Part shown: positions 1-64,000 of the stretch, piece by piece | How the letters are laid out: every line of letters begins with the position of its first letter | Position numbering within the stretch: the first letter of the stretch is position 1 | Assembly: GCA_001790525.1 (NCBI GenBank) | Contig: MGCU01000023.1 | Coordinates: forward strand, 5,659 to 69,658 | Length of the DNA stretch: 64,000 nt | Direction of reading: 5' to 3' | DNA from: Candidatus Saccharibacteria bacterium RIFCSPHIGHO2_12_FULL_47_16b | Lineage (GTDB): Bacteria; Patescibacteriota; Saccharimonadia; Saccharimonadales; UBA10212 | Notes under the pieces: model-generated | Told to the model about the DNA's origin: nothing | The model's input: the letters and a program-made list of their open reading frames with translations, nothing else | Databases searched by the model: none | Position numbers and translations under genes: made by a program

Positions 1-121
1 TGGTCGCCTCCTTAATTGGCTCCTTACTGCGGTTATGGGCAATGACTTGATGGTTGTCCTCGGCCAGCTTTTGGGTAATTTGGGTGCCCATTCGACCAAG
101 ACCAGCTATAGCTATCTTCAC
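1..121 (-). CDS. gnd: 6-phosphogluconate dehydrogenase-like NAD-binding protein, N-terminal fragment (continues past window edge)
   Basis: rc of 1-121 translates VKIAIAGLGRMGTQITQKLAEDNHQVIAHNRSKEP (Rossmann GxGxxG, 6PGDH-type N-terminus). GTG start at 119-121 with GGAGG 5 nt upstream. Adjacent to pgl. Confidence 0.5.
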   Translation of the reverse strand, partial: MKIAIAGLGRMGTQITQKLAEDNHQVIAHNRSKEPIKEAT

Positions 122-284
122 GACACGCCTCCTAGCGTCGGCTTAAATTCTAAGTTCGAATTTCTAATTTCTAAACAATTATCAAATTCTAAGCACCAAA
201 TTCTAAATATTTGGGAATTAGAACTTAGATATTCGGATTTGTTTAGGATTTCGATATTAGATATTAGAAATTGGAGTAATGTAA

Positions 285-956
285 TCACGACGGCTCCCCT
301 CTGTAATCATTATATATGGTTAGTTTTTTGGCTGTCTTTAAGACTTGGGCTGGTTGTTTGTTTGGAGGGATGTCTTCATCGACAATTTGATCAATCAGCG
401 ACCATTTCTCTCGGCCAACCATATAGACGACTGCTTCATCCAAGTTAGTAAGCGAGCCAAGGGTCATAGTTATGCGTTGGAAATCCGCGGCCTGATAGCC
501 AACTACCAACTCTTGTGAATCAATGCCGATACTGCCGGGCATAACACCCAGCGTGTGTCCATCGGCGCCAATGCCAATGCAGGCAATTTTAAAATCGCAG
601 CTGGCAAATTCTTGCTTTAAGTACGCCGCAAAATCGGCAGTGGTTGAAGCGAAATCCTTATTTTCTAAGACCGGACGAAACTTGGCGCCGCTTAAGCTGA
701 AACCGGCATTGACTAATTTCTGCCAGTTAGAATCTGGATGTCCAATCGGCCCAAAACGCTCATCGGTTAAGCTGACAGTTAAATTCTGGACGTTTTGGCT
801 TTGGAGTCTTTTGGCTGTCTCAATTTGAATCGGCGTCAAAGAACCACCAGATAGTAGCCATAAAACCTTTGCACCGGCCGTCAATCTTTTAGCAATGGCC
901 TCATTTAAATAATCGACGACTACTTCACTACTGCCAATCTTTTGGAAACTGATCAC
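285..956 (-). CDS. pgl: 6-phosphogluconolactonase (NagB/Pgl family)
   Basis: Motifs LLSGGSLTP and GIGADGHTLG typical of 6PGL/glucosamine-6-P isomerase fold. Next to a gnd-like gene. Confidence 0.6.
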   Translation of the reverse strand: MISFQKIGSSEVVVDYLNEAIAKRLTAGAKVLWLLSGGSLTPIQIETAKRLQSQNVQNLTVSLTDERFGPIGHPDSNWQKLVNAGFSLSGAKFRPVLENKDFASTTADFAAYLKQEFASCDFKIACIGIGADGHTLGVMPGSIGIDSQELVVGYQAADFQRITMTLGSLTNLDEAVVYMVGREKWSLIDQIVDEDIPPNKQPAQVLKTAKKLTIYNDYRGEPS

Positions 957-1299
957 TTGCCTCGATTATACAGAAGTCACGTATTCCATGTGCTTGCATT
1001 TGAGTGCAGCGCAAATCTTTTTAAGACTTATCATATTTGGGTGCGGTACAAGGAAGAAGCGAGCAACGAACTGAGATGTATACAGATATACTTTGAAGGA
1101 GTAGCGTAGCTTCTGACGATGTAATGCGTCAAAGATGTAAGTCGTCTGGAAATGAAAAGGCGCCCTTGTTTAAGGGGCGTCTTTTCTACAGTTTGGCTAC
1201 CGAAGTAGTTACGCTGTAGCCACCTCACGATGGCACATTACAATTTACGCCCAGTCGAAATAGCAGTCAATAACTTCTGCTGTGTATAAATGTTGTAGT

Positions 1300-1899
1300 T
1301 TATGCCTGGTTGTCAGCAAGAAACTTTTTAACCTTATCAAGTACCTTATGTGTAATAGCTTTTTCGGCCAGCAAAACATCAAGGGCTTCTCCCAAGGTAA
1401 AGACGGCATACAAGTTGTAGCCTCTTTCAGCCAGATTTTTTTTGGCTCCCTGCTCACGATCTAATAGAACTACAACGTCATTAACTTTCAATCCTTCTGA
1501 TTCAAACGGCTGAATAACCTCAAACTTGGAAGCGCCAGTCGTAACCATGTCATCTATCAAAACCACTGTTTCCCCAGGCTTATACTCTCCTTCGATTGGT
1601 TTCTTGATGCCGTGATCTTTGATCTCTTTGCGGGTGTAAATCCATGGTCGGTTGCTTACGAGCGATATGGCAGCCGTAATCGGCAGCGCGGTATATGGCA
1701 CAGCTCCCATCCTATCGAATTTCAATTTTGCCAAAATATCGCTATAGACCTTGGCTACTTTGCGCATAGTTGCCGGATAAGAAACTAGAACTCGTAAATC
1801 AATATAAATTGGTGAAACCAACCCGCTCTTAAGCGTGAACTGGCCAAACTTTATGACGCCGATGGAATTAAGCTCAATGATTAAATCTTTATGCTCCAT
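1300..1899 (-). CDS. pyrE: orotate phosphoribosyltransferase
   Basis: PRTase motif [13 protein letters not shown]. Overlaps pyrF by 11 nt. Confidence 0.85.
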
Positions 1900-2629
1900 T
1901 GATTACTCCCTTGATGTCATCAATAATTTTAGCGAAAGCGGTTGCCGGGTCGCTAGCTTGAGTGATCTCTCGGCCGATGACCAGTAAATCAGCACCGGCG
2001 GCAATTGTTTCGGCTGGCGTAGCGACCCTGGCCTGATCAACCGTTTGAACACGGGTCGAACGTGCGCCAGGGATCATGGTCAAGAGGTTCTTGGTCTTTT
2101 CGTTTTGTTTGATCATACTAACTTCCTGTGGTGAAGCGACAATGCCGGCTAAGCCGGCCGTCGCCGCTGACTGCGCCAGTTCCAATACTTTTTCTTTAGC
2201 CGTGGAGCCATAAATACGCTGACACTCTTCATCACTTAGAGATGTTAAAACAGTGACTCCAAATATCTTAACTTGCCCGGCTTTGGCTTGGGCTCCTAGC
2301 ATGGCTTGATGACCGGCTGTGGTGTGAATTGTAATAGCATATGGTGAGTGGGTCAGTTTAACTAAACTGGCCACGCTGGCTGAAGTTGTATTTGGAATAT
2401 CATCCAATTTGGCATCTGCCACCCAGTCTAATTGATGCTTTTTGGCTAGCTTGGCGCACCATTGCCAGCTCTTGGCCGTGGCTAGCTGTAAACCGAACTT
2501 GATATAGATTGCTCCTGCTGATTTGGCCAACTCGGCAAGTTTTTCAGCCTCTGCTGCATTGGCAGTATCAATCGCCAATATAATTCTATTGGCCACCTCG
2601 TGCTTACTTTGAAAAGTCGGCATTGTCAC
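1889..2629 (-). CDS. pyrF: orotidine 5'-phosphate decarboxylase
   Basis: ILAIDT...K..D.PNT family signature. Pyrimidine gene context. Confidence 0.8.
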
Positions 2630-2647
2630 TTAGTATAGTAAGAAGTT

Positions 2648-3745
2648 ATGGGAAAAACCACTACCGCGCTCAAAGCCTTCTACGATCCGACTAAGACCTA
2701 TGACGATAATTTCGATGATGGCCCAACCTTAGTTTCTTCCGACGATAAACCCTTTCAAAATCTTGGTGAACCAAAATTTACTTTCCTTGGCAAGAAGCTA
2801 TATTCACCTTTTGGTATTCCAGCTGGACCAATTCTGAACAGCAAATATGTCAAGTATGCTTTTGAGCGCGGCTTTGATGTGGTTACATACAAAACTCAAC
2901 GAAGTGTAGAATTTAACGTTAACCAATTTCCCAACGTCCTTTATGTTGATATAGATGGCGATCTAACTTTAGATAAAACCTCAAAACCGTTACTTGGCTC
3001 GACCAAAACGAATAAACCATCTAACAAATTTTCTATTACCAATTCATTCGGTAATCCCTCCCGTGGTCCGGCCTTTTGGGTAGCCGACACTAAAAAAGCC
3101 CACAGTTATCAAGGCAAGGGCCAACTGCTAGTGTCAAGCGCCGTCGGCACTATTAATGAAGGCTTCACTAACGAAGATTATTATGAAGATTTTGCGCTGA
3201 CAGCTGGACTAGCTAAATCATCTGGCGTTGAAGCCATCGAAATTAACCTGTCCTGCCCCAACGTTGCCAATGAAGGAATTTTGTGCTACACGCAGAAGGC
3301 TGTGGTTGACATTGTCCGCCGGGTCAAAGACCGAATTGGCAATAAGCCATTAATTGTCAAAGTTGGCTATTACACGCCCGAGCAGCAGTCATTATTAGAG
3401 AATATTATGAAGGAAATAGCTCCTTACATTGCTGCCATCTCGGCAATCAATACTATCCCCGCTCCGGTTGTAGATAAAAATGGTAAACAAGCTCTACCCG
3501 GTCCAAACCGCTTAGTCAGCGGCATTTGCGGGGTGGCTATTAAATGGGCTGGACTGGATATGGTCAAACGTTTGAATGAACTTCGCCGTAAAACAAAAGC
3601 AGAGTTCGAGATTGTCGGCGTTGGTGGTGTAATGACTCCGGACGATTTTTGGCAGTACCGTAGAGCTGGTGCGGATAACGTTCAGTCGGCCACTGGCGCC
3701 ATGTGGAATCCAAAGCTGGCAGCCAAGATAAAAGCTACACTTTAG
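2648..3745 (+). CDS. pyrD: dihydroorotate dehydrogenase
   Basis: EINLSCPN active-site signature. Divergent from pyrF. Confidence 0.8.
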   Translation: MGKTTTALKAFYDPTKTYDDNFDDGPTLVSSDDKPFQNLGEPKFTFLGKKLYSPFGIPAGPILNSKYVKYAFERGFDVVTYKTQRSVEFNVNQFPNVLYVDIDGDLTLDKTSKPLLGSTKTNKPSNKFSITNSFGNPSRGPAFWVADTKKAHSYQGKGQLLVSSAVGTINEGFTNEDYYEDFALTAGLAKSSGVEAIEINLSCPNVANEGILCYTQKAVVDIVRRVKDRIGNKPLIVKVGYYTPEQQSLLENIMKEIAPYIAAISAINTIPAPVVDKNGKQALPGPNRLVSGICGVAIKWAGLDMVKRLNELRRKTKAEFEIVGVGGVMTPDDFWQYRRAGADNVQSATGAMWNPKLAAKIKATL

Positions 3746-3790
3746 AAAAATTGTTGTTTGATAAAAATCAAACTGTTACACTACTGCTAG

Positions 3791-4777
3791 ATGGGAGCAT
3801 CATCAGCCTTAACTATACCTGCTCATAAAAAGGAGCTGCACATAATAAGTGGCTCTAGCCATCGTGAATTGGCCGGAATGGTCGCCAAGAAACTCGGTAC
3901 TGAATTAAGTCAGGTTGAACTTACCCACTTTGCCAACGGCGAAATCATGTGCAAACTAGAAGAGTCGGTCCGCGGGGCCGACGTTTTTGTTTTTCAAAGC
4001 CATTTTAATCCGGTTAATGATGCCATCATTGAGCAAGCGATTATTATCGATGCCTGCAAACGGGCCTCAGCGGCTCGCATTACGGCCGTTTGTCCACTAT
4101 TTGGCTATGCTCGGCAAGACCGTAAATCTTCGGGACGCGAACCGATTGCCGCTAGATTGATGATTGATATATTAGCCACAGCCGGCGCCAACCGCATCGT
4201 TAGTCTTAATTTACATAGCGGCCAAATCCAAGGTTTTTTCAGCGGACCGTTTGATCACTTGACTGCACTACCGGCCCTAGCCGAACATCTAAAATCAAAG
4301 TTTGGTACCGATTTTGTCATCGTCTCGCCTGACACAGGCAGGGTTAAAATGGCCGAACGCTATGCTACCTATCTTGGAACTGATTTAGCAATTGTCCATA
4401 AACGCCGGGTTGGTAAAAACGTGGCAGAGGCACTAGATGTAATTGGCGATGTTAAAGGTAAGAACTGTGTGATTATTGATGACATGATTGATACGGCCGG
4501 GACGATGTGTGCCGCTGCTGAACAGCTTAAAAAACACGGTGCCGCCAAAATTTCGGCTGTTTCGTCTCATGGGCTATTTTCGCCGCCAGCTAAAGAAAGG
4601 CTAGATAATTCGCCGATTAACTTTATTATCGTAACCGACACTGTTCCGCAGACACTTAAATTCAAGAATGCCAAGCTGGAAGTCGTGACTGTATCAGATT
4701 TATTAGCCTCGGCCGTTAAAGCCATCTTTGAGGATAGTTCGGTTTCTGCCATCTTCGGCGGCCTTAACCAGATATAG
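3791..4777 (+). CDS. prs: ribose-phosphate pyrophosphokinase
   Basis: Prs N-domain HFANGEI and PRPP-binding loop IIDDMIDTAGT. Confidence 0.85.
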   Translation: MGASSALTIPAHKKELHIISGSSHRELAGMVAKKLGTELSQVELTHFANGEIMCKLEESVRGADVFVFQSHFNPVNDAIIEQAIIIDACKRASAARITAVCPLFGYARQDRKSSGREPIAARLMIDILATAGANRIVSLNLHSGQIQGFFSGPFDHLTALPALAEHLKSKFGTDFVIVSPDTGRVKMAERYATYLGTDLAIVHKRRVGKNVAEALDVIGDVKGKNCVIIDDMIDTAGTMCAAAEQLKKHGAAKISAVSSHGLFSPPAKERLDNSPINFIIVTDTVPQTLKFKNAKLEVVTVSDLLASAVKAIFEDSSVSAIFGGLNQI

Positions 4778-4890
4778 AAATTGAAGGACAACCTGCGGTT
4801 TTCCTTCAACGCGCCTTTTGGAATGAATTCAAATTCGGCTAATGCCGAACCGGCGCTACTACCTTTCCCTTTTTAAGCTACACTAGGAAT

Positions 4891-5271
4891 ATGAAGTTAC
4901 CGACAAAGATTGGCGGGATGACTGCTCGGTTTGATGGTCGGGGGCGCAGCCTTGGCTATCCAACGGCCAATCTTAGGAAAACAAATGTTTCGGTCGACGA
5001 TGGCGTTTATTTTGGTTTTGCCACGCTTGGCAAATTTAAAAGTGAACCAGCTCTAATTTTTATTGGTGCGCCGGAAACTTTTGGTAAAAACGAACGTCGA
5101 GTCGAAACCTATCTTTTGGATATACCGGATGAGGATCATTATGACCAAAAATTAATGTTAAGTTTGGAAAAGTTCTGGCGGCCGTCTAAAAAATTTACAT
5201 CAATCAACGAATTAAAACACGCTATGCGCGACGATGAACTGGCCGCGCGCAAGTGGTTTGTCAATCACTGA
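4891..5271 (+). CDS. riboflavin kinase domain protein (RibF C-terminal-like)
   Basis: GRGRSLGYPTANL matches the riboflavin-kinase GxGRGxxLGFPTAN motif. Standalone 126-aa ORF. Confidence 0.55.
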   Translation: MKLPTKIGGMTARFDGRGRSLGYPTANLRKTNVSVDDGVYFGFATLGKFKSEPALIFIGAPETFGKNERRVETYLLDIPDEDHYDQKLMLSLEKFWRPSKKFTSINELKHAMRDDELAARKWFVNH

Positions 5272-5430
5272 TGGCTGGGGAGGAGGGATTTTCGACCCAC
5301 AAATATTTTTCCTGACGGAAAAATTTCGCGGGCCCACCTCGCCGCCGTTGCGGCTGCGGTTTCCGGACTGCCACTGGCAGTTCTCACCCCGAATGCCGGG
5401 ACACCAGCACTAAAAATTATTCTATTTATT

Positions 5431-5504
5431 TGGCTTCGGGACTTGGACTCGAACCAAGATTGCTGGGACCAAAACCCAGTGTCCTACCATTAGACGATCC
5501 CGAA
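5431..5504 (-). tRNA. tRNA-Gln (anticodon UUG)
   Basis: Hand-folded cloverleaf: acceptor TTCGGGA/TCCCGAA, anticodon loop TTTTGGT, T-arm CTTGG-TTCGAGT-CCAAG, discriminator G plus encoded CCA. Confidence 0.75.
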
Positions 5505-5546
5505 TTATTTTAATGCTGGGCAAGCAAAACCCTGTGCCTTATTTTA

Positions 5547-5613
5547 CCCCGCTTATTTTCGTGAGTAGAATAGTCTGCAACCAGATTATGGAACTTCTAA
5601 AAAATGTGCGGGG
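5547..5613. repeat. ~70-nt hairpin mini-element, copy 1 (CCCCGC...GAGTAGAATAGTCTGCAACCAGATTATGGAACTTC...GCGGGG)
   Basis: Shares a GAGTAG(T)CTGCAA(T/C)CAGATTATGGA(G/A)CTTC core and GC-rich inverted termini with copies at 43044-43111 and 44140-44208. Confidence 0.5.
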
Positions 5614-5698
5614 CCGCTTGGCTACTCCCCACCGAAGCTTTGTTATTGTAACACCTTTAACGGTTAAGTTTTACAGATGAATCTAAAGTAATTATAAT

Positions 5699-6652
5699 TT
5701 GTTGATAGGAATGACAAAAGCCGAGAAAAAACCGGCTGATTATATTCAGCCGCTATATATCAATGGACTTCATGGCCGCCTGCTTCGCTTGCCACCACCC
5801 AAAGGCAAGAAGCGGGAGATTATGTATATTTACGGTCATCACTCCAGCATTGAGCGTAACTTTGGCTTGGCTTTATATTTGAACCGTTATGGCGGTGTGA
5901 CGGCGCCAGATCTACCCGGTTTTGGCGGTATGGATCCTTTTTATAAGATCGGTGAAAAGCCGACGCTTGATAACCTGGCGGATTATTTAGCCAGTGTGAT
6001 TAAGCTACGCTACCGTGGCCAGCGATTTAGCCTAACGGGCTTGAGTCTCGGCTTTACTATCATTACCAGGATGTTGCAAAAATATCCTCAAATTGCCAAA
6101 CAGATAGATTACTTGGTTAGTTTTGCTGGCTTTGCTCACAAGGACGATTTCAAGTACAAGCCCCGCACTTATTGGTTCTTCCGCGGTCTAACTTGGCTAT
6201 GCTCGCATCGTCTACCGGCAGCGTTTGTAAAATACTTTATCTTGCGCGGGCCGCTGATTCGTTTGGCCTACGCCGTTCTTGAACCACTATTTGTCAAAGA
6301 AACCAACACCAAAGTACGTGGTGTTGATGAGATGGAGCGAAAAAAACGAATCGATTTTGAGGTTTATCTTTGGAAGTGCAATGACCCGCGGACTTATATA
6401 TCTGTTGCGCACACTATGTTGATGTTAGATCTGTCTGGCCAGCATATTGATAAAAAGGTTTACCATGAGGCAATCGACACCGATAGATATTTTGATAATG
6501 TCAGGGTCGAACAGCATATGCGAGCTATCTATAAGGACTTTCACTTGGTTAAAGCCGGGATGCCGGCTCATGCGCCGTCGATAATCGCTACCGCCGAAGA
6601 GGCAGCACCATTCGTTCCATCACATATAAGACGGTTGTTAAGCAAGGATTAA
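5699..6652 (+). CDS. alpha/beta hydrolase fold protein
   Basis: HGxxS-like GHHSS and nucleophile elbow LTGLSLG (GxSxG). Confidence 0.55.
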   Translation: MLIGMTKAEKKPADYIQPLYINGLHGRLLRLPPPKGKKREIMYIYGHHSSIERNFGLALYLNRYGGVTAPDLPGFGGMDPFYKIGEKPTLDNLADYLASVIKLRYRGQRFSLTGLSLGFTIITRMLQKYPQIAKQIDYLVSFAGFAHKDDFKYKPRTYWFFRGLTWLCSHRLPAAFVKYFILRGPLIRLAYAVLEPLFVKETNTKVRGVDEMERKKRIDFEVYLWKCNDPRTYISVAHTMLMLDLSGQHIDKKVYHEAIDTDRYFDNVRVEQHMRAIYKDFHLVKAGMPAHAPSIIATAEEAAPFVPSHIRRLLSKD

Positions 6653-6661
6653 AGTATACTA

Positions 6662-6831
6662 GACATGAACAGGTTCATGCATTTACAATTTACCATTTAC
6701 CATTTATCATTAATTTCCCATTTGTCATTTACCAAACAAACTGCAACTGATATCTGTAAATTGCTAAATGATAAATCATTGAGAATTGAAAAATGTGAAT
6801 TGATAATTGCGCCGACACAAGGAGGCGCGGT
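6662..6831 (+). repeat. Dispersed intergenic module (family 2), forward orientation, upstream of the glycosyltransferase gene
   Basis: TTTACCATTTACCATTTATCATTAATTTCCCATTTGTCATTTACCAAACAAACTGCA...TGTGAATTGATAATTG...GGAGGCG is near-identical to the rc of the rpsH-rplF spacer (43013-43241). Confidence 0.7.
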
Positions 6832-8079
6832 GTGAAGATCGGGTTGGTCTGTCCCTATAATATGTTCGATAGAACTGGCGGTGTCCAACAGGTTGTCCAG
6901 CACCTCCACGATGGTCTGACCAAAAAAGGTCACATCGTCAAAATTATTACCCCAAAGCCACCGGGCTTTAAAAATGAGGCGCCAGATGACTACATTATTT
7001 TAGGCTCAACCACCAATTTTACAGCCGGTTTTGGTGCCGCCGGCAACTGGGGCTTGCCTACCGATAGTAAGGAAATGGCCCAAATTTTAAAAAAAGAAAA
7101 ATTCGACGTTATTAACTTCCATGAACCCTGGGCACCGTTACTGGCCTGGCAAATGATCAGACAAACTAAAGCGGCCTTTGTGGGCACCTTTCATGCCAAC
7201 TTATTCGATAGGCCGTCAACCTCTTCCTGGGTTAATGTGTTTACACCTTACGCTCGGAATTTGGGCAAGCGTTTGCACGTTATAACCGCTGTCTCACCGG
7301 CGCCAGCTGCCCTAATGATTCAAAAAGCTCAAACTAGTTTTGAGAAAAGAATGGTTGCCGATATTAAGTACATTCCTAACGGTGTTGACCTTAATATTTA
7401 TAAACCATTCAAAAAACGCCTGCCGCTTAACGGCCCAGACACTAAAACTGTTCTTTATGTTGGCCGGCTAGACAGGCGAAAAAATGTTGAAGCTTTAATA
7501 AGAGCCTTTGCTTTAGTTGAGGCTAAAATGCCCAAGGCCTACTTAAATATCGCTGGTGAAGGTTCCAGGCGCGGTAGTCTGGATCAACTGGCTAAAACTT
7601 TAGGCATTAAAAACATTCATTTTAGCGGTTATGTTAACGAAGACGAAAAGCGACGTTTAATGGGTAATGCTGACGTTTTTTGTAGCCCCGCGATCGTTGG
7701 TGAAAGTTTTGGCATAGTCTTGATTGAAGCCATGGCAATGGGTTGTCCGGTAGTGGCTGGTAGAAATTCCGGCTACATTCATGTTTTGACCAATACCGGT
7801 AGAGTCGGCCTAGTTGATCCTAAAGCGACCGAGGACTTTGCCGAACGTTTGATGGTTATAATAAGCGACGGCAAACTAAGTAGTACGCTTCGGGCCTGGG
7901 GCTTAGCCGAAGTTAAAAAGTTTGATTACACCAAAATAATTGATCAATATGAAAAGACCTATATGGAGGCTTATATCAAGTGGCGGATAGAGCAGCATCT
8001 TAACGGTGTTAATAGCAAGAATGCAAAGAAATTCTGGAAAACTAAGCGTCGCTTTCCTTTACGACGATTCTTTAGATAG
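6832..8079 (+). CDS. GT4-family glycosyltransferase
   Basis: GT-B/GT4 architecture. EX7E-like region GESFGIVLIEAMAMGCPVV. N-terminal GGVQQVV. Confidence 0.75.
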   Translation: MKIGLVCPYNMFDRTGGVQQVVQHLHDGLTKKGHIVKIITPKPPGFKNEAPDDYIILGSTTNFTAGFGAAGNWGLPTDSKEMAQILKKEKFDVINFHEPWAPLLAWQMIRQTKAAFVGTFHANLFDRPSTSSWVNVFTPYARNLGKRLHVITAVSPAPAALMIQKAQTSFEKRMVADIKYIPNGVDLNIYKPFKKRLPLNGPDTKTVLYVGRLDRRKNVEALIRAFALVEAKMPKAYLNIAGEGSRRGSLDQLAKTLGIKNIHFSGYVNEDEKRRLMGNADVFCSPAIVGESFGIVLIEAMAMGCPVVAGRNSGYIHVLTNTGRVGLVDPKATEDFAERLMVIISDGKLSSTLRAWGLAEVKKFDYTKIIDQYEKTYMEAYIKWRIEQHLNGVNSKNAKKFWKTKRRFPLRRFFR

Positions 8080-9184
8080 GCCCGATGGCGTCTCACAATA
8101 CGTCAGGACGTTGGGGGCTTGGCTAGCTAAAGGCGGCCATAAAGTTACCTATTTAGTCGGTCAATCAAAACTGCCATCATACGCTGGCGGCAAGGTCTAT
8201 TCCTTAAGCAAAAATCTACCCGTTAGTTGGGGCGGTAGTCGCTTATCAATTTCAGTTTTTCCAAAATTGAAGGCCATAAAAAAAATTCTCGATCAAGAAG
8301 ATTTTGATGTAATTCATGTCCAATTTCCTTACTCGCCTTTTATGGCAAAGTTGGTAATTAATGCTGCCAAACCGCAAACGGCAATTGTCGGCACGGTTCA
8401 TATATATCCTGCCAACCGACTGGCAGTGGATGGCTCGCGAGCCTTAAAGATAATTTATGGCAAAAGTCTTAAGCGGATTGATAAAGTAATTAGCGTTAGC
8501 CGGGCTGCAGCCAACTATGCTGATGATGTTTTCAAGCTGCAGACTGATATTTTACCGAACGTGGTTGATCTAGCAAAATATCAATCCACCGCAATGGTCA
8601 GCCAACAACAATCTAAACACATTGTTTTTTTAGGCAGGCTGGTTAAACGTAAAGGCTGCCAACAGCTACTAGAGGCCTTTCGATTACTTTTGAAAAAAGA
8701 TGCCGATGTGCACTTGAGCATTGGCGGCCAGGGTCCGTTGCGAACTAAACTCGAGCGCTACGCTAAAAACTATGGTCTTGAAAACAATGTTAAATTCTTG
8801 GGTTTTGTGCCTGAAGAAGCTAAGCCGTCTCTACTGGCTAGTGCGGCCATTGCCTGCTTCCCTTCTCTTTATGGCGAATGTTTCGGGATTGTCTTAATTG
8901 AGGCCATGGCGGCTGGTAGCGGCGTAGTTATCGGCGGTGATAATGAAGGCTATCGCAGCGTGCTTGGAAGCCGACCGAGCCTGTTAGTCAATCCTAGGGA
9001 ACCTCAAGACTTTGCCGACAGATTGTATCAGCTATTAAACAATAGCGCTTTAGCCAAAAAACTACATCAGTGGCAACAAGCAGAAATTAATCAATACGAC
9101 GTTGCAGTAGTTGGTCCAAAGCTAGTGGAACTTTATAAAGAGACAATTGCCAAGCGCCGCTCAAGCATGCATAATTTAGGTTAA
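8006..9184 (+). CDS. GT4-family glycosyltransferase (second tandem copy; 5' end overlaps the previous gene by 74 nt)
   Basis: GECFGIVLIEAMAAGSGVV and N-terminal DGVSQYV...KGGHKV. Paralogous to the upstream glycosyltransferase. Confidence 0.7.
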   Translation: MLIARMQRNSGKLSVAFLYDDSLDRPDGVSQYVRTLGAWLAKGGHKVTYLVGQSKLPSYAGGKVYSLSKNLPVSWGGSRLSISVFPKLKAIKKILDQEDFDVIHVQFPYSPFMAKLVINAAKPQTAIVGTVHIYPANRLAVDGSRALKIIYGKSLKRIDKVISVSRAAANYADDVFKLQTDILPNVVDLAKYQSTAMVSQQQSKHIVFLGRLVKRKGCQQLLEAFRLLLKKDADVHLSIGGQGPLRTKLERYAKNYGLENNVKFLGFVPEEAKPSLLASAAIACFPSLYGECFGIVLIEAMAAGSGVVIGGDNEGYRSVLGSRPSLLVNPREPQDFADRLYQLLNNSALAKKLHQWQQAEINQYDVAVVGPKLVELYKETIAKRRSSMHNLG

Positions 9185-10260
9185 TGGAGAGACCGAGAAA
9201 GATAACGGTCGCGGTGACTAACCGGACAATGGTCCGAGCCATCTTCTGGCTGGCTGTCGCCGTGCTTGGTTATAAATTTATCGGCATGGTTTCTCATGTA
9301 CTGACTTTAATCGCCGCGGCTGTCTTTGTGGCTCTAGCGCTTAATCCGGTAGTCAGTGCCATTAGCCGACGCCTGAAAGTTCATAGTCGGATTCGGGCCA
9401 CTGCTTCAGCCTATTTACTGGTGGTGGCAGTTCTAACACTGTTCTTCGTATTAGTTATTCCGCCGCTAGTACAACAAACTCGGGATTTTATTAGAGATGT
9501 TCCGCAAAAAGTTCAGAATTTCCAAGATCAGGATAATAGTCTGTCTCGAGCGGTCAAGCGCTACGATTTAGACGAAAAGTTAAACCAAGCCGCTAAAGAC
9601 TTTGCCTCTAATTACGGTGGCTTTGGCTCCAAATTACTCGATACCGGCCGGCGGGTAGTTGAGGCGCTAGTTTCAGTATTAGTGGTTTTGGTTTTGGCCT
9701 TTATGATGCTAGTTGAGGGTCCGGCCTGGCTAGAAACTTACTTTAAGGTTTTGCCAGAAAGAAAGCGTGAGCATCACCGGCGCCTAGCTCATAAAATCTA
9801 CCGAGCGGTTACAGCCTTCGTCAACGGCCAGGTCATATTAGCTGCCGTGGCTGGTCTGTTTGCTTTTATCGCTCTAGAAATTGCTGGTCAGGTGCTGAAT
9901 ATACCGACTAACGCGGCGGCTTTAGCTGGTATTGTGGCGGTCTTTGGGATCATTCCATTATTTGGCAACCCGATTGCTGCCAGCGTTGTGGTACTGGTTA
10001 GCCTGCTAAATTCAGGGGCTCTAGCTGTCGTCATGGCTATTTACTTCATCGTCTACTTCTTTATTGAAAATCATACCTTCCAACCTTACATCCAATCTAA
10101 GTTAAGTGAACTAACCCCGCTAACGGTCTTTATAGCGGCTTTGATTGGTATTGGCTTTGGCGGAATTTTAGGTGCGATCGTGGCAATTCCGGCAGCTAGC
10201 ACCGTTAAGATCATAATCGAAGATTACGTCCGACGTCGCCGTCAAGTTGTTGGCAGTTAA
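9184..10260 (+). CDS. AI-2E family (PerM/UPF0118) membrane transporter
   Basis: ~8 hydrophobic segments. Size and topology match the AI-2E family. Start overlaps the glycosyltransferase stop. Confidence 0.55.
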   Translation: MERPRKITVAVTNRTMVRAIFWLAVAVLGYKFIGMVSHVLTLIAAAVFVALALNPVVSAISRRLKVHSRIRATASAYLLVVAVLTLFFVLVIPPLVQQTRDFIRDVPQKVQNFQDQDNSLSRAVKRYDLDEKLNQAAKDFASNYGGFGSKLLDTGRRVVEALVSVLVVLVLAFMMLVEGPAWLETYFKVLPERKREHHRRLAHKIYRAVTAFVNGQVILAAVAGLFAFIALEIAGQVLNIPTNAAALAGIVAVFGIIPLFGNPIAASVVVLVSLLNSGALAVVMAIYFIVYFFIENHTFQPYIQSKLSELTPLTVFIAALIGIGFGGILGAIVAIPAASTVKIIIEDYVRRRRQVVGS

Positions 10261-11627
10261 GCTCGATACCAAATTGGACCAAGTTCTGTATCGTTAAGTT
10301 CAATTTTTTGACTTTTTAACTGCTGACGCAGCTCATCAGCTTTGGCCCAGTTTTTTGAAACTCTAGCCTCTTCCCGCTTCGTAATAAGTTGTTTTTGCTC
10401 TGGTGTGATATCGTTTGATTTGAGAAGTTCAAGACCGAAAACCAAATCTAAGAATTCAAGAAATTGATTTAGCTGATTTAGGGTTCGAGTTGGATCAACG
10501 CCGCTACTGCCGACTAAGTCAATTATTTTGTCCAGTTTAGCTAGGGCGGTTGGTGTAGCGAGATCGTTAGATAAATCTGCTAAGATCGACTCTTGTTGCT
10601 CGGTAAAATAATCATCGGGGGTTGAGGTAGCACCCGGCTGGGTTTGAAAACGTAAATCGGCAAAAGCTTGTAGACTTTTAAGGTTAGTTTGAGCGGCGCC
10701 AATCGAATCCCAGGTAAAGTTCAACTGGCTGCGGTAGTGGGCTTGCAGAAATAATAGACGCAGAGCTATCGGATCAAAACCTTTAGCGATGACATCCTCG
10801 AGAGTCAGAAAATTATTTAGACTTTTACTCATTTTTCGACCATCGACTAAAAGATGTTCAGCATGGACGAAAAAGCTGGCCAACTCCTTACCAGTGGCCG
10901 CCCGGCTTTGGGCGATTTCATTTTCGTGATGGGGGAACTTCAAATCGACACCGCCAGTATGAATATCAAAAGGCTGGCCGAGATACTTTACTGACATGGC
11001 TGAACATTCAATATGCCAGCCCGGCCTTCCTTCTATATTTTTGCCATCGATCTTGAAGTCCCAGCTAGGTTCGTCTGGCTTTTTAGCTTTCCAGAGGGCA
11101 AAGTCGGCCACGTGCTCTTTATCATATTCATCGTTATTAATTCGGTGGTGCTGGTGGCTACGATCAAGTGTCACAAACCGTCCATAATCTTTATAGTTAC
11201 CTATGTCAAAATAGACGCCATCATCCTCAATATACCTATTGGGAATTTGACGTATTAGTTCCTGCATCTCGGTAATCGCTTGACTGGCCCGAATCAGCTT
11301 AGATTCGTGTAGATCTATCCTTATCTTGGAAATGTCTTTGAGGAATATTTTTTCGTATTTCGCAGTCAAAATCTTGAAGTCTTGATTAGTCTGATTGGCT
11401 CGGGCAAAGATTTTGTCTTCAATATCAGTGATGTTCATAACGTGCTTAACCCCATAACCAGTAGCCTTGAGTGCGCGTCGTAACGTGTCTTCGAAAACAT
11501 AAGTTCGTAAATTCCCAATATGGACATGGTCATAAACCGTTGGGCCGCAGGTATAAAGTAAAACCTGACCCTTTTTAATGGGCGAAAATTCTTCTATTTT
11601 TTGAGTCAGGCTATTAAATAGTTTCAC
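10257..11627 (-). CDS. cysS: cysteinyl-tRNA synthetase
   Basis: Class I HIGH (HIGNLRTY) and KMSKS (KMSKSLNN) motifs plus the CysRS C-terminal domain. Confidence 0.9.
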   Translation of the reverse strand: MKLFNSLTQKIEEFSPIKKGQVLLYTCGPTVYDHVHIGNLRTYVFEDTLRRALKATGYGVKHVMNITDIEDKIFARANQTNQDFKILTAKYEKIFLKDISKIRIDLHESKLIRASQAITEMQELIRQIPNRYIEDDGVYFDIGNYKDYGRFVTLDRSHQHHRINNDEYDKEHVADFALWKAKKPDEPSWDFKIDGKNIEGRPGWHIECSAMSVKYLGQPFDIHTGGVDLKFPHHENEIAQSRAATGKELASFFVHAEHLLVDGRKMSKSLNNFLTLEDVIAKGFDPIALRLLFLQAHYRSQLNFTWDSIGAAQTNLKSLQAFADLRFQTQPGATSTPDDYFTEQQESILADLSNDLATPTALAKLDKIIDLVGSSGVDPTRTLNQLNQFLEFLDLVFGLELLKSNDITPEQKQLITKREEARVSKNWAKADELRQQLKSQKIELNDTELGPIWYRA

Positions 11628-12636
11628 CGGCCTTCTCTTTTTCGCTTTCGTCTAACAACTTGGTGGCAATCTTAATAGTTTCTACCTTAATTTCATCAAA
11701 AGCTCGACCGTTAGTAATTTTAAAACCGGCGGCTAGGGGATGGCCGCCACCGCCAAAATGCTCGGCTAACTTATCGGCAATGCCGTAGCCATAGTTAGAG
11801 CGGATTTTGGCTGTTATTTTACTAGCTTTATATTTTTTAAAACAAATGGCCACTTCAGTATTTTTAGCTAGTCGCATGTCATCAATGACGAGCATTGGTG
11901 GATTGTAAAGCGGACTATAGCGCTCAATTTCTTCCCATGGGATTGTGACAGTAGCAATACGTTCATCGCTATGAAACTCAACGCGCTTTAGCAGCTCGCC
12001 TTTATAGTGGATTAGCTCGGCCTCACGCCGCAACGTCTCGCGTCTAGCGCTTTCCAGCTCGGGCAGCTTAACGCCTTTTTCGACCAATTCGGCAATGATA
12101 TGAATCGAGCGGGCGGTGGTTGAAGCACTCATCAGCCCCAAGCTATCGCTTAATATAGCCACGGCGATTAAATCCATGGCTTCGCGGTCAAGTTGCCAGT
12201 TCAACTTATCCGCCAGTTCATAGATTATTTCGCCGGTGGCCACGGCTGCGGGTCGATAAATAACATCAGCTAACGAAATACTGGCGTCAGAAGCGTGGTG
12301 GTCGAGTACGATGACCGGCCTAGCCGCCAACCATGGCTTAGTGCCGCTTTTACTAAGCTGCTCGAGCAAATCTTCCGAAGCTGTATCAACGATGATTGCC
12401 CCGTCAAAATTTTTAGGTAGTTCTTTAAGTACCCTACCCCAACCTGGCAAATAATGAAGGTAACTTGGTAAATCGACACCACAATAGAGACTTACTTTTT
12501 TGCCCTGATTCTCCAAGATAGACTCTAAGGCCAGAGCGCTGGCCAGAGAATCGGCATCCGGATTGTCGGCTTGAATTATGACAATCTGCTTGGCGTCGTT
12601 AATAATTTGGCGGATTTTAGCCGGTTCGTCAGACAT
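11614..12636 (-). CDS. DHH/DHHA1 phosphoesterase (NrnA-like nanoRNase/pAp phosphatase)
   Basis: DHH motif (VLDHHASD) and DHHA1 GGGGH motif. Confidence 0.7.
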   Translation of the reverse strand: MSDEPAKIRQIINDAKQIVIIQADNPDADSLASALALESILENQGKKVSLYCGVDLPSYLHYLPGWGRVLKELPKNFDGAIIVDTASEDLLEQLSKSGTKPWLAARPVIVLDHHASDASISLADVIYRPAAVATGEIIYELADKLNWQLDREAMDLIAVAILSDSLGLMSASTTARSIHIIAELVEKGVKLPELESARRETLRREAELIHYKGELLKRVEFHSDERIATVTIPWEEIERYSPLYNPPMLVIDDMRLAKNTEVAICFKKYKASKITAKIRSNYGYGIADKLAEHFGGGGHPLAAGFKITNGRAFDEIKVETIKIATKLLDESEKEKAGETI

Positions 12637-12689
12637 ATTTAGAGTATAAACTTCAATACTTGTAACATCTAGTTTCTAAATTCCAGATT
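12637..12689 (-). repeat. AT-rich TTCTAAA/TTTAGAA intergenic repeat (family 1)
   Basis: TAGTTTCTAAATTCCAGATTCTAAATTTTTT between the recR stop and the start of the DHH gene. Confidence 0.5.
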
Positions 12690-13298
12690 CTAAATTTTTT
12701 GTCGGCCTTCTAAAGCCCGTGTCAATGTAATCTGATCGGCGTATTCAAGATCTAAACCAACCGGCAGCCCCCTGGCCAGGCGGGTAATTTTAATTTTACG
12801 TTTGTTTAATTTTTGGGCGATTAATAAAGTTGTGCTTTCGCCTTCGACGCTAGCGTTAGTCGCCAATATTAGTTCAGATACTTTATCTTCATCGACTCGC
12901 TTAATTAGTTCTTTAATTCGCAATTGATCCGGGTCGACGCCCTCAATCGGCGATACTAGACCGCCCAGCACATGGTAGGTTCCATTAAAAGTGCCAGTTT
13001 TTTCAATAGCCATGATATCAAAAGGGTCGGCCACAACCGCCACCAGTTTTTTATCTCGCTTGGGGTCTAGGTAGAGAGAGCTAACGGTCTGTGAAGAGTC
13101 AATCAGGGCAAATGTTTTTGGGCAGTATTTAATTTTGGCGTGGAGCAGAGTTAGGGCGGATGCTAGTTGGGTTGATTTGGCCGGATCGGCTTTTAGTAAA
13201 AAATAAGCATAACGTTCGGCCGTGCGCGGGCCGACACCGGGTAGAGCAGCTATGGCCTCGATCAGCTGGGCCAGCGGCGGCGGAATAACACTTCTCAC
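12690..13298 (-). CDS. recR: recombination protein RecR
   Basis: HhH N-terminus (LPGVGPRTAER) and Toprim domain. Classic dnaX-ybaB-recR neighbourhood. Confidence 0.85.
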   Translation of the reverse strand: MRSVIPPPLAQLIEAIAALPGVGPRTAERYAYFLLKADPAKSTQLASALTLLHAKIKYCPKTFALIDSSQTVSSLYLDPKRDKKLVAVVADPFDIMAIEKTGTFNGTYHVLGGLVSPIEGVDPDQLRIKELIKRVDEDKVSELILATNASVEGESTTLLIAQKLNKRKIKITRLARGLPVGLDLEYADQITLTRALEGRQKI

Positions 13299-13591
13299 AG
13301 CCCCAATCCGCTTAAGGCGCCCATCATCGGTTTCATCTTTTCGGCTGCAAGTTGCTGCGATTTAGTAATAGCTTCTTTAACTGCGTCTTCCAACCACATC
13401 TCAAGTTGTTCAATGTCATCAAGATTGACCCTCTCTGGGTCGATGTCGATTCTTTTAATTTTCTGTTCACCGGAAATTTCGATTCTGACAGCCCCGTCAC
13501 CGGCTTCGACTGTAATAATTTCCCGCTGTAACTCTTTTTGTAGTTTACGAGCCTTCATTAGCAATTTCGCCTGGTCGAATTTAGTCACCAT
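13295..13591 (-). CDS. ybaB: nucleoid-associated protein YbaB/EbfC
   Basis: 98-aa YbaB-like sequence. Overlaps the recR start by 4 nt. Confidence 0.85.
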   Translation of the reverse strand: MVTKFDQAKLLMKARKLQKELQREIITVEAGDGAVRIEISGEQKIKRIDIDPERVNLDDIEQLEMWLEDAVKEAITKSQQLAAEKMKPMMGALSGLGL

Positions 13592-13676
13592 ATACTCCTT
13601 TTAGTCGCTCGATTAACAAAAAACAAAGAACAATAAACAAAAATGATTGTTGCTTATTGCTGATTGCTCATTGTCA

Positions 13677-14855
13677 TCATTTTATCACGTAAATCATTCG
13701 CGTTTCGGGCGTATTCGGCCAAGCTAACAACGAATAATTAAAGCCATAAATTAAATGAATGAGAGATAGTGCCAAGATTAAAACGTAGGCAAAGTTTCTT
13801 GGGATGGGATTTTTCGGAAATACATTTTGCCACTCCAAATACAAAAAACGTAGGCCAGCTGAGGCAATAACGGCTAGTGGCGTAAGTGCAAAGATCAGAA
13901 ATATAGACAGGTTGTTTAATCCAGAAAAGATGACGGCGCCTATTACCATACAAAGCAGCCAGTATAATTTTTTGCGAGACGATGATTGCATGGCATAAAC
14001 ACCGAAAATCATTAAAACAGACACTAGTGTGGTAAGAATCGGTAACCGCCCAATAATAAATTCCATTTGTTCCTTGGCACGAACAAATAAAGTCAATACT
14101 GACCAGCCAATATTTTTTAGAAAATCGGTTACGGTTGGTAAATCGTTCGGGATAAGAGCTAATGATTTTAGCAGATTAGGGCTAACCACCAGACTGTAAA
14201 TAAGCGGTGACAAAATTAGAACAGACAATAAAAAGCCGCCCATAAAAGTCAACTTACTGAGCCGTTTGACATTGAACCAGAGAATCTTACGGCTGACGAT
14301 TAAAGCTGCCAGGAACAGCCAGATTAGGCCGGGTATATAGAGACTGGCGGCAATAATAAAACAAAATACCAACCAAGCTATGTTCACTCTATTTTTGGTT
14401 CTAGCTAGCCAATAATAACTGGCCAAAACTAAAACCGGTGACAGAAACAGGATGAATGGAGTGCCGCTGCGGCCAAAAATAATAGTCCAAGGTAAAGATG
14501 CGAAGATGATCGTTGCAGCTAGAGCGATAATTTTACCGAACCATTTGGCGCTAATCAAGTAAAAACAGACGATAAAAAGCACTGCCAAAATAACAGAGGT
14601 CAATCGCAGACTAAAGGCCGAAAATTCAAATAAATTCTGCAAGCCATACTGAATTAGCTTATGCGGACCATACAATGGATTATCAATAATCGCCTTAATT
14701 GAGGAGCTGTTGCCGGCAGCTGTAGTTTCACTATTACTAAGACCAAGATAATCTAATCGCCAGATAAATAATAAATAAAAAAGGCCGCTGCTCAGAACTA
14801 TGAAAAAGACTAACCGAGGGTTTATTTTTGTCAGCCGCCCTAACCGACTTAGCAT
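13677..14855 (-). CDS. polytopic membrane protein (possibly a GT-C-type glycosyltransferase)
   Basis: ~11 predicted TM helices with aromatic-rich loops. No diagnostic motif identified. Confidence 0.45.
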   Translation of the reverse strand: MLSRLGRLTKINPRLVFFIVLSSGLFYLLFIWRLDYLGLSNSETTAAGNSSSIKAIIDNPLYGPHKLIQYGLQNLFEFSAFSLRLTSVILAVLFIVCFYLISAKWFGKIIALAATIIFASLPWTIIFGRSGTPFILFLSPVLVLASYYWLARTKNRVNIAWLVFCFIIAASLYIPGLIWLFLAALIVSRKILWFNVKRLSKLTFMGGFLLSVLILSPLIYSLVVSPNLLKSLALIPNDLPTVTDFLKNIGWSVLTLFVRAKEQMEFIIGRLPILTTLVSVLMIFGVYAMQSSSRKKLYWLLCMVIGAVIFSGLNNLSIFLIFALTPLAVIASAGLRFLYLEWQNVFPKNPIPRNFAYVLILALSLIHLIYGFNYSLLAWPNTPETRMIYVIK

Positions 14856-14875
14856 GTAGCTAAGTATAACAAAGG

Positions 14876-16246
14876 TTAGGTTTCGAAAGGTTCTTCGTGC
14901 TTAGTGTCTAAATCTCGTATCTGCTGTCTAACACGGTCGAAATAGACTTCCAAGTTAGCCACCGGACCATTGCGGTGCTTCTTGACCATTAGATCCATAA
15001 TGTTTTGCCGTCCGGTATCTGGGTTATAGTACTCTTCGCGGTATAAAAAGACGACTATGTCAGCATCCTGCTCAATTGAACCCGATTCGCGCAAGTCGGC
15101 CAGTTGCGGTATTTGCGGGCTTCGGCTTTCAACGGAGCGAGAAAGCTGAGAAGCTGCCACTACCGGAACATTTAATTCTCGGGCTAGGATTTTCAAACTC
15201 CGGCTGATCTCGGAAATCTCTTGGACGCGGTTGGCCACCGTCGCAAAGCGCGATCCGCCACTCATCAGCTGTAAATAATCAACCATAATGACCGAAAGGG
15301 GGTGCTGATGATGCAACCGCCGGGCTTTAGTTCGAAGGTCCGATACTGTAATGCCAGAAGTATCATCAATGTATACAGGCGCTTCCGCTAGCTCGCCCAT
15401 AGCAGTGCTTAACTTTTCAAAATCACTATCAGTTAAACCGTCGCCGGTCCGCAGTTTCCAAGCATCGACTCCAGCTTGAGCTGCCAGCAAGCGATCAACC
15501 AACTGCTCCTTACTCATTTCCAGGCTAAAATATAGTACTGTGCCATGTTCAGCTTGGGTGGCAATGTTAAGTGCCATATTAAGCATCAAGGCGGTTTTAC
15601 CCATTGATGGTCGGGCGGCAATCACGTCAAGATCAGACCGTTGTAGGCCAGCCAGCAATTTATCGAGATCGCGCATTCCGGTTGCCAGGCCGCGCAATCG
15701 GCCTTTGTGGCGATGCAGATCATCTAACCTATCAAAACTTTCGCCTAGGATTGATTCCAACGGTGTTATGTCTTGTTTGACACTGCGTTGGGAGACTTCG
15801 AATAGACGAGCTTCGGCTTCTTCGATTAACTCCTGCAGGCTTTTGCCCTCTTGTTGACTGATATTAGCGATTGACTCCGAGGCCTCAATTAGCCGCCGTC
15901 GGATTGATTTTTCGGCCACGATTTCAGCATAGTGTTCGACGTGCGATGAGGTTGGCACAAAGTTAGTCAGTTCGGTCAAGTAACCGGCGCCACCGACATC
16001 ATCTAAATCGCCATTACTTTTAAGTTGCTCGGATAAGGTTAAGATGTCAATTGGTCGGTGTTTTTCGAAAAGTTTACGCATCGAAGCGAAAATTCGTCGG
16101 TGCTGCTCATTAAAAAAATCTTCGGCTTTTATCGAATCAGCAATTTTAATAAAAGCTTCGCTATCGATTATTAAACTACCAAGTAAGCTGGCTTCAGCGT
16201 CAGCACTTTGCGGAACGGATGTTTTTTTAGCGTCCATCAGACGCAC
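14876..16246 (-). CDS. dnaB: replicative DNA helicase DnaB
   Basis: DnaB N-domain plus RecA-like domain with Walker A (ARPSMGKTA) and GLATGMRDLD. Confidence 0.9.
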   Translation of the reverse strand: MRLMDAKKTSVPQSADAEASLLGSLIIDSEAFIKIADSIKAEDFFNEQHRRIFASMRKLFEKHRPIDILTLSEQLKSNGDLDDVGGAGYLTELTNFVPTSSHVEHYAEIVAEKSIRRRLIEASESIANISQQEGKSLQELIEEAEARLFEVSQRSVKQDITPLESILGESFDRLDDLHRHKGRLRGLATGMRDLDKLLAGLQRSDLDVIAARPSMGKTALMLNMALNIATQAEHGTVLYFSLEMSKEQLVDRLLAAQAGVDAWKLRTGDGLTDSDFEKLSTAMGELAEAPVYIDDTSGITVSDLRTKARRLHHQHPLSVIMVDYLQLMSGGSRFATVANRVQEISEISRSLKILARELNVPVVAASQLSRSVESRSPQIPQLADLRESGSIEQDADIVVFLYREEYYNPDTGRQNIMDLMVKKHRNGPVANLEVYFDRVRQQIRDLDTKHEEPFET

Positions 16247-16352
16247 CTTTCGGGCTTAATTCTCAGTTTACAATTTACAGTTTTCATTATTTTTTCATTG
16301 ATAATTGAACATTGATCATAGATCATTGTGAATTGGAGAAATTTCATTGCGA
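16247..16352 (-). repeat. Family-2 intergenic module (TTTACAATTTACAG / CATTGATAATTG / GAGAAATTTCATTGCGAC palindrome at the dnaX stop)
   Basis: Direct repeats TTACAATTTACA and CATTGA tandems. Palindrome GCAATgaaATTTC-type adjacent to the upstream stop codon. Confidence 0.55.
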
Positions 16353-17777
16353 CTATGATTCTAGCATCTCAGCCGGACCGAAAATATTGCTTATGGTTTG
16401 ATAATTGTCGGTCGAATCCTGAGTGAGTGTCTGTCGATGTTCAATCGGCGCGGTGGCATCTTTTTCGACTACACAGTCGATAGTCACAGAATTACCGGAT
16501 ATTTCTTTTATAATCTTGGCTAAACGTTGGATGTTATCGGCCTGCTTGACTTTATTAAGATGAAACGGAAAGGCAAAAGCTAGTCGTAAAACTCCGTTTT
16601 TGTAAGAAGGCGCCGCTAGTCGTAAAGCCGAATGGAGCGACCCGGCTTGATCTTTAACTGCTTGCAGAATTTTTGGCCAAATTTCCAGCGAGAAGATATT
16701 TGGATTGTCTTTTATTCTTGGCGGCTTTTTGACATTCGGCGAAGTTAGCTGAGCGGCAACTTCAACTTTGGCTAGCACTGGCTTAATCGGCCTGCTCGGT
16801 TGACTTAATTGGAAGTTCGGTGAGTTGACAGCCGCTTCGAATAGAACAATTTCTAGCTTATCAGCTGGATGTTTAGCAGCCGATACTTCACCGAGTTGTT
16901 TTAAAAGATCGGTTAGCCAAATGGCGTTATCAGCTTTAGCATTAATTAAATCGTCTCTGATTGATCGAGCCATTTGATTAGCAACGTAGACTGAATTGAT
17001 GGAGCTGCCTTTAATTTCTTCTATTAACCCGGCAATCTTGGCTAAGTCGGCGCGGTAAGTACTTTGCTTGAGCTGCTCGATTATATATGATGACGGTAGT
17101 CCGAGGAGCTTAAGTATTTTGGCGACGGTTATTTTACCCTTACTAGCACTAAGTTGATCAAGCAGACTAATGCTATCTCTAAAACTGCCTTCACCAAACT
17201 CGGCCAGTAGCTGCAATGCCTCGCGTTCGATAGCCAGTTTTTCTTTAGTAGCGATATTGCTAATATGTTTGGTCGCCTCAACTACCCCAACCGGTTTAAA
17301 GTTAAATCTTTGAGTTCGACTAACAATTGTTTCGGGTAGTTTATGCGGTTCGGTGGTAGCTAGGATAAAAATACAATGAGCCGGCGGTTCCTCCAGGGTC
17401 TTAAGCAGGGCATTGAAAGCTTCTTTGGTTAGCATGTGCACTTCGTCGATGATATAGACTTTGTATTTAGCCACAGTTGGCACGGTACTGACCTTGTCTC
17501 GTAAATCACGGATTTCATCAATCCGACGGTTACTGGCCGCATCAATTTCGATGATATCAAGATGAACCGTCTCACCACTGTAGGGTAGTTGGTTGACTTC
17601 GTGAGCTAGGATTCTAGCGACGCTGGTTTTGCCGACTCCGCGAGGGCCAGAAAATAAGTAGGCATGGCTAATTCGGCCGTCTTTGACAGCTTTAGCCAAG
17701 GTCTCGATAACAGCTGATTGACCAACCACTTCAGCAAATTTACGTGGTCTGTATTTGCGATATAAAGCCTGCCCCAT
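16353..17777 (-). CDS. dnaX: DNA polymerase III subunit gamma/tau
   Basis: AAA+ clamp-loader motifs (GPRGVGKT, SRTQRF-like SRC) plus C-terminal domains. Confidence 0.85.
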   Translation of the reverse strand: MGQALYRKYRPRKFAEVVGQSAVIETLAKAVKDGRISHAYLFSGPRGVGKTSVARILAHEVNQLPYSGETVHLDIIEIDAASNRRIDEIRDLRDKVSTVPTVAKYKVYIIDEVHMLTKEAFNALLKTLEEPPAHCIFILATTEPHKLPETIVSRTQRFNFKPVGVVEATKHISNIATKEKLAIEREALQLLAEFGEGSFRDSISLLDQLSASKGKITVAKILKLLGLPSSYIIEQLKQSTYRADLAKIAGLIEEIKGSSINSVYVANQMARSIRDDLINAKADNAIWLTDLLKQLGEVSAAKHPADKLEIVLFEAAVNSPNFQLSQPSRPIKPVLAKVEVAAQLTSPNVKKPPRIKDNPNIFSLEIWPKILQAVKDQAGSLHSALRLAAPSYKNGVLRLAFAFPFHLNKVKQADNIQRLAKIIKEISGNSVTIDCVVEKDATAPIEHRQTLTQDSTDNYQTISNIFGPAEMLES

Positions 17778-17852
17778 ATGCTTATATTATAACTTCTAGG
17801 CTTAGGCTTGATTGTTGTGATTCTTGCTAAGCTAAAGCCTATGTTAAGCCGC

Positions 17853-18365
17853 CTAAAGAGCGGCTTCTAGAGCAGCCCATTCGGTATTAACGCTGTCGTC
17901 AGCCGGAATATTGACACTAACTTGATCACCGGGCTTTGCTTTAAAATAGGTCACCGACGCTAATAATACGCGGTACTGTTTTTTACCAACGTCTACGTAA
18001 TAATGACCATCCTTCTGACTTAGGAGACCAACTACTTGTTTACGTGGAATTGGCCCGATTTGCTTATACATAAAAGCCCCGTCATCACCGATAGTAAGTT
18101 TTAAAATGTCGCCTTGGACCAGCTTAGATTTTGAAGCATAATTGGCCGGTACAGGATATGTCTTGCCGTCGGAACCAACCATATTTTGACCGTCAAATAC
18201 GCCTTCAATAACCTTGCCGAGAGAGTCTTCCTTAACTTTTTTGGTTAGCACTTTATCGTCACCGACTAAACTAACCAATAGTTCCTTAGCTGCGGCCAAG
18301 GAAGTTTCAGCTTCAGTAATCAAAGCTTTCAGACGTTTGACCTGTTTTTCTGGTATATCTGTCAT
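17853..18365 (-). CDS. hypothetical protein
   Basis: 170-aa ORF with coherent codon usage between rplL and dnaX. No recognisable motif. Confidence 0.45.
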   Translation of the reverse strand: MTDIPEKQVKRLKALITEAETSLAAAKELLVSLVGDDKVLTKKVKEDSLGKVIEGVFDGQNMVGSDGKTYPVPANYASKSKLVQGDILKLTIGDDGAFMYKQIGPIPRKQVVGLLSQKDGHYYVDVGKKQYRVLLASVTYFKAKPGDQVSVNIPADDSVNTEWAALEAAL

Positions 18366-18576
18366 TTTGTTTACGTTTTACCTCTTAAGTCTCACATTCA
18401 CGTATTTGTTTGAATTTAAGACTCTTAATCGCAATCGTACCATAGGTGTTTATGATCGTCAAAGTGTCAAGCGAATTCTTGTGGATAATTTTTTTATTCG
18501 TAGGCGGTGTCTAACTTGGCGTCAAGCCAGGTTGCATATAAAAAATATCCAAAGACTATGTAATCGTTCGTATTTA

Positions 18577-19179
18577 CTAGCTTAGTTCGACTGTCGCGCC
18601 AGCTTCTTCCAGGGCCTTTTTCGCCTCTTCGGCTTCGTCTTTTTTGACTTTTTCTTTGACTGGCTTGGGGGCGGCGTCAACAATGGCTTTAGCTTCACCA
18701 AGACCTAGTCCTGTAACGTCTTTGACCGCTTTAATTACGGCGACTTTTTGCGAACCGGGGTCTTTAAGGATGACGTCAAACTCACTTTTTTCTTCAGCGG
18801 CGGGACTGCCGGCTTCACCGCCGGCTGCTGGTGCTGCCACGGCACTAACTGGCGCAACGGCACTAACTCCCCAGTGTTCCTCCAAAACTTTGATAAACTT
18901 GCTTACTTCTAGGGCGCTCAGTTTATCGAGTTCTTTGACCAGGCCTTCAAACTCTTTCGGAATTTCAAGCTTGGCTTTAGCTGGTTTTTCTTCTGGTTTT
19001 GGCTTGGAGTCTGCCTTAACCTCTGTCTTTGGTGCTTCAGCCGGGGCTTCTTCCTTAGTATGAGCCTCGGCCGGTGCGTCGGCGACTTTTTCGGTTGCCT
19101 CTACAGCCGTTTCAGCTTTCATTTCTTCCTTAACTTTTTCTTCTGACTTAGTTGCCTTTTCGGCTTCTTCGTTTGCCAT
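18577..19179 (-). CDS. rplL: 50S ribosomal protein L7/L12 with ~75-aa acidic/lysine-rich N-terminal extension
   Basis: L12 N-terminal dimerisation segment [16 protein letters not shown] and C-terminal domain [17 protein letters not shown]. Preceded by an E/K/A/P-rich low-complexity extension. Confidence 0.85.
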
Positions 19180-19204
19180 CTTAGTTCTCCTTCATTTAGT
19201 TAAT

Positions 19205-19735
19205 TTAGGTTGTTTGACTTGCTCGGGCTTTGAGTAAGTACAATATCCGACGATTACTAGCTGATAGGACTCCGACTAAATTATTGAACGGTGCTGACAG
19301 CGTAGCGATTAATTGGCCTCGGAGTTGTTCCTTTGTCGGCAAGCTGGCTAGCATTACTAAATCGCTAGATTCGATTATTTGACCGTCGGAGTTGAGGGCG
19401 GCTACTAATTCAATCTGCGGATTGGTTTTGGCAAAATTAGCCAAGGCTTGAGCTGGGGCCACTTCATCGTCAGGATTAAAAGCAAAGACTAGCTGTCCGC
19501 TTAACGGCATAGATTCGGCTGCAACCTTAAAGCCGCTATCGATTAAAGCTCTTTTAAACAACCGATTTTTAACTACCATTATGGTAGTTCCGCTGTCTTT
19601 GGCCTGGTGTCGTAGCTGCAGCATTTGTGTCACCTTGGTGCCACTATAGTGAGCGGCCACTGTCAATTTTGACGAACTAAGTAGAGATTTAACTTCATCA
19701 ACCACCTGGTTCTTGGATTCTTTAGTCCGAGCCAA
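19205..19735 (-). CDS. rplJ: 50S ribosomal protein L10
   Basis: L10 family. Immediately upstream of rplL. Confidence 0.85.
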   Translation of the reverse strand: MARTKESKNQVVDEVKSLLSSSKLTVAAHYSGTKVTQMLQLRHQAKDSGTTIMVVKNRLFKRALIDSGFKVAAESMPLSGQLVFAFNPDDEVAPAQALANFAKTNPQIELVAALNSDGQIIESSDLVMLASLPTKEQLRGQLIATLSAPFNNLVGVLSASNRRILYLLKARASQTT

Positions 19736-19922
19736 TTTTGTCCTTTCTTAACAGCCATGACAATTAAAAAATCTTTGGCTATTTAAACCAAAGACTGTCT
19801 TAGGCGAAGCTTAATTTACCTCGGTAGCGGATTAAGTTCGGGGTTATCCGGACAGCTACTGTCTTTGGTCTTGCCCGCTATCTTAACATACTCTAGTCTA
19901 GCTAAGCAACTCTTTATTTTTT
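19736..19922 (-). promoter_or_regulatory. rplJ leader with a long-range helix (candidate L10 autoregulatory leader)
   Basis: 187-nt 5' UTR. ACCAAAGACAG...CAGTCTTTGG complementary segments about 90 nt apart, as in L10(L12)4-binding leaders. Confidence 0.35.
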
Positions 19923-20678
19923 CTAGTTTTTACTTGGTTCTTTGGAGTTTTTGTTAGTTGATTTATCGTCTGTTAATTTGACGGTCAGAGGCTTGGGCTC
20001 GTTCGGTGGATTAGGCGGCAGCAAGGGTTTTATCTCTTTCCAAATGGAGTTGCTAATTTGTCTAACAGCGAGTTGATGGCCCTTTTTGGCGCAGTTTATC
20101 TTAGTAAAATCTTTTGGGAAAAGACTGCAAAGTAATTCATAGGTGGCAATTGTGTTAATTAGATGCTCTTCGTCAGCTTCGTGCTCATCAGCTAAACCGG
20201 CACGGGTCTTAATACGTTGATTGGCAATACCGATTGGCAAATGCAGGTAAATGTTGAGATCTGGCCGCGGAATACCAAGCAGTTCATACTCTAAACTTTC
20301 GGCCCAAATAAAAAAGCCGCGTTTTTCGCCGCCGCTAGCAAATTTGGAGCCTTGATGGGCCATATTAGAACCAACATAGCGATCGGCTAGAACTAACTTA
20401 CCTTCTTTGAGGGCGTTGCTGATTTTAGTAGCTGCCTCGTACCTGTCGACAGCGTAGAATAATGAGGCTGTGTAGGGGCTGATTTCCGAAGCAGGGCCAT
20501 ACGCGCCAGCCAAATATTGTCTGATGAAATAACTAGATTTCGCCCGGTAGCGGGGAAAACTAACCGTTGCCACCTCATAACCCAAGGCCATCAGGCGACC
20601 CTCTGTCAGTTTTAGTTGAGTTGATTTACCTGCTCCATCCGAACCTTCTAGGACAATAAACAAACCTGGGTGGTTCAC
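19923..20678 (-). CDS. tmk: thymidylate kinase with Pro/Lys-rich C-terminal tail
   Basis: P-loop LEGSDGAGKST and DRY motif. Tail PPNPPNEPKP... Confidence 0.85.
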   Translation of the reverse strand: MNHPGLFIVLEGSDGAGKSTQLKLTEGRLMALGYEVATVSFPRYRAKSSYFIRQYLAGAYGPASEISPYTASLFYAVDRYEAATKISNALKEGKLVLADRYVGSNMAHQGSKFASGGEKRGFFIWAESLEYELLGIPRPDLNIYLHLPIGIANQRIKTRAGLADEHEADEEHLINTIATYELLCSLFPKDFTKINCAKKGHQLAVRQISNSIWKEIKPLLPPNPPNEPKPLTVKLTDDKSTNKNSKEPSKN

Positions 20679-20879
20679 CGCATACTCCGCACCGCCGCCC
20701 TGCCAGCCAGCCGAGCCGGCTGCACCGGCGGCTCTTGGCGCATTACGGCGTCAGAGCCTGCGGTACTCCTTCGCGCCGTATGTTCATATACAGCGAAGTA
20801 AAGGTCCTCGACTCTTCCTTGTACTGCATCCAAGTGCGAAGATGCGGTAATCGGTTCACACAGTCTGAAGATGAACATT

Positions 20880-21605
20880 TTAGAGCGCTTTCAGGCCTTT
20901 GATTTTGGGCGGTTTGGTGCGCGAATCTTTATAGGCTTTAGGTAGCATTTGTTCCGGTGTCCATTCTCTTATAAGTTTGTCAAGGTTGGTCCCCGATTGA
21001 TACTTACCGGAAAAGCCGCTGTGGCGACCTCTGCCATAATTTCCCTCAACTGGTCCGGTTTCGTGAAAGACAGCCTGAGCGATTCGTTCGCCAACCGGTA
21101 GCAAAACGATATCTTTTTGATTTAAATTGTAAATCTCCATTGTGAGGCGGTTGATATAGCCCGGATCAACCCAGCCAGCATCAAAGACTGCCGCTATACC
21201 ATTGCGCCCCCAGCTAGAGCGCGACTTAACCTCATAGGCCCCCGGGGGCAATATACCGAAAAATTCATGGGTATGGGCCAGTATCCTCTCGCCGGGCTTC
21301 AGCGGGATTACCGGGTGATTTGGCGGAATGCCGGCCAGCAGACTGACGCCATTTTGTTTGCACCACTCGGCGTGTTTGACAGCCGTGAACGGTCCTTCGA
21401 AATACCGCGCGACGTCGGCTTTATCAAAAGGGTTGTAAACACGCTTATCGCCGACTTTTTCGGTCCGGTAATAGTAGTGTCCAAGAGTTACGTCCAGGCT
21501 GGCATGCGAGACGTGCTTTTGGTTGAATGGCTGGCAAATTATATGGCCCTCGGCAATTGCCTGTCTAATCTGTAGGTTACTGAAAACTCCCATAGGTTCC
21601 TTCAA
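20880..21605 (-). CDS. dcd: dCTP deaminase / dUTPase-superfamily protein
   Basis: SRSSWGRNGI..VDPGY...LEI.N motifs characteristic of dCTP deaminase. Confidence 0.65.
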   Translation of the reverse strand: MKEPMGVFSNLQIRQAIAEGHIICQPFNQKHVSHASLDVTLGHYYYRTEKVGDKRVYNPFDKADVARYFEGPFTAVKHAEWCKQNGVSLLAGIPPNHPVIPLKPGERILAHTHEFFGILPPGAYEVKSRSSWGRNGIAAVFDAGWVDPGYINRLTMEIYNLNQKDIVLLPVGERIAQAVFHETGPVEGNYGRGRHSGFSGKYQSGTNLDKLIREWTPEQMLPKAYKDSRTKPPKIKGLKAL

Positions 21606-21659
21606 ATATTAGTTTATAACTTAGAGCTGTTGCCAAGCAAGAAAACGGCTGTTGTAGTA

Positions 21660-22187
21660 TTAGCGTTTGACTGCTTTTACTCTGATGGGGCGCTTTTGAC
21701 CTTTATATTTTTCGACCCGATTATTTATAAGCTCAAATTTAACACCAGCTGTCTTAAAGATGGCTTTAGTTCGCTGGCCGGCATGGTAGTCGTTAAGTGC
21801 TACCACTCGCTCAATGCCGGCGTTGATTATCATCTTAGCGCAGGCGTAACAAGGCGTCATTTTGCAATAAAGTGTGCCACCCTCCAAGGCAATCCCTAGG
21901 CGGGCGGCATGAGCAATGGCGTTTTGCTCGGCGTGAGCGGTCCGTACGCAATGCTTTGAAATAGTGCCATCGGCATTTAGAGCTTCCATAAGCTCATGGC
22001 CGTCTTTGTCGCAGTGTGGAGTGCCGGCTGGAGAACCGACATAGCCGGTAGCCAGTATCCGCTTATCACGAGCAATAACACAGCCTGACTGTCCTCTTTC
22101 GCAGGTGGCTCGTTTAGCCACGGCTGCCATAATTTCTAAAAAATATTCGTCCCAGCTTGGTCGGGCCACAGCTATCTCTTTCGTCAT
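21660..22187 (-). CDS. dCMP deaminase (ComEB-like cytidine/deoxycytidylate deaminase)
   Basis: Zinc-binding HAEQNAI and PCYACAKMIINAGI motifs. Confidence 0.8.
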   Translation of the reverse strand: MTKEIAVARPSWDEYFLEIMAAVAKRATCERGQSGCVIARDKRILATGYVGSPAGTPHCDKDGHELMEALNADGTISKHCVRTAHAEQNAIAHAARLGIALEGGTLYCKMTPCYACAKMIINAGIERVVALNDYHAGQRTKAIFKTAGVKFELINNRVEKYKGQKRPIRVKAVKR

Positions 22188-22208
22188 TAGTATATCTAAG
22201 CCTTGCTA

Positions 22209-23183
22209 TTAGCTCAAAGCCAGTCTGATTGACGGGCCCATGCTGGTTGTTAGGTAAACTGAGCTTATGTACGCACCTTTTACGGAGGCCGGCTTGGCGG
22301 CCTTGAGGCTTTTTATAACCGCCTCGGCGTTAGCCACTAGTTTGTCTTTACCAAAACTAACTTTGCCGATCGCCAAGTGGACAATTCCGGCTTGATCGAC
22401 TCGATATTCAACCTTGCCGGCTTTGGCGGCTTTGACCCCAGCCGTAATATCGGTGGTAATGGTGCCGCTTTTCGGATTTGGCATTAGGCCTTTCGGGCCG
22501 AGTAACTTAGCGTACTTGCCAAGCTGCGGCATCATAGCTGGTGTTGTTAACAGGATGTCAAAAGCAATTTCCGACTTATCTAGTTTGGCTAGCAGATCGT
22601 CACTACCAGCCATGTCGGCGCCAGCGGCCTTGGCTTTTTTTATGTCAGTCTCATCGGCAAAGACTGCCACTCGGACTGTTTTGCCAGAACCAGCTGGTAA
22701 ATTAACAACATCACGAACGTTCTGATCGGCCAGTTTAGGATCAACATTAAGATTAAAATGCATCTCGACCGAGGCGTCGAACTTAACCGGGCTAGTCTTA
22801 ATCGCCAATTCTACCGCTTCAGCCAATTCGTAAACTCTACCTTTTTCAACCAACTTAGCAACATCACGGAACTTTTTACCGGCTCGTTCTAATTTTGAAC
22901 GCGGTGGTTTTTGCTTGGGTTTTGGTTTGGCTTCGGCCTCGCCAGCAACTACCTTAGCTTTACGGGCTTGTTTGGCTTCTAAATCTTCAGCTTCCTTTGC
23001 GGCCTTAGCGCTTCGCTTCCCCGCCTTAGCAACGGATGTTTTAGCATCCGTAGTCTCTAGTCTCGAGTCATTAGTCTCCTGTTCTGCTTTCTTTGCATCA
23101 TCTTTTTTATTTTTACTAGAGACTGATGACTGTCGACTGGTGACTTTTCTTTTGGGTTTAACACCAGTTTTCTTATCTACCAT
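22209..23183 (-). CDS. rplA: 50S ribosomal protein L1 with ~95-aa Lys/Ala/Glu-rich N-terminal extension
   Basis: The L1 core begins around LERAGKKFRDVAKLV. The N-terminus is a histone-H1-like low-complexity tail (KPKPKQKPP...). Confidence 0.85.
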   Translation of the reverse strand: MVDKKTGVKPKRKVTSRQSSVSSKNKKDDAKKAEQETNDSRLETTDAKTSVAKAGKRSAKAAKEAEDLEAKQARKAKVVAGEAEAKPKPKQKPPRSKLERAGKKFRDVAKLVEKGRVYELAEAVELAIKTSPVKFDASVEMHFNLNVDPKLADQNVRDVVNLPAGSGKTVRVAVFADETDIKKAKAAGADMAGSDDLLAKLDKSEIAFDILLTTPAMMPQLGKYAKLLGPKGLMPNPKSGTITTDITAGVKAAKAGKVEYRVDQAGIVHLAIGKVSFGKDKLVANAEAVIKSLKAAKPASVKGAYISSVYLTTSMGPSIRLALS

Positions 23184-23185
23184 TT

Positions 23186-23611
23186 TTACTCAATCTCCAC
23201 GCCCATACTTCGGGCGGTGCCGGCCACCATTTTTTTAACGGCTTCAATATCATCTGTATTCATATCATCAGCCTTAGCTTGGGCAATTTCGGTCAGCTGC
23301 GATTGGCTTAATTTTTTCTCGAGTTTGGTTTTATTTGGCTCACCAGAGCCCTTGTCTTCTTTAAGGGCTTTAAGTATCAGTTCGTCTGTTGGTGTGCCAA
23401 CCACTTGCCAAGTCATAGTTCGGTCATCATAAATCGTAATGTGGACTGTCAGATTTTGCCCCATCCGGTCCTTGGTTTGTTCGTTAAACGGATTGACAAA
23501 GTCCATCATGTTAACGCCGTATTGGCCCAAGGTTGAACCGACCGGCGGTCCAGCGTTTGCTTGTCCGCCCGGAATTTTCATTTTTAGATTAGACGCTACT
23601 TTCTTAGCCAT
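23186..23611 (-). CDS. rplK: 50S ribosomal protein L11
   Basis: L11 N-domain PPVGSTLGQYGVN. Directly upstream of rplA. Confidence 0.9.
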   Translation of the reverse strand: MAKKVASNLKMKIPGGQANAGPPVGSTLGQYGVNMMDFVNPFNEQTKDRMGQNLTVHITIYDDRTMTWQVVGTPTDELILKALKEDKGSGEPNKTKLEKKLSQSQLTEIAQAKADDMNTDDIEAVKKMVAGTARSMGVEIE

Positions 23612-23731
23612 CAGTGTCGCTCCTTTCAGTCGCTTCCAAGCTCGAAGTTCTAAACACTAGGGTTTGAAATTTAGAATTTAGAATTTGAAATTTGTTTATG
23701 ATTTCGGGTTTAGTATTCAGGGTTTTCATCT
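23612..23731 (-). repeat. Family-1 AT-rich repeat spacer upstream of rplK (TTCTAAA / TTTGAAATTTAGAATTTAGAATTTGAAATTTG)
   Basis: Tandem and inverted ATTTAGAA/TTCTAAAT motifs. Conserved AGCGACTGAAAGGAGCG leader next to the start codon. Confidence 0.55.
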
Positions 23732-24274
23732 TCACACTCGCTTTACCTGCAGGCCATCGAGCTCAACCGGCGTTTCCCGGCCGAACATATTAACTAGTAC
23801 CTTAAGTTTACCTTTCTGGGCGTCAATTTCATTGATAGCACCGTCAAAGCCTTTAAAAGGCCCGTCAATGATGTTAACCACTTCGCCAACTTGGAAATCA
23901 AACTTATGCTTAGGTTCTTCCCGGCCCATCCGCTTCATGATTTTTTCAATTTCATCTTCACCTAGAGGCGTCGGTTCAGTGCCGGTTCCAACAAAACCGG
24001 TAACGTTTGGTGTGTTGCGAACAATGTACCAAGCATCTTCGGATAGCTTCATCTCAACCAGGACATAACCTTGAAAGATGCGCTTTTCGACAACCTTTCG
24101 CTTACCGTTTTTAATCTCAATCATTTTCTCTTTTGGTACTAACACTTGGAAAATCTTATCGCCCATATCAAGCGATTCGGCCCGCTGGCGAATGCTCTCC
24201 GCCACCTTTTCTTCGTATCCAGAATAAGTGTGGATAGCATACCATTGCTTACTTGAATCGTATCGTTTATTCAC
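23732..24274 (-). CDS. nusG: transcription antiterminator NusG
   Basis: NGN domain (WYAIHTYSGYE) plus KOW domain (GPFKGFDGAI). Confidence 0.9.
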   Translation of the reverse strand: MNKRYDSSKQWYAIHTYSGYEEKVAESIRQRAESLDMGDKIFQVLVPKEKMIEIKNGKRKVVEKRIFQGYVLVEMKLSEDAWYIVRNTPNVTGFVGTGTEPTPLGEDEIEKIMKRMGREEPKHKFDFQVGEVVNIIDGPFKGFDGAINEIDAQKGKLKVLVNMFGRETPVELDGLQVKRV

Positions 24275-24368
24275 AAGACTCTCCTTTTAGCCGCAGAAAC
24301 TAGAAAATAGGAACTAGGAAGTAGTATTACTAATTCCTGATTGCTGATTTCTAATTGCTTGATCTGAA
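24275..24368 (-). repeat. Family-3 imperfect long hairpin spacer (AACTAGAAAATAGGAACTAGGAAGTAG / TACTAATTCCTGATTGCTGATTTCTAATT)
   Basis: The left half is ~70% complementary to the right half. Homologous copies at 43632-43728 and 59567-59665. Confidence 0.55.
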
Positions 24369-24716
24369 TCATTTTAGGATTACTCGTTTAAAAAATTCAT
24401 CGATGCCTTTGTCGACACCTGCCGCCAAGCCGCCAAAAATGATCGCAAAAATAAAAACCGCCAGTGTCAGTCGCCAAGTTTCTCGTCGCGATGGCCACGT
24501 CACTTGCCGGACTTCGCGCCAGGCATTGATAAAATAGCGCGGTAAAATCCAGCTTAAAACTTTTTTGAAAGGCATAAAGATAAAACCGAACAATCTAAAA
24601 AGCGGCTTTAAAAAACTTAGTCTTGACGGCTTGACAGCCTGAACCGGTTGAGCTTGCGACTCAACAATTTCCCGCGTTGGCGGTGCTTTACGAATTCTCG
24701 GCTTTCGATCAGCCAC
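24369..24716 (-). CDS. secE: preprotein translocase subunit SecE (N-terminally extended)
   Basis: C-terminal NAWREVRQVTWPSRRETWRLTLAVFIFAIIFG is the conserved SecE TM segment. Confidence 0.75.
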   Translation of the reverse strand: MADRKPRIRKAPPTREIVESQAQPVQAVKPSRLSFLKPLFRLFGFIFMPFKKVLSWILPRYFINAWREVRQVTWPSRRETWRLTLAVFIFAIIFGGLAAGVDKGIDEFFKRVILK

Positions 24717-24827
24717 TCGTCTCTCCTTTACCGCAAAAAATCCTTAGATATTTTATATGAGCAATAAAATAACCTACCTTAAATGGTAGGCCTTCACTGT
24801 CAATAGTACCAAAAATTGTTGCTTTGT

Positions 24828-25538
24828 TCAATAGTTGCTAATGGGTCTCAAGGCTGGCCCGATGCGTCGAAGTTGCTTACGAAAAGCTTGTGTATTTGGT
24901 TCCAAACTCTCCATTAACTGCCAAAAATTGGGGTTGTGACTCATATGTTTAGTGTGGGCCAGTTCATGCAGGATTACATAATCCATTAGTTCGTCTGGCA
25001 GTTGCACCAAGAAAAGACTAAGTGAAATGTTGCCACTGGCTGAACAACTACCCCACCGGGATGTCATTTTACGGATTCTTAATTTATTGAATTTTAAGTT
25101 GGTAATTTTAGATAATCTATCAACACGATTTGGCAGGATGTCGTGAGCCTGCATTTTGAGACTGGCTTCTGCTGCCAGCTGCAGTTTTTTTTGCAGTTCC
25201 CTTGAATTCCAAGCCAAGACTGAAGTGACTATTATTTGATTAGCTTCAACCTTTATAACCGTCCGACCGGCTTCTCGTTGCTCAAATTTGACTTTAGCTA
25301 ACCGACCGATCCTGTCGCCCGGTTTGATGACAACAGTTTTGACCTTACTTTTTTGTCGCATAATCCAATCCGAGTGTTTAACAGCAAACCGCTCGGCAGT
25401 TCTAAACGACGTCCAGCGAGGTAGGTTTACTCTTATAGTACCGTTGGCTAAAACGGAAATCCGAATGTTACGCATACCAGTGCGTTTTGCTAGCAGGACT
25501 GGCCCAATCTCAGCTATTTCTATTTCTTTTTTAGGCAT
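24828..25538 (-). CDS. YgjP/DUF45-family predicted zinc metallohydrolase
   Basis: WGSCS...ISLS and HELAH(x5)H motifs typical of the DUF45/M48-like family. Confidence 0.65.
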   Translation of the reverse strand: MPKKEIEIAEIGPVLLAKRTGMRNIRISVLANGTIRVNLPRWTSFRTAERFAVKHSDWIMRQKSKVKTVVIKPGDRIGRLAKVKFEQREAGRTVIKVEANQIIVTSVLAWNSRELQKKLQLAAEASLKMQAHDILPNRVDRLSKITNLKFNKLRIRKMTSRWGSCSASGNISLSLFLVQLPDELMDYVILHELAHTKHMSHNPNFWQLMESLEPNTQAFRKQLRRIGPALRPISNY

Positions 25539-25542
25539 TAAG

Positions 25543-26202
25543 CTAAGTGATTGATATGTTGCGTCGGCTTAGGTCAACCCGCCCGGCAGCTGGATTCGGT
25601 ACTAGATTAACTAGTCCCGGCTTGGCGATATTTTGCTGGACAACAGTAGAAGCCACCAATCCCGTTTGATAGAGTCGATTTATCAGAGTACTTTTTTGAG
25701 TAACAAAAGCGTGTTTGCCGGAAATAACTAAGTATTCTTCGTCTTTAGGGTTTTGCATATTGGCAACTGCTTGTTCAAACGACTGCTTGGAATGCGGTTG
25801 GGCATATTTATCATCATAGGTTCGCTTGTCGCGACGTTGAGTCCGCTCGTAAGCACTGTCAGTATCAATTTGAAGCCAGACCAGCAAATAGGCAGCTCTA
25901 TGCTTAAGGGCTAATTGACGCAAGCGAGATCTTTGACCGGCTCGTTGGACATTGATGTCATAGATAACACTCACCCCAGCAGTCAAGAGGGACTCAGCTA
26001 AGTAGTTCATTAGGTGTAAAATTACGGCGTTTTCCTGACTATCAAAACGAGGGTTTCTAAATAACTCACCACGGATCCGGTCGGCATCTAAATGTGCTAA
26101 CTGAATGTGCTCACATAAGTTGCGAGCCAGAAAAGTTTTTCCAGAGCCAGAAAAACCGTATAAACAAATCAGAATAGGTTTGTTCAGCAAAATCTTTGTC
26201 AT
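25543..26202 (-). CDS. P-loop NTPase / predicted kinase (AAA_33-like)
   Basis: Walker A GFSGSGKT and Walker B VIYDIN. ~220-aa size typical of small nucleotide/metabolite kinases. Confidence 0.5.
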   Translation of the reverse strand: MTKILLNKPILICLYGFSGSGKTFLARNLCEHIQLAHLDADRIRGELFRNPRFDSQENAVILHLMNYLAESLLTAGVSVIYDINVQRAGQRSRLRQLALKHRAAYLLVWLQIDTDSAYERTQRRDKRTYDDKYAQPHSKQSFEQAVANMQNPKDEEYLVISGKHAFVTQKSTLINRLYQTGLVASTVVQQNIAKPGLVNLVPNPAAGRVDLSRRNISIT

Positions 26203-26316
26203 CTCTTTGATACTAACATCGGTAACGGAGAAGATAAAGCTCTAATGGTCCTTCAACTAGGCTTAGCATCATTCATATCACAGAAGGTTTATCATGAGCG
26301 AGCGGAGCGAGTCGAA

Positions 26317-26393
26317 TGGCAGGGGTGGAGGGACTTGAACCCCCTACCTTCGGTTTTGGAGACCGACGCTCTAGCCAGATGAGCTACACCCCT
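26317..26393 (-). tRNA. tRNA-Trp (anticodon CCA)
   Basis: Cloverleaf: acceptor AGGGGTG/CACCCCT, anticodon loop CTCCAAA, T-loop TTCAAGT, CCA encoded. Confidence 0.8.
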
Positions 26394-26536
26394 TCGCAAT
26401 GGCTACATTATATCTGAATTTGTGTTTTGGGGCCCCCATTGTGCGGATTGTGTGCAATGGGGTTAAGCGTAAGGACGTGTGGATGCTGAAAGTAATTGAA
26501 GAAATACAATTACGAAAGCTGAAGTCGCAGCTTAAG

Positions 26537-26740
26537 CTAGCGGCGGACTGGAACGACATTGCGGCCAAGGTTCTTTTTGGTTTCGGTTTGTTTAGTTCGA
26601 ACTCGTTTAACCGGACAATATTTTATTAGCGCGATTTTGTCGGGTACGTTCATAGTGTTTTTGGTCGTATAGTAATGTCGACCGCCGCAGGCCTTACAAA
26701 CCAAACCAACAATTTTCCGCTTTTCACTCTTCTTGGCCAT
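26537..26740 (-). CDS. rpmG: 50S ribosomal protein L33
   Basis: MAKKSEKRKIVGLVCKACGGRHYYTTKNTMNVPDKIALIKYCP matches the L33 zinc-ribbon pattern. Confidence 0.8.
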   Translation of the reverse strand: MAKKSEKRKIVGLVCKACGGRHYYTTKNTMNVPDKIALIKYCPVKRVRTKQTETKKNLGRNVVPVRR

Positions 26741-26782
26741 ATCCCAAAGATATTACCAAATAACAGATGTAAAAACAACCTC

Positions 26783-26856
26783 TGGAGCCGTGAACGAGAA
26801 TCGAACTCGTGTTTACGCCTTACCATGGCGTCGCTCTGCCACTGAGCTATCACGGC
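26783..26856 (-). tRNA. tRNA-Thr (anticodon GGU)
   Basis: Cloverleaf: acceptor GCCGTGA/TCACGGC, anticodon loop ATGGTAA, T-loop TTCGATT, CCA encoded. Confidence 0.8.
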
Positions 26857-26868
26857 ATGCAAGCAGGA

Positions 26869-27930
26869 TTATTTTATCAAACCTAGCAAACTGATGGTTT
26901 TTTCAATAGTTGCTATGGCGTCTAAAATGCTCTCGGCTCGGATGTTTTTGGCACCTGCGGCCTGTTTATGCCCTCCTCCACCTAATTTAGCGGCAATCTG
27001 TGAAACATCAACTCCGCCACTAACTGACCTAAAAGAAGCCGAATATGAAATTGGCTCGCTTAAAAGCTCTGGATAAACTACAAATCCCCAAAAATTGTTA
27101 TCTAGATTTCGAAGATATTGGTTAGTAAAAATATCACAGCCGGCTTTGAGGTCCATATCCGGTTTGACATCCGATTGCCAGTCTTTGGCAAATTGATCGT
27201 CAATAAAGCTGTAGGTATAGCCTTTACCGTTATCGGTTGCATTTTCAAGTAGGTGGGCTAAGACAACCAGCTCATCTTTAGTAAATCGGTTTAATCGAAA
27301 TTCGAGTTGTTCAATGCTGGCTCCGGCCTCAATTAACTGGCTAACGATTCGGAAGGTGTTTTTATAATCCGGATTATCGTATTTAAAGCGGCTGGTGTCT
27401 CTTAAAATCCCAAGCAGGGCCGTCTTGGCATAACCTTCAGGCTTTTGGAAGTCTAACTGCTCGAAGCAAAGTTCATAAATTTGTTGAGCCGTAGACGATT
27501 TGCCTTCGTTGATATAAATGTCGCCCTGGAAAGAACCGTCATCAGGATGATGATCGATAACAGCTACTTTTGACTTCAAATGCTCGTGAATTAACTTAGA
27601 AAGTTCGTCGGTTTTATTTCTAGAGACTCGGGCTAGTGAATTTCCATCGACGATAACAACTAAATCTGGCTTAAAATCGGAAGCGGCTTCAAAGACCGGT
27701 GCAAATTTAATTTCGCTATAACCACCCAAAAAACTTAGATCTTGAGAGGTATTTTCTTCAAGCACCATTTGGATTTGCTTATCCGGAAAATTTGCCTGCA
27801 ACGTCCTACCCATCAACAAGACCGAACAAACCGCATCCGGATCCGGCGATATATGTGAAGTTACCAAAATTCGGTTAGCTGCCTTAACTAAACTTTGAAA
27901 TTGTTGAGTCAAAATGGCCCCTGCCACCAA
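26869..27930 (-). CDS. DHH/DHHA1 phosphoesterase (second NrnA-like paralog)
   Basis: DHH (VIDHHPDD) and GGGGH motifs. Confidence 0.7.
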   Translation of the reverse strand: MVAGAILTQQFQSLVKAANRILVTSHISPDPDAVCSVLLMGRTLQANFPDKQIQMVLEENTSQDLSFLGGYSEIKFAPVFEAASDFKPDLVVIVDGNSLARVSRNKTDELSKLIHEHLKSKVAVIDHHPDDGSFQGDIYINEGKSSTAQQIYELCFEQLDFQKPEGYAKTALLGILRDTSRFKYDNPDYKNTFRIVSQLIEAGASIEQLEFRLNRFTKDELVVLAHLLENATDNGKGYTYSFIDDQFAKDWQSDVKPDMDLKAGCDIFTNQYLRNLDNNFWGFVVYPELLSEPISYSASFRSVSGGVDVSQIAAKLGGGGHKQAAGAKNIRAESILDAIATIEKTISLLGLIK

Positions 27931-28130
27931 TCACTAAACACGTAATCAGTAACCTTAATACTCTTGTACTTCACTATTAGGATGCTAAAAGTTACGAATA
28001 AAGAACCAGGTATTATCATAATAACTCCAATTAGTTTTCCGCTCGCAAATCCCATGTAAATAACTCCGAAACCAATAAGAGCAAGGATTATCGCAAAACA
28101 ATACAGTCCATAAAGTTTTAACTTTTTCAT
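27909..28130 (-). CDS. small membrane protein (2 TM), cassette gene 1
   Basis: 73 aa with two hydrophobic helices. Preceded by conserved element A. Confidence 0.4.
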   Translation of the reverse strand: MKKLKLYGLYCFAIILALIGFGVIYMGFASGKLIGVIMIIPGSLFVTFSILIVKYKSIKVTDYVFSDWWQGPF

Positions 28131-28169
28131 ACAGATTCTATGGTGCAGCGTAGTTGCCGAAGCTAGGAC
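28115..28169 (-). repeat. Cassette-associated element A (GTTTTAAC...TGGTGCAGCGTAGTTGCCGAAGCTAGGAC)
   Basis: Shares the core TGGTGCAGCGTA plus GTT(C/T)TAAC / GCTAG(G/A)AC termini with elements B and C. Confidence 0.55.
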
Positions 28170-28228
28170 GCTGTTCCTTGTTTAACTTTGGTAATTCCTC
28201 TGTCCCCGCTATTAAGGTGACGTACTTG

Positions 28229-28501
28229 TTATGAACCTGTTCCTTCTGCGGAATAACGCAGTTTGTTTTCTATGTTCCACTTGTTTACCCACGCACCCGA
28301 TTCGAGCATTGCGCTTGTTGCCAAAAGACCCAACACTACGGCTGTGTGATATCGCCCATCAACTGTAATTTCGGCAACACCGACACCCACAAAGGCTGCA
28401 ACCGCCAAACCATGAAATGTATCTTTGGCAAAGCGACACGCCTCGACATAGCTTGAATCACTATTCGTAAGTAAATCTAAACCTCTTCTAATATAGCCCA
28501 T
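28229..28501 (-). CDS. small membrane protein, cassette gene 2
   Basis: 90 aa. Hydrophobic core GLAVAAFVGVGVAEI...VVLGLLATSAML. Preceded by element B. Confidence 0.4.
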   Translation of the reverse strand: MGYIRRGLDLLTNSDSSYVEACRFAKDTFHGLAVAAFVGVGVAEITVDGRYHTAVVLGLLATSAMLESGAWVNKWNIENKLRYSAEGTGS

Positions 28502-28546
28502 AGCTCAATTATAGCAGTCGTAGATTTTCCAAAAAAGTATGGAGTA

Positions 28547-28605
28547 GGTTCTAACGTTCACAATGCTCTAATCTGTGGTGCAGCGTAATAAACGATGCTA
28601 GAACC
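28547..28605 (-). repeat. Cassette-associated element B, 59 nt with 9-bp terminal inverted repeats (GGTTCTAAC ... GCTAGAACC)
   Basis: GGTTCTAACgttcacaatGCTCTAATCTGTGGTGCAGCGTAataaacgatGCTAGAACC. The termini are 8/9 reverse-complementary. Confidence 0.6.
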
Positions 28606-28627
28606 ATTTTAACCCAGCATCAGTCGT

Positions 28628-29260
28628 TTAGTCCGTGTAATAATCTTCGCCATAGACAATATCCGGCCTAATTTTACCTAACGCTACTGTATCGGGCAGA
28701 AGTTTCTCTAATTCATTCAGTGGTTCTTCTGATGGAAGTTCACCAACTAACGGATGAACATATCCTAGCGTAATATCTGGAGTATAGACACCATGAGGAA
28801 CTTCCACGCCAAGTTCTCTGGCAAGATTCTCTAAATACACTGCCCGTTCTGCATCAAGGATACTTTCTTCATCGTCTAGTATAACTCGAATTTTGTACTG
28901 ATTCTGATACCTCTGCCCATGAGGAACCTTAGTGTATTGAACAGCTTCAAGTGGAAATTCTAACCTCTCTTTTGCATTAACGGCCGGTGGGTTCATAACG
29001 CGAGATAGGGCGACTGATGGGGGGAGAAAAAGAAAATCTACATCGTCTAGCTCTGCCAAAATATCTCTCGTTTCATAGTGACTCACAAGCCCAAGAGTAG
29101 GGGCTATCGCTCTCTTACCGATTAATTTGTATTCAGGGTAGTTACTGTTAAATTTTAGGCGTTCGGTCTCTCCTAATACTCCTGCGATCTGCCTTCTCTG
29201 AACACGTAAACTATATATCAATTCACTTTGGTCCGGACTTGAGTGTTGCTCGCTCGTCAT
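28628..29260 (-). CDS. hypothetical protein, cassette gene 3
   Basis: 210-aa ORF. No recognisable motif. Preceded by element C. Confidence 0.45.
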   Translation of the reverse strand: MTSEQHSSPDQSELIYSLRVQRRQIAGVLGETERLKFNSNYPEYKLIGKRAIAPTLGLVSHYETRDILAELDDVDFLFLPPSVALSRVMNPPAVNAKERLEFPLEAVQYTKVPHGQRYQNQYKIRVILDDEESILDAERAVYLENLARELGVEVPHGVYTPDITLGYVHPLVGELPSEEPLNELEKLLPDTVALGKIRPDIVYGEDYYTD

Positions 29261-29273
29261 AGTTATTCTAATA

Positions 29274-29360
29274 GTTCTAACATACCGATTGCTCTAATCT
29301 GTGGTGCAGCGTAGTTGCCGACCTGTCCTCCGAGACCTTGGTGAAGGGGGAAGCTAGGAC
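29274..29360 (-). repeat. Cassette-associated element C (GTTCTAAC...GCTCTAATCTGTGGTGCAGCGTAGTTGCCGAC...GAAGCTAGGAC) with a 29-nt internal insertion
   Basis: Same core and termini as A and B. Contains the TAG stop of the 58-aa ORF. Confidence 0.55.
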
Positions 29361-29530
29361 AATCTTAAATCTGGGTCAGTTGGGCTAATTAACTCGTTAT
29401 GTTCATGGACTCTGATTTCGTAAGCCTTTCTGCCCTCAAGTGCAGTAGAGTACCAACTTGCAGCTTCGGGTTCTCCTGCCTCTATCCAATAGTCACGATT
29501 CGCAGCGGCATTACGCTTCGCGGTTTCCAT
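29354..29530 (-). CDS. possible small ORF (58 aa), cassette gene 4
   Basis: ATG at 29528-30 (METAKRNAAANRDYWIEAGEPEAASWY...) to TAG at 29354-56. The frame is open a further ~50 codons upstream with no ATG. Confidence 0.25.
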   Translation of the reverse strand: METAKRNAAANRDYWIEAGEPEAASWYSTALEGRKAYEIRVHEHNELISPTDPDLRLS

Positions 29531-29713
29531 GACATCTTGAGGAAACGTACCTGAAGCAACGATATTTACGATGTTTGCACTCCCTTGCCGAGCGATGGCA
29601 ATTGGGCTAAGAGGGTCTTCAGCTGGTGGTCTTACTGATTTAAATGCTTCTCTCGTATTTACTCCTAATGAATTACTATTTTATACTTTTACAGTAGAAA
29701 TGCAAATAAAAAA

Positions 29714-29750
29714 GTTCTAACGTCCCGAATGCTCTTATCTTATGATGGTC
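29714..29750 (-). repeat. Partial cassette element D (GTTCTAACGTCCCGAATGCTCTTATCTTATGATGG)
   Basis: Left arm and GCTCT(A/T)ATCT core conserved. The right arm is replaced by the CCCTCGACAAGCTCGGGGTT motif. Confidence 0.4.
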
Positions 29751-29829
29751 CCTCGACAAGCTCGGGGTTATTCGACTCGGCGTAAATGGTTTACTGCGAG
29801 CGAGGCAGGAGTATTTCTGCCGAGTTGAG

Positions 29830-29878
29830 TGGTGCTGGTCTTCGACGTGGCTCAGGCTAAAGGGGAGGGATTCTGACC
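29830..29878 (-). pseudogene. tRNA-Tyr 3'-end fragment (T-arm/acceptor copy interrupted by a 23-nt insert); att-like direct repeat
   Basis: TGGTGCTGG-[23 nt]-GGGGAGGGATTCTGACC compared with the tRNA-Tyr 3' end TGGTGCTGGGGGAGGGATTCGAACC at 30036-30060. 20 of 26 positions are identical. Confidence 0.5.
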
Positions 29879-29984
29879 TTGCCAGCAAATCAAATTTAGA
29901 TTTGCTAAGGCAACCCCGATTTGTCACAGCCCCAAGTCGGGGCTCTGGGCGGGGTATGCCACCGGCATACCCGTTCTCATCCCT

Positions 29985-30035
29985 CCACAAAAACAAGCGA
30001 CTTATTAATGAGCACAAGGCTCATTGCCAAGTCGC
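29985..30035 (-). terminator. Rho-independent terminator immediately after tRNA-Tyr
   Basis: The minus strand reads GCGACUUGGCAAUGAGCcuuguGCUCAUUAAUAAGUCGC followed by UUGUUUUUGU. Confidence 0.55.
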
Positions 30036-30122
30036 TGGTGCTGGGGGAGGGATTCGAACCCCCGAAGGCGTAAAGCCGTTTGATTTACAGTCAAATGCGT
30101 TTGGCCACTTCGCTACCCCAGC
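30036..30122 (-). tRNA. tRNA-Tyr (anticodon GUA), type II long variable arm
   Basis: Acceptor GCTGGGG/CCCCAGC, anticodon loop CTGTAAA, long variable arm, T-loop TTCGAAT, discriminator A, CCA encoded. Confidence 0.75.
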
Positions 30123-30124
30123 GC

Positions 30125-30201
30125 TGGAGCCGACGAGCGGATTCGAACCGCTGACATGCTGTTTACAAAACAGCTGCTCTGGCCAGCTGAGCTACGTCGG
30201 C
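30125..30201 (-). tRNA. tRNA-Thr (anticodon UGU)
   Basis: Acceptor GCCGACG/CGTCGGC, anticodon stem GCTGT/ACAGC with loop TTTGTAA, T-loop TTCGAAT, CCA encoded. 2 nt from tRNA-Tyr. Confidence 0.75.
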
Positions 30202-30232
30202 ATTAACCACAAAGAGTTTAACAAAACAGGGG

Positions 30233-30883
30233 TCAGATTACAACTCGGCGGGGGCGGACTAGTCTTTTGGGTTGGCTGGCCGCCGCTAGGCGGTTTAGTT
30301 TTTTACGTACCCTGGCGGTTTCGTCCTTCATCCCTCGCTCTTCATAGGCGTTTAACAGCAGGTTGTAACTTTCGGCGGTCGGTTCTATTCTAGCCGCAAC
30401 TTCTAGTTCATGCATCATATGTTTATCATTACCTAGCTTTTCCTGAACTTTGGCATAAGCAATATGCCGAGCCGCCAAATTATCTTCGAGTCTTAAGGCT
30501 TGCTCAAAAGCGGTAGCGGCCTTAGGGTAATTTTCCGTCTCGTAGTAAATCAGTCCTAGATTGTGCAAACTTGAGGCGCTTGGCTCGATAGAGCTAGCTA
30601 TCTCAAAACAATCAATGGCGTCGCGGTATTCGCGTTGCTTGGCGTAAAGGATGCCGAGCCGGTTGTAGGCGGCAGCATTTTTTTCATCTATTTTTAAGAT
30701 TGTCAGCAAGGCTTTTTCAGCCCGCAATAGGCGATTTTCACGCATACCATAATGGGCAATTTCCCATAATTTGCTTAATCGATTACCGATGAAGCGTGGC
30801 ACTTCCGTTAAGGTGGTTATCGATTTGGCGCCGTGATAATAAACAAGATAGGCAAAAATCAAAAATAAAAGGACTGAATACAT
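30233..30883 (-). CDS. TPR-repeat protein with N-terminal membrane anchor
   Basis: N-terminal hydrophobic helix followed by several 34-aa TPR-like repeats (AAYNRLGILYAKQREYRDAIDCFEIA...). Confidence 0.6.
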   Translation of the reverse strand: MYSVLLFLIFAYLVYYHGAKSITTLTEVPRFIGNRLSKLWEIAHYGMRENRLLRAEKALLTILKIDEKNAAAYNRLGILYAKQREYRDAIDCFEIASSIEPSASSLHNLGLIYYETENYPKAATAFEQALRLEDNLAARHIAYAKVQEKLGNDKHMMHELEVAARIEPTAESYNLLLNAYEERGMKDETARVRKKLNRLAAASQPKRLVRPRRVVI

Positions 30884-31034
30884 CAGGCGCTCGCTACTCT
30901 CGCTTCAATTTACAATTTACAATTTTCAATGAAACATCAATGGAGTAATGATTCATAGAATTGGCACATTGATTACTTGAGCATTCATTGAGTCTTGACC
31001 ATAGGGCATTGAGCATTGATAAGATTATAACAGT
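30884..31034 (-). repeat. Family-2 intergenic module (CAATTTACAATTTACAATTTTCAATG / CATTGAGCATTGATAAG)
   Basis: Tandem TTTACAAT and CATTGA(G) repeats between the holB stop and the TPR gene start. Confidence 0.5.
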
Positions 31035-31937
31035 TCAGACCTTTAGATTAAGGCAGAGCGACAGATAGATAGCCCTGGTGTTGCTGTTATTTTCTAATGA
31101 TAGCTTTAAATTCTGAATTAGTTTTAGCGAACTAATGAACTTTTTATGCAGATCAGCGCTCGGCTTAGATGAAGGCTGACTGATCGTTAGACTTTGCAAG
31201 GCGTGCAAAACCAGACCGAGAGCATCTAAAAATAATGATAGGCTTTCCCTATCCGTTGATACTGATGAGCTATCCAGAAGACGTTCGTACTTTGACTGGC
31301 TGATAAATTGTTTAGCCAATCTTACGGCTTGCCTTAACTCGTGATCTTCCTCGTTTAACAGCAGAGTCTGCATTAAACCCGGGCGGCCACCGCTAATCTG
31401 CCAAGCATTGGTAATCTCTATTTTTGGAAATTGCTTTGCAAAAAACTTTTGGCTATCGGCTAAACTAACAGGCAGCAACTCTATTAATCTGGCTCGAGAC
31501 ACGACCGTCCCTGTTAAATTTGATGAACTGTCAACAGTCAGGATAAAAACTGTATCAACTGGCGGTTCTTCGAGGGTTTTAAGAAAGGCATTTTGGGCCT
31601 CCTCGCTCATATGTTGGGCGTTTTCGACCACCACCAGTCTTCTAATTTCGCCTTTGCCGGTGGTGTGTAGTTTGAGTTTAGAAATTACGTCCCGGATTGC
31701 ATCAATCGAAATATCTTTCTTATCTTTTTGTCGCTTAATGTGAATAAAGTACGGATAACTAAATAAAGCTTTATAGTCTAATAAGCCAAGCAGTTGGCAG
31801 CCTATAAACTGACTAACTTGAAATTTACCGATTCCGCTTGGACCGGCCAATAATAAAAAGTGTCTGGGTTTTCTGATAAATAGTTCGATTTGCGACGCAG
31901 CTGCTGGATTAAGCAAGAGTTTTAGATTCGACTTCAC
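31035..31937 (-). CDS. holB: DNA polymerase III delta' subunit-like AAA+ protein
   Basis: Degenerate Walker A (LLLAGPSGIGKF), Walker B VVVENA, and clamp-loader size. Confidence 0.65.
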   Translation of the reverse strand: MKSNLKLLLNPAAASQIELFIRKPRHFLLLAGPSGIGKFQVSQFIGCQLLGLLDYKALFSYPYFIHIKRQKDKKDISIDAIRDVISKLKLHTTGKGEIRRLVVVENAQHMSEEAQNAFLKTLEEPPVDTVFILTVDSSSNLTGTVVSRARLIELLPVSLADSQKFFAKQFPKIEITNAWQISGGRPGLMQTLLLNEEDHELRQAVRLAKQFISQSKYERLLDSSSVSTDRESLSLFLDALGLVLHALQSLTISQPSSKPSADLHKKFISSLKLIQNLKLSLENNSNTRAIYLSLCLNLKV

Positions 31938-32806
31938 TAAACAAACTCCTTAAATTTTGCCGACAGCGGCGCTTCAAATTTTTTAAGTACGCCATTCGGT
32001 AGTTTAATCTCAAGATTTTTAGCGTGTAACCGCATTTGACCCCCGGCTTTACCATAGACTGAATCTCCCACTATCGAGTGGCCGATGAATGAGCAATGGA
32101 CTCGTAGTTGGTGCGTGCGGCCAGTTTCTGGACTTAGCTCCACCAAAGAATAAATCTTATCATTTATATTCATCGATTTAATTAAGCGGTATTTGGTTTG
32201 AGCAGTTTTACCCAGTGAACTGACTTTAAAAGTCTGCGGCTTTTTAGGATTACGGGCAATTGGCGCATCGATTATAGCTGTCGGTTCCTTTGGCTTACCT
32301 TCTAAAACCGCCAGGTAGGTTTTTTTAACTTTACGGTTAGCAAATTGTTTTTGCAGCCACTGCCGAACTGATTCATTCTTGGCAGCAATAATTACGCCGC
32401 TGGTTTCTCGATCAAGCCGGTGAACGATGCCGGCGCGATTACTAGATGGTTTATCAGTTAGTTTCGGCCTAATGAAACTAGCCACAGTCGCTTCAGTGTT
32501 AATGGCGCCCTTGGAATGCGTCAAGATACCACTCGGTTTATCTATTACTATTACGTCTTTATCTTCATAAATAATCGGCAGCTCTATTTTTGGCGGCCGT
32601 TTGGTTAATGCTGATTTATCGATAGATATTGTCTGGCCGGGTCTTAATTTGTGACCCGGTTTAGCCGGTTTGCCATTGATGTTTACTAGGCCTTGCATGA
32701 ATAGTAGCTTAAGCGATGAACGGCTAAATTTAGGGTTGTGACTAGCTACAAACACATCAGCCCTGACACCGGAATATTTATCTGTTACAGTCAATTTTTG
32801 CATCAA
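31937..32806 (-). CDS. rluD: RluA-family 23S rRNA pseudouridine synthase (RluD-like, S4 domain)
   Basis: Catalytic HRLDRETSGVIIAAK motif and N-terminal S4-like segment. Confidence 0.8.
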   Translation of the reverse strand: MMQKLTVTDKYSGVRADVFVASHNPKFSRSSLKLLFMQGLVNINGKPAKPGHKLRPGQTISIDKSALTKRPPKIELPIIYEDKDVIVIDKPSGILTHSKGAINTEATVASFIRPKLTDKPSSNRAGIVHRLDRETSGVIIAAKNESVRQWLQKQFANRKVKKTYLAVLEGKPKEPTAIIDAPIARNPKKPQTFKVSSLGKTAQTKYRLIKSMNINDKIYSLVELSPETGRTHQLRVHCSFIGHSIVGDSVYGKAGGQMRLHAKNLEIKLPNGVLKKFEAPLSAKFKEFV

Positions 32807-32817
32807 CTTTGATGGGT

Positions 32818-33897
32818 TCAGAGCGGCCGAAGACCAACTGCTTTCTGAACCTTTAGGAGTGTGGCCTCGGCAACTTGGCGCATAGCCAATTCGTCAGCCT
32901 CTAGTTTTTGCATTAACTCTCGATCATCAACAGCTTTGAGTTTAGCATGAAGGTTTGACAGAAAAGCACTGACGTTTTTAGCGACTAGTTGCTTGAAATC
33001 TTCGTAGTTCATCTCGCTGACGTTGGCTTCGGAGCCAGGGCTCAGTAGTTTCAAGATTTGTAGCAGATTAGCGATACCCGGCCGCGACTCAAAATCGGGG
33101 CTACCAACCTTAGCTTGGTTGTCAGTCGTGGCTGTCATTATTTTCTTAGCCGCTTCTTCGGGCTTATCGCTGAGCATGATAGTACCAGCTGGGTCATCAA
33201 TGCTTTTGCTCATTTTCCTGTCCGGATTACGCAGACTGCGGATACGTACAGGCTCCTGTGTACCAACAAATTTAGCCTGTTCTTTAATGGTTGCCGGTAA
33301 CACAAACATCTCGCCAAAGCGCTTGTTAAAGCGCTCGGCTAGATCACGAGTAAACTCCAGATGCTGACGCTGATCTTCGCCGACAGGGACGTATTTGGCA
33401 CCATAAAGAAGAATATCGGCTGCCATCAACACCGGGTAATTGAAAAGGCCGACATTGGCCGTACCGCCAGCCAGCATCATTTCTTTAACCCGCTCGATGT
33501 CGCTAGTAATCTGTTCGGCGTCATTGCCGGCTTTAGCGGCTTTATCTTTAAACTGTGTCATCCGGTTAAGCTCACCCAGATAGGTGAAGCAGTCCAATAT
33601 CCAAGTCAGCTCGGAATGAGCCGGTATATAGCTTTGGCGGTAAATAAACGTATCAGGCTGGTCGATATCTAGTCCGGCAGCAACGAAAACTTTCAGATTT
33701 TGGTGGGTTTGGTCGTAGAGCGTACCATGATCGATTGGTGTGGTAAAGCTATGTAAATCCGGAATAAACATATTCAGCTGATACTCGCCCGCATGTTTCT
33801 GTTGGAGTTTTACCATAGGCAAGATAGCACCGAGGTAATTGCCTAGGTGAAACTCATCATTGGACCTAAGCCCAGTTAAAATAACCTCTTTGTTCAT
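32818..33897 (-). CDS. trpS: tryptophanyl-tRNA synthetase
   Basis: Class Ic: HLGNYLGAI (HIGH-like) and KMSKS (RKMSKSIDD). Confidence 0.85.
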   Translation of the reverse strand: MNKEVILTGLRSNDEFHLGNYLGAILPMVKLQQKHAGEYQLNMFIPDLHSFTTPIDHGTLYDQTHQNLKVFVAAGLDIDQPDTFIYRQSYIPAHSELTWILDCFTYLGELNRMTQFKDKAAKAGNDAEQITSDIERVKEMMLAGGTANVGLFNYPVLMAADILLYGAKYVPVGEDQRQHLEFTRDLAERFNKRFGEMFVLPATIKEQAKFVGTQEPVRIRSLRNPDRKMSKSIDDPAGTIMLSDKPEEAAKKIMTATTDNQAKVGSPDFESRPGIANLLQILKLLSPGSEANVSEMNYEDFKQLVAKNVSAFLSNLHAKLKAVDDRELMQKLEADELAMRQVAEATLLKVQKAVGLRPL

Positions 33898-33906
33898 TGT
33901 GTCTAA

Positions 33907-34176
33907 TTATATCGTATCCTGTTGTCTAGCATCTAAATCCTTCAGGAAGGCCAGAATTTCTTCAGGCGAACGAGCATCATCAGTGATTTCAACACCCATA
34001 TGCTTCAACTCTGATAAAGCCTGATCGCGAGCCTCTATCCTTGCAAGCATGGACTGAGTGATCATTGCTTCATCCTCAGTCGCAATACCTACCGCTAGCC
34101 TCACCGCATAGTAACCAGGCATACCGGATAGCACAGTCCTTTCGACGGGCTGATCTTCGCTATTACTTGAATTCAT
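33907..34176 (-). CDS. hypothetical protein
   Basis: 89-aa ORF 9 nt upstream of trpS. No motif. Confidence 0.4.
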   Translation of the reverse strand: MNSSNSEDQPVERTVLSGMPGYYAVRLAVGIATEDEAMITQSMLARIEARDQALSELKHMGVEITDDARSPEEILAFLKDLDARQQDTI

Positions 34177-34198
34177 ATTCCTACCTTTCTTTAAAATT

Positions 34199-34226
34199 AA
34201 AAAAACCGCCTGGTGGCGGTTTTCTG
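34199..34226. terminator. Hairpin terminator (AAAAAACCGCC-TGGT-GGCGGTTTTCT), strongest on the minus strand
   Basis: GC stem CCGCC/GGCGG flanked by an A-run and a T-run. Lies downstream of the minus-strand ORF 34301-34537. Confidence 0.5.
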
Positions 34227-34300
34227 TGTACTTTGGTTAATATTTTGAGTAACTTTAGCAATACCGCCACGTCATGGTGTGAGTCCAGTAATAAAATCTG

Positions 34301-34537
34301 TTAAACTTGTGACTCATTTTTCACTTTCACTGCTTCGAAATCGACATATGCTCCGTTGAGCTTAACTGCACCTTCGCCTGCAGCTAAGACTCCTGGCGGT
34401 AGATCACCTATATCTCTGTATCTAACCAGAACTTCTATCATGCGGTCGCCTAAAGGATCCGGCCAAGGCCAGGCTAATCTCCGGTCGCTGTACCCCTTTG
34501 TTATGGGAGCGTTTTCAAATACATTTTGTCCTCTCAT
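34301..34537 (-). CDS. hypothetical small protein (78 aa) bracketed by two terminators
   Basis: AAGGA SD 7 nt upstream of the ATG. No homology recognised. Confidence 0.35.
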   Translation of the reverse strand: MRGQNVFENAPITKGYSDRRLAWPWPDPLGDRMIEVLVRYRDIGDLPPGVLAAGEGAVKLNGAYVDFEAVKVKNESQV

Positions 34538-34552
34538 TTGTTATCCTTTTCT

Positions 34553-34580
34553 AAATTAAAAAACCCGCCTTTTGGGCGGT
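34553..34580 (-). terminator. Rho-independent terminator ending the rplM-rpsI transcription unit
   Basis: The minus strand reads CCGCCCAAAAGGCGGG followed by UUUUUUAAUUU. Confidence 0.55.
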
Positions 34581-34721
34581 TAGTTCTTGATTAATTTTAT
34601 GTTAATTATGCACGCATAGAAGAAACCGCCACTTGGTGGGTAATAAACCAGTAGAGATTCATAATTCGCATAACCATGCGCCTAAATTAGCAACATTTTA
34701 CAGCAAATGCAAGCATAAACA

Positions 34722-35123
34722 TTACCGTTTGGAGTATTGTTGCTTTTTGCGAGCTCCTCTTAGGCCGTATTTTTTGCGTTCTTTCTCGCGCGGATCACGA
34801 CCTAGTAAAGCTGATTTTTTCAAACTGCCGTGGAAATCGGGATTCATCTCGACCAGTGCTTTAGCGATGCCTAATCGAATGGCACCGGTTTGACTGGGAT
34901 GACCGCCACCATTGACCCTGACATTAACATCGTACTTTTCTGGGTCTAATTCCAAAGTGTGGAAGGGTTTTAAGGCTTGGTGCTGTAAGTATTTACTATC
35001 GGCGAAGTATTCCTTCCAGCCCTTATTATTGACGGTAAATAAGCCTTTGCCGTTAGATAATCTGACGCGGGCGGTCGAACTTTTGCGTCTACCAAGGCCG
35101 TAAAAGTAACTGGCTACCATCAC
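34722..35123 (-). CDS. rpsI: 30S ribosomal protein S9
   Basis: C-terminal GGGHPSQTGAIRLGIAKAL and ...KKYGLRGARKKQQYSKR. Confidence 0.9.
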   Translation of the reverse strand: MMVASYFYGLGRRKSSTARVRLSNGKGLFTVNNKGWKEYFADSKYLQHQALKPFHTLELDPEKYDVNVRVNGGGHPSQTGAIRLGIAKALVEMNPDFHGSLKKSALLGRDPREKERKKYGLRGARKKQQYSKR

Positions 35124-35560
35124 TTAACCTCTTTATTAAAGTAATCGATGGGTTTTTGACCGCTGTGATTATGCTCGCTACCGGCATAAACCTTTAATCG
35201 CTTCAGACGAGCCGGGCGCAGCTTATTAACAGGTAACATGCCACGGACCGATCTCATGATTACTTTTGTCGGATTACGCTTTGTTTGATCGGCTAAGCTA
35301 CGTTTATAAAGTCCGCCAGGGTAACCGCTATGACGATAAAAAATTTTATCGCGCATTTTATTACCAGTAATCTTAAGCTTTGAGGCGTTGATGACAATTA
35401 CATAGTCACCGCTATCTACGTGCGGTGTTTGAGTGGTTTTATCTTTACCGATTAATAATCGGGCAGCCACCGTGGATAATCGTCCAAGCGGCAGCTTGGT
35501 GGCATCCAGGAGATACCACTTACGTGTAACATCCTTTGCTTTAGCAGCATACGTTTTCAT
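35120..35560 (-). CDS. rplM: 50S ribosomal protein L13
   Basis: L13 family. Overlaps rpsI by 4 nt. Confidence 0.9.
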   Translation of the reverse strand: MKTYAAKAKDVTRKWYLLDATKLPLGRLSTVAARLLIGKDKTTQTPHVDSGDYVIVINASKLKITGNKMRDKIFYRHSGYPGGLYKRSLADQTKRNPTKVIMRSVRGMLPVNKLRPARLKRLKVYAGSEHNHSGQKPIDYFNKEVK

Positions 35561-36027
35561 GAACGGACCTTAGCCTTGGCTTTAGTTGGCGTCTTGGCTT
35601 TTTTAGCAGTTATGTCAGCGGCTTTCTCAGCTTTTGACTTGCCGGGTGAAGCTGTCTGTTCTTGTTTGGCCGGCTTGATTTTTCTTAAGTCATCGACAAA
35701 TTTGACCTCTGCAAGTTGGGTAGCGTCGCCTCGACGTAAAGCGCTTTTACTAATACGGAAATAACCACTATTTCGAGCGGTCAACTTTGGCGTTAACTCC
35801 TCAACCAGTTTATGGGCGGCTTCTTTGCTAGCCAGAGCTTGGATAACCTGACGCCGGCTAGCTAAGTTGGTCGTTTTAGCTTTGGTGATTAGTTTTTCGG
35901 TATAGCTAACCACGGCTTTGGCTTTTGGCAAACTGGTCTTTAACGATTCGTTTAATATTAAGGAGTCAGCTAAAGACTTTATCAGGGCTCGTCGTTGGTC
36001 ACGTTGACGGTGAAACTTCACATACAC
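35557..36027 (-). CDS. rplQ: 50S ribosomal protein L17 with Lys/Ala-rich C-terminal tail
   Basis: L17 core plus tail KPAKQEQTASPGKSKAEKAADITAKKAKTPTKAKAKVRS. Confidence 0.85.
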   Translation of the reverse strand: MYVKFHRQRDQRRALIKSLADSLILNESLKTSLPKAKAVVSYTEKLITKAKTTNLASRRQVIQALASKEAAHKLVEELTPKLTARNSGYFRISKSALRRGDATQLAEVKFVDDLRKIKPAKQEQTASPGKSKAEKAADITAKKAKTPTKAKAKVRS

Positions 36028-36184
36028 CTCCGGTGCTCGGTTTTCAGTTTACCGTTTACAGTCTTCAGTAAGTTGACAGTTTTCAATTTACAGTTATTCA
36101 GTGTTGCTACATTGATCATTGATAACTGATTGTTCATTGTGAATTGTGAATTGTAAATTGTAAATTGGAATGACGCAGTCATGA
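36028..36184 (-). repeat. Family-2 intergenic module between rpoA and rplQ
   Basis: GAATGACGCAGTCATGACTAG palindrome spanning the rpoA stop. (GAATTGT)/(AAATTGT) and CATTGA tandems. CACCTCCGGTGCTC SD hairpin next to the rplQ start. Confidence 0.6.
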
Positions 36185-37126
36185 CTAGAGCTCCAGGCTA
36201 GCTAGTTTCTCCTTAACCTCTTCCAGGGCCTTATTGCCAAAACCTTTTAGGTCACGCAGTTCGGCTTCGCTCAAAGATATTAAGTCCTTAATGGTATGAA
36301 TGTCATTGTTGATTAAGGCATTGGTGGTTCTGGCACTAAGGTTAAGATCTTCGATGGTAGTCATTAGTTCGGCCGGCTCTTCGCCCTCGGCGCTGACCTC
36401 GCTTATCTCTTCCGGCAAAATTGAACCAGCTTCGACGCGAGTTTGACCCGCTAAAGCCGTGTACTGGTTAACTAAAATGGCAGCGGCTTCTTCAAATGCT
36501 TCACGAGGCGTAATTGTGCCGTCTGTATTGATGGTGATAAGTAATTTATCGAGATCAGTCATTTGGCCGACACGGGTATTTTCCACCTTATAGCGAACCC
36601 TTAAGACCGGCGAGAATAGGGCGTCCATCAATATTAGATCGGTTGCCTTTTTGGTTGAGCCTTGTTCATCAAGCACGCGATAGCCGCGGCCGGCCTCAAC
36701 CATAATCTCGGCATTGAAAGTAGCTTTAGCATCGTCGATAGTGCAAATTAAATGGTCTGGGTTAACTACTTCTACGTCAGCGTTAAGTCGAATATCTTTG
36801 GCAGTTACTTTAGACTTGCCCTTTTTGGAAATTTTTAGGGTTTGCGGTTCATTGCTAAATACTTTAAATCTAATGCCTTTTAGGTTCATCATAATCGCTA
36901 CAACGTCTTCTTTAATGCCAGCTATGGTCGAGAATTCGTGGCTAACACCGTCAATTCTAAAGCCAGTCACGGCTGCACCGGAAATGCTCGATAGCAATAC
37001 TCGACGCAGGCTATTGCCAAGCGTCATACCATAGCCGGGGTGCAAAGGCTCGATGGCAAAGGTTGAACTATACGGTCCATGGTCATCGATTTTGGCTAGT
37101 GATGGGTTGTGAATATATTTAGTCAT
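36185..37126 (-). CDS. rpoA: DNA-directed RNA polymerase subunit alpha
   Basis: Alpha NTD plus CTD (HhH, KGFGNKALEEVKEKL). Confidence 0.9.
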   Translation of the reverse strand: MTKYIHNPSLAKIDDHGPYSSTFAIEPLHPGYGMTLGNSLRRVLLSSISGAAVTGFRIDGVSHEFSTIAGIKEDVVAIMMNLKGIRFKVFSNEPQTLKISKKGKSKVTAKDIRLNADVEVVNPDHLICTIDDAKATFNAEIMVEAGRGYRVLDEQGSTKKATDLILMDALFSPVLRVRYKVENTRVGQMTDLDKLLITINTDGTITPREAFEEAAAILVNQYTALAGQTRVEAGSILPEEISEVSAEGEEPAELMTTIEDLNLSARTTNALINNDIHTIKDLISLSEAELRDLKGFGNKALEEVKEKLASLEL

Positions 37127-37141
37127 ATATAAATCTCCTTG

Positions 37142-37771
37142 TTAACGTGAGTAAAACTCAATAATTAGTTGCTCTTTAATATCTGGCTCAGCGTCATCGC
37201 GGCTTGGTTGACCGCTAAGCTTTATCTTGAAGTTCTTTCTATCAACTTTCAGCCAAGCTGGAGTGGCTGAGGGTGCTGGCGAAAGCTCATCTATATTTTT
37301 GAAGTAACTGGTTGTTTTAGCAGAATCACGGAGTACTAACTCGTCACTAATGTCTAATCTGATTGATGGTATGTCTGTCCGGCGGCCATTTAACATAAAG
37401 TGGCCGTGGCTGACTAGTTGACGGGCTGCCGGCCTGGAAACAGCCAAACCAGCTCGATAGATAACATTGTCCAGCCGTCTTTCTAAAAATTCCAGTAGTT
37501 TTATGCCGGATTCACCTTTACTACGCAATGCCTCGTTTACCAACTTCACAAACTGTTTTTCTAATAACCCATAAAGCCGTTTAACTTTTTGCTTTTCCCG
37601 CAGTTGAAGGGCATATTGGCTGGGTTTTCTGGGCCGGCCACCACCACCTGGCGTCGTACCGGGAGCGGTCGTTCTTTTGACCAAGACCTTATGGGCTTTT
37701 GGATGAAGTGCATAGCCCTCGCGGCGAGACCGTTTTACGATGGAACCTAGGTCCCTAGCCATCAGGCGCAC
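37142..37771 (-). CDS. rpsD: 30S ribosomal protein S4
   Basis: S4 family with S4 RNA-binding domain. Confidence 0.9.
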   Translation of the reverse strand: MRLMARDLGSIVKRSRREGYALHPKAHKVLVKRTTAPGTTPGGGGRPRKPSQYALQLREKQKVKRLYGLLEKQFVKLVNEALRSKGESGIKLLEFLERRLDNVIYRAGLAVSRPAARQLVSHGHFMLNGRRTDIPSIRLDISDELVLRDSAKTTSYFKNIDELSPAPSATPAWLKVDRKNFKIKLSGQPSRDDAEPDIKEQLIIEFYSR

Positions 37772-37865
37772 ATCCGGTGCTCAAAATTCAAAAACCAAAT
37801 ACCAAACATCAGAGGGTTTGAACTTTGAAATTTGAAAATTGAAGTTTGGAATGACGCAGTCATGA
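37772..37865 (-). repeat. Intergenic module between rpsK and rpsD (GAATGACGCAGTCATGACTAG palindrome plus TTTGAAATTTGAAAATTGAAGTTTGG repeats plus GAGCACCGGATGTGC SD hairpin)
   Basis: Same terminal modules as at 36028-36184, with a family-1-like AT-rich core. Confidence 0.55.
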
Positions 37866-38321
37866 CTAGTTCCTTTTAGCCTTTCTTGGTCGAGTGCCGC
37901 CGTGCGGAATGCCAGTCTTATCTCTTATGGTTTCGACGGTTAGTCTCTGATTAATCAATGTCCGGATGGCCGAATCACGGCCCAAGCCAATGCCAGTGAC
38001 GATAACATCTACTTTGGCAATACCGAATGTTTTGGCGTCAGTCAGCGCTTTTTCAGTAGCCACTTGGGCGGCATAAGCTGTTCCTTTTTTCGAACCCCTA
38101 AAGCCGCTGCTGCCGGCACTAGCTGAAGCCAAAACGTTGCCTTGCTCATCGGTTACAGACACAACTGTGTTATTAAAACTTGCCAAAATATGAACTTGAC
38201 CGCGACTAACTTGACGCTTTAGCTTTTTGCGCTTGGTTACGGTCTTTGGTTTTTCGTCAGTAATTTCTGCCGTTTCAACCGGTTTTACTTGTTCACTGCT
38301 TTGACCTTCTTTAACTACCAT
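37866..38321 (-). CDS. rpsK: 30S ribosomal protein S11 (N-terminally extended)
   Basis: S11 core HILASFNNT...; ~25-aa N-terminal extension. Confidence 0.9.
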   Translation of the reverse strand: MVVKEGQSSEQVKPVETAEITDEKPKTVTKRKKLKRQVSRGQVHILASFNNTVVSVTDEQGNVLASASAGSSGFRGSKKGTAYAAQVATEKALTDAKTFGIAKVDVIVTGIGLGRDSAIRTLINQRLTVETIRDKTGIPHGGTRPRKAKRN

Positions 38322-38441
38322 ACGCTCCTTTCAGTCGCTTTAGGGTCTAGGGTGTAGGCTATAGGGGATAGTTTGCCAAAAAGTATTTCTAGACCCTTGC
38401 CCCTTGCCCCTAGTCCCTGATGATGAATGCAATGAATCATC
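38322..38441 (-). repeat. Intergenic inverted repeat spacer (CTAGGGTCTAGGGTGTAGG ... CCCTTGCCCCTTGCCCCTAGTCCC)
   Basis: TAGGG direct repeats on the left mirrored by CCCTAG/CCCCTTGCC on the right: a long imperfect hairpin between rpsM and rpsK. Confidence 0.5.
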
Positions 38442-38828
38442 TTATGTTTTACTCGGTGCTTTCCTAGCGGTTCCACCTACTGTTATACGCTTACCGCGAC
38501 GAGTCCGGGCGTTAGTTCTGGTGCGCTGGCCACGGGTTGGTAAATTAGCAGCGTGGCGTAAGCCACGATAAGCATTGATGTCCTTCAAGCGCTTAATATT
38601 AGCGGTTACTGTTTTATGGAGCTCACCTTCAATGGTGTAATCGCTAGTGATAACATCTTGCAGTTTTGAGATTTCGCTATCTGTCAACTTTTTTACCCTA
38701 ATAGTTGGTTCAATGTTGGCTTTATCAAGGATTTGATGGCTAATCTTTGGACCAATGCCGTAGATGTAAGTTAAAGCTACTTGAACTTGTTTTTCGTCTG
38801 GAATTACCACACCGGCTAGTCGAGCCAT
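38442..38828 (-). CDS. rpsM: 30S ribosomal protein S13
   Basis: S13 family (MARLAGVVIPDEKQVQVALTYIYGIG). Confidence 0.9.
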   Translation of the reverse strand: MARLAGVVIPDEKQVQVALTYIYGIGPKISHQILDKANIEPTIRVKKLTDSEISKLQDVITSDYTIEGELHKTVTANIKRLKDINAYRGLRHAANLPTRGQRTRTNARTRRGKRITVGGTARKAPSKT

Positions 38829-38965
38829 CAGACGTTCTCTCCGGTCGCTTCAAACCCTAAGTTCGAAGTTCTAAACTCTAAAGTTTGGTAATTGGAATTT
38901 AGGATTTGGAAATTGTTTAGAAATTCGGGTTTAGAAATTAGGTATTGGAATGTCGAAGGCATGAC
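38829..38965 (-). repeat. Family-1 AT-rich repeat spacer between rpmJ and rpsM
   Basis: TTCTAAACTCTAAAGTTTGG ... ATTTGGAAATTGTTTAGAAATTCGGGTTTAGAAATTAGG, an inverted TCTAAA/TTTAGA arrangement. Confidence 0.55.
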
Positions 38966-39082
38966 TTAACCTTGCCTCTGTTTATTACGAGGTTTCTTTT
39001 TATTAATCACATAAACTCGGCCTTTGCGACGAACAATGATGTCGCTTGGGCTGATTTTTTTTACGCTAGCACGCACCTTCAT
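38966..39082 (-). CDS. rpmJ: 50S ribosomal protein L36
   Basis: Hand-translated [38 protein letters not shown] (38 aa). Below the ORF-track size cutoff. Confidence 0.8.
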
Positions 39083-39233
39083 TCAGAACTGGTTCTCCCT
39101 TGTTATTCCAGATTTTTCAAAATCGATGCAGTTTGGAGTGAAGACCGAGGATCGTAAGCAAGCTGTATTGCGTAATACTGCGAGTGCGACCCGGAGGTTT
39201 TCGCCCAAAATGCGCGATTTGTGAAAGATCTGG

Positions 39234-39455
39234 TTAATTTTCGCGGTAGGTTATCCGACCCTTCGTCAGATCGTAAGGTGTCAATTCTACCTTAACGCGG
39301 TCGCCAGGCACTAGGCGGATATAGTGTTTCCGCATGCGTCCAGCGATGTGAGCTATAATTTTATGGCCGTTTTCCAATTCGACTTTGAACTGGGTACCTG
39401 GCAGGGCTTCAACAACAGTCCCGGCCAGCTCAATTACCTCTTTTTCACGAACCAT
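39234..39455 (-). CDS. infA: translation initiation factor IF-1
   Basis: S1-like OB fold [31 protein letters not shown]. Confidence 0.9.
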
Positions 39456-39514
39456 AAATATAACCTGAAGATTATATCAAGTCGGAAGGTTTTTTGCAAA
39501 GTGTTTTTAAAGAG

Positions 39515-41038
39515 TTACTTTCGGCGGAAACGAGGCAAACGGGGTCTTGGGATAAAGCGCAGGCGCTTGGCGGCTGTTCCAGGTGGGTAGCTTTCTTCAT
39601 AAAAGTAATCGGGCTGTTCGTATTGATCATAGGTTATCATCAGGGCTCTTGATTCAATTTGACGTAAGGTCTCAAGTGAAACTGATACCAAAATCAGAAT
39701 GCTGGTACCGCCAATAGCTATACTTTGGGTTAAATAGATTTGAGCGATAATTGGCATAACTGCCAAAATGCCTAGAGCGATGGCACCAAACAAAGTCAGG
39801 CGGTTTACAATTTTGCTTAAGTATTTTTCGGTTTGTTTACCAGATCGGACGTTGGCAATAAAACCGCCTTGCTTTTGCAGATTTTCGGCGATCTCTTTAG
39901 AGTTGAAGGTCACGCTAGTATAAAAATAAGTGAAAACAAAAACTAGCAAGAAATAGGTCGCCGGATAAACCCAAGGCTTCCAGCCGCCGGCGGCAAAAGT
40001 AGCCGCGGTGGGGTTTTGAAATAGTTCTGATAAACGAACGCCTAGCTGTTCCCAGCCAGTTTGAGCGGCGTAGGCTACGCCTTGGCCGCGAGTTAAAAGT
40101 TGGCCGGCAAAGCTTGGTACACTCAAAAAAGCTACAGCAAAAATTATCGGGATAACGCCGGCCGTAATTAATTTTACGGGCAAGGTGGTAGTTACTCCGC
40201 CATATGCCCGACTGCCTTGGACTCTTTTGGCGTAATTGACTGTTAGTCGCCGCGAGGCTTCATTTAGTTTCACCACCGCCCAAGTTACAAAAACAGTTGC
40301 TAGCGCTGTTAAACTGATGATTATCAGCCCCCGGCGGCTGAAATTGTGGTTAAAAAGGGTTACTTTGTCGGCCGTCAGATTGTTAGTCCAAGTCGTGACG
40401 CCAGCTAGTTCGGAAATAAAAGTCGGCAGCCGACTGACAATGCCAACAGTTATTAAAAGCGAAATGCCATTACCAATCGAGCGTTCGGTAATAAGTTCGC
40501 CTAACCACATCAGGACCATTGAGCCGCCGGTTAGAGCGGCAATCATCAAAAACCATTCGCCGCCCGAAGCATTAGCGGTTATATCACCGAGTCCGCCGAT
40601 AGCTGAAGCTTGTTGCCTAATAAGGTAGATTAGGCCGATTGACTGAACTATGGCTAAGGGAAAGGTAAGCATCCTGGTATATTGATTGATTTTTTTGCGG
40701 CCAAATTCGCCTTCTTTGTTCATGGCTTCAAACTTTGGAATAGCCCGTGTCAGTAGCTGCATGATAATTGAGGCATTAATGTAGGGGGCCAGCCCGACCA
40801 GCATAATTGAAAAATTAGCTAGCGCCCCGCCGGACAAAACGTTCAAAAAGCCAAGCAGTTGATTAGAGTTAGTTTGGGTATAGAGGTTCTCTAGAACTTG
40901 CTTGAGGGTTTCGGGATCAGATAAAGGTACCGGGATATGGGCTAAAATTCTAAAAACCAAAAGCATGCCCAGTACGGCCAAAATTCGCTTGCGCATTTCC
41001 GTGTGACCGAGCGATTTAAATATCAGCTTCCAATTCAA
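39515..41038 (-). CDS. secY: preprotein translocase subunit SecY with ~60-aa C-terminal extension
   Basis: 10-TM SecY core. The C-terminal extension is YDQYEQPDYFYEESYPPGTAAKRLRFIPRPRLPRFRRK. adk and map are absent between secY and infA. Confidence 0.9.
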   Translation of the reverse strand: MNWKLIFKSLGHTEMRKRILAVLGMLLVFRILAHIPVPLSDPETLKQVLENLYTQTNSNQLLGFLNVLSGGALANFSIMLVGLAPYINASIIMQLLTRAIPKFEAMNKEGEFGRKKINQYTRMLTFPLAIVQSIGLIYLIRQQASAIGGLGDITANASGGEWFLMIAALTGGSMVLMWLGELITERSIGNGISLLITVGIVSRLPTFISELAGVTTWTNNLTADKVTLFNHNFSRRGLIIISLTALATVFVTWAVVKLNEASRRLTVNYAKRVQGSRAYGGVTTTLPVKLITAGVIPIIFAVAFLSVPSFAGQLLTRGQGVAYAAQTGWEQLGVRLSELFQNPTAATFAAGGWKPWVYPATYFLLVFVFTYFYTSVTFNSKEIAENLQKQGGFIANVRSGKQTEKYLSKIVNRLTLFGAIALGILAVMPIIAQIYLTQSIAIGGTSILILVSVSLETLRQIESRALMITYDQYEQPDYFYEESYPPGTAAKRLRFIPRPRLPRFRRK

Positions 41039-41088
41039 AACAGACTTACCCTCTCAATTTTTAATAGTATAGCAGGCGCCTTTACTTT

Positions 41089-41553
41089 TTAAGCCTTGGT
41101 TTTAGGGCGGGCCTGACGTTCAATCTTTGTAAAGCTGCCGCCGGCTTTTTTAACAGCCGCTATCGCTGCCTGACTAGCCGATTGTAGCTTTACTTCTTTT
41201 TTCGAACTAAAATCTCCTTTAACAACCAGCTTAACCTTGGTGTACGGGCTCTCAACCAATCCGACGTCAAATAAGGCTTGATTATCAATTGTCGGCTTTT
41301 TAACGAGCGGAAGTTGAGAGGTATAGACGGTTTCGGTCTTTGGCCGGTGGCTGGTAAAACCACGCAGATGGGGCAAGCGCATATAAATTGGCATTTGACC
41401 ACCTTCAAAGCCGGGTCGAACTCCGCCGCTTTTTCGGGCGCCCTGGCCCTTGGTGCCGCGTCCGGCAGTTTTGCCTCCACCGGCACTTATACCCCGGCCG
41501 ACCCGCTTAGCAGATTTTAGTCGCTTGGTTTTTAACTCGTGGTACTTGGTCAT
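41089..41553 (-). CDS. rplO: 50S ribosomal protein L15
   Basis: Gly/Arg-rich L15 N-terminus [19 protein letters not shown]. Confidence 0.85.
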
Positions 41554-42095
41554 CTAACTGTCCTCTTCTTGGATTTGCTTGACGGCGTCTTAGCGGGTTG
41601 ATTTTTACGTGTCACCCAACTGCTTGGAGCAGTCATAGAAGTTAAAGCAGCAATTGTGGCATAAGCCATATTAACTTTGTTGTTTCTACCTAAAGATTTA
41701 CTTAGGGCATTTTCATAGCCGGCCACCTCCAGCAGGGTTCTGATCACACCGCCGGCAATCAAACCAGTCCCAGGCGATGCCGGCTTGATTAGGATATGCG
41801 AACCACTAACCTTAGCTTCTACTTCATGGGTCAGAGTACCGTTTCTAATTGGTAATTTAACCATGTCTTTTTTAGCGACATTAGTGGCTTTGGTAATAGC
41901 GGCAGTAACATCTGCGCCTTTACTCACACCCATACCAACTTGCCCCCCGTGATCACCAACAACAACTAAGGCTTGAAAACGAAAGCGGCGCCCGCCTTTG
42001 ACTACTCGAGCTACCCGATTAACAAACAAAACTCTCTCATCAAAAGTTTTGTCATCTGACGGTAAAGTTGTAGGACCGATTCTTTTATTAATCAT
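41550..42095 (-). CDS. rpsE: 30S ribosomal protein S5
   Basis: S5 dsRBD-like N-domain and C-domain. No rpmD (L30) follows. Confidence 0.9.
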
Positions 42096-42452
42096 CTAAA
42101 ATTCCATCCCGCCTTTGCGAGCGGCTTCGGCTAAGGCGGCTATCCGACCATGATATTTTTTAGGCCCGCGGTCAAAGACGACTTGTTTTACTTTAGCTTT
42201 CTTAGCTGCCTGGGCTAATTGCTCACCAACCCAGCTGGCTTTAGCAGTTAGATTAACAGACGGGCCGGACTTAGTCACTGATGTTACATAGACTATTGTT
42301 TGACCGCTATTATCATCAATTATTTGAGCCAACACCTGGCGATTACTAATATGAACGCTTAACCTAGGCAATTTGCCAGTTGTTTTTAGCTGGCTGCGGA
42401 CGCGATACGTCCGACGATTAGCAGTTCTGATTTTATGGACTAATCTGGTCAT
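42096..42452 (-). CDS. rplR: 50S ribosomal protein L18
   Basis: L18 family. Confidence 0.85.
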   Translation of the reverse strand: MTRLVHKIRTANRRTYRVRSQLKTTGKLPRLSVHISNRQVLAQIIDDNSGQTIVYVTSVTKSGPSVNLTAKASWVGEQLAQAAKKAKVKQVVFDRGPKKYHGRIAALAEAARKGGMEF

Positions 42453-42454
42453 GG

Positions 42455-43012
42455 TTACGCCGCTGTTGCCTCCTTGCCGCTCTTACCACTTTTACGGATA
42501 ATCTGTTCACCCTCGTAGCTTATTCCCTTGCCTTTGTATGGTTCAGGCTTTTTAAAGGCTCGAATCTCGGCCGCCACCTGACCCACTTTTTGCTTGTCGG
42601 CGCCGCTGACGGTAATAATATTTTGATCAACAGATAGACTTACACCCTCCGGAATTTTATAAATAACATCATGTGATAAGCCTAGGTTCATTTTAAGGTC
42701 AGTGCCTGATAATTGGCTACGGTAACCAACTCCACTTAATTCAAGTTTTATGTCATAACCTTGGCTGACGCCGGCAATCATATTTTTAAGTAGCGAACGC
42801 ATGAGACCGTGCTTGGCTCTGGTAATCGCTGTCTCATTTTGGCGATTAACTTGCAATTGATTATCCTTAACCGTTACTGTTATGTCGGCCAGCTTGGCTT
42901 GCTTAAGTTTACCTTTTAGTCCTTCAATATAAATAAAGTCTTTATCTACGATTACAGACACGCCAGGCGGTACAGCAATTGGTTGTTTACCGATACGACT
43001 CACAGAAGGCAC
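42455..43012 (-). CDS. rplF: 50S ribosomal protein L6
   Basis: Two L6 alpha/beta repeat domains. Confidence 0.9.
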   Translation of the reverse strand: MPSVSRIGKQPIAVPPGVSVIVDKDFIYIEGLKGKLKQAKLADITVTVKDNQLQVNRQNETAITRAKHGLMRSLLKNMIAGVSQGYDIKLELSGVGYRSQLSGTDLKMNLGLSHDVIYKIPEGVSLSVDQNIITVSGADKQKVGQVAAEIRAFKKPEPYKGKGISYEGEQIIRKSGKSGKEATAA

Positions 43013-43241
43013 CTCCGGTGCTCAATTATCAATTCACAATTATCCCCACACCAAAAACTTGAAGCTCCATAATCTGATTGCAGACTACTCCGCTCAGGTT
43101 TTGGTGCAGGGTAAGCAATGCTCAATGAATTATCAATTAGCAATTTGCAACTACTGGCTGCAGTTTGTTTGATAAATGACAAATGAGAAATTAATGGTAA
43201 ATGGTAAATGGTAAATGGTAAATGGAATGATGGAGTCATGA
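43013..43241 (-). repeat. Family-2 intergenic module between rpsH and rplF, carrying a nested ~70-nt hairpin mini-element
   Basis: The rc matches the 6662-6831 element module by module (AAATGGTAAATGG tandems, CATTTGTCATTTATCAAACAAACTGCA, CAATTATCAATTCACAATTATC, GCACCGGAGGTGC) with an extra insert at 43044-43111. Confidence 0.7.
43044..43111. repeat. ~70-nt hairpin mini-element, copy 2 (inverted relative to copies 1 and 3)
   Basis: CCCCACACCAAAAAC...CATAATCTGATTGCAGACTACTCCGCTCAGG...GTTTTGGTGCAGGG. The core is the rc of GAGCGGAGTAGTCTGCAATCAGATTATG. Confidence 0.55.
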
Positions 43242-43631
43242 CTAGTAGACCTCGCAAATTAATTCGCCGCCAATACCCTTTTTTCTAGCAGCCAAGCCGC
43301 TCATGATGCCTTGGGAAGTTGATAAAACTACTATACCGCGGCCAGCTTTGATGCTTGGAATCTCCGAGGCTTTAACATAATGGCGCCGGCCTGGGCGACT
43401 GACTCGTTTAAGTTCTGTTATAAGCGGCGACTGATCTAGTCCGTAAAGGAGAATTTGCAACTCTTTTCGATCATCCACTTGATTTGCCTTAACACTCGCC
43501 AAAAAGCCACTTTGTACTAAAACTTGAGCTACATCGTGCTTGATTTTTGAATGTGGCAAATTAACTTCATTTTTGCCGGTTGCCAAGGCGTTGCGAATTC
43601 GTGCTAACATATCGGCGATTGGATCAGTCAT
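43242..43631 (-). CDS. rpsH: 30S ribosomal protein S8
   Basis: S8 family. The stop lies in the GAATGATGGAGTCATGACTAG palindrome. Confidence 0.9.
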   Translation of the reverse strand: MTDPIADMLARIRNALATGKNEVNLPHSKIKHDVAQVLVQSGFLASVKANQVDDRKELQILLYGLDQSPLITELKRVSRPGRRHYVKASEIPSIKAGRGIVVLSTSQGIMSGLAARKKGIGGELICEVY

Positions 43632-43728
43632 ACGCCACTCCTTTCAGTCGCTCTAGAAACTAGGAAATAGGAAATAGGAAATAGTGATTTTACTAATTTC
43701 TGATTACTAATTTCTAATTTCATAATCC
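43632..43728 (-). repeat. Family-3 imperfect long hairpin spacer (AACTAGGAAATAGGAAATAGGAAATAG / ACTAATTTCTGATTACTAATTTCTAATTTC)
   Basis: Homologous to 24275-24368 and 59567-59665. Confidence 0.55.
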
Positions 43729-43998
43729 TTACCAGCTGCTTTTAGTTACACCCGGTATTTCGCCTTTGGCAGCATGTTCTCTAAAAGCAATCCGGCTTAA
43801 ACCAAACTGACGCATATAACCACGGGGCCGGCCAGTTTCAGCGCAGCGGTTTTTACGACGAGTCGGCGACGAATTACGGGGTAGTTTGGCTAAGCCAGCA
43901 TAATCACCAATAGCCTTGAGCTGGGCTCTTTTAGCAGAGTATTTTTCAATCAGTTGCAAACGCTTAGCATCGCGGGCCAGATTTGATTTTTGGGCCAT
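43729..43998 (-). CDS. rpsN: 30S ribosomal protein S14 (long, non-zinc form)
   Basis: S14 family. 89 aa, no C4 cluster. Confidence 0.85.
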
Positions 43999-44236
43999 CA
44001 GGCAACTCCTTCCGTCGTTGCAATTATCAATTCACAATTATCAATTTTCAACGATTTATCAAATATCAATTTACAGATTAAAGCAGAGGTTGCAGCTAGT
44101 TTGGTAAATGGTAAATGAGAAATTAATGGTAAATGCCTGCCCCGCATCAAATCCTGAGCGGAGTAGTCTGCAATCAGATTATGCAGCATCAAGATTTGGT
44201 GCCGGGGGTAAATGGTAAATGGTAAATGGAGCAATT
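43999..44236 (-). repeat. Family-2 intergenic module between rplE and rpsN, carrying nested hairpin mini-element copy 3
   Basis: CAATTATCAATTCACAATTATCAATTTTCAACG..., (AAATGGTAAATG) tandems, and the GCAATTTCATTGC palindrome at the rplE stop. Confidence 0.6.
44140..44208. repeat. ~70-nt hairpin mini-element, copy 3
   Basis: CCCCGCATCAAATCCTGAGCGGAGTAGTCTGCAATCAGATTATGCAGCATCAAGATTTGGTGCCGGGGG. The termini are an imperfect inverted repeat. Confidence 0.55.
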
Positions 44237-44833
44237 TCATTGCGACCTCTCCTTTTCAAACGGCATGCCTAATTTCTCCAGTAAGGCCTTGGATTGCTCA
44301 ACCGATGAGCTTGATATATTGAAGGTTATTTCCAGGCCGTGTGGTATAGCTGTATCCTCGTACGTTAATTCCGGAAAAACAGTTTGATCGGCTAGTCCGA
44401 TAGTATAATTGCCCTGGCTATCAAACGATTTGTTGCTTAAACCGTGGAAGTCACGCAAGCGAGGTAGGACTAAGTTTACCAAACGATCAGCAAATTCGTA
44501 CATTCTTTGACCGCGCAGGCTTACTTTTAGACCAATTACCACACCCTGTCGAAGTTTAAATGCCGCAATCGCTTTTTTAGATAAGGTCTTAACTGGCTTT
44601 TGCCCGCTGATTTTCATGAGCGTATTTTCCGCTACATCTATCAGCTTTTTATCGTCTTTAGCTTTACCTAGGCCGACGCTAACAATAACTTTTTCTAGCC
44701 TTGGTACCTGATGAAGACTTTTAAGTCCCAGTTGGCCCTTAAGTTCAGGCGCGTACTGCTCTTTAAACAACGAGCCTAGCCTAGCTTTATAGGCCGGAGG
44801 TGCTTTTTTAGTAGTCTGTGCTTGAGCAACCAT
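44237..44833 (-). CDS. rplE: 50S ribosomal protein L5
   Basis: L5 family. Confidence 0.9.
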   Translation of the reverse strand: MVAQAQTTKKAPPAYKARLGSLFKEQYAPELKGQLGLKSLHQVPRLEKVIVSVGLGKAKDDKKLIDVAENTLMKISGQKPVKTLSKKAIAAFKLRQGVVIGLKVSLRGQRMYEFADRLVNLVLPRLRDFHGLSNKSFDSQGNYTIGLADQTVFPELTYEDTAIPHGLEITFNISSSSVEQSKALLEKLGMPFEKERSQ

Positions 44834-45150
44834 TATTTAATTTCCTTGCCGGAAGTCTTTAAGAGTCTAATCTTGCTGCCATCTTCATCGACTTTATAAG
44901 CAACCCGTGAAGCTTTTTTGGCCGATGAGTCATATAGACCGACTTTACTTACGAAAATAGGTTTGGTTAATTCAATCACTCCGCCTTGAGGTTTGGTTCG
45001 GCTTGGCTTAAAGTGTCGTTTGACTATATTAACGCCCTCAACCGTGATTTTATTCAGCTTTGGATGAACAGCCAAAACTTTACCGATATGTCCTTTATAT
45101 TTACCAGACCGAATTATCACTGCATCACCCTTCTTCAAACGAATCTTCAT
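44833..45150 (-). CDS. rplX: 50S ribosomal protein L24
   Basis: KOW motif (GDAVIIRSGKYKGHIGKV). Confidence 0.9.
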   Translation of the reverse strand: MKIRLKKGDAVIIRSGKYKGHIGKVLAVHPKLNKITVEGVNIVKRHFKPSRTKPQGGVIELTKPIFVSKVGLYDSSAKKASRVAYKVDEDGSKIRLLKTSGKEIK

Positions 45151-45521
45151 TACAGTACCTCCGGCGCCAGTGAAGCAATTTTAGAAAAACCCTTTCGGCG
45201 AAGCTCGCGTGGGACTGGGCCAAAAATACGAGTGCCTCTTGGCGACCGGCTATCTTCGGCTAGCAAGACAGCGGCATTATCATCAAAGCGGATTATCGAG
45301 CCGTCTTTGCGCTTAATCGGGCTGCGGGTTCTGACAATAACGGCTTTGACTACACTTTTGCGCTTGACGCCACCAGTTGGGTTGGCCGTCTTAACGCTAG
45401 CTACTATCAGGTCGCCGACGCCACCATAGCGACGACCACTGCCGCCAAGAACTCGTATACAAAGAAGCTCGCGAGCACCGCTGTTATCAGCAGCGATTAA
45501 GCGGCTCTGTTGCTGTATCAT
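45150..45521 (-). CDS. rplN: 50S ribosomal protein L14
   Basis: Start refined to the internal ATG ([18 protein letters not shown]..., 123 aa). The ORF-track frame is open 39 codons further upstream with no plausible start. Confidence 0.9.
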
Positions 45522-45573
45522 AAAGCTCCTTTCTGCCGCAGTAGTGAGTAGACAGTAGTGAGTAGTAAGTAAT

Positions 45574-46053
45574 TCACTTTTTAGACTCCTTCGGTGAACT
45601 TTTTTCGGAAAGTTGGTCCTTGCTTGCTGGCTTAGCATTTTGTTTGTCTTTTACTGTCGCCTGCCTGCTGTCCACTGGTTTCTGTCCAGTCTCTTCTGGA
45701 CTCTGGACTCGGGACTCTGGACTCTTTGCCTTAAGCTTCGGTTGGGGCTGTTGCTTTTTTGTAAGTTCTTCAATTGGCACATCGGCAGTAACGTCAGTTT
45801 CTTTATAGCCAATGCGAGCTTTATCGACAATTTTTTCCAGAACAAAATGCTTACGAGCACTTAATGGTCGGCTTTCACGAATAATAACTTTATCGCCAGT
45901 TTTAGCTTCGTTCTTCTCGTCATGGGCCATAAGCTTTTTACTAACGGAATACCGCTTCTTGTAAACAGGATGCGTCTTAGCAGAAGTCACCATAACGACG
46001 ATGCTTTTATCATTCTTATCACTCACTACCATACCTAAAATTAAGCGGGCCAT
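45574..46053 (-). CDS. rpsQ: 30S ribosomal protein S17 with ~75-aa Lys/Pro/Ser-rich C-terminal extension
   Basis: S17 OB-fold core in the first ~85 aa. The tail is ...[61 protein letters not shown]. Confidence 0.85.
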
Positions 46054-46253
46054 TACATTTTCTCCTTGGCCAATTGTTCACTCATAACCGTCATCATCCT
46101 GGCCAGATCTCTACGCTTAGTCCGGATAACCCGGACATTAGCTAACTCACCGCTATATAGGCGAAGCTTTAGTTCAGTAATTTCATCTCGAAGTTTAGCT
46201 GACTCCTTGACCAGATCGCCAGTGTCTAATTTACGAATATCAGCTATTTTCAT
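46053..46253 (-). CDS. rpmC: 50S ribosomal protein L29
   Basis: 66-aa helical L29 family. Overlaps the rpsQ start. Confidence 0.8.
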
Positions 46254-46675
46254 TAGGCCACCTCTTTAGCCAGAAATTCAGTTTGGACCGGTAATTTATG
46301 GCCAGCTAGGCGCATTGCCTCACGGGCGATCTCTTCGCTAACGCCATCCATTTCAAACAAAACCGTACCGGGTTTAACCTTGGCCACGAAAAACTCTGGG
46401 TTACCCTTACCGCTGCCCATCTTGACGTCTTGTGGTTTACGAGTAACTGGCGTATGCGGAAAGATACGAATCCAAATTGAGCCGCCGCGCTTGACATAGC
46501 GAGTCATGGCTTGTCTGGCAGACTCGATTTGACTGGCGCTTATCCTATCGGAGTCCAAACTGATAAGGCCGTATCGGCCATAAGCTAGCTCATTTATCGA
46601 AGTGGCTCGGCCGCCATGAATACGCCCTTTCCTTACTTTTCGGTACTTGGAACGTGATGGCATTAGCATACGCAC
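46253..46675 (-). CDS. rplP: 50S ribosomal protein L16
   Basis: L16 family (RGGRATSINELAYGRYGL). Confidence 0.9.
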   Translation of the reverse strand: MRMLMPSRSKYRKVRKGRIHGGRATSINELAYGRYGLISLDSDRISASQIESARQAMTRYVKRGGSIWIRIFPHTPVTRKPQDVKMGSGKGNPEFFVAKVKPGTVLFEMDGVSEEIAREAMRLAGHKLPVQTEFLAKEVA

Positions 46676-46832
46676 CTCCGGTGCTCAATTACCAATTCAC
46701 AATTTACATTTTTCAATAAGTTTTCATTTATCAATTTATAAATAGAAAATAAGTCTGCAGCCAGTTTGTTAAATGACAAATGCAAAATAAATGGTAAATG
46801 GTTAATGGAAAATGGAAAATGGAATGACGCAG
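46676..46832 (-). repeat. Family-2 intergenic module between rpsC and rplP
   Basis: GCACCTCCGGTGCTCAATTACCAATTCACAATTTAC..., (AAATGG)n tandems, and the GAATGACGCAGTCACGA palindrome variant at the rpsC TGA stop. Confidence 0.6.
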
Positions 46833-47465
46833 TCACGATAACTCCCCCCGATATATCCAAACCTTCACGCCAATTAGTCCAGCGCCTGGGTAAAGGGCGC
46901 TGGCTTTAGCAAAATCAACATCAGCTCTAATAGTATGAAGCGGCACGCTACCTTGAACTTCCTTCTCGCGTCGGCTCATCTCGGTACCGCCCAGTCGGCC
47001 GGAGACTTCAATCCGAACTCCTTTAGCTCCGGCGCGCATGGATGATGCCGCTGCAGCTTTGACAGCTCGCCGAAACATAATTCTTTTTTCAAGCTGATGA
47101 GCAATATTCTCAGCCACCAATTTGGCCTGCAATTCCGGTCGTTTAATCTCTTCGATGTTGACCCTAACCGGAACTTTAAAGATCTTTTCAATCGCCTGCT
47201 TTAGTTCAGTTGCGCCGGTACCGCCTCGACCTATTACTACACCAGCTTTTGCGGTCTGTAGGGTGACAGTTACAAGATTGGGCGAGCGCTCAATGTCAAT
47301 TTTACTAACAGCCGCCCGCGAGCCAAGTTTAACTTCAATCAGCTTGCGAGCAGCTAGGTCTTGCCGCAAAAACTGGGCATAATCCTTTTTAGAGGCAAAC
47401 CATTTACTGCGCCAGTCTTTAGTGAGCGGTAAACGCATGTTGATTGGGTTAACCTTCTGCCCCAT
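46833..47465 (-). CDS. rpsC: 30S ribosomal protein S3
   Basis: KH domain plus S3 C-terminal domain. Confidence 0.9.
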   Translation of the reverse strand: MGQKVNPINMRLPLTKDWRSKWFASKKDYAQFLRQDLAARKLIEVKLGSRAAVSKIDIERSPNLVTVTLQTAKAGVVIGRGGTGATELKQAIEKIFKVPVRVNIEEIKRPELQAKLVAENIAHQLEKRIMFRRAVKAAAASSMRAGAKGVRIEVSGRLGGTEMSRREKEVQGSVPLHTIRADVDFAKASALYPGAGLIGVKVWIYRGELS

Positions 47466-47586
47466 CAGACGCTCCTCCCAGTCGCTTCAAGCTCTAAACT
47501 CGAAGCTCGAAACCCTAAAATTCGGAATTTAGAACTTAGTGTTTGGGATTTGTTTAGAAATTCGGGTTTAGAAATTAGAGTTTCCA
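47466..47586 (-). repeat. Family-1 AT-rich repeat spacer between rplV and rpsC
   Basis: CTCTAAACTCGAAGCTCGAAACCCTAAAATTCGG ... ATTTGTTTAGAAATTCGGGTTTAGAAATTAG. Conserved leader AGCGACTGGGAGGAGCG next to the ATG. Confidence 0.55.
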
Positions 47587-47967
47587 TTATTTAACTTTCT
47601 TTGTATGTTCGGACGATGGCTTTTTAACAACTCTCTTTTCTCCGTCAACTAACACTTTGATGTGGCTAGTTTTATGCTGGTATGGCAAAGCTCGGCCTCG
47701 GGCCGCTGGTCGGTATCGTTTAAGACGTAAACCAGCGCCAACTGTTATTTGGCTAATGTATAGGCTATCCGGCTTGTAGTTGTGATCGTGCACGGCATTG
47801 GCTCTAGCGCTAACAATAACTTTTTTTATGGTAACGGCCGCTCGCCGAGGCGTATGCTCTAGGATGGTAATAGCGTCATTGACAGATCGGCCACGTACCA
47901 AAGAGGCCACTAGTGCGGCCTTGCGCGGACTAACTCGAGCGCTACGATATTCGGCTTTAACTGGCAT
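47587..47967 (-). CDS. rplV: 50S ribosomal protein L22
   Basis: L22 family. Confidence 0.85.
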
Positions 47968-48376
47968 CGGTTTGGCCTTCCTCTGGTTGAGCTGTTACAC
48001 CTTCGGCTGATTCTTCCTTAGCCGCCTCCGGTTTGGCAGCTTCAGCTTTACCGGTTTTACCAGCCTCGGTAGCTGGTGCAGCTGTCTTCATCGCTTCGGC
48101 TTCTTCTAGGCTCTTGGCTAGTTTGCCGCCGTGAACCTTAAACTTTCGAGTTGGGGCAAATTCACCTAGCTTGTGACCGACCATATTTTCTGTAATAAAG
48201 ACCGGTATATGGACTTTGCCATTATGTACGGCAATAGTTCGCCCAACGAATTCCGGCGGAATCGATGAAGCTCGAGCCCAGGTTTTGACAGCTGTTCGGT
48301 CGTCGGCCGACATAGCGGCTATCTTTTTGGCCAGCTTAAAATCAATAAACGGCCCTTTTTTGAGCGATCTACCCAT
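47957..48376 (-). CDS. rpsS: 30S ribosomal protein S19 with ~45-aa Ala/Glu/Lys-rich C-terminal extension
   Basis: S19 core ([33 protein letters not shown]). Tail [34 protein letters not shown]... Confidence 0.85.
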
Positions 48377-49234
48377 TTATTTTCTCCTGCCTTCGTGCCG
48401 CGCCCGGATGATGTACTTGTCCGTCGTTTTACGGCGCCGAGTTTTATAACCTAGTGTCTTTTGACCCCACGGCGTTGTCGGTGGTCTAGCCATTTTATGA
48501 CGACCGCCATCTCCACCACCATGCGGATGATCGGCTGCCGCCATAACTACACCTCTGACTGTTGGTCGAATGCCCCTGCGTCTGGTTCGACCGGCCTTGC
48601 CAACTTGAACATTTTGTTGCTGCTCATTGCCGACTGGTCCAATCGAAGCCATTGCTTCAGCTTGGAAAAGGCGTATTTCGCCGCTTGGTAAGCGGACCTG
48701 GGCAGATTTACCATCTTTGGCTAGTAGTTGAGCGGCAGTGCCGGCACCACGAGCTACTTGCGCACCGTGGCCAGGTGTAAGTTCTATGGCGTGGATAGTC
48801 GTGCCAGTCGGGATATTCTTAAGCGGTAATCGGTTGCCTCGGCTAATTGGCACTTCTTCATCAACTTTTACCTGTCGGCCAACCCGCATGCCTTTGCTGG
48901 CGATAATATAGTGGTAGTTGCCAGCTTGATCTTTTAGGCGGGCGATTTGGGCGCTCCGGTTAGGGTCGTATTCTATCTGTTCAACTGTGGCAACACTGCC
49001 GCGTGGTAGCTTAAAATTCACTTGTCGCCAAAACCGTTTGGCGCCACCACCACGGTGACGTGTGGTGATACGACCGCGGTTATTGCGAGCAACCGACGCT
49101 CGTTTTACTCTGACTAGACTCTTGAGCGGTTTTTTAGTCGTAATTTCCGAAAAATCGGGCGAGCTCATCCCACGTTGGGAGGGAGTAGTTGGCTTATATT
49201 CTCTAATAGCCATCTTATAGAACCTTTCTGTCAC
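48377..49234 (-). CDS. rplB: 50S ribosomal protein L2
   Basis: L2 family (HPHGGGDGG motif). Confidence 0.9.
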   Translation of the reverse strand: MTERFYKMAIREYKPTTPSQRGMSSPDFSEITTKKPLKSLVRVKRASVARNNRGRITTRHRGGGAKRFWRQVNFKLPRGSVATVEQIEYDPNRSAQIARLKDQAGNYHYIIASKGMRVGRQVKVDEEVPISRGNRLPLKNIPTGTTIHAIELTPGHGAQVARGAGTAAQLLAKDGKSAQVRLPSGEIRLFQAEAMASIGPVGNEQQQNVQVGKAGRTRRRGIRPTVRGVVMAAADHPHGGGDGGRHKMARPPTTPWGQKTLGYKTRRRKTTDKYIIRARHEGRRK

Positions 49235-49559
49235 TCTTTTTAACTTCTATATCTGATTTTTCAGTCTCCGTAAAAAACGGTAAACTCTGGCCGCTTTGCA
49301 AAGTTACATAAGCCTTCTTGTATGGTTTGTGATGAACCCTAATAAAGCGACCACGTTTCCGATAAAATCTTAACGGCTTAGCTGACGAAGCAGCTAGTCG
49401 GACAGTGCTAATCTCAACCTTATATTGTTTTGCAACCATATCAGCAACTTGTTGTCGGCTGGCATTTTTTGGGACAACAAAGATATAGGTATTTAGCTCC
49501 TGACTCTGCCGATAAGCCTTTTCGCTCATCTGTGGTTTGATAATTATCGCCGCCTTCAT
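49215..49559 (-). CDS. rplW: 50S ribosomal protein L23
   Basis: L23 family. Confidence 0.85.
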   Translation of the reverse strand: MKAAIIIKPQMSEKAYRQSQELNTYIFVVPKNASRQQVADMVAKQYKVEISTVRLAASSAKPLRFYRKRGRFIRVHHKPYKKAYVTLQSGQSLPFFTETEKSDIEVKKSDRKVL

Positions 49560-50215
49560 TTACTAGCCTCCCTAACGGTGGTTTTTTGACCAAGCCAAGC
49601 ATGGATAATTTCCACGGCTTTTTTGGATAAAACAATACTGTCTGCATTTAGCACATCAAAGACTGTCAAATAATTGGCGGCTACCGCTTGGACGTTGTCC
49701 AAATTCCTGGTAGCTCTATCAACTAACTCGTCCTTTTGTGAAACTACCAATAAGACCGAGCCTTTGGTGCCGATTTTCTGTAGCAGACTAATGGTTGGCT
49801 TAACTTGGCCGCTGGAACAATCGAAAGTTTCGATAACGCTAATTTTGTCGGAATTTGCGGCTAGGCTTAGAGCTTGACGCAACGCTTGGCGTTTAGTCTT
49901 GAGACCGATTTTACGCTGATAATTTTCGTAGCCAGTTGGACCAAAGGCCACACCGCCACCCCGCCAAATCGGGTTACGTCTGGAACCAAAACGCGCCTGT
50001 CCAGTACCCTTTTGGCGCCACGGTTTACGGCCGCCGCCGCGGACTTCGCCCCGTCTTTTAGTTTTAGCCAAGTTTGTTCTACCGCTCGATTGATAAGCCA
50101 GATAAGCATCCTGTAAAAGCTGATGGTTAATGTCGGTCTGACCAAATATAGACTTATCAAGCTTGGCTTCCGTCTCGGCTTTAGTGCCAGTTTTAGTATA
50201 GGTCGGTACCGCCAT
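49556..50215 (-). CDS. rplD: 50S ribosomal protein L4
   Basis: L4 family. Confidence 0.9.
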
Positions 50216-50336
50216 CAGGCGCTCCTTCCAGTTGCTTCAAGCTCTAAGTTCGAAGTTCTAAGCTCTAAATTTTGGTATTTAAAACTTCGAGTTTGGTATT
50301 TGTTTAGAGTTTCGAGTTTAGGAATTAAAGCTTTCT
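50216..50336 (-). repeat. Family-1 AT-rich repeat spacer between rplC and rplD
   Basis: AAGCTCTAAGTTCGAAGTTCTAAGCTCTAAATTTTGG ... TTTGTTTAGAGTTTCGAGTTTAGGAATTAAAG. Confidence 0.55.
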
Positions 50337-50951
50337 TCATTTGGCCTCCTTCAATAAAACCAGGCCCTTTCTTGGACCTGGAATTGCACCGGCTACGCCA
50401 ATGAGGTTGTGCTTTGGATCAACAATGGCGATTTTGAGGTTTTTGACTGTCACTTGCTGGCCGCCCATTCGGCCAGCCATTTTTTTACCGGGGAAAATCC
50501 GCTGTGGAAACATCGAACCGATTGAGCCTGGGCGTCGGTAACTGCGGCCACCATGAGTTTTACGGCCACGGGCAAAGCCATGTCTTTTAATAACACCGGC
50601 AAAGCCTTTACCTTTGTTAACAGCCGTTGCATCTACTAAATCGCCAACCGAAAAAATATCGGCGGCCAGTTGGTCGCCGATATTAAGTTCTAGTTCAGCT
50701 TCGTCCTTAATCCGAAACTCGCGCATAATCCTGGCATTAGCCTTGGACTTTATAAGATGGCCCTCTTGGGCTCTGCCGATTTTTTTAGATTGTTCAGCGC
50801 CTAGCTGTATTGCCTGATAGCCATCTGTATCACTAGATTTGATTTGAGTAACTATATTCGGAGCGGCGGTCAGTAAGGTCACTGCGGTAGCTGCGCCCTT
50901 GTCGGAGAGCGTTGTCGTCATACCCAACTTTCTGGTAATTAGTGCTTTCAT
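50337..50951 (-). CDS. rplC: 50S ribosomal protein L3
   Basis: L3 family. Confidence 0.9.
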   Translation of the reverse strand: MKALITRKLGMTTTLSDKGAATAVTLLTAAPNIVTQIKSSDTDGYQAIQLGAEQSKKIGRAQEGHLIKSKANARIMREFRIKDEAELELNIGDQLAADIFSVGDLVDATAVNKGKGFAGVIKRHGFARGRKTHGGRSYRRPGSIGSMFPQRIFPGKKMAGRMGGQQVTVKNLKIAIVDPKHNLIGVAGAIPGPRKGLVLLKEAK

Positions 50952-51139
50952 TAACCGCGTCCTTTGCGCGTTTGTTTGAACATATAGCCGTAAAAATTAT
51001 TGTTGGCATATTAAAAAACTCTCGGTTTTAGCAGTTTCCTTTGATGTACTTTGCGATATTGGACTTACATAAAACCAAGATTGCAGAACTGCAATAGTTA
51101 ACAGATTAACACAATTAATCGACACTGGTCAAGTTGTAG

Positions 51140-51171
51140 TAAAAATTACAGTCGGCCTCAGGTGAGGCCGG
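51140..51171 (-). terminator. Candidate terminator downstream of the yjbQ-like gene
   Basis: Perfect 8-bp hairpin CGGCCTCA-GG-TGAGGCCG followed on the minus strand by AUUUUUA. Confidence 0.4.
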
Positions 51172-51265
51172 AGGTCTGTCCTTGAACAAGGTAAGTGAAT
51201 AGTCGTTTTTACCAAAAAACACATTGCCTTTTTCAAGAACAGACCTCATCGCAAGGTCGGACCTC

Positions 51266-51655
51266 TTAAATTGTCGTTACTATTAATTGTCTGTCGCGAG
51301 GGCCGTCCAGCTCAACCAGCACAGCTCTTTGCCAAGTACCCAGAACTAGTTTTCCGTTTCGAACAGGTATACTTACGGAAGGTCCAATTATCGAACTGGC
51401 CAAATGGGCCGGCACATGAGCTGGATTATGTGGATGACGGTATTTGAGTTTTGGTATCATCTGCCAAACAGCGTCAAGTAAGTCGAGATCAGTTCCGGGA
51501 TCTAAATCGGCGGTCGTCACCGCACAAGTTGTATGCGCCGCGGAAACAATACATAATTTATCGCTAGCCTCAATTAGATTATTAACTTGCTCGGTAATGT
51601 CGATTACTTCTCGGTTTTGGCTGGTTTTTACTGTAAGCTCGATGGTTTTAGCCAT
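51266..51655 (-). CDS. YjbQ/UPF0047 family protein (secondary thiamine-phosphate synthase-like)
   Basis: 129 aa with the family pattern ...CIVSAAHTTCAVT...DLD...H...P.H... Inserted between rplC and rpsJ. Confidence 0.6.
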   Translation of the reverse strand: MAKTIELTVKTSQNREVIDITEQVNNLIEASDKLCIVSAAHTTCAVTTADLDPGTDLDLLDAVWQMIPKLKYRHPHNPAHVPAHLASSIIGPSVSIPVRNGKLVLGTWQRAVLVELDGPRDRQLIVTTI

Positions 51656-51679
51656 ACATCTATAATAACTAACTTTTGA

Positions 51680-52135
51680 TTGGCGGAGATAGTTGAGGCA
51701 TTATATAAGCATATGCAGATTTATAGAGATGGTGATTCATATGTCGTTGTTCTAAAACTAGGCGAAGAGCTGTTTGAATCCCTGACTAATTTTGTTAAAC
51801 AAAATGAACTAAAGTCTGCTTGGTTTGATGGCCTTGGCGCCGCCAAAGAAGTTGAGCTTGGTTATTACCGGCTAGACGATAAGCAGTACTCCTGGAAAAC
51901 TTTTGTCGGACCATTAGAGATTACCGGTTTGCACGGTAACATGGTTTTAAAAGATGGCCAGCCAGTCTTTCACGCCCATGGTTCCTTCGCCGACGGATCT
52001 TATAAGGTCATTGGCGGTCATATAAAAAGACTTATGGTCGCCGGCACCTGTGAAATTTTGGTTTCAAAACTCAATTTAGCTCTGACTCGTAAGTTTGACG
52101 ATGAAGTCGGTCTCGAGCTACTTGAAACGAATTAA
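51680..52135 (+). CDS. PPC/DUF296 domain protein (AT-hook-associated PCC fold), opposite strand inside the S10 cluster
   Basis: DUF296-like segments YVVVLKLGEELFESL...GLGAAKEVELGYY...GHIKRLMVAGTCEIL. TTG start on the track; alternative ATG at 51713. Confidence 0.5.
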   Translation: MAEIVEALYKHMQIYRDGDSYVVVLKLGEELFESLTNFVKQNELKSAWFDGLGAAKEVELGYYRLDDKQYSWKTFVGPLEITGLHGNMVLKDGQPVFHAHGSFADGSYKVIGGHIKRLMVAGTCEILVSKLNLALTRKFDDEVGLELLETN

Positions 52136-52267
52136 CCTAATTAACCTAATTTCTAATTAACCTAAATAATGACCTAATGTGCCAATGACTTAATGAGTAA
52201 AGTTTGGGATTAGGGTTTTGAATTTGTTTAGAGCAATTAGAACAATTAGTGCAATTAGAAATTTAAT
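52136..52267. repeat. Convergent-terminus spacer with TAATTAACCTAA (x3), TGACCTAATG/TGACTTAATG and CAATTAG(A/T) (x3) direct repeats
   Basis: Short direct repeats visible by eye. Between the PPC-gene stop and the rpsJ stop. Confidence 0.45.
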
Positions 52268-52603
52268 TTACATCTTGATCTCAGCATCGCACCCGGCTGG
52301 AAGGGTGAGATTCATAAGGGAATCGACAGTTTTCGGCGTTGGGTCGGTAATATCGATTAATCTTTTATGAACGCGCATTTCGTACTGTTCGCGGCCTTTT
52401 TTGTAAACATGGGGGCTTTTGACAACTGTAAAGGTACTTTTGCGGGTTGGCAGAGGTATTGGTCCGGCAATGTTAGCGCCGGTTCTTAAAGCTGTCTCGA
52501 TTATTTGTTTAGCTGATTGGTCTATAACCTTATGGTCATAGGCCTTCAGACGGATCCTTATCCGTTGCTTAATTTCTGACTCGTTTTTTTTGCTATCCGC
52601 CAT
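52268..52603 (-). CDS. rpsJ: 30S ribosomal protein S10
   Basis: [16 protein letters not shown] is the S10 signature. Start placed at the internal ATG (MADSKK..., 111 aa), 4 nt after the upstream ORF stop. The track ORF extends to 52660. Confidence 0.8.
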
Positions 52604-52607
52604 AGTT

Positions 52608-52856
52608 TTATCGTGGTAAGGTGACCCCGGCCTGTTTAGCGGCTTCCAGTAGTTCGGCATTAAGCCTTAGAAGTTTAGCCTCCACACTAACTTTGGCGAA
52701 GTTTTTGTCAGTTATCACGCTACTTTTCATCTGTTTCAACATCGCATATATCTCTTTAACATCATTCTCTATAGCTTCGAGCTTGCCTTCGAGCGGCTTC
52801 AGCTCTTCGCGCATAATTGAACGAATTTCGCTTAAATCAGTTGCGGTCAAACTCAT
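52608..52856 (-). CDS. hypothetical coiled-coil protein (82 aa)
   Basis: Heptad-like [25 protein letters not shown]. Positioned for translational coupling with rpsJ. Confidence 0.4.
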
Positions 52857-52924
52857 AGTGTTGAGTATTCTAACATTAATTTGATCCGCTGCTTTATTTC
52901 CGGCTCAGCTTTTTTATCTGCCAT

Positions 52925-53230
52925 TTAGTGTCCAATCCTTATTACTTGACCGGGTTTTAGGTCGACTTTACGTTGAGTAGCCAGCATAAAGTTCTTCACG
53001 ATTACCTCAGCTGAGTCATCGTAAGCGATATCCTCATAGCCAACACGTTCACTCTCACTCTCCGGTGGAAAAACAACTTGTGGAGAGTTTTTTGTGTGCC
53101 AATAAACCGTAACTGAGCCATCAGCCTCCGCCATCATTGCGCCTGAGACGCCAGCATATGAGAAAATGCGTCGGAATGGGTCCTCGTCCGTTATGCGATA
53201 TGGAGCTCCGTGGAATTCGACTTTGCTCAT
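52925..53230 (-). CDS. hypothetical protein (101 aa) immediately downstream of tuf
   Basis: Starts 9 nt after the tuf stop. No recognisable motif. Confidence 0.4.
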   Translation of the reverse strand: MSKVEFHGAPYRITDEDPFRRIFSYAGVSGAMMAEADGSVTVYWHTKNSPQVVFPPESESERVGYEDIAYDDSAEVIVKNFMLATQRKVDLKPGQVIRIGH

Positions 53231-53239
53231 TAAATTAGT

Positions 53240-54421
53240 CTATTTTACGATTTTGGTAACGACGCCGGCGCCGACAGTTCGGCCGCCCTCGCGAATGGCA
53301 AACCGCAGACCTTGCTCCATGGCGATTGGTGCTTGCAATTTTACTTTGAAGGTAACAGTGTCGCCGGGCATGACCATCTCTTTATCGGCTGGTAGTTCAA
53401 CTTCGCCGGTTACGTCTGTCGTGCGGAAGTAAAACTGCGGTTTGTAGCCTTTGAAAAACGGCGTGTGACGACCGCCTTCTTCTTTGGTCAGAATGTAAAC
53501 TTCGCTGTCAAATTCAGTGTGCGGCGTAATTGAACCGGGCTTAGCTAGAACCTGGCCGCGCTCGATGTCATCGCGTTCGATTCCGCGCAGCAGTACACCA
53601 ACGTTGTCGCCAGCTTGACCTTGGTCAAGATTCTTCTTGAACATTTCAACACCGGTTACAACCACTTTCTTGGTTGGGCGAATACCGACGATCTCAACTT
53701 CCTCGTTGACTTTGACTACGCCGGTTTCCACACGACCGGTGGCAACTGTACCACGGCCTTTGATAGAGAACACATCTTCGACGGCTAACATAAAGGGTTT
53801 ATCAAGATCGCGCTTGGGCTCGGGAATGTAGTCATCCATCGCCTTAAGCAACTCCATTACAGCCTCTTCATTGGCGGCGTCACCCTCTAGGGCTTTAGTG
53901 GCCGAACCCTTAATGATTGGGCAATCCCTGTCAAATTCGTATTTTTTAAGCAGATCGCGCACGTCTTCTTCGACTAAATCAACTAGTTCAGGGTCGGCCA
54001 AGTCCATTTTGTTTAAGAAAACCAGAATACTTGGCACACCAACCTGTTTGGCCAGCAGCACATGCTCACGAGTTTGGGGCATCGGACCATCAGCCGCGCT
54101 AACAACTAAGATAGCGCCATCAATTTGGGCGGCACCGGTAATCATGTTTTTGATGTAGTCGGCGTGGCCGGGCATGTCAACGTGAGCATAGTGACGTTTT
54201 TCGGTCTCATACTCTTGATGAGATGTGGCAATGGTAATACCTCGGGCTTTTTCTTCTGGAGCGTTATCAATCTGTTCATAAGAAACCGGCTTATTGATAT
54301 CACTTGGTAGCTTTTTAGATAAGACGCTAGTAATAGCGGCTGTTAATGTAGTTTTGCCATGATCAACGTGGCCAATAGTGCCAACGTTAAGATGGGTCTT
54401 AGTCCGATCAAAATCTGCCAT
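53240..54421 (-). CDS. tuf: elongation factor Tu
   Basis: G1 [10 protein letters not shown]3 DMPGHADY, G4 NKMD. 393 aa. Confidence 0.95.
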
Positions 54422-54639
54422 TTTCTCTCCCTTTGCCCACCTAAACTTTTTTAAAGTTTGCGCGGGTTTTCATTATTAGATTAATTATTAAATGCATGAG
54501 TTGTTATCTTACCATGTGGCCGCCGTCCCGCCAGGGCGGGATTGCACCTGAACATGAGAATACTAATCACCCCCATGCGGATATGCGAGAATTATAGATA
54601 AACCTAAACGCTTTGTAAAGTGTAATTAGACAGGAATTC

Positions 54640-55638
54640 TTACGAAATTTCGTCCGGCTTTCTACCAGGCGTGCTATAATCACCGACCGGATGGATTATT
54701 GCGTATGGACCTAAGTCGAAATCTCCAAGCGAATTACTCATTGAGTCTCCAGGACCAAGGTCATAATGATCGACTACTCCTCTGTTGCGCGCGTAATTTA
54801 CACACCCAGTTAGATTAGTTGGTTTGGTCGTTTGCAGGACTAAGTTATTGATTATCGTCTTAGCGCGTCGCATGGGCCTAGCCGTCCTTGTCGCAATAAT
54901 TTCTAAAGTGCTATCTTTGACGCCACCTTCCCTTAGGATTTCGTCCATCATGTAAGCCAATTTTTCTTCAGTAGCTTTTACAAATTTACCGTGAGGCGGA
55001 AACGGCAAGTTATCCAACGCAATCACCCTTCTGACACCAGGAATATCCTCAAGCGCTGCCTTTAATGCAACTTTTTCCTCATTGACATATGTCACCATAG
55101 TTTTAAAAGGTGTGTGTTCACCTCCTAGATGCGAATTCTCAAATTCTTTTACAGTTTTTTTAATAGTGTGTTTCAATCTTTTTGGAGGTGCACTCCGATC
55201 GTGTATGACAACAAAACCCCCGCCCTTTCCGCCAGCTTCTTCTACCTGTGAGCGACCTCTTTCATACGCAGTTATAGCCGCATCACGAAGTGAAATCGCT
55301 CCACCGATAGCAGCCGCCGTGAACTCCCCGGAACTAACGCCTATAAGGTAATCAGTAAAAATCCCACATTCATTGAGTGCTTTGGCGCGGGCGTATCCAA
55401 CTCCGACATTGACCGCTTGGATCACCGCAGGGTCGGTAACGGCTATTTCGCTTCGGCAAACATCAATCACATCTACGCCCGTAGCTATTCCAATTTCTTC
55501 ATAGATTCTGTGTGTTTCCGAGCCCTCTGATAAAAGATCTTGGCCGTCTTTAAAGCTTTTTATGCCTTGGCCTGGAGCATAAAAGGCTATTCTGCGCTTA
55601 ACGGGCGGAGAAGTGAACTCCGCCACTCTACTTGACAT
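54640..55638 (-). CDS. FabD-like acyltransferase-domain protein (malonyl-CoA:ACP transacylase superfamily, GHSxG with His replaced by Val)
   Basis: N-terminal oxyanion-hole motif FYAPGQG and nucleophile elbow GVSSGE (GxSxG), then ...AAAIGG, as in FabD. Confidence 0.55.
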   Translation of the reverse strand: MSSRVAEFTSPPVKRRIAFYAPGQGIKSFKDGQDLLSEGSETHRIYEEIGIATGVDVIDVCRSEIAVTDPAVIQAVNVGVGYARAKALNECGIFTDYLIGVSSGEFTAAAIGGAISLRDAAITAYERGRSQVEEAGGKGGGFVVIHDRSAPPKRLKHTIKKTVKEFENSHLGGEHTPFKTMVTYVNEEKVALKAALEDIPGVRRVIALDNLPFPPHGKFVKATEEKLAYMMDEILREGGVKDSTLEIIATRTARPMRRAKTIINNLVLQTTKPTNLTGCVNYARNRGVVDHYDLGPGDSMSNSLGDFDLGPYAIIHPVGDYSTPGRKPDEIS

Positions 55639-55653
55639 ACTTTTATTATAGCA

Positions 55654-56424
55654 TTATTTGCCAGATTTGGCAAAATCGGCTGCCACATTTCTGACTGGAT
55701 CAGTTAGTGAGGGCAAAATCAAGCTACACTTACGAAAGCTTGCGATTTTCTGAGCCCGCTGGTGGTGAGGGGTTAAGGGGTCTACAACTATTAGATTGGT
55801 TTCTTCTGGCTGAGTTTGATTTAAATTAACGTAGCCTACCGCTAATACAACGTGCTCTGGTAAGTCCATGCTTAATACGCTGCCTCTTGATAACTCTGTC
55901 AGAGCAACTCTAGCCAAATCTTCCCCGGCGAATTGAACATCGTAATAAGAAAAGTCAGCATCAGGAACGATTTCTTCAAAGTGTTCGCTAATCGCCAAAT
56001 TGCCAATTTTTACAACTTGATTTGATAGGATCAGTAGTTCAGCGTCGTTAAAGTATGACCTCAGCTCATCAGTCAAACTAGCATTAACGCGCTCGGCCGT
56101 TACCTGACTTATCTGCCCTTGCCAAAGCATGGCATTAAGTTGATTTGTGTTAACGCAGCTATGTATATCATTATTCTTGCTGTGTTGAGCTAATGGTGTT
56201 ATTTCGGCTGCCGGCTCTATATAATGCGTGACCGATAGATCAGTCATGCCTAATTCGTGTGAGCGGTATAGGAATAAAAGATAAGCCGCCCTTGATCTTT
56301 CCTCTTCCCAAATTTGACCGAGGGTCCTTGTAACAAGTGTCTCAGGACCAATCGTAATAGCTGGCTTGGGACCTACAATAATTGGCGCCTTTCGTCCAGC
56401 GGGCCTAAAACGAGGGTCTTCCAT
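55654..56424 (-). CDS. hypothetical protein with Cys...His...Asp pattern (possible NAT/BtrH/transglutaminase-like acyltransferase fold); C-terminal 13 aa copied from EF-G
   Basis: HSCVNTNQLNAML, HVVLAVGYVN and NLIVVDP spacing resembles arylamine N-acetyltransferase triads. C-terminus ...VRNVAADFAKSGK versus EF-G ...[15 protein letters not shown]. Confidence 0.45.
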   Translation of the reverse strand: MEDPRFRPAGRKAPIIVGPKPAITIGPETLVTRTLGQIWEEERSRAAYLLFLYRSHELGMTDLSVTHYIEPAAEITPLAQHSKNNDIHSCVNTNQLNAMLWQGQISQVTAERVNASLTDELRSYFNDAELLILSNQVVKIGNLAISEHFEEIVPDADFSYYDVQFAGEDLARVALTELSRGSVLSMDLPEHVVLAVGYVNLNQTQPEETNLIVVDPLTPHHQRAQKIASFRKCSLILPSLTDPVRNVAADFAKSGK

Positions 56425-56439
56425 AAGAGATACTATAAA

Positions 56440-58527
56440 CTATTTGCCGGATTTGGCAATTAGGCCGGCTGCCACATTGGCCGGCACATCGGCATAGTGG
56501 TCCAGTTCCATCGATGACGAAGCCCTGCCCTGAGTCATGCTCCTAAGATTGGTGACATAGCCGAACATCTCGCCCAGCGGCGCAAAAGCCGTGATCTCTT
56601 TGATTCCAGGTGATAGATCTACCATCGATTCAATACGACCACGTTTAGAGTTAAGATCGCCAATCACATCACCCATAAACCCCTCAGGCGTGACAACCAC
56701 GATTTTCATAATTGGTTCCAGCAAAACCGGTGAGGCTTTTTTGACAGCATCCTGGAGGGCGGCCGAGCCGGCGATTTTAAAGGCTACTTCGCTCGAATCA
56801 ACGTCGTGATAGGAGCCATCATATAGCTCAACTTTAACGTCAACTACCGGATAACCGGCGATCACGCCATTAGCCATAGCTTCCTCGATACCAGATTTTA
56901 TGGCCGGAATAAACTCGCTCGGGATGGAGCCGCCTTTAATGCTGTTAATGAACTCAAAGCCCTTGCCAGCTTCATTTTGGAAAAGCCGTAGCCAACAGTG
57001 GCCGTACTGACCACGACCACCGGTTTGACGAATGTATTTACCTTCGGCCTCAACGCCGTCTTTACGAATGGTTTCGCGGTAAGCAACCTGCGGCTCACCG
57101 ACATTAGCATCAACTGTAAACTCGCGTTTCATTCGATCGGCGATTATTTCAAGGTGCAGCTCGCCCATTCCAGAAATGATTGTCTGACCGGTTTCATGGT
57201 CGATTTTCATCCTAAAAGTTGGATCTTCTTCAGCCAGCCGTTGCAAGGCTTGGCTCATTTTTTCCTGATCGGCCTTAGTTTTAGGTTCAATGGCAATACT
57301 GACTGGTGGATCGGGAAAAGTGATACTTTCTAAAACAATCGGGTGCGTTGGATCACAAAGCGTATTGCCGGTTGTAGTACCCTTAAGACCAACTATAGCG
57401 GCAATGTCGCCGGCTTCAATTTCGCTAACATCTTCGCGCTTGTTAGCGTGTAACCTAACAATTCGGCCAATTCTCTCTTTTTCTCCTGTGGAACTGTTGA
57501 GGATGTAGCTACCGGCTTCTACCTTTCCGGAATAGGCTCTAAAGAAGGCCAGTTTGCCAACAAAGGGGTCGGTGGCAATCTTGAAGGCTAAAGCTGCAAA
57601 TGGTTCGGAGGCGTCCGGCTTACGCTCAATTTTATCGCCGTTTTTAGGGTTTACTCCCCAAGTCGAGCCACGGTCCAACGGGCTAGGTAGAAAATCAGTT
57701 ACAGCGTCGAGTAATTTCTCAACGATGACGCCCCGGCCATCCCCGCCAGAAACGGCAAAAAACTTACCGGTCAACACCGCCGTGCGGATAGCCTTACGAA
57801 TTTCATCTTCCGAGAGTCCCTCTTCGCCAACCTCCAAATACTTTTCAAGCATTTGCTCATCTTCAGCCACAGCATTCTCAACCAAAAGCGAACGGTATTT
57901 TTTGACTTGATCGGTCATATCGGCTGGTATCTCGCCTTCTATCAAGTTCTTGTCATGGTACTCCTTATAGATGTAAGCCTTCATGGTAATCAGATCGACC
58001 ACGCCATTGACATTTTGTTCAAAGCCAATTGGTAGATGAATCGGAAAGGCTCGTTTGGAAAGTCGGTGATGGATACTGTCCAAGCTTTTATAAAAATCGC
58101 CGCCGGTCTGGTTGATTTTGTTAATAAAACAAAGCCGCGGCACGTTATATCTATCGGCCTGGCGCCAAACGGTCTCGGACTGTGATTCGACGCCCATCTT
58201 GCCATCAAAGACAACCACCGCGCCGTCTAATACTCGTAAGCTGCGCTCGACCTCAACCGTAAAGTCAATGTGGCCGGGCGTATCAATGATGTTAATTTTT
58301 TTATCTTTCCAAAAACAAGTCACGGCGGCAGCTGTAATGGTAATACCGCGCTCTTTTTCTTGGGCCATCCAGTCAGTTGTGGTATCCCCGGTATGGACTT
58401 CACCGATTTTATGCTTTAAGCCGGTTCGATAAAGGATAGCCTCGGTGGTGGTCGTCTTGCCCGCATCAATGTGAGCAATAATGCCGATGTTCCGTAGATT
58501 CTCTAATGGGTATTTTTTATCTACCAT
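56440..58527 (-). CDS. fusA: elongation factor G
   Basis: G1 [21 protein letters not shown]. 695 aa, five-domain EF-G. Confidence 0.95.
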
Positions 58528-58532
58528 ACTAG

Positions 58533-58985
58533 TTATATCTCTATAGTTCTATCGATTATTTTACGGCTCATCCTTGAAGCTGCTTTTTGCACTGCTTCGT
58601 CATGTCGCGTCTTACGCTCCTCAATCTCAGCAACAGGTTGTTTTGATAAATTTTTTCTCTCTAATAACATTTGTACGGCAAGGCATTTTTTTGGTCTTTC
58701 GCCGATAGCCGGCATAAGGCAACCTTGCATGGCTTCAGCAACTTCTTCTGGAGTTGCATCTTTAGAAGATAATCCTAGATCTATTCGAGATATAAGTCTT
58801 CGCGAGCTCAGAGCGACTATCGCCAATCGTTCTGTGTTTGATGAGAAACCTTGAGCTATACTCTGCCACGAACCGGATTGCTTCATATACTTATCGATTT
58901 CATAGCCTAGCGGAGAATTTCCCAGTCTCCTTCTGAAGACACATCGGGCACAAGGCTCCACCATAATTCTTTCGGCGCCTATCAT
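58533..58985 (-). CDS. hypothetical protein (150 aa) between rpsG and fusA
   Basis: Fills an unusually long (559 nt) rpsG-fusA spacer. N-terminal CxRCV and later C residues. No assignable family. Confidence 0.35.
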
Positions 58986-59086
58986 AATTTAAGACCTCGC
59001 AAAGTGGGCCCCTCGACTACGCTCGGGGTTCATTTTACTTTTATTATTTCGTAACTCTTGACTCATTACTCTTTACTCCAGGGCGT

Positions 59087-59566
59087 TTATGATCTTGCAA
59101 AATGAGCAAATGCCCTATTGGCTTCGGCCATTTTATGAACATCTTCTTTTTTCTTAACGGCTGCGCCGGTGCCGTTGTAAGCATCGACCAGTTCGGCAGT
59201 AATTCGTTTTTCCATGGGCATGCCTTTACGATCGCGGGCGGCGGCCACAAACCACATTATTGTTAGGTGTTGCTGACGCTGGCCTTTAACTTCAACCGGA
59301 ATTTGGTAATTAGCGCCGCCGATCCGCCGAGCCCTAGTCTCAAGATGAGGTTGGATATTGGCAAAACCTTTTTCCAGTACCTCCAGCGGGTTATCAACTT
59401 TTAATTTATCTGCAGCCTGTTGCATGCCGCCGTAGACTAGTCGTTCGGCCAGTTGCTTTTTGCCGTTTAACATCACTCGATTAATTAGTTTACTTACCAG
59501 TTTGCTGTTATATAGACGATCTGGCTCAACATCGCGCACCAAAGATTTTGTAGTCTTACGCGGCAC
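59087..59566 (-). CDS. rpsG: 30S ribosomal protein S7
   Basis: S7 family (MPRKTTKSLVRDVEPD...). Confidence 0.9.
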   Translation of the reverse strand: MPRKTTKSLVRDVEPDRLYNSKLVSKLINRVMLNGKKQLAERLVYGGMQQAADKLKVDNPLEVLEKGFANIQPHLETRARRIGGANYQIPVEVKGQRQQHLTIMWFVAAARDRKGMPMEKRITAELVDAYNGTGAAVKKKEDVHKMAEANRAFAHFARS

Positions 59567-59665
59567 GGTGACCTCCGGTCAGAGTAACTAGAAAATAGGA
59601 ACTAGGAAATAGTAAAGCTAATTCCTGATTGCTAATTACTAATTTCTTAAAAATGCGTAGCATTT
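59567..59665 (-). repeat. Family-3 imperfect long hairpin spacer between rpsL and rpsG
   Basis: AACTAGAAAATAGGAACTAGGAAATAG / CTAATTCCTGATTGCTAATTACTAATTTC. Third copy of this family. Confidence 0.55.
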
Positions 59666-60076
59666 TTATTTACCCTTCTTGACGCCGTACTTACTGCGGC
59701 CTTTTTTACGATCCTGAACACCTTGCAGATCCAGATGGCCGCGGACAATGTGATAACGCACGCCGGGCAAGTCCTTAACTCGACCACCTCGAACTAATAC
59801 CACGGCGTGCTCCTGTAAATTATGCCCTTCACCGCCAATATAAGCCCAAACTTCATGGCCGTTAGTTAAACGCACACGGGCGACCTTACGCAGCGCCGAG
59901 TTTGGTTTTTTAGGAGTCTTGGTGGTAACCCGAATACAAACGCCGCGTTTAAACGGCGACGGTTTTTCATAACTTTTGGTTTTAAGGTTGTTAACCACGC
60001 GCTGCAGCGCCGGCGATTTGGTTTTGGCTTTGGCCGATTTACGAGGCTTCTTAACAAGTTGATTAATGGTTGGCAT
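59666..60076 (-). CDS. rpsL: 30S ribosomal protein S12
   Basis: Start refined to the ATG at 60074-76 ([10 protein letters not shown]...). The track ORF begins at an upstream [11 protein letters not shown] motif present. Confidence 0.9.
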
Positions 60077-60187
60077 CAGACGCTCCCTTCGGTCGCTCAA
60101 ACAACAAAAAGCAAAAATCAAAAATCAAACTTTGGAATTTGAAATTTGAATTTTTTTTGAAGTTTGAAGTTTGGAGTTTGGAGTTTA
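60077..60187 (-). repeat. AT-rich repeat spacer between rpoC and rpsL (AAATCAAAAATCAAA / TTTGGAATTTGAAATTTGAA / GAAGTTTGAAGTTTGGAGTTTGGAGTTT)
   Basis: Tandem 8-9-nt repeats. The conserved leader GAGCGACCGAAGGGAGCGTCTG abuts the rpsL ATG. Confidence 0.55.
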
Positions 60188-63100
60188 TCACTGTTTCTCC
60201 TCTGTTTCAACTGGCTCCTCATCTGTTCTAGCACCTGTGCCGACTGGTATCAGCCGGCCTAAAATAACGTTTTCTTTCAAACCATAAAGCTTATCAACTT
60301 TACCGCTAGTAGCCGCGGCAATTAACACCCTGGTTGTATCCTGGAACGAGGCCGCACTTAAGAAGGAATCAGTGCTAAGCGAGGCTTTGGTTATACCGAG
60401 TAACAGCTGATTGTATTGAGCCGGTTTTTTCTTTTCTTTAACCAGCCTCTCATTAGCCTCAACCACTGCTAGTTTACTGACAATATCACCGGTAATAAAT
60501 TCGGAATCACCGGAATCTTCAATCTGCACCCGGCTGAACATTTGCCGAATGATAACTTCCAGGTGTTTATCGGCAATCGTCTGACCTTGGCTGGCAAAGA
60601 TGTAAAGCACTTCGTTCATGATGTAACGTTGGGTTTCCTCAATACCAGATAGGCGCATCAGGTCATGCAGGTTAATAGAACCATTGGTTAAGCGTTGTCC
60701 AGCTTCAACAATATCGCCGTCTTTGACAACTATCTGCCTAAAGCTTGGGATTTCGTATCGGACTACGCTTTTGGCGGTTGGCGTAATGGCAATAATCTTT
60801 TTACCTAGTTTAACTTTGCCGACTGTCGTCGCCAGTAGCGGCTCACTGCCGTCTTCGACGGCGGCGATAACATCTCCGATATTGACTTCATCGCCATCGG
60901 CAACTTTAGCAATTCTTTCACCAAGCGTTACTTCTACCGGCTTGCGCTTTTTAGCGGTAATTTGGACTATGTACTGCTCGTCTTCTTCCCAGGTGTTAAC
61001 CGTGCCGGTGATATCAGCCAAATAGGCTTGACCTTTTGGTGTGCGAACTTCCAGAATTTCCTCAACGCGGGTTAGGCCTTGGGTAACGTCATCGCCAGCC
61101 GTAACGGCGCCGGCCCGGTGCTTGGAATCGAGTGACAGCTGGGTGCCTGGCTCGCCAATACTTTGAGCAGCGATTACGCCAATTGGATAATCGCTAGCAA
61201 CCAGCCGGCCGGTAGCCAAATCAAGCCCATAGGATTTGCGGCTGACGCCGCGGACTGACTCGCAAGATAAAACGCTCATAATTCGGACTGTTTCAATCGA
61301 ACTATCTTCACCGATAGCCCGGGCCGCTTCCGGCGTAATCATCTCACCGGCTTTAACATAGCGTTTAACATTTTCGGCTGCGTAGCGGCCAGCCAAGCGG
61401 TTGCCAAAATTGACATTAATATTTTCGGAATCACTGCGGTAAATTGGAAAGCCACCATCTTCGGCTTCGGGTTCGACAGTGAAGACATCTTGGGCTACAT
61501 CAACCAAACGTCTGGTTAGGTAGCCGGAGTCGGCTGTTCTTAGAGCAATGTCAATCAAAGACTTACGTGTGCCTCGGGTAGCCGTAAAGTACTCTAGCGG
61601 CGTCAAGCCATACTTATAGTTGGAACGTACCGGCAGCTCAATCGCCCGACCAGTCGCATCAGCAAACATACCGAGCATTCCGACTGATTTTTTCATCTGC
61701 GAAATGTTGCCACGCGCGCCGCTAGCTACGGCAATCGACATAGTGTTATCCTCGGTTGCAAATTGCTCGGCCAGAGCTTGCTCGACTTTTGTATCAACGT
61801 CAGTCCAGGTATCAACCGTTAAGCGATAGCGCTCGTCATCAGTGATAAAGCCTTCAGCATACTGGCGGGAAATTTCGGTAGCCTTGGCTTCGCCCTGACT
61901 GACAATTGATTGCAAGTCTTTAAGGTCGCTAAAGTCATCCATGCCAATAGACAGTCCCGAATAAGTCGCAAAGTAAAAGCCTAGGTCTTTCAAGTCGTCA
62001 GCTATCAAGGCTGTCTGATCTTGACCATATTTCTCGTAAACTGCCGACATGACTTTTTCCAGTTTTTTATTGGTCATAGCTTCGTTTTGAAAAGCAAAGT
62101 CTTCTGGAAAGATTTCGTTAAAGATTAAACGCCCGACTGTGGTATCTCTTAGTTGGCCTCGATATGGCACCTCAACCCGACTTTGCAGATTAAGCTTACG
62201 CTCGTCAAGAGCTTTTAAGACTTCCTCGTAGCTGCTGTAGACAATCGCCTTCTGGGCCTGTCCGCCATGTCGCTCGTAGGTTAGGTAGTAACAACCAAGC
62301 ACGATGTCTTGCTCAACATGCAAGATAGGCGAGCCATCGGCCGGCTTAAGCAAGTTGCGATTAGAAGCCATGATCTCGTGAGCTTCTTTTTGCGAAGCTT
62401 CGCCAAGTGGCAAGTGAACCGCCATTTGATCGCCATCAAAATCGGCGTTAAAGCCTTTGCAAACCAAGGGGTGTAGTTGAATGGCCTTACCTTCAATTAA
62501 AACCGGCTGAAAGGCTTGGATACTCAAGCGGTGTAAGCTTGGCGCCCGGTTAAGTAGAACGTACTTATCTTTAATGACTTCATCCAGCGCATCCCAGACG
62601 GCTGACTCGCTAGTTTCAATCATCCGAGTAGCACTGCGAATATTATGGGCCAGCTCTTTATCAATTAGATGGCCAATCACAAACGGTTTAAACAGCTCCA
62701 AGGCCATGGTCTTAGGCAGACCACACTGATACATCTTAAGTTCTGGTCCAGAGACGATCACACTTCGACCAGAATAATCTACGCGCTTGCCAAGCAGGTT
62801 TTGGCGAAAACGACCCTGTTTGCCGCGCAACATATCGCTTAAAGATTTTAGGCGGCGGCGCTGGCCAGTGGCCGCCACGGCTCGACCGCTTCGGGCATTA
62901 CTGTTGTCGATCAAAGCATCGACCGCTTCTTGCAGCATACGCATTTCATTACGTCGGATAACCTCCGGCGCTTTGAGTTCGATCAATTTTTTTAACCGGT
63001 TATTACGGTTAATCACCCGCCGATACAGATCGTTAAGGTCGGAAGTGGCAAACCGGCCACCGGTCAATTGCACCATCGGCCGCAGATCCGGCGGGATAAC

Positions 63101-63997
63101 CGGCAACACCGACAGACACATGCTGGACGGTTTAATACCAGCCCGCTGCATACTCTCGAGTAGGCGCAAGCGCTTCATAATTTTTTTCTTGCGCTGGCCG
63201 CGGGCGTCTTCGGCTTCTTTAGATAAATCGTCGATTAATTTAGCAATGTCAATTTCATCAAGCAGCTGTTTTAAAGCCTCGCCGCCCATGCCGACTTTAA
63301 TCAGCGACTGCAGCTCGTTTGGCAGGGCCCGATAGTCAGTTTCGGTCAGCAGGTTCAGTTTTTCCAACATATTAATTTGAGTCCGCCAGGCCTCGGCTTG
63401 GCTGGTTAGTTCTTCTAGCTCCTTATTGTAAGTGGCAGCTAGCTCCTTAATATCGGCGTCTTTTTTGGCAGCTGCTTTGTCATGTCGAGACTTGATAGCC
63501 GCTTCGGCAGCTTTGAATTCGGCTTCTTTATCGTCAACCAGCTTTTGCTTCTTGTCGGCCTCGATATCAGTGATGATGTAACTGGCAAAATAAGCGATTT
63601 TTTCCAAACTCTTGACGGTCAGGCCAAGCAGCAAGCCAATGGCGCTCGGCGTGCCGCGCAAAAACCAAATGTGGGCTACCGGCGAGGCCAGGCTGATATG
63701 GCCCATCCGCTCCCGGCGGACGATGCTGCGAGTAACAATTTCGCCTCTCTTATCAACTGCCATATCCCGACTGCGGATGCCTTTATATTTAGCATCGTGC
63801 GGATTGATGTCTTTAACCGGTCCAAAGATTCGCTCATCAAACAAGCCGTCGCGTTCCGGCTTTTGCGTTCGGTAGTTAATGGTCTCCGGCTTGGTTATTT
63901 CGCCGTAGCTCCATTCCAATATGTCATCAGCGCTAGCGATGGCTAAGCGAACAGCATCAAAATCGGCAATGTTAGTTCCAGGAGCGTAATAACGCAC
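60188..63997 (-). CDS. rpoC: DNA-directed RNA polymerase subunit beta'
   Basis: 1269 aa with the NADFDGDQM catalytic motif plus trigger-loop and bridge-helix regions. rpoB is expected just beyond the window end. Confidence 0.95.
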   Translation of the reverse strand: MRYYAPGTNIADFDAVRLAIASADDILEWSYGEITKPETINYRTQKPERDGLFDERIFGPVKDINPHDAKYKGIRSRDMAVDKRGEIVTRSIVRRERMGHISLASPVAHIWFLRGTPSAIGLLLGLTVKSLEKIAYFASYIITDIEADKKQKLVDDKEAEFKAAEAAIKSRHDKAAAKKDADIKELAATYNKELEELTSQAEAWRTQINMLEKLNLLTETDYRALPNELQSLIKVGMGGEALKQLLDEIDIAKLIDDLSKEAEDARGQRKKKIMKRLRLLESMQRAGIKPSSMCLSVLPVIPPDLRPMVQLTGGRFATSDLNDLYRRVINRNNRLKKLIELKAPEVIRRNEMRMLQEAVDALIDNSNARSGRAVAATGQRRRLKSLSDMLRGKQGRFRQNLLGKRVDYSGRSVIVSGPELKMYQCGLPKTMALELFKPFVIGHLIDKELAHNIRSATRMIETSESAVWDALDEVIKDKYVLLNRAPSLHRLSIQAFQPVLIEGKAIQLHPLVCKGFNADFDGDQMAVHLPLGEASQKEAHEIMASNRNLLKPADGSPILHVEQDIVLGCYYLTYERHGGQAQKAIVYSSYEEVLKALDERKLNLQSRVEVPYRGQLRDTTVGRLIFNEIFPEDFAFQNEAMTNKKLEKVMSAVYEKYGQDQTALIADDLKDLGFYFATYSGLSIGMDDFSDLKDLQSIVSQGEAKATEISRQYAEGFITDDERYRLTVDTWTDVDTKVEQALAEQFATEDNTMSIAVASGARGNISQMKKSVGMLGMFADATGRAIELPVRSNYKYGLTPLEYFTATRGTRKSLIDIALRTADSGYLTRRLVDVAQDVFTVEPEAEDGGFPIYRSDSENINVNFGNRLAGRYAAENVKRYVKAGEMITPEAARAIGEDSSIETVRIMSVLSCESVRGVSRKSYGLDLATGRLVASDYPIGVIAAQSIGEPGTQLSLDSKHRAGAVTAGDDVTQGLTRVEEILEVRTPKGQAYLADITGTVNTWEEDEQYIVQITAKKRKPVEVTLGERIAKVADGDEVNIGDVIAAVEDGSEPLLATTVGKVKLGKKIIAITPTAKSVVRYEIPSFRQIVVKDGDIVEAGQRLTNGSINLHDLMRLSGIEETQRYIMNEVLYIFASQGQTIADKHLEVIIRQMFSRVQIEDSGDSEFITGDIVSKLAVVEANERLVKEKKKPAQYNQLLLGITKASLSTDSFLSAASFQDTTRVLIAAATSGKVDKLYGLKENVILGRLIPVGTGARTDEEPVETEEKQ

Positions 63998-64000
63998 TAG

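Follow-up and report, generated by a model that had tools for sequence, protein, structure and literature searches.

A small hairpin repeat of Saccharibacteria, probably mobile, in ribosomal-protein operon spacers and beside a tRNA gene

The window, the whole 64-kb stretch of DNA analysed here from a Rifle groundwater Saccharibacteria MAG, contains three copies of a 71-72-nt element, each folding into a long imperfect hairpin around a core, RYAGTCTGCAAYCAGATTRYG, that hardly varies. The gene context of the copies, taken from ORFs and tRNA scans, places one of them (c1) next to tRNA-Gln and the other two (c2 and c3) in spacers of a minus-strand ribosomal-protein operon. The copies and their cores are as follows.

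5543-5613, plus strand: copy c1, T-rich-stem subfamily ("type B"), covariance model score 68.5 bits, E 1.7e-20
5570-5590, plus strand: core of c1, an 8-bp apical stem with a CAAC loop
43044-43115, minus strand: copy c2, type A, covariance model score 92.6 bits
43068-43088, minus strand: core of c2, GTAGTCTGCAATCAGATTATG
44136-44207, plus strand: copy c3, type A, covariance model score 90.8 bits
44163-44183, plus strand: core of c3, GTAGTCTGCAATCAGATTATG

Copy c1 lies between tRNA-Gln (5431-5504, minus strand) and a plus-strand ORF (5699-6652), 39 nt upstream of the 5' end of the tRNA gene and 85 nt from the ORF, and is composed of a TTTA tail, a stem beginning CCCCGCTTATTTTC..., the core ATAGTCTGCAACCAGATTATG and a segment ending ...AAAAAATGTGCGGGG. 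Copy c2 occupies the 229-nt spacer between rpsH (43242-43631) and rplF (42455-43012) in the sense of the operon mRNA, and c3 the 238-nt spacer between rplE (44237-44833) and rpsN (43729-43998) antisense to it. The boundaries were refined by alignment with 100+ relatives and run from a conserved 5' tail to a G-run. The same copies recur in separately generated assemblies of this strain (L001, L002 and L004), and the S8 protein encoded here is identical to that of Candidatus Saccharibacteria bacterium RIFCSPHIGHO2_12_FULL_47_16b. A pattern describing the core over 19-28 nt matches at c1, c2 and c3 and nowhere else in the 64-kb window, compared with 0.00-0.02 matches expected from dinucleotide shuffles, and the exact sequence common to the three cores is 19-21 nt long. 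The first-pass annotation had reported three copies at these places with one inverted, and both statements hold, the inverted copy being c2 on the minus strand. The hairpin with imperfect inverted repeats that it had described is likewise found, each copy folding on the core-sense strand with an energy of -24.6, -32.7 or -36.1 kcal/mol (z -4.3 to -6.2) and the opposite strand folding 4-9 kcal/mol worse at all three copies.

Both occupied operon spacers are copies of a ~170-nt palindromic element made of heptamer arrays, termed the host, and five homologous hosts could be aligned.

6662-6831, plus strand: unoccupied homologous host, the empty-site comparison for c2
36024-36188: unoccupied homologous host
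43013-43241, minus strand: palindromic heptamer array in the rpsH-rplF spacer, host carrying c2
43999-44236, minus strand: homologous heptamer array in the rplE-rpsN spacer, host carrying c3
46676-46842, minus strand: unoccupied host in the rpsC-rplP spacer

The hairpin is present in two of the five hosts, at different positions and in different orientations, and absent from the other three, which bears out the earlier proposal that, compared with the homologous 6662-6831 element, the rpsH-rplF spacer has gained its hairpin by insertion. Copy c2 interrupts the right arm of its host with the junction ...GAGCATTG^element^ATAATTG..., and c3 is placed in phase within a GGTAAAT array with the junction ...GGTAAATG^element^GTAAATGG..., so that both array insertions keep the heptamer register (...ATTG^element^ATAATTG... 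and ...AATG^element^GTAAATG...). The orientation of the element relative to the heptamer strand is always the same, and c2 and c3 are mutually inverted because this fixed orientation is combined with insertion into the two different arms of a palindromic host. Gene callers report the element together with its host as "genes" of 80 amino acids.

The element belongs to a family that extends well beyond the window. A scan of one genome per species (185,579 species) with the pattern RTAGTCTGCAAYCAGATTATG returned 19 matches, 18 of which are full elements with unrelated flanks from 10 Saccharibacteria/Patescibacteria MAGs; the remaining match, in Brevibacillus, covers the core only and was set aside as a chance match. 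With a slightly looser pattern at least 119 metagenome contigs were recovered, nearly all of them carrying full-length matches (40-95 bits) to the covariance model R1 built from the first 21 copies, and nhmmer gave at least 164 matches representing at least 141 distinct sequences. The case entertained at the outset, that only three copies exist and align no better than shuffled sequences, is clearly not what is found. No full-length copy is present outside Saccharibacteria/Patescibacteria among the 185,579 species genomes and the viral contigs, the sole viral match being restricted to the core and attributable to chance. The Rfam scan proposed in the first-pass annotation was negative at gathering thresholds for the whole window, and over 43000-44260 it stayed negative at E<=10; a literature search found no paper linking Saccharibacteria with such small mobile repeats. 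The ~72-nt hairpin is an apparently undescribed repeat family, the type of element itself being familiar from the palindromic repeats of the REP/MITE-like kind. Its density is three copies in the 64-kb window and at least 10 in 616 kb of contigs of the MAG JACOWW01; there is a single close tandem pair (L119) and a few pairs lie 0.7-1.5 kb apart. Distances to start and stop codons are broadly distributed without a fixed spacing, many copies lying within 10-40 nt of either. In the dnaK/dnaJ leaders behind CIRCE and at msrA, copies occupy the same place in diverged lineages, which could also mean functional retention.

Across the family the element measures 71-74 nt, and its consensus can be written CYTG-CCCCGCACYAAAWCCTGAGCGGA-GTAGTCTGCAATCAGATTATG-GAGCTTCAAGWTTTTGGTGCTGGGG or, in the long form, CYTG CCCCGCACYAAAWC CTGAGCGGA GTAGTCTGCAATCAGATTATG GAGCTTCAAG WTTTTGGTGC(T)GGGG. 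The unpaired 4-nt 5' tail CYTG (TTTA in c1) is conserved, with C in 104, Y in 119, T in 111 and G in 112 of 128 copies, and the 5' flank beyond it shows a bias only, of T, T/G and G at positions -3 to -1, ending in G in 57% of copies and in T/G-G in most. At the 3' end the element closes with the G-run, followed by T at +1 in 59% of copies. The inverted-repeat arms, CCCCGC... and ...GC(T)GGGG, pair along the whole element, and the unpaired nucleotides are highly conserved. The build is modular, with an outer stem in an A-rich or a T-rich version, an internal-loop region and an apical 8-bp stem and loop containing the core, the near-invariance of which is partly imposed by how the loci were collected. 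At the foot of the apical stem, before TCTG-CAAT-CAGA, is the tag RYAG, which reads GTAG in most copies and GCAG, ATAG or ACAG in others, the search pattern having fixed only RYAG at this position. The description "nested" given to the element in the first-pass annotation is apt, as the same outer stem is found with a different inner sequence (L011 5115-5193, L106 2974-3051 and L046 1494-1570) or with a replaced apex (L077 3153-3253). A tRNA-like anticodon arm was considered for the core and rejected by inspection, the geometry of stem and loop being unfit. A promoter or intrinsic terminator was also considered and rejected, with no terminator-like site at any copy and a 3' T at +1 only.

The hairpin is supported by covariation. 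In a MAFFT alignment of 106 distinct copies evaluated over a 23-pair hairpin, 92% of cells are paired compared with 81% in shuffled alignments, and 262 cells are changed on both sides compared with 86; neither value is reached in any of 500 shuffles, and sliding the partner by 1-3 columns leaves 33-41% paired. Wholesale pair flips occur at 14:67 (CG 44, UA 31, AU 10), 18:61 (UA 48, AU 36) and 26:53 (CG 52, UA 34). A block of A-U pairs is switched to U-A in 13-23 copies, about a fifth, and this switch defines the T-rich-stem subfamily that includes c1. Within the core, pair 2:19 covaries (UA 77, CG 23, UG 3, CA 3), all four combinations having been permitted by the search pattern. The wobble pairs are strongly biased between the strands, with 256 G·U against 46 A·C, and therefore the CYTG...GGGG strand is the strand selected to fold. 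This asymmetry fits a hairpin recognised on a single DNA strand, and fits an RNA equally.

Evidence that the element moves comes from orthologous loci, from recent copies and from insertions of one copy into another. The MAG JACOWW01 (L016) carries the same ribosomal-protein operon as the window with protein identities of 59-83%. The S8-L6 and L5-S14 spacers, which hold the element in the window, contain host arrays or are short and lack the element in this MAG, whereas its S3-L16 spacer contains the element (6678-6751) where the window has the host alone (46676-46842). In three further orthologous operons, with S8 63-64% identical, the spacers measure 2-115 nt and are free of the element; these empty-site comparisons all involve distant orthologous operons, the nearest S8 being 67% identical to that of the window. 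Six to seven copies in JACOWW01 are 92-99% mutually identical and are each other's nearest relatives at unrelated loci, and older subfamilies are common to several MAGs. In three loci (L089, L132 and L031) a T-rich-stem copy interrupts another copy within its apical loop, the point of entry being exactly CAAT^C. The ends of these insertions are fixed because the uninterrupted sequence of the target is known; they are exact, with a target duplication of 0-1 nt. A reading of CYTG as the target and not part of the element, as for IS91-type elements, is rejected, as the inserted copies bring CYTG in with them. Flank logos show no matching ends at the copy borders. The target-site duplications that the first-pass annotation had suggested looking for are thus limited to 0-1 nt in the three element-in-element insertions and are lacking in the heptamer arrays. 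Its claim of mobility or independent insertion is upheld by c2 and c3, which lie in different host arms and orientations, and by the presence or absence of copies in paralogous hosts and orthologous spacers. The element is very probably a mobile, or recently mobile, non-autonomous repeat.

The insertions are precise, oriented and free of duplication, and what is inserted is a directional hairpin with a strand-specific fold, its direction being given by the conserved unpaired 5' tail. The heptamer-array target is asymmetric, with ...TTG^ or ...ATG^ on the 5' side, and a hairpin loop is accepted as a target as well. The reading that we favour, with moderate confidence, is that the copies are a Saccharibacteria-specific hairpin repeat of ~72 nt, REP/MITE-like and non-autonomous, which may be moved as single-stranded DNA by a putative trans-acting enzyme of the HUH type. 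The folded CYTG...GGGG strand would be recognised as single-stranded DNA by an HUH (Y1) enzyme acting in trans, either a RAYT or an IS200/IS605-like protein, which would cut and paste the element as a single strand ("peel and paste"). The HUH mechanism itself is put forward tentatively, as somewhat less likely than not. In ~0.93 Mb around 160 copies no transposase and no IS with matching ends was found. Clustering of the neighbouring proteins shows no recurrent transposase family, the recurring ones being housekeeping proteins (uvrA/ABC ATPases, dnaJ and dnaK), and the ORFs lying between the copies of two- and three-copy loci, namely a methyltransferase, maf and unknown ORFs, include none that is transposase-like. 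A phmmer search of six-frame ORFs in the same ~0.93 Mb found no Y1-like ORF, a weak negative as the queries were approximate sequences of IS608 TnpA and the E. coli RAYT. Features that count against a REP/HUH assignment are the size of the element, twice that of a REP, the internal and variable tag and a copy number of tens per genome.

A second pattern is apparent at related loci, although none of the three window copies shows it. The two flanks of a copy resemble each other above the 95th percentile of permuted flank pairs in 42 of 113 copies, partly because of array context. In at least 14 non-array loci the layout is [a b]-element-[a' b'], in which a directly duplicated stretch of 27-58 nt borders the element on either side. 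What is duplicated is a gene start in dnaJ (5 loci), uvrA, a polA-like gene, fpg and a HAD hydrolase gene, a gene end in msrA (its final 7-8 codons with the stop, 2 loci), or a terminator hairpin. The members of a pair are 76-87% identical and never near-identical, and they differ in a manner typical of coding sequence, with 44 synonymous and 5 non-synonymous codon differences (P~4e-27, 18.5% synonymous being expected at random) and 8, 4 and 44 nucleotide differences at the three codon positions. The msrA pair has a TGA/TAA stop swap, and both copies of the duplicated terminator retain their stems through compensatory changes. A long target duplication produced by transposition is rejected as the source, since insertion into another copy makes none, and an assembly chimera is judged unlikely, the pattern recurring in independent projects and GTDB MAGs. 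The duplicated dnaJ start of one locus (L070) has no element separating its two copies, which also speaks against a chimera and could be the trace of an excision. In every one of the nine 5' cases the displaced original start opens an ORF of 31-44 codons that runs through the entire element and stops at -18 to +19 nt from the new start, in one case as an ATGA overlap. For an element lying antisense, as is usual, a single frame out of three is open, and the arrangement therefore has the look of selection for coupled translation across the hairpin; such built-in coupling would make intragenic insertions survivable. Across lineages, the dnaJ and uvrA loci have nothing in common beyond the flank on the gene side and the orphan. 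The two msrA loci share the same junction, being ~75% identical on both flanks, with an orphan that is still codon-like; this duplication event is old because the junction is common to lineages that are only ~75% identical.

These duplicated ends could be taken to mean that the element is a recombination-junction module, in which an element end acts as an active DNA end or barrier joining incoming orthologous Saccharibacteria DNA to the resident chromosome. One side would be joined by one-ended transposition or illegitimate joining and the other by homologous recombination, the displaced gene ends would be left beside the element, and the element would spread mainly between genomes. The number of such loci and the extent of their duplications, the divergence of the paired pieces with its synonymous bias, stop swap and compensated terminator, the failure of transposition into another copy to yield anything similar and the restriction of what dnaJ and uvrA loci of different lineages share to the gene-side flank and orphan are all in keeping with this. 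Yet the msrA event is old and its orphan still seems codon-constrained, and residues specific to a lineage (A/T in dnaJ, V/I in msrA) tend to occur in orphan and functional copy alike, which fits in-situ duplication with later homogenising gene flow better. In addition no donor-recipient pair was found, and the window copies are without the pattern, making a junction module a very doubtful account of the family. A broader formulation, in which the element either is the joint that splices diverged orthologous DNA into the chromosome (hairpin-ended, homology-assisted gene replacement) or is removed or bypassed so that both gene ends are used, is rather unlikely. A candidate explanation for the duplicates is in-situ duplication followed by continual overwriting of the orphan through recombination with element-free alleles.

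Two further readings concern the hairpin itself and correspond to the first-pass annotation's alternatives of a small-RNA-encoding or a MITE-like element. A structured RNA present in many copies, whether as a gene for a small RNA or as a cis-acting module of 5'-UTRs and intercistronic regions serving processing, stability or translation, would account for the strong covariation and the excess of G·U over A·C, which are the usual hallmarks of RNA, for the conservation of unpaired nucleotides, for the copies found in several lineages between the CIRCE operator and the dnaK/dnaJ start codon and for the many copies 10-40 nt from start or stop codons. It is nevertheless improbable, since no Rfam family matches even at E<=10, the flanks are variable and the copies lack a consensus promoter or intrinsic terminator. 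Between co-directional genes the folding strand is antisense in 36 cases and sense in 17, all four gene arrangements occur and the two operon copies of the window are oppositely oriented; moreover, the orthologous spacers of four other lineages lack the element and copies are found within other copies. Single copies may have been exapted at some loci, for instance between CIRCE and dnaK/dnaJ. A classical MITE, the deletion derivative of a DDE-transposase IS whose terminal inverted repeats serve its cut-and-paste movement into double-stranded DNA, agrees with the 72-nt size, the GC-rich inverted repeats at the termini (CCCCGC.../...GCGGGG), the scattering of copies between genes and the existence of subfamilies. 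However, insertions with exactly defined ends show no target-site duplication (0-1 nt) and the array insertions are in phase, the ends are asymmetric with the conserved CYTG tail on one side only, the strand-specific wobble pattern is unexpected for a double-stranded substrate, and no related transposase or autonomous IS with matching ends was seen in the ~0.93 Mb around the copies, so that this origin too has very little probability. What stands of the first-pass proposal is thus a dispersed, independently inserted, nested inverted-repeat mini-element, and what lacks support is its identification as a classical MITE or a small RNA. As copies of the single-strand hairpin repeat favoured above, those in the window are passengers, two having landed in the heptamer hosts that swell the ribosomal-protein operon spacers and one beside tRNA-Gln, and effects on expression, if any, are secondary.

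Saccharibacteria and other CPR bacteria have genomes of ~1 Mb, and small mobile repeats are seemingly undescribed for them. The family and its covariance model provide a marker for strain typing and for spurious ORF calls, a handle on the mobilising enzyme in a phylum with scarce genetic tools, and a natural data set on how a reduced genome copes with hairpins placed between operon genes or at gene starts. Duplicated gene ends that differ almost solely at synonymous sites would have a broader significance if it is true that the element mediates exchange of orthologous DNA.

Among known systems the element resembles the REP/REPIN sequences mobilised by RAYT (HUH Y1) enzymes in being a short imperfect intergenic palindrome with a strand-specific mismatched hairpin, no target duplication and subfamilies within genomes, and the RYAG below its apical stem is reminiscent of the REP GTAG tag. 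REPs nested in larger palindromes have been described, and so have REPs at or inside the NH2-terminal ends of several repair genes, uvrA and polA among them (PMC3733652). The element differs in its length of 71-74 nt compared with 20-40 nt for a REP, only the 21-nt apical core being within that range, and in a tag that is internal and variable instead of the conserved terminal GTAG (or CGTC). Copies number tens per genome and not hundreds, close inverted doublets are not the rule, there is a conserved 4-nt 5' tail, and no RAYT gene flanked by copies was found in the loci examined.

The IS200/IS605 family transposes by single-strand "peel and paste" without target duplication, inserts in one orientation 3' of a short specific sequence and carries imperfect hairpins that are read on one strand. 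The element is similar to this family and its miniatures (PATE-type) in its oriented, duplication-free insertion, in the 5'-flank bias TTG/ATG/TGG and in insertion into hairpin loops, but it has one element-long hairpin in place of two different subterminal hairpins, and no TnpA/TnpB was found nearby. With classical MITEs (Correia/NEMIS, RUP, ERIC, Nezha) it shares small size, lack of coding capacity, terminal inverted repeats, intergenic location, co-transcription and subfamilies, whereas their defined target duplications (e.g. TA) and recognisable parent IS are not seen here. In Nostoc/Anabaena, Elhai et al. in 2008 reportedly described small dispersed repeats inserted in hairpin contexts and in tandem heptamer arrays. 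In appearance the window's host arrays (of the GGTAAAT / CAATTAT type) are like the cyanobacterial STRR repeats; the Saccharibacteria unit is found in another phylum, is larger and has its own outer stem. Rickettsia palindromic elements (RPE) are comparable as translatable palindromic repeats of a reduced genome located within the 5' part of genes. RPEs are retained in frame in mature proteins, whereas here the duplicated start restores the gene and a short upstream ORF reads the element. Overall, the element looks nearer to a single-strand hairpin element of the REP or IS200/IS605 type than to a DDE-type MITE.

The hairpin element is flanked at the following loci on other contigs by a direct duplication of 27-58 nt, with the duplicated piece being a gene start, a gene end or a terminator.

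Hairpin-element copies flanked by a direct duplication (locus and coordinates)
L040, 4846-4921
L043, 1400-1474
L054, 4425-4499
L093, 7393-7467
L113, 5596-5672
L121, 2303-2377
L013, 7685-7758
L018, 1371-1445
L026, 442-514
L072, 241-314
L085, 357-431
L079, 3754-3827

Nearly every difference between the duplicate pieces is synonymous or compensatory, with synonymous changes outnumbering non-synonymous ones 44 to 5. Where the duplication is 5', an upstream ORF of 31-44 codons begins at the displaced original start codon, spans the entire hairpin element and stops between -18 and +19 nt from the functional start, the two overlapping as ATGA in L121. At L070 (around 1921-1990) the dnaJ start is present twice (ATGATTAAGCGAGATT … ATGACTAAACGTGATT) with no hairpin element between the duplicates and one just upstream, an arrangement that is possibly an excision footprint.

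The canonical CIRCE operator (TTAGCACTC-N9-GAGTGCTAA) lies upstream of the hairpin element at dnaJ (L070, L092 and L123) and dnaK (L040 7594-7667 and L113 7632-7705), with the start codon 14-40 nt downstream of the element. Because it is placed between CIRCE and the start codon, the hairpin element belongs to the heat-shock gene leaders in these lineages.

Three unrelated loci carry composites in which one copy lies within the apical loop of another at CAAT^C, the outer copy having a variant core, GTCGGTAATCGGATT, in the first two listed and the normal core in the third.

Element-in-element composites
L089, 7968-8113
L132, 1010-1155
L031, 11531-11673

Sister elements sharing the outer stem with a different inner sequence (…GAGGAAGAAGAAGAATATCCCTATTTCGG…) occur at L011 5115-5193, L106 2974-3051 and L046 1494-1570, and at L077 3153-3253 the outer stem is retained with the apex replaced and a small hairpin added. 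In the hairpin element the inner module can therefore be separated from the outer one. Three copies are clustered within 1.4 kb at L014 2967-4349. Two of them, inverted relative to each other, enclose a class-I methyltransferase gene and a tRNA, and the third lies inside a TGGTCAA heptamer array.

The spacers of the ribosomal-protein operon in the window are filled by palindromic host elements of ~170 nt composed of tandem heptamers (CATTTAC.../...TAAATTG), whereas the orthologous spacers are just 2-115 nt in three other Saccharibacteria.

Palindromic host elements in the window
6662-6831
36024-36188
37768-37869
43009-43245
43999-44236
46672-46842

Their ends are fixed, with CTAGTCATGACTGCGTCATTCC overlapping the stop codon of the upstream gene and GAGCACCGGAGGTGC at the other end carrying the Shine-Dalgarno of the next. 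The host arrays and hairpin element generate open frames of 56-85 codons at 43998-44240(-), 43000-43257(-) and 6665-6835(+). The first of these, equivalent to 2275-2517 of L001, a contig of the same strain, is annotated there by metagenome gene callers as an 80-aa protein-coding gene, and the predicted protein has no Pfam match. Such gene calls over the arrays and hairpin element are almost certainly spurious.

Elsewhere in the window, 19756-19886(-) matches the Rfam L10_leader (RF00557) at 46.5 bits, barely above the gathering score of 44. A second intergenic array family (~140 nt each) is found at 23604-23743, 38825-38964, 47462-47601 and 50212-50351, with a further occurrence at 206-268; the repeat search of the window (families D1-D3) shows its heptamers to be of the TTTAGAA/ATTTCTAA type. 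The host elements of the window look similar to the STRR heptamer repeats of cyanobacteria.

Follow-up and report, generated by a model that had tools for sequence, protein, structure and literature searches.

The window, the whole stretch of 64,000 nt that was analysed, comes from a groundwater member of the Saccharibacteria (TM7) and represents the str/S10 translation-gene region of its genome. One of its small ORFs, ORF82, is identical to a hypothetical protein of Candidatus Saccharibacteria bacterium RIFCSPHIGHO2_12_FULL_47, which supports this assignment. Read along the minus strand, tuf is followed after 9 nt by ORF101, which abuts (0 nt) a remnant of 23 codons from the 5′ end of rpsJ; the remnant joins ORF82 by an ATGA overlap, and 4 nt separate ORF82 from rpsJ (Table 1). 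Downstream of rpsJ come, in order, a PCC/DUF296 gene in opposite orientation, the YjbQ gene, a predicted terminator, a promoter-like element and rplC. Every feature named in the original prediction was recovered in place, including the ORFs of 82 and 101 aa and their spacings to rpsJ and tuf, which were read from the sequence. The remnant between ORF101 and ORF82 had no counterpart in that prediction.

The same gene order was present on eight independent metagenome contigs from different samples, and the arrangement is not an assembly artefact. The stretch from ORF101 to rpsJ showed zero differences among same-species metagenome contigs; these were retrieved by exact protein match and form a biased sample for variation, and the identity of ORF101 and ORF82 across them is uninformative on selection. 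ORF101, ORF82, YjbQ and PCC all look like real non-ribosomal genes. An Rfam scan of positions 49500–59000 gave chance-level matches only. Dispersed families of hairpin repeats occur elsewhere in the window, but the spacers of the tuf–rpsJ–rplC insert region do not belong to them.

Table 1. Coordinates of genes and sequence elements in the str/S10 region of the window
Feature	Position	Strand	Basis or detail
rplC (L3), first gene of the compact S10-type block	50337..50951	-	PF00297, E=1.1e-17
rplC promoter-like element	51104..51132	-	TTGACC 51132-51127, 17 nt, TTAATC 51109-51104; TGTG before TTAATC
Compound terminator (predicted) after yjbQ	51141..51247	-	Inverted repeat, terminator scan, fold z=-5.3
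YjbQ/UPF0047 gene, 129 aa	51266..51655	-	PF01894, TIGR00149
PCC/DUF296 (PPC) gene, convergent with rpsJ	51680..52135	+	PF03479
A+T-rich convergent spacer, rpsJ/PCC	52136..52267	.	AATTAACCTAA repeats and long imperfect hairpin
rpsJ (S10), 111 aa, leaderless	52268..52603	-	PF00338, E=4.7e-36
Functional copy of the duplicated rpsJ 5′ end	52559..52603	-	Direct repeat, alignment
ORF82, conserved helical small protein	52608..52856	-	Homologues, codon score, AlphaFold2
23-codon mini-ORF, rpsJ 5′ remnant	52853..52924	-	ATG abuts ORF101 stop; TGA overlaps ORF82 ATG
Extended -10-like box TGTTAGAAT	52867..52875	-	10 nt upstream of ORF82 ATG
ORF101, lineage-restricted, function unassigned	52925..53230	-	Codon score, two homologues
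tuf (EF-Tu)	53240..54421	-	ORF and translation
Promoter-like TTTACA-17-TATAAT upstream of tuf	54619-54591	-	Promoter scan
fusA/tuf interval, ORF256 and ORF332	54640..56424	-	ORF list, profile searches
ORF332, divergent FabD-like acyltransferase	54640-55638	-	TIGR00128, E=2e-19, below cut-off
Downstream copy of the duplicated fusA 3′ end	55634..55689	-	Direct repeats, alignment, blastn 18/19
ORF256	55654-56424	-	fusA/tuf interval
Upstream copy, true fusA 3′ end	56427..56478	-	Also TTGCCA-16-TATAGT site
ORF150, rpsG/fusA interval	58533..58985	-	

The YjbQ/UPF0047 gene and the opposite-strand PPC/DUF296 gene that had been proposed between rplC and rpsJ both passed the Pfam cut-offs. YjbQ matched PF01894 over profile positions 1–116 of 117 (E=1.1e-29; 103.4 bits, cut-off 27) and TIGR00149 with 91.9 bits (cut-off 67.75), while PCC matched PF03479 over positions 2–115 of 117 (E=2.8e-28; 99 bits, cut-off 25). 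PCC comprises 151 aa if translation starts at a TTG; public gene callers choose a later ATG, at 51713, which gives 140 aa. The nearest YjbQ homologues were 62–72 % identical and lay on contigs with non-CPR-like gene content; a joined YjbQ and PCC query returned matches to YjbQ only. The spacer between PCC and rpsJ contains direct and inverted repeats (fold z=-3.3), and no canonical terminator was called in it.

The hairpin terminator proposed after yjbQ is compound. Its first hairpin (51171-51247) has 24-bp arms at 51171-51194 and 51224-51247, and its second part is a G+C-rich hairpin (51153-51170; 7-bp stem, six G-C pairs) that runs into the U-rich ACTGTAATTTTT. This G+C-rich stem-loop with a following U tract is the form of an intrinsic terminator, and the hairpins probably work as one. 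The rplC promoter-like element aligns with a TTGACA-17/18-TGTTA(A/C)TCT block conserved upstream of rplC across the clade, which suggests that it acts as a promoter in the window as well. PCC converges on rpsJ, and YjbQ runs in the direction of the ribosomal genes. Both would lie upstream of a strong terminator located about 20 nt before the conserved rplC promoter, so that the pair would be transcriptionally insulated from the ribosomal block.

Small ORFs and gene-end duplications

The original prediction had allowed that the two small ORFs might lack conservation and coding signal, and both were found to have them. For ORF82, 34 homologues (41–73 % identity) and 120 translated matches in metagenomes were detected, with 10 invariant columns in the family; its codon score was 0.29, against at most 0.087 for spurious ORFs of the window, and the AlphaFold2 model consisted of two long helices (pLDDT 80). 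ORF101 had a codon score of 0.199, equal to the median of real genes. A word-indexed search with ORF101 returned only itself, and an exhaustive HMMER search of 1.84 billion representatives was required to find two full-length homologues, P0036 (64 %) and P0037 (41 %). All three members are located at tuf/rpsJ and share conserved residues along their entire length. An HMM built from them detected no more members among all ORFs of 181 loci, and a suspected likeness between ORF101 and an ORF upstream of the remnant in locus L107 was dropped on this result. The best AlphaFold2 model of ORF101 reached pLDDT 81.5, with a best Foldseek match of E=0.47.

Neither small ORF matched a Pfam model above threshold, and ORF82, ORF101, ORF256 and ORF150 gave nothing above threshold in PHROGs, PADLOC and NCBIfam; Pfam, NCBIfam and PADLOC searches with ORF150 gave zero matches. 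A profile search of ORF82 against PDB sequences returned coiled-coil noise only (best E=0.006, a coronavirus spike helix), Foldseek found no match in the PDB, and no relatives were found by tblastn in 50,697 GenBank phage records or in IMG/VR. Of the ORF82 family, 47 loci with adequate flanks were fetched without reference to ribosomal genes. The family member lay directly beside rpsJ in 13 of them, directly upstream of hpf (PF02482) and downstream of serS in another 13, and elsewhere in 21, including one between Mrr and McrBC restriction genes. ORF82 homologues were co-stranded with rpsJ in all 22 metagenome loci sharing the cluster. The recurrence beside rpsJ and hpf hints at function rather than neutral accumulation. 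A -10-like box 7–12 nt before the ATG was present in the 15 loci read by eye and was conserved in the alignment with locus L096, which is consistent with a promoter element. Such a box could allow independent transcription of ORF82.

The true start of rpsJ is the ATG at 52603, giving 111 aa rather than a 130-aa ORF, as judged from the sequence and public gene calls. The product covers the full PF00338 profile (1–98 of 98, 123 bits), is 79–94 % identical to rpsJ of 80 Saccharibacteria species and is encoded in the str/S10 cluster. The leader motif of rpsJ found in the clade is absent from the window. The 5′ end of rpsJ is present twice, at 52559-52603 and 52883-52924, as a direct repeat of about 45 nt with a 22-nt core that is 82 % identical; in a peptide scan the duplication scored 48 against a null maximum of 37. 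The position of the two copies suggests that ORF82 was inserted inside rpsJ, duplicating its first ~15 codons. Equivalent remnants were found in loci L096, L106 and L107. L096 has the full chain of the window, with spacings of 12, 0, 2 and 6 nt (9, 0, -4 and 4 nt in the window), while L106 and L107 have the order remnant, ORF82, rpsJ, and in L107 the TGA of the remnant overlaps the ATG of ORF82 exactly as in the window. Locus L097, from another species, has tuf joined by a TAATG overlap to an ORF101 homologue, which is followed at a TAG/ATG junction by an intact rpsJ. This shows an earlier stage of the window arrangement. In the closest relatives of the window, tuf and rpsJ are 1–8 nt apart. 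The chain from tuf to rpsJ has the layout of a coupled operon, with all genes on one strand, spacings of 0–9 nt or overlaps, and no room for a promoter or terminator, and it is probably co-transcribed and translationally coupled.

A second duplication flanks ORF256 in the fusA/tuf interval, where a repeat pair of about 52–56 nt derives from the fusA 3′ end. The downstream copy forms the C-terminus of ORF256 (..NVAADFAKSGK, then the stop) and contains a TTGCCA-17-TATAAT promoter-like site. ORF256 had no homologue in the 80 Saccharibacteria loci, and a FabD-like ORF occupied the same interval in one other locus (L014). Both ORF82 and ORF256 are therefore bordered on each side by direct repeats of the target, as attL/attR-like ends would be, and in locus L046 an insert of about 860 bp lies between exact 42-bp copies of the 3′ end of tuf. 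In peptide and DNA scans, gene-end duplications were detected at three of ~240 junctions, two in the window and one in L046, and are thus not a general signature of interval filling. Further candidates were rejected: the L080 match probably comes from a tuf gene that is broken, and those in L044 and L074 are marginal.

Variable intervals across the Saccharibacteria

The synteny comparison drew on the 80 rpsJ loci in genome_contigs closest to that of the window, almost all of which carry the label Saccharibacteria or Patescibacteria; each was examined over 10 kb on either side of rpsJ (20 kb per species), with the adjacent ribosomal junctions as control. Median gaps across the 80 species were 325 bp for rpsG/fusA, 517 bp for fusA/tuf, 577 bp for tuf/rpsJ and 1355 bp for rpsJ/rplC, and 77–99 % of gaps at these four boundaries exceeded 150 bp. 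The junctions from rplC to rpsQ, nine in all, were compact, with medians of -1 to 5 bp. The four intervals are far more variable than the neighbouring ribosomal junctions. The original prediction had assumed that the tuf–rpsJ–rplC junctions are normally compact, which does not apply to this clade, where the rpsJ/rplC gap was never below 134 bp in 72 species; 18 unrelated genes lie at tufA/rpsJ even in E. coli K-12.

The contents of the intervals were almost wholly species-specific: 408 gap ORFs formed 318 clusters, 288 of them singletons. Pfam assigned 140 gap ORFs to ordinary gene families of the cell, among them NUDIX, peptidase M29, glycosyltransferases and shikimate-pathway enzymes, and the 25 commonest families included no transposase or integrase. 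Among gap ORFs of at least 90 aa, 82 % were co-oriented with the flanking genes. Neither YjbQ nor PCC occurred within 10 kb of rpsJ in the 80 other species, so the two are not universal at this position in the clade; ORF101 was found at the four boundaries in none of the 80, and ORF82 lay near rpsJ in only four. A structured rpsJ leader with strong covariation was present in 42 of the 80 species. With flanks conserved across the clade and interval length and content varying between species, the region behaves as a hotspot. The proposal of a hotspot for gene insertion thus holds, extending over four consecutive boundaries, with the qualification that it is a property of Saccharibacteria at large and not of this genome alone. 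The literature searched contained no description of these intervals or of the rpsJ leader.

Probable insertion between separately promoted units and alternative readings

We consider it probable that the region consists of separately promoted units whose breaks act as slots for accessory genes, and that ORF101 and ORF82 entered by nested insertions in the lineage of the window. The units would be ..rpsG, fusA, tuf, rpsJ and rplC onward, and the breaks between them would collect lineage-specific genes. This division is supported by the conserved promoter block upstream of rplC, with which the window aligns, and by the structured rpsJ leader seen in most species. In TM7x the tuf promoter and terminator have been used, and the rpsJ promoter separately (Wang et al. 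2023, PMC10633639). With independently promoted units on either side, insertion would be tolerated rather than disruptive; a gene landing in a slot would spare the essential transcripts and would usually be co-oriented with very highly expressed neighbours. The flanks are among the most conserved DNA of the genome and could act as homology arms during exchange through natural transformation; Saccharibacteria have been shown to be naturally competent, with homologous recombination (PMC10633639). In the lineage of the window, rpsJ would have lost its own leader and come to adjoin tuf directly. ORF101 would then have been inserted precisely where the tuf stop meets the start of rpsJ, followed by ORF82 with its own -10 box at about codon 15 of rpsJ, with duplication of the first ~45 nt. 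The old 5′ end of rpsJ would persist as the mini-ORF spanning the ORF101 stop to the ORF82 start, and the unbroken chain of abutting cistrons could hand on ribosomes by termination–reinitiation. L097 has ORF101 without ORF82, whereas L106 and L107 have ORF82 without ORF101, so that a simple linear order needs later loss of ORF82 or independent gains. Loss could have occurred through the repeats flanking ORF82. No recombinase is present, and we infer the mechanism of insertion, recombination, from the arrangement.

Other readings of the locus were weighed. It is barely credible that the small ORFs are spurious and the tuf–rpsJ interval an untranslated leader, or that the locus was mis-assembled: the source is indeed a metagenome-assembled genome and database models failed to recognise either ORF, but both have homologues (those of ORF101 conserved over the entire length) and codon scores higher than those of all spurious ORFs in the window, the order recurs on independent contigs, and the leader motif of other species is missing. 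That ORF82 and possibly ORF101 serve as translation-related factors, such as small proteins associated with S10 or the ribosome and placed beside rpsJ for production in step with S10, is unlikely, even though ORF82 adjoins rpsJ or hpf in 26 of 47 loci, always shares the strand of rpsJ in the shared cluster and is well conserved, and all known ORF101 family members lie between tuf and rpsJ. The distribution is patchy (21 of 47 ORF82 loci are elsewhere), no similarity to ribosomal proteins or translation factors was found by Pfam, NCBIfam, PDB sequence or fold searches, and linkage to highly expressed operons could merely mark places that tolerate insertion.

The direct repeats around the ORF82, ORF256 and L046 inserts, the module of remnant, ORF82 and rpsJ 5′ end in four lineages (the window, L096, L106 and L107) and the many genomic contexts of ORF82 homologues could also be explained if the inserts were cassettes moved by a mobile system, either site-specific or homology-targeted, that acts at the ends of conserved translation genes and leaves 42–56-bp target duplications. 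We regard this as very unlikely: no integrase, transposase or homing endonuclease was found in or beside the inserts, the three repeat pairs have no common core and the three inserts are mutually unrelated, ORF82 relatives were not found in IMG/VR or GenBank phages, the repeats are rare among the junctions scanned, and a single event may underlie all four remnant-bearing lineages. No recombinase domain was detected in ORF82, ORF101, ORF256, ORF332, ORF150, YjbQ or PCC, PADLOC anti-phage defence models gave zero matches for seven proteins, and the inserted genes did not qualify as phage genes (morons), their PHROG matches being weak and non-specific. A composite possibility, to which we give little credence, is that ORF82 is an unrecognised S10- or ribosome-associated protein, the module a self-targeting cassette and the mini-ORF retained as a ribosome relay. 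Being bracketed by two copies of the 5′ end of its target, such a module could enter or leave any rpsJ through homologous recombination once the cell has been naturally transformed. The mini-ORF would in that case relay ribosomes from the upstream gene to ORF82. We return to slots between separately promoted units as the preferred reading.

Comparison with known systems and significance

Integration hotspots between core genes, reportedly described by Oliveira, Touchon, Cury and Rocha in 2017, resemble these slots in that few intervals hold most of the variable genes, with quick turnover between lineages. The slots differ in being flanked by elongation-factor and ribosomal-protein genes, which form tight operons in most bacteria, and in comprising four consecutive intervals, mostly with one to three ordinary genes and no recognisable mobile-element machinery. 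In E. coli K-12 a 16.9-kb stretch of unrelated genes, comprising chiA, bfd, bfr and the gsp cluster, also splits tufA from rpsJ, but these form separate operons, whereas the inserts of the window are threaded in with 0–9-nt spacings; the other E. coli K-12 junctions are tight (rpsJ/rplC 32 nt, fusA/tufA 70 nt, rpsG/fusA 27 nt) and are expanded in Saccharibacteria. Archaea, cyanobacteria and plastids have the S10 gene behind tuf, apart from the L3–L4–L23–L2 block. The closest relatives of the window, with their 1–8-nt gaps, share this tuf–rps10 linkage, but most Saccharibacteria keep a separate rpsJ leader, and detachment from rplC is here a variable gene slot and not a relocation.

Islands that target tRNA, tmRNA or guaA genes duplicate the end of the target gene, which is kept intact by the fused copy. 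The repeat-flanked inserts are likewise bordered by direct repeats of a target end, but they are only 0.3–0.9 kb long, lack a recombinase, have 42–56-bp repeats without a shared core and, in the case of rpsJ, affect the 5′ end. Homology-facilitated illegitimate recombination, said to have been described by de Vries and Wackernagel in 2002, occurs in naturally transformable bacteria. When an anchor in conserved DNA is combined with a join that is illegitimate or based on short homology, foreign DNA can be gained and sequence of the recipient duplicated; Campbell-type integration by a single crossover can have the same outcome. A route of this kind appears to fit the repeat-flanked inserts without recombinase best. 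Ribosomal-protein operons use translational coupling through ATGA and TAATG overlaps, with termination and reinitiation. The stops and starts between tuf and rpsJ similarly overlap or lie 0–9 nt apart, except that the chain here crosses a pair of non-ribosomal genes and a mini-ORF that is a relic of the target gene itself.

Ribosomal-protein clusters are regarded as the most stable and syntenic part of a genome and are used in CPR/Patescibacteria to mark phylogeny and to anchor binning. In the Saccharibacteria cluster the first four boundaries are the opposite, namely fast-turnover slots with ordinary accessory genes, which affects marker extraction, synteny-based annotation and calls of horizontal transfer. 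This is consistent with the reported enrichment of translation genes in genomic islands of Patescibacteria (PMC12455944). As genome architecture the finding is informative rather than revolutionary. Candidates for experiment are the ORF82 family linked to rpsJ and hpf, the covarying rpsJ leader RNA, which is absent from Rfam, and the relic mini-ORF as a possible translational relay. The slots are naturally tolerated, highly expressed insertion sites and could serve the engineering of cultivated Saccharibacteria.

Gene order of the str/S10 region

The original prediction described this region as a hotspot for gene insertion at junctions that are usually compact and conserved, with non-ribosomal genes (ORF101, ORF82, PCC/DUF296 and YjbQ; ORF numbers denote lengths in amino acids) between tuf, rpsJ and rplC. 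This arrangement was confirmed, and both quoted spacings were exact: 9 nt separate the ORF101 ATG from the end of tuf, and 4 nt separate the rpsJ ATG from the end of ORF82. The same gene order was found on eight independent metagenome contigs, with the shared stretch from ORF101 to rpsJ identical to the window, and the arrangement is therefore not a mis-assembly.

Features of the window and their coordinates
Feature	Coordinates	Strand	Remark
rpoC	63997-60188	minus
rpsL		minus	between rpoC and rpsG
rpsG	59566-59087	minus
ORF150	58985-58533	minus	rpsG-fusA slot; 150 aa; no family match
fusA	58527-56440	minus
fusA 3'-end repeat copies	56427-56478; 55634-55689	minus
ORF256	56424-55654	minus
ORF332	55638-54640	minus
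tuf	54421-53240	minus
ORF101	53230-52925	minus
Mini-ORF	52924-52853	minus	23 codons
-10-like box of ORF82	52875-52867	minus	TGTTAGAAT
ORF82	52856-52608	minus
rpsJ	52603-52268	minus
PCC/DUF296	51680-52135	plus
YjbQ	51655-51266	minus
rplC promoter-like copy	51132-51127; 51109-51104	minus	TTGACC; TTAATC
rplC	50951-50337	minus
rpsS	47957-48376		139 aa
rpsQ	45574-46053		159 aa
Dispersed repeats, first group	50216-50336; 47466-47586; 38829-38941; 23618-23728; 149-268
Dispersed repeats, second group	46676-46832; 6680-6812; 44021-44135; 36028-36160; 16254-16306
Dispersed repeats, third group	59567-59665; 24295-24360; 43655-43725

Next after rplC lies a compact rplD-rplW-rplB-rpsS-rplV-rpsC-rplP-rpmC-rpsQ block. 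As read from translation, rpsS and rpsQ encode long, low-complexity C-terminal tails rich in lysine, alanine, proline and glutamate. The window also carries three families of dispersed intergenic hairpin repeats (100-160 nt, MITE/REP-like, 73-88% identical), copies of which fill the rplC-rplD, rplV-rpsC, rpsC-rplP and rpsL-rpsG junctions, where the medians in other Saccharibacteria are -1 to 2 nt; family 1 repeats end in an SD-like GGAAGGAGCGCCTG immediately ahead of the next start codon.

Both YjbQ and PCC cleared curated family cut-offs. PCC is convergent with rpsJ over a 132-nt A+T-rich spacer containing a long imperfect hairpin (z=-3.3), and the YjbQ start, on the other strand, lies 24 nt from the PCC TTG start and 57 nt from a later PCC ATG. 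YjbQ ends at a compound terminator, predicted as a hairpin with 24-nt arms followed directly by a G+C-rich hairpin and a U-rich tail; this spacer is far more stably folded than its shuffled versions (z=-5.3). Nearest to YjbQ are homologues (62-72% identical) on contigs that also encode GGDEF/PAS, TPR-regulator and cupredoxin proteins and seem unlike CPR genomes; acquisition of the gene from outside the clade would fit this.

Variable boundaries across the clade

A scan for rpsJ with one genome per species yielded 80 loci with up to 10 kb on each side, nearly all labelled Saccharibacteria or Patescibacteria. At these loci, median gaps were 325 bp for rpsG-fusA and 517 bp for fusA-tuf; those for tuf-rpsJ and rpsJ-rplC were 577 bp (range 1-2673 bp) and 1355 bp (range 134-7641 bp, with 99% above 150 bp), while medians stayed between -1 and 5 bp at all nine junctions between rplC and rpsQ. 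E. coli K-12 has gaps of 27 nt (rpsG-fusA), 70 nt (fusA-tufA) and 32 nt (rpsJ-rplC), whereas 16.9 kb of unrelated genes separate tufA from rpsJ. Given these clade medians and E. coli spacings, the premise of compact junctions is partly wrong: it holds for rpsJ-rplC in model bacteria, but not for tuf-rpsJ generally, nor for any of the four boundaries in this clade.

The contents of the gaps varied too. The 408 ORFs from the fusA-tuf, tuf-rpsJ and rpsJ-rplC gaps formed 318 clusters, 288 of them singletons. Ordinary cellular genes made up their Pfam content (NUDIX hydrolases, peptidase M29, glycosyltransferases, CTP synthase and several shikimate-pathway enzymes), and the 25 commonest families included neither transposases nor integrases. 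Of the gap ORFs with 90 aa or more, 82% were co-oriented with the flanking genes. YjbQ, PCC, ORF101 and ORF256 were absent within up to 10 kb either side of rpsJ at all 80 loci; a weak ORF82 homologue lay directly upstream of rpsJ in four, and a FabD-like ORF clustering with ORF332 occupied the fusA-tuf slot of one (L014). The only other recurrent occupants were a small DnaJ-domain protein in the tuf-rpsJ slot of seven species (L064:9381-9800 and six other loci) and a NUDIX hydrolase in the rpsJ-rplC slot of ten (L026:343-813 and nine others). In 40 of ~75 species (e.g. L040:1651-1941), rplC is preceded, at a median distance of 232 nt, by the gene for a predicted membrane protein of ~97 aa that matches no Pfam family; this position lacks it in the window, which has weak tblastn matches at ~17910-18137 on the minus strand (E 0.003-0.03). 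Gap sizes and content turnover thus support the hotspot reading and widen it from this genome to the whole clade. Integration hotspots between core genes are known, and these slots are a variant of that kind.

ORF101, ORF82 and proposed nested insertions at rpsJ

The expectation that the small ORFs are coding was supported. ORF82 is a gene, with 34 homologues (41-73% identity, ten invariant columns), a further 120 translated matches among metagenome contigs and an AlphaFold2 model, built from the family alignment, of two long helices (pLDDT 80). A protein of Candidatus Saccharibacteria bacterium RIFCSPHIGHO2_12_FULL_47 has the identical sequence, and searches of Pfam, PDB, PHROGs and PADLOC gave nothing similar. 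ORF101 too is very probably a true gene: the log-odds of its codon usage (0.199) equals the median of 100-codon windows from real genes of the window, against a top score of 0.087 among 24 spurious ORFs. Among 1.84 billion representative proteins, searched exhaustively with HMMER, only two homologues over its full length emerged (64% and 41% identity), with conserved residues distributed over the entire length. The best of five AlphaFold2 models was a compact beta-sheet-plus-helix domain (pLDDT 81.5, pTM 0.75; the other four were poor), for which no structural neighbour was found.

ORF82 neighbourhoods were examined in 80 metagenome loci chosen without reference to ribosomal genes, of which 47 had adequate flanks. 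The family lay beside rpsJ in 13 (five upstream, eight in the rpsJ-rplC slot), between serS and hpf (Ribosomal_S30AE) in 13 and elsewhere in 21; single look-ups placed copies between Mrr and McrBC genes, beside pilin genes and near rpsP. One group of 16 loci (L151-L181) has the homologue between the seryl-tRNA synthetase and ribosome hibernation factor (PF02482) genes. For a genome of some thousand genes, we estimate that this linkage to translation genes far exceeds chance. The patchiness of its distribution makes a core ribosomal role for ORF82 less likely.

In relatives whose rpsJ N-terminus is nearest that of the window (..EPE[IV]KQRIRIRL; L009, L010, L015, L017, L018), tuf and rpsJ are 1-8 nt apart. 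In another species (L097), the end of tuf and the beginning of an ORF101 homologue share TAATG, and the TAG of this homologue abuts the ATG of an intact rpsJ. This would represent the next stage after direct abutment, with ORF101 inserted and rpsJ whole, and the window and its sister contig L096 would be a stage beyond, with ORF82 inside rpsJ. In both, two copies of the rpsJ 5' end flank ORF82, the upstream one being the mini-ORF, which in L096 translates as MADAKKAEPEIKQWSARIK before its stop. In both, no nucleotide separates the mini-ORF ATG from the ORF101 stop. The mini-ORF stop overlaps the ORF82 ATG (ATGA) in the window and falls 2 nt short of it in L096; these junctions stay close although an 8-nt deletion separates the two sequences. 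Its first ~40 nt are identical at 38 of 40 positions, while the ORF101 proteins share only 64%; this excess is suggestive but statistically weak (estimated at ~0.001-0.05, depending on the assumed background identity). The order remnant, ORF82, rpsJ recurs in L106, where the remnant reads MADAKKMDAQRP and stops, and in L107, where a long remnant ends in ..EPEIKQR and its TGA overlaps the ORF82 ATG as in the window. A -10-like box lay 7-12 nt before the ATG of the ORF82 homologue in all 15 loci read by eye, so ORF82 may come with a promoter of its own as well, one that is almost leaderless.

Probable mode of insertion and proposed transcription-unit boundaries

Repeats also flank other inserts. 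The 3' end of fusA, including DNA around the stop, is duplicated in frame as two copies of ~52-56 nt, 786 nt apart, so that the last 13 residues of ORF256 are the fusA C-terminal peptide (..NVAADFAKSGK, then stop); each copy contains a promoter-like TTGCCA-16/17-TATA(A/G)T. An insert of ~860 bp in L046, encoding a 244-aa ORF on the opposite strand, sits between two exact 42-bp direct repeats of the tuf 3' end (8402-8443, 9303-9344) and looks like a recent insertion. No further clear case was found in ~240 junctions scanned. Since the repeats come without any recombinase, single-crossover or homology-facilitated illegitimate recombination appears a better fit than a dedicated mobile element.

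From their sequence signals, the four variable boundaries are taken to be breaks between transcription units in Saccharibacteria. A block TTGACA-17/18-TGTTA(A/C)TCT, followed by a conserved leader, is common to many species upstream of rplC, and the window copy lies ~20 nt past the yjbQ terminator. In TM7x, the tuf promoter and terminator and, separately, the rpsJ promoter have been used as strong expression signals, and Saccharibacteria import DNA and integrate it by homologous recombination (Wang et al. 2023, PMC10633639). In Patescibacteria, translation genes, tuf and those of ribosomal proteins among them, are over-represented in predicted genomic islands and among transferred genes (Gios et al. 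2025, PMC12455944), which fits exchange around the str/S10 cluster. The hotspot can thus be reframed as a consequence of operon boundaries with highly conserved flanks in naturally competent hosts.

Upstream of rpsJ, 42 of the 80 species share an exact 11-mer, TGACTAAAAGT, inside a structured element. Pairing was present in 96.5% of cells (80% in shuffles) and covariation was 0.473 (0.16 in shuffles, at most 0.135 in slid controls). The element lies 64-100 nt upstream of rpsJ in most carriers (L016-L088; e.g. L023:9916-10006, L086:9914-10006), with the layout [NN]TG-ACTAAAAGTC-variable hairpin-GATGTTA-CA[N'N'] and covarying pairs including GCTG/CAGC, GATG/CATC and GGTG/CACC. The L023 sequence had no match in Rfam 15 and no description was found in the literature searched, making this a candidate for a new, previously undescribed S10 leader. 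It is absent from the window; where rpsJ has the leader, ORF82 lies upstream of it with no remnant. The nested insertions that keep the cistron chain unbroken, the relic mini-ORF, the ORF82 family linked to rpsJ and hpf, and the rpsJ leader RNA are each worth experiment.

Follow-up and report, generated by a model that had tools for sequence, protein, structure and literature searches.

Two accessory genes between fusA and tuf in a Saccharibacteria str operon: a probably variable interval and a duplicated fusA tail

The interval between fusA and tuf in the str operon described here is best explained as a variable hot spot for accessory genes, in which its two occupants, ORF256 and ORF332, are independent of one another and take no part in an acyl relay; we put the probability of this explanation as a whole at about 0.62. 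The two genes are considered independent because each family has loci that lack the other, and their adjacency would reflect where insertions are tolerated rather than a dedicated acyl-relay pathway. The DNA analysed, referred to below as the window, is a 64-kb stretch of a Saccharibacteria contig. Few gene arrangements of bacteria are as conserved as the str operon, and the finding of about nine different fusA-tuf contents, among loci sharing 79-89% EF-G identity with the window, implies gene flux even here, in episymbionts with reduced genomes.

Gene content of the fusA-tuf interval

All genes of the locus are carried on the minus strand, in the order rpsL (59666-60121), rpsG (59087-59566), the orphan ORF150 (58533-58985), fusA (56440-58527, encoding an EF-G of 695 amino acids, as taken from the open reading frame list and its translation), ORF256 (55654-56424), ORF332 (54640-55638) and tuf (53240-54421, encoding an EF-Tu of 393 amino acids). 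ORF256 is an orphan that encodes a putative papain-like Cys-His-Asp protein, while the product of ORF332 is a divergent acyltransferase of predicted FabD fold, here termed FabD-like A. An earlier note on this DNA, which had read the two as an acyl-transfer cassette inserted between fusA and tuf, located both genes correctly but left the minus strand of every gene unsaid. It had also described each gene as beginning 15 nt after the preceding stop codon, and this is exactly so on both occasions, the fusA-ORF256 spacer being TTTATAGTATCTCTT and the ORF256-ORF332 spacer TGCTATAATAAAAGT. With homologs at 43-58% identity for ORF332 and 40-53% for ORF256, both are, on comparative grounds, real genes. 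Since both spacers are in frame and free of stop codons, an EF-G-ORF256 fusion made by stop-codon read-through was considered, and was set aside: the corresponding junction in locus L008 is 1 nt long and out of frame, and L007 has a second stop codon.

The related Saccharibacteria loci differ in what they hold at this position. L143 has fusA, FabD-like A and tuf; in L001 and L004 the order is GH, GT4, FabD-like A, tuf, and in L141 it is GT4, FabD-like A, tuf; in L142 a GH13 gene adjoins FabD-like A away from tuf. ORF256 is missing from all five. Homologs of ORF256 follow fusA in L007 (fusA, P0012, tuf) and in L008/L009 (fusA, P0013, orphans of 128 and 97 amino acids, tuf), and these loci have no FabD-like gene. 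The gap of L038 holds a different FabD-like gene, B, and that of L105 a 112-amino-acid orphan, while L010, also without ORF256, contains an unknown gene followed by FabD-like A and FabD-like B in tandem. Comparison ruled out homology among the small orphan reading frames of different loci, and the 510-amino-acid GH-like protein occupying the position of ORF256 in L001 proved to be unrelated to it.

ORF256 and ORF332 occur as a pair only in the population from which the window comes, where the arrangement is fixed in 10 of 10 contigs. Comparison of the junction in relatives, which the earlier note had proposed, thus found a pair that is not conserved across the clade, and the co-occurrence across related genomes expected of a conserved two-gene operon was not seen. 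The loci with ORF256 number four, and one of these, L005, ends before the downstream gene, so that co-occurrence with a FabD-like gene is possibly 2/4. Across the loci compared, the FabD-like gene is repeatedly found immediately ahead of tuf, and the recurrence of its A and B forms there could reflect a functional tie to translation. The description of the two genes as inserted applies to ORF256, for which there are a fusA-tail duplication and an apparent empty site in L143, but not to the FabD-like gene.

The duplicated fusA tail and the start sites

The two 15-nt junctions are homologous to one another and lie within a direct repeat of 66-69 nt derived from the fusA 3' end, a feature absent from the earlier note. 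Copy 1 (56431..56499, minus strand) covers roughly the final 20 codons of fusA, its stop codon and the first part of the spacer, with a near-identical core at 56440-56478 (AATGTGGCAGCCGGCCTAATTGCCAAATCCGGCAAATAG). Copy 2 (55644..55709, minus strand) comprises a remnant of the fusA tail, a stop codon and the spacer, with its core at 55654-55689 (AATGTGGCAGCCGATTTTGCCAAATCTGGCAAATAA). The equality of the two spacings is accounted for by duplication of the fusA tail, stop codon and spacer together. The significance of the repeat was assessed through local alignment, the score of 55 in the window being matched by none of 300 shuffles. In L005, where ORF256 likewise stands between copies of the final 12-20 fusA codons and the spacer, the score was 56 (0/300). 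The L008 repeat scored 27, a value reached by 63 of 300 shuffles and thus not significant in DNA. The fusA-tail repeat is absent from L007, L038 and L105 and from the surroundings of the GH, GT4 and FabD-like genes of L001 and L004, and none of the loci without ORF256 has it.

The junction AAATAGTTTATAGT between fusA and ORF256 in the window is identical, at 14/14 bases, to that between fusA and the FabD-like gene in L143. Within a genome the repeat copies resemble one another more than they do the fusA tails of other genomes: both copies in the window contain AATGTGGCAGCCG, where L005 has AACGTCGCCGAAA, and by hand count 30/36 bases of the L005 copy agree with the fusA of that locus, as against 26-27/36 for other genomes. 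In L010, where FabD-like A follows an unrelated gene, an exact fusA-tail 11-mer, ATTGCCAAATC (12 bases with the following T), precedes FabD-like A. The stretch ATTATTGCTAA upstream of FabD-like A in L001 was too short to count as a repeat remnant. A metagenome scan with a fusA-tail 17-mer gave mostly chance matches, among which a tblastn filter left L038, L064 and L105 as real str loci.

We suggest that ORF256 was placed at a junction of fusA with the FabD-like gene, and that a segment made up of the terminal 12-20 fusA codons, stop codon and spacer came to be repeated on either side of it. The copy downstream of it would, in the window, have been joined in frame as the C-terminus of ORF256, the last 11 residues of which (NVAADFAKSGK) are the duplicated fusA tail. 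As a consequence of the duplication, fusA would remain intact and a copy of the junction promoter would stand both before ORF256 and before ORF332. The duplication thereby suggests how an insertion may be tolerated at such a site, with the essential C-terminus preserved and the embedded promoter copied, which may bear on the engineering of Saccharibacteria.

The candidate promoters concerned are P1 (TTGCCA-16-TATAGT, 56432..56459, minus strand; 10/12 to the consensus), which ends 7 nt before the ORF256 ATG, and P2 (TTGCCA-17-TGcTATAAT with an extended -10, 55645..55673, minus strand; 11/12 plus TG), which ends 6 nt before the ORF332 ATG. The -35-like hexamer of P1 belongs to repeat copy 1 and falls in the EF-G codons I-A-K, and no Shine-Dalgarno motif is present at the ORF256 start. 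In a consensus scan of 8.4 kb P2 was the best-scoring site and both were among the top three; the total of 11 promoter-like sites in the region shows no excess over the 12.3 in shuffles. Throughout the window, hexamers matching TATAAT at 5/6 positions or better peak 6-8 nt before starts, at 10 of 72 open reading frames compared with about 0.4 per other offset, whereas the ribosomal genes have AAGGAG instead. From these consensus matches we infer that P1 and P2 are putative sigma-70-type promoters placed for leaderless starts. In the simplest arrangement, that of L143, the FabD-like gene would similarly be read as a leaderless mRNA, the -35 falling within the I-A-K codons near the end of fusA and the -10 within the spacer.

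Upstream of tuf is a further promoter-like site (TTTACA-17-TATAAT, 54591..54619, minus strand; 11/12) followed by a leader of about 169 nt with the Shine-Dalgarno sequence AAGGGAG. This element recurs ahead of tuf in L143, L141, L105, L038, L001, L004 and L008. A weakly supported RNA stem-loop (-1.87 kcal/mol) opens this leader, and no Rfam family was found in the part of the window from 50 to 61 kb. Literature searches found no report of leaderless mRNA in Saccharibacteria, and nothing pertinent on such mRNA in CPR bacteria or on genes inserted between fusA and tuf in Saccharibacteria.

A more ambitious reading, which we consider unlikely, is that ORF256, together with a single fusA-tail copy, forms a small mobile or excisable cassette for which the promoter-bearing fusA 3' end is an att-like landing pad. 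Entry would be by Campbell-type single crossover of circular or transformed DNA and exit by loop-out between the repeats, without an integrase, and other genes of the gap may share the route. In its general form, held with the same reserve, the fusA 3' end would serve Saccharibacteria of soil and groundwater as a recombination landing pad, at which leaderless genes are captured and lost by crossover and loop-out. One mark of an att island, an insert bounded by direct repeats of its target together with an empty site in relatives, is indeed seen, the repeats in the window and L005 and the empty site in L143. Also favourable are the presence or absence of the gene among related genomes, the greater likeness of same-genome repeat copies than of orthologous fusA tails elsewhere and the L010 12-mer, while the lack of any integrase, recombinase or transposase in the 64-kb window fits an integrase-free route. 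Set against this, the second mark of such islands, an integrase or evidence of excision, is wanting, with no recombinase in the window and no polymorphism among the 10 contigs of the Rifle population. Moreover, ORF256 identity tracks EF-G identity (53% at 88.6%, 40% at 82% and 41% at 79%), a parallel divergence consistent with a vertically inherited gene that has undergone losses and gene conversion. The missing repeat in L007 and around the GH and GT4 genes also counts against a cassette, as do the lack of any known circular form or second genomic copy and the absence of matches among viral contigs. Were the landing pad real, it would be an integrase-free capture site in a core translation operon, each insertion renewing the EF-G C-terminus and the promoter of the next gene.

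The two proteins and the acyl-transfer reading

Profile and fold both support the earlier assignment of ORF332 to the FabD superfamily. Its AF2 model (pLDDT 87.9, pTM 0.87) has FabDs as its top Foldseek matches (1mla, E 4e-18; TM 0.79-0.86), and the family profile matches FabDs in the PDB with an E value of 7e-26. Identity to solved FabDs is about 20%, the score of 70.2 bits against TIGR00128 misses the FabD-equivalog cut-off of 260.9, and that against Pfam PF00698 (27.7) lies below the gathering score of 32.7. Four residues, Ser102 (codon 55333-55335), Arg127 (55258-55260), His216 (54991-54993) and Gln269 (54832-54834, all on the minus strand), align with the catalytic residues of FabD and are invariant in the nine sequences of the family. 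The motifs quoted previously, APGQG (Gln24) and GVSSGEF (Ser102), are both present, with two caveats: the Gln of the PGQG oxyanion motif varies in the family (Q, G or S), and the Val that replaces the usual His of the nucleophile elbow is not unusual, the solved Streptococcus pneumoniae FabD having GLSLGE. Because the Ser nucleophile, His base, carboxylate-binding Arg and Gln are kept, ORF332 would most likely form an acyl-enzyme at Ser102 from a malonyl-type acyl-CoA, the acyl group then being handed to some acceptor or to water. With eight homolog clusters at the identities given above, the family amounts to nine clusters among 5.8 billion, and a search for its motif in 185,579 species genomes gave a single match, to the L004 contig already found. 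It is apparently a small, Saccharibacteria-restricted branch of the FabD superfamily. We found no paper tying FabD to Saccharibacteria or Patescibacteria.

The ORF256 family is rarer still, with four members in 5.8 billion protein clusters, all encoded directly after fusA. A word-indexed search returned ORF256 itself and one homolog, whereas HMMER against 1.84 billion representatives gave three real homologs, which share conserved blocks, and the spurious repeat protein P0014; profile search and scans of metagenome and viral contigs added no further members. Cys90 (56155-56157), His191 (55852-55854) and Asp215 (55780-55782, all minus strand) are invariant in 4/4 members and lie in the previously quoted motifs HSCVNTNQLN, EHVVLAVGY and LIVVDP, respectively. 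The protein has a long Pro/Arg-rich N-terminus and no evident signal peptide. ORF256 matched no profile in Pfam (E <= 10) or NCBIfam (E <= 1), had no meaningful match among PDB sequences (E <= 10), and gave nothing in PADLOC and noise only in PHROGs. In its low-confidence model the Cys stands just before a helix, the His opens a β-strand and the Asp ends the next strand. The top structural matches of this model are consistently papain-like Cys peptidases; a BtrH-like protein appears at rank 20, below many peptidases, and arylamine N-acetyltransferase (NAT) is absent among the matches listed. The ordered triad noted earlier stands; neither profile nor fold places NAT or BtrH closer to ORF256 than the peptidases. 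On the low-confidence model, ORF256 is a putative papain-like Cys90-His191-Asp215 enzyme, either hydrolase or transferase. The fold check proposed with the original reading thus leaves ORF332 in the FabD superfamily and ORF256, at low confidence, with a papain-like Cys-His-Asp arrangement, and the unrelated folds that would have spoken against that reading were not fully borne out.

It may nevertheless be asked whether the two act together, ORF332 loading a malonyl-type acyl group from CoA and passing it to ORF256, which would acylate a small molecule or protein, possibly a translation factor. Adjacency, shared direction, intact catalytic sets, an arrangement fixed in all 10 population contigs and the repeated presence of FabD-like genes beside tuf are what can be said for such a relay. 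It is nonetheless very improbable in our view. The two genes are not co-inherited, ORF256 homologs standing alone in L007 and L008 and FabD-like genes in L143, L001, L004, L141 and L142, so that their distribution lends no support to a single cassette of loader and transferase. Each gene has its own promoter-like site, and no carrier protein separates them or is encoded in the rest of the 64-kb window, where neither ACP nor AcpP- or AcpS-like sequences were found. The structural preference of ORF256 for peptidases and its failure to match Pfam NAT or BtrH even at E <= 10 point the same way. The comparative data do not support a dedicated acylation system against translation factors, and nothing in the results points to the antibiotics, amines or EF-Tu/EF-G that the earlier note had offered as speculative substrates.

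That ORF332 is a housekeeping FabD, the malonyl-CoA:ACP transacylase of FAS-II, is just as improbable: despite its FabD fold, its full Ser/His/Arg/Gln set and the annotation of its homologs by some sources as malonyl CoA-ACP transacylase, it falls far short of the TIGR00128 and Pfam thresholds, is distant from solved FabDs, belongs to a tiny family, has no fab or ACP partner genes in the 64-kb window or related loci, and has relatives whose neighbours are GT4, GH63-like and GH13 genes rather than fab genes. Saccharibacteria have also been reported to be without de novo fatty-acid synthesis.

The interval draws attention to two enzyme families that are still uncharacterised. The first, acyltransferases of FabD fold, is often encoded beside glycosyltransferase or glycosidase genes and kept in organisms reported to lack fatty-acid synthesis; the second is a very rare, putatively papain-like enzyme always found by fusA.

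Comparison with known systems

FabD itself (Escherichia coli 1MLA; TIGR00128; PF00698) shares its two-subdomain fold with ORF332, and the GxSxG Ser, His201, Arg117 and Gln250 have invariant equivalents in the ORF332 family. The elbow differs, GHSLGE in FabD against GVSSGEF in ORF332, as does the variable oxyanion Gln. The context differs too, being the str operon, often with GT4 or GH genes alongside and without fab or ACP genes, in a few Saccharibacteria-type contigs only. The trans-acting acyltransferases and acyl hydrolases of polyketide synthesis (DisD, PksC/PksD/PksE, VinK) are also stand-alone proteins of FabD fold, several of them matched by the ORF332 family profile. Clusters for trans-AT polyketide synthases contain tandem acyltransferase and acyl hydrolase genes, which the FabD-like A/B tandem of L010 may resemble; unlike those systems, neither the window nor the fetched loci have a PKS, ACP or KS gene.

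The Cys, His and Asp of ORF256 follow the order of papain-like clan CA enzymes (xylellain 3OIS, interpain/SpeB of C10, C39-like, UfSP/ZUFSP), and its motifs presumably resemble the C39 pattern HxVVL...DP. It differs from these in having no Pfam, NCBIfam or PDB profile match, a low-confidence model and a family of four members. BtrH, NAT and transglutaminase-like acyltransferases rank below many peptidases, have no Pfam match to ORF256, and no carrier-protein partner was found in the window.

At tRNA-gene att sites, direct repeats of the 3' end of the target gene flank the insert. The repeats around ORF256 have this same form, but the insert is of about 0.8 kb and integrase-free, and the repeated segment codes for the end of a protein while also serving as a putative promoter. 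Where small insertions enter concatenated translation operons, Brandis, Cao & Hughes (2019, PMC6735719) argue that a promoter must be provided for the genes that follow. Like the insertions considered there, that in the window lies in the rpoBC-str-S10 supercluster and keeps a putative promoter for the succeeding gene; those insertions fall between operons, whereas the present one is internal to the str operon, in the fusA-tuf interval.

Two proteins between fusA and tuf

The str operon of the window runs on the minus strand through rpsL (59666-60121), rpsG (59087-59566), an orphan 150-aa ORF (58533-58985), fusA (56440-58527), ORF256 (55654-56424), ORF332 (54640-55638) and tuf (53240-54421). 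The gene positions, the 15-nt spacers separating fusA from ORF256 and ORF256 from ORF332 (TTTATAGTATCTCTT and TGCTATAATAAAAGT) and the motifs that an earlier note had quoted from the two proteins were all verified in the sequence. No foreign island is obvious from composition. Both spacers (within 56421-56445 and 55635-55659, minus strand) continue the reading frame of the upstream gene and contain no further stop (K*FIVSLM and K*CYNKSM), so that read-through would produce EF-G-ORF256 and ORF256-ORF332 fusions; this arrangement is not kept in the related loci L007 or L008. Beyond tuf, the str-S10 junction is interrupted between tuf and rplC by genes at 51266-53230. Two small orphan ORFs come first, one at 52925-53230 (101 aa) and one at 52608-52856 (82 aa), which overlaps the extended rpsJ ORF; rpsJ follows them, and the interval also holds a PCC-domain gene (51680-52135, plus strand) and a UPF0047/YjbQ gene (51266-51655).

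ORF332 matches Pfam Acyl_transf_1 (27.7 bits; cut-off 32.7) and NCBIfam fabD (TIGR00128; 70.2 bits; cut-off 260.9), in both cases with scores well under the curated cut-off, and an identical copy is labelled at NCBI as a hypothetical protein from Candidatus Saccharibacteria bacterium RIFCSPHIGHO2_12_FULL_47. Its homologues form eight clusters, of 43-58% identity, among 5.8 billion. Across the nine-sequence family alignment Ser102 (GVSSGEF), Arg127, His216 (PPHG) and Gln269 are invariant, while the Gln of APGQG varies. The family profile matches solved FabDs with an E-value of 7e-26, pairing the four invariant residues with the nucleophilic Ser, carboxylate-binding Arg, His and Gln of FabD, respectively. 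The best PDB matches of the confident AlphaFold model (pLDDT 87.9) are again FabDs (1mla, E 4e-18; TM 0.79-0.85, around 20% identity). Taken together, profile, invariant residues and model matches show, at the level of sequence and predicted structure, the fold and catalytic apparatus of a malonyl-type acyltransferase, bearing out the FabD-type identity proposed earlier. An acyl-enzyme would most likely be formed at Ser102 from a carboxy-acyl-CoA. The same features might suit an ordinary housekeeping FabD, a reading opposed by the lack of ACP, PPTase, fab or PKS genes within the 64-kb window.

ORF256 has no match in Pfam, NCBIfam, PADLOC or PDB sequences, and only noise in PHROGs. Exhaustive HMMER searching of 1.84 billion representatives found three true relatives, P0002 (53% identity), P0012 (41%) and P0013 (40%); profile searches and metagenome and viral scans added none. 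The ordered Cys/His/Asp pattern noted previously proved to be invariant in this family: Cys90 within I-[HN]-S-C-[VT]-N-T-x-Q-[LI]-N, His191 within P-x-H-x-V-L-x-V-G-Y and Asp215 within V-x-D-P. In the low-confidence model (pLDDT 54 overall, 64-89 in the C-terminal core) Cys90 immediately precedes a helix, His191 opens a strand and Asp215 closes the next strand. Foldseek returned the papain-like class, with matches lacking significance. We take ORF256 to represent a new family, very small in size, whose Cys-His-Asp fold is probably papain-like and which may be either a peptidase or an acyltransferase; Cys90 would most likely serve a thiol hydrolase or transferase.

A variable fusA-tuf interval

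The arrangement seen in the window is common to 10/10 contigs of its own population. One of these, L134 (GCA_001790615.1, MGDA01000014.1; 612-3485), has fusA split into 482 + 145 aa and ORF256 into 100 + 140 aa; the other nine are unsplit, and the split calls are probably assembly gaps or frameshifts in the NCBI record. Among relatives, whose EF-G is 79-89% identical to that of the window, the pair is not clade-wide and the contents of the gap differ. ORF256 homologues lie directly after fusA in every case and the downstream gene varies: tuf in L007, a pair of orphan ORFs ahead of tuf in L008 and L009, and the contig end, before any downstream gene, in L005. ORF332 homologues (FabD-like A) occur without ORF256 in the orders fusA, A, tuf (L143); 510-aa MGH1/GH63-like protein, GT4, A, tuf (L001 and L004); and GT4, A, tuf (L141, a C-terminal GT4 fragment at 2-235). 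In L010 an unknown gene precedes A, and another FabD-like gene, closer to the canonical type, comes after it. A divergent GH13 alpha-amylase-family gene (2-349) adjoins A in L142, which has neither ORF256 nor tuf. In L038 the gap holds only a different FabD-like gene, 'B' (GHSLGE; 148 bits to TIGR00128, below cut-off); in L105 it has a 112-aa orphan. B proteins (GHSLGE/GHSVGE) are found at L038 2635-3648, between fusA and tuf, and at L010 1280-1663, in tandem after A.

These differing contexts indicate that ORF256 and FabD-like A are not one unit, and that the gap is a hot spot of variable content. Its most recurrent occupant is a FabD-like gene placed immediately before tuf, and ORF256 is an additional, rarer one. 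The dedicated system suggested earlier, an acyl relay from ORF332 to ORF256, is supported only in part: its FabD-type enzyme and its Cys-His-Asp protein stand, and shared inheritance of the two genes is lacking across the loci compared.

Carbohydrate-enzyme genes repeatedly adjoin FabD-like A (also at L001 5219-7789 and L004 162-2773), and these GT4 and GH neighbours hint that the enzyme takes part in the metabolism of glycosides or glycolipids, with one of these as acceptor. The window itself has two tandem GT4 genes with weak GT4-conflict-family matches, followed by an AI-2E family transporter (6832-9184, plus strand); they show only distant similarity to the GT4 in the L001 gap. Lineage-specific orphan ORFs also occupy other str-operon positions, namely rpsG-fusA (100 and 106 aa in L008, 3299-3911) and rpsL-rpsG (60-61 aa; L001 2141-2326, L008 2635-2817), with no homology among those of the window (150 aa), L001 and L008.

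The duplicated fusA tail and its promoter-like sequence

ORF256 ends in NVAADFAKSGK*, resembling the EF-G C-terminus, and at the DNA level 55644-55709 copies 56431-56499 (cores AATGTGGCAGCCG...TTGCCAAATCYGGCAAATA; score 55, reached by 0/300 shuffles). The repeat runs on past the stop codon and through the spacer, which explains why both spacers are of 15 nt. L005 carries a 54-nt repeat (76% identity; 0/300 shuffles) downstream of its ORF256 homologue and out of frame with it. The L008 homologue ends in EAVAKSAK, which resembles the EAIIAKNAK end of its EF-G, but the DNA repeat score is not significant; no repeat was found in L007 or in loci without ORF256. The fusA/FabD-like junction of L143 reads ATTGCTAAATCTGGTAAATAGTTTATAGT-8 nt-ATG and shares AAATAGTTTATAGT (14/14 bases) with the fusA/ORF256 junction of the window, making L143, from its sequence, an empty site for ORF256. 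In L010, FabD-like A follows a gene other than fusA and still has an exact ATTGCCAAATCT upstream of it.

Each repeat copy reads as a sigma-70-type promoter-like sequence, its -35 hexamer formed by the EF-G codons I-A-K. The sites are TTGCCA-17-TGcTATAAT before ORF332 (11/12 matches, ending 6 nt upstream of the ATG) and TTGCCA-16-TATAGT before ORF256 (10/12, ending 7 nt upstream); with that of tuf (TTTACA-17-TATAAT; 54619-54591, minus strand) they are the three best in an 8.4-kb consensus scan. The -35 region of both copies (56444-56459 and 55658-55673, minus strand) falls within the imperfect palindrome TTGCCAAATCYGGCAA (5-bp stem), flagged at the fusA end by a terminator scan; it could be an operator or RNA hairpin instead of, or besides, a promoter element.

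Neither ORF256 nor ORF332 is preceded by a Shine-Dalgarno motif. This, with the start-proximal TATAAT placement, makes them look, from consensus matches only, like separate leaderless transcription units within the operon. Across the window, TATAAT hexamers (at least 5/6 matches) peak 6-8 nt before start codons, in 10 of 72 crude ORFs as against about 0.4 per other offset. Many non-ribosomal genes combine such a hexamer with no Shine-Dalgarno motif (e.g. 285-956, 2648-3745, 11614-12636, 13677-14855, 16353-17777, 32818-33897 and 51266-51655), and the ribosomal protein genes have AAGGAG, a pattern suggesting that leaderless transcription is widespread in this Saccharibacterium.

The promoter-like element of tuf, TTTACA-N17/18-TATAAT/TATACT, and the ~40 nt that open its leader (CGCATGRGG...CTCATGC), which lie at 54422-54619 (minus strand) in the window, are kept in eight other loci, including L143 (1100-1205) and, upstream of tuf, L141, L105, L038, L001, L004 and L008. 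The window leader is ~90 nt longer than the others; a 5' stem-loop has weak RNAalifold support, and Rfam gave no match.

Tail copies within a genome are more alike than orthologous tails between genomes, which speaks for a recent duplication, for gene conversion or for repeated integration. We propose fusA, FabD-like A, tuf as the ancestral local order, A being driven by a promoter embedded in the fusA tail, and suggest that ORF256 most likely entered at the fusA/A junction with duplication of tail and spacer, which would have preserved EF-G and given both ORF256 and ORF332 a promoter. An excisable cassette using fusA as its landing pad is a less likely reading of this junction; no recombinase gene is present within the 64-kb window.

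ORF332 and ORF256 belong to known fold classes and form undescribed, very small families; to judge from the literature that could be searched, the fusA-tuf hot spot and the duplication of a promoter-bearing fusA tail are likewise undescribed. Brandis et al. (PMC6735719) argue that insertions into concatenated translation operons must supply a promoter for the succeeding genes, and the putative promoters before ORF256 and ORF332 would fit that argument.
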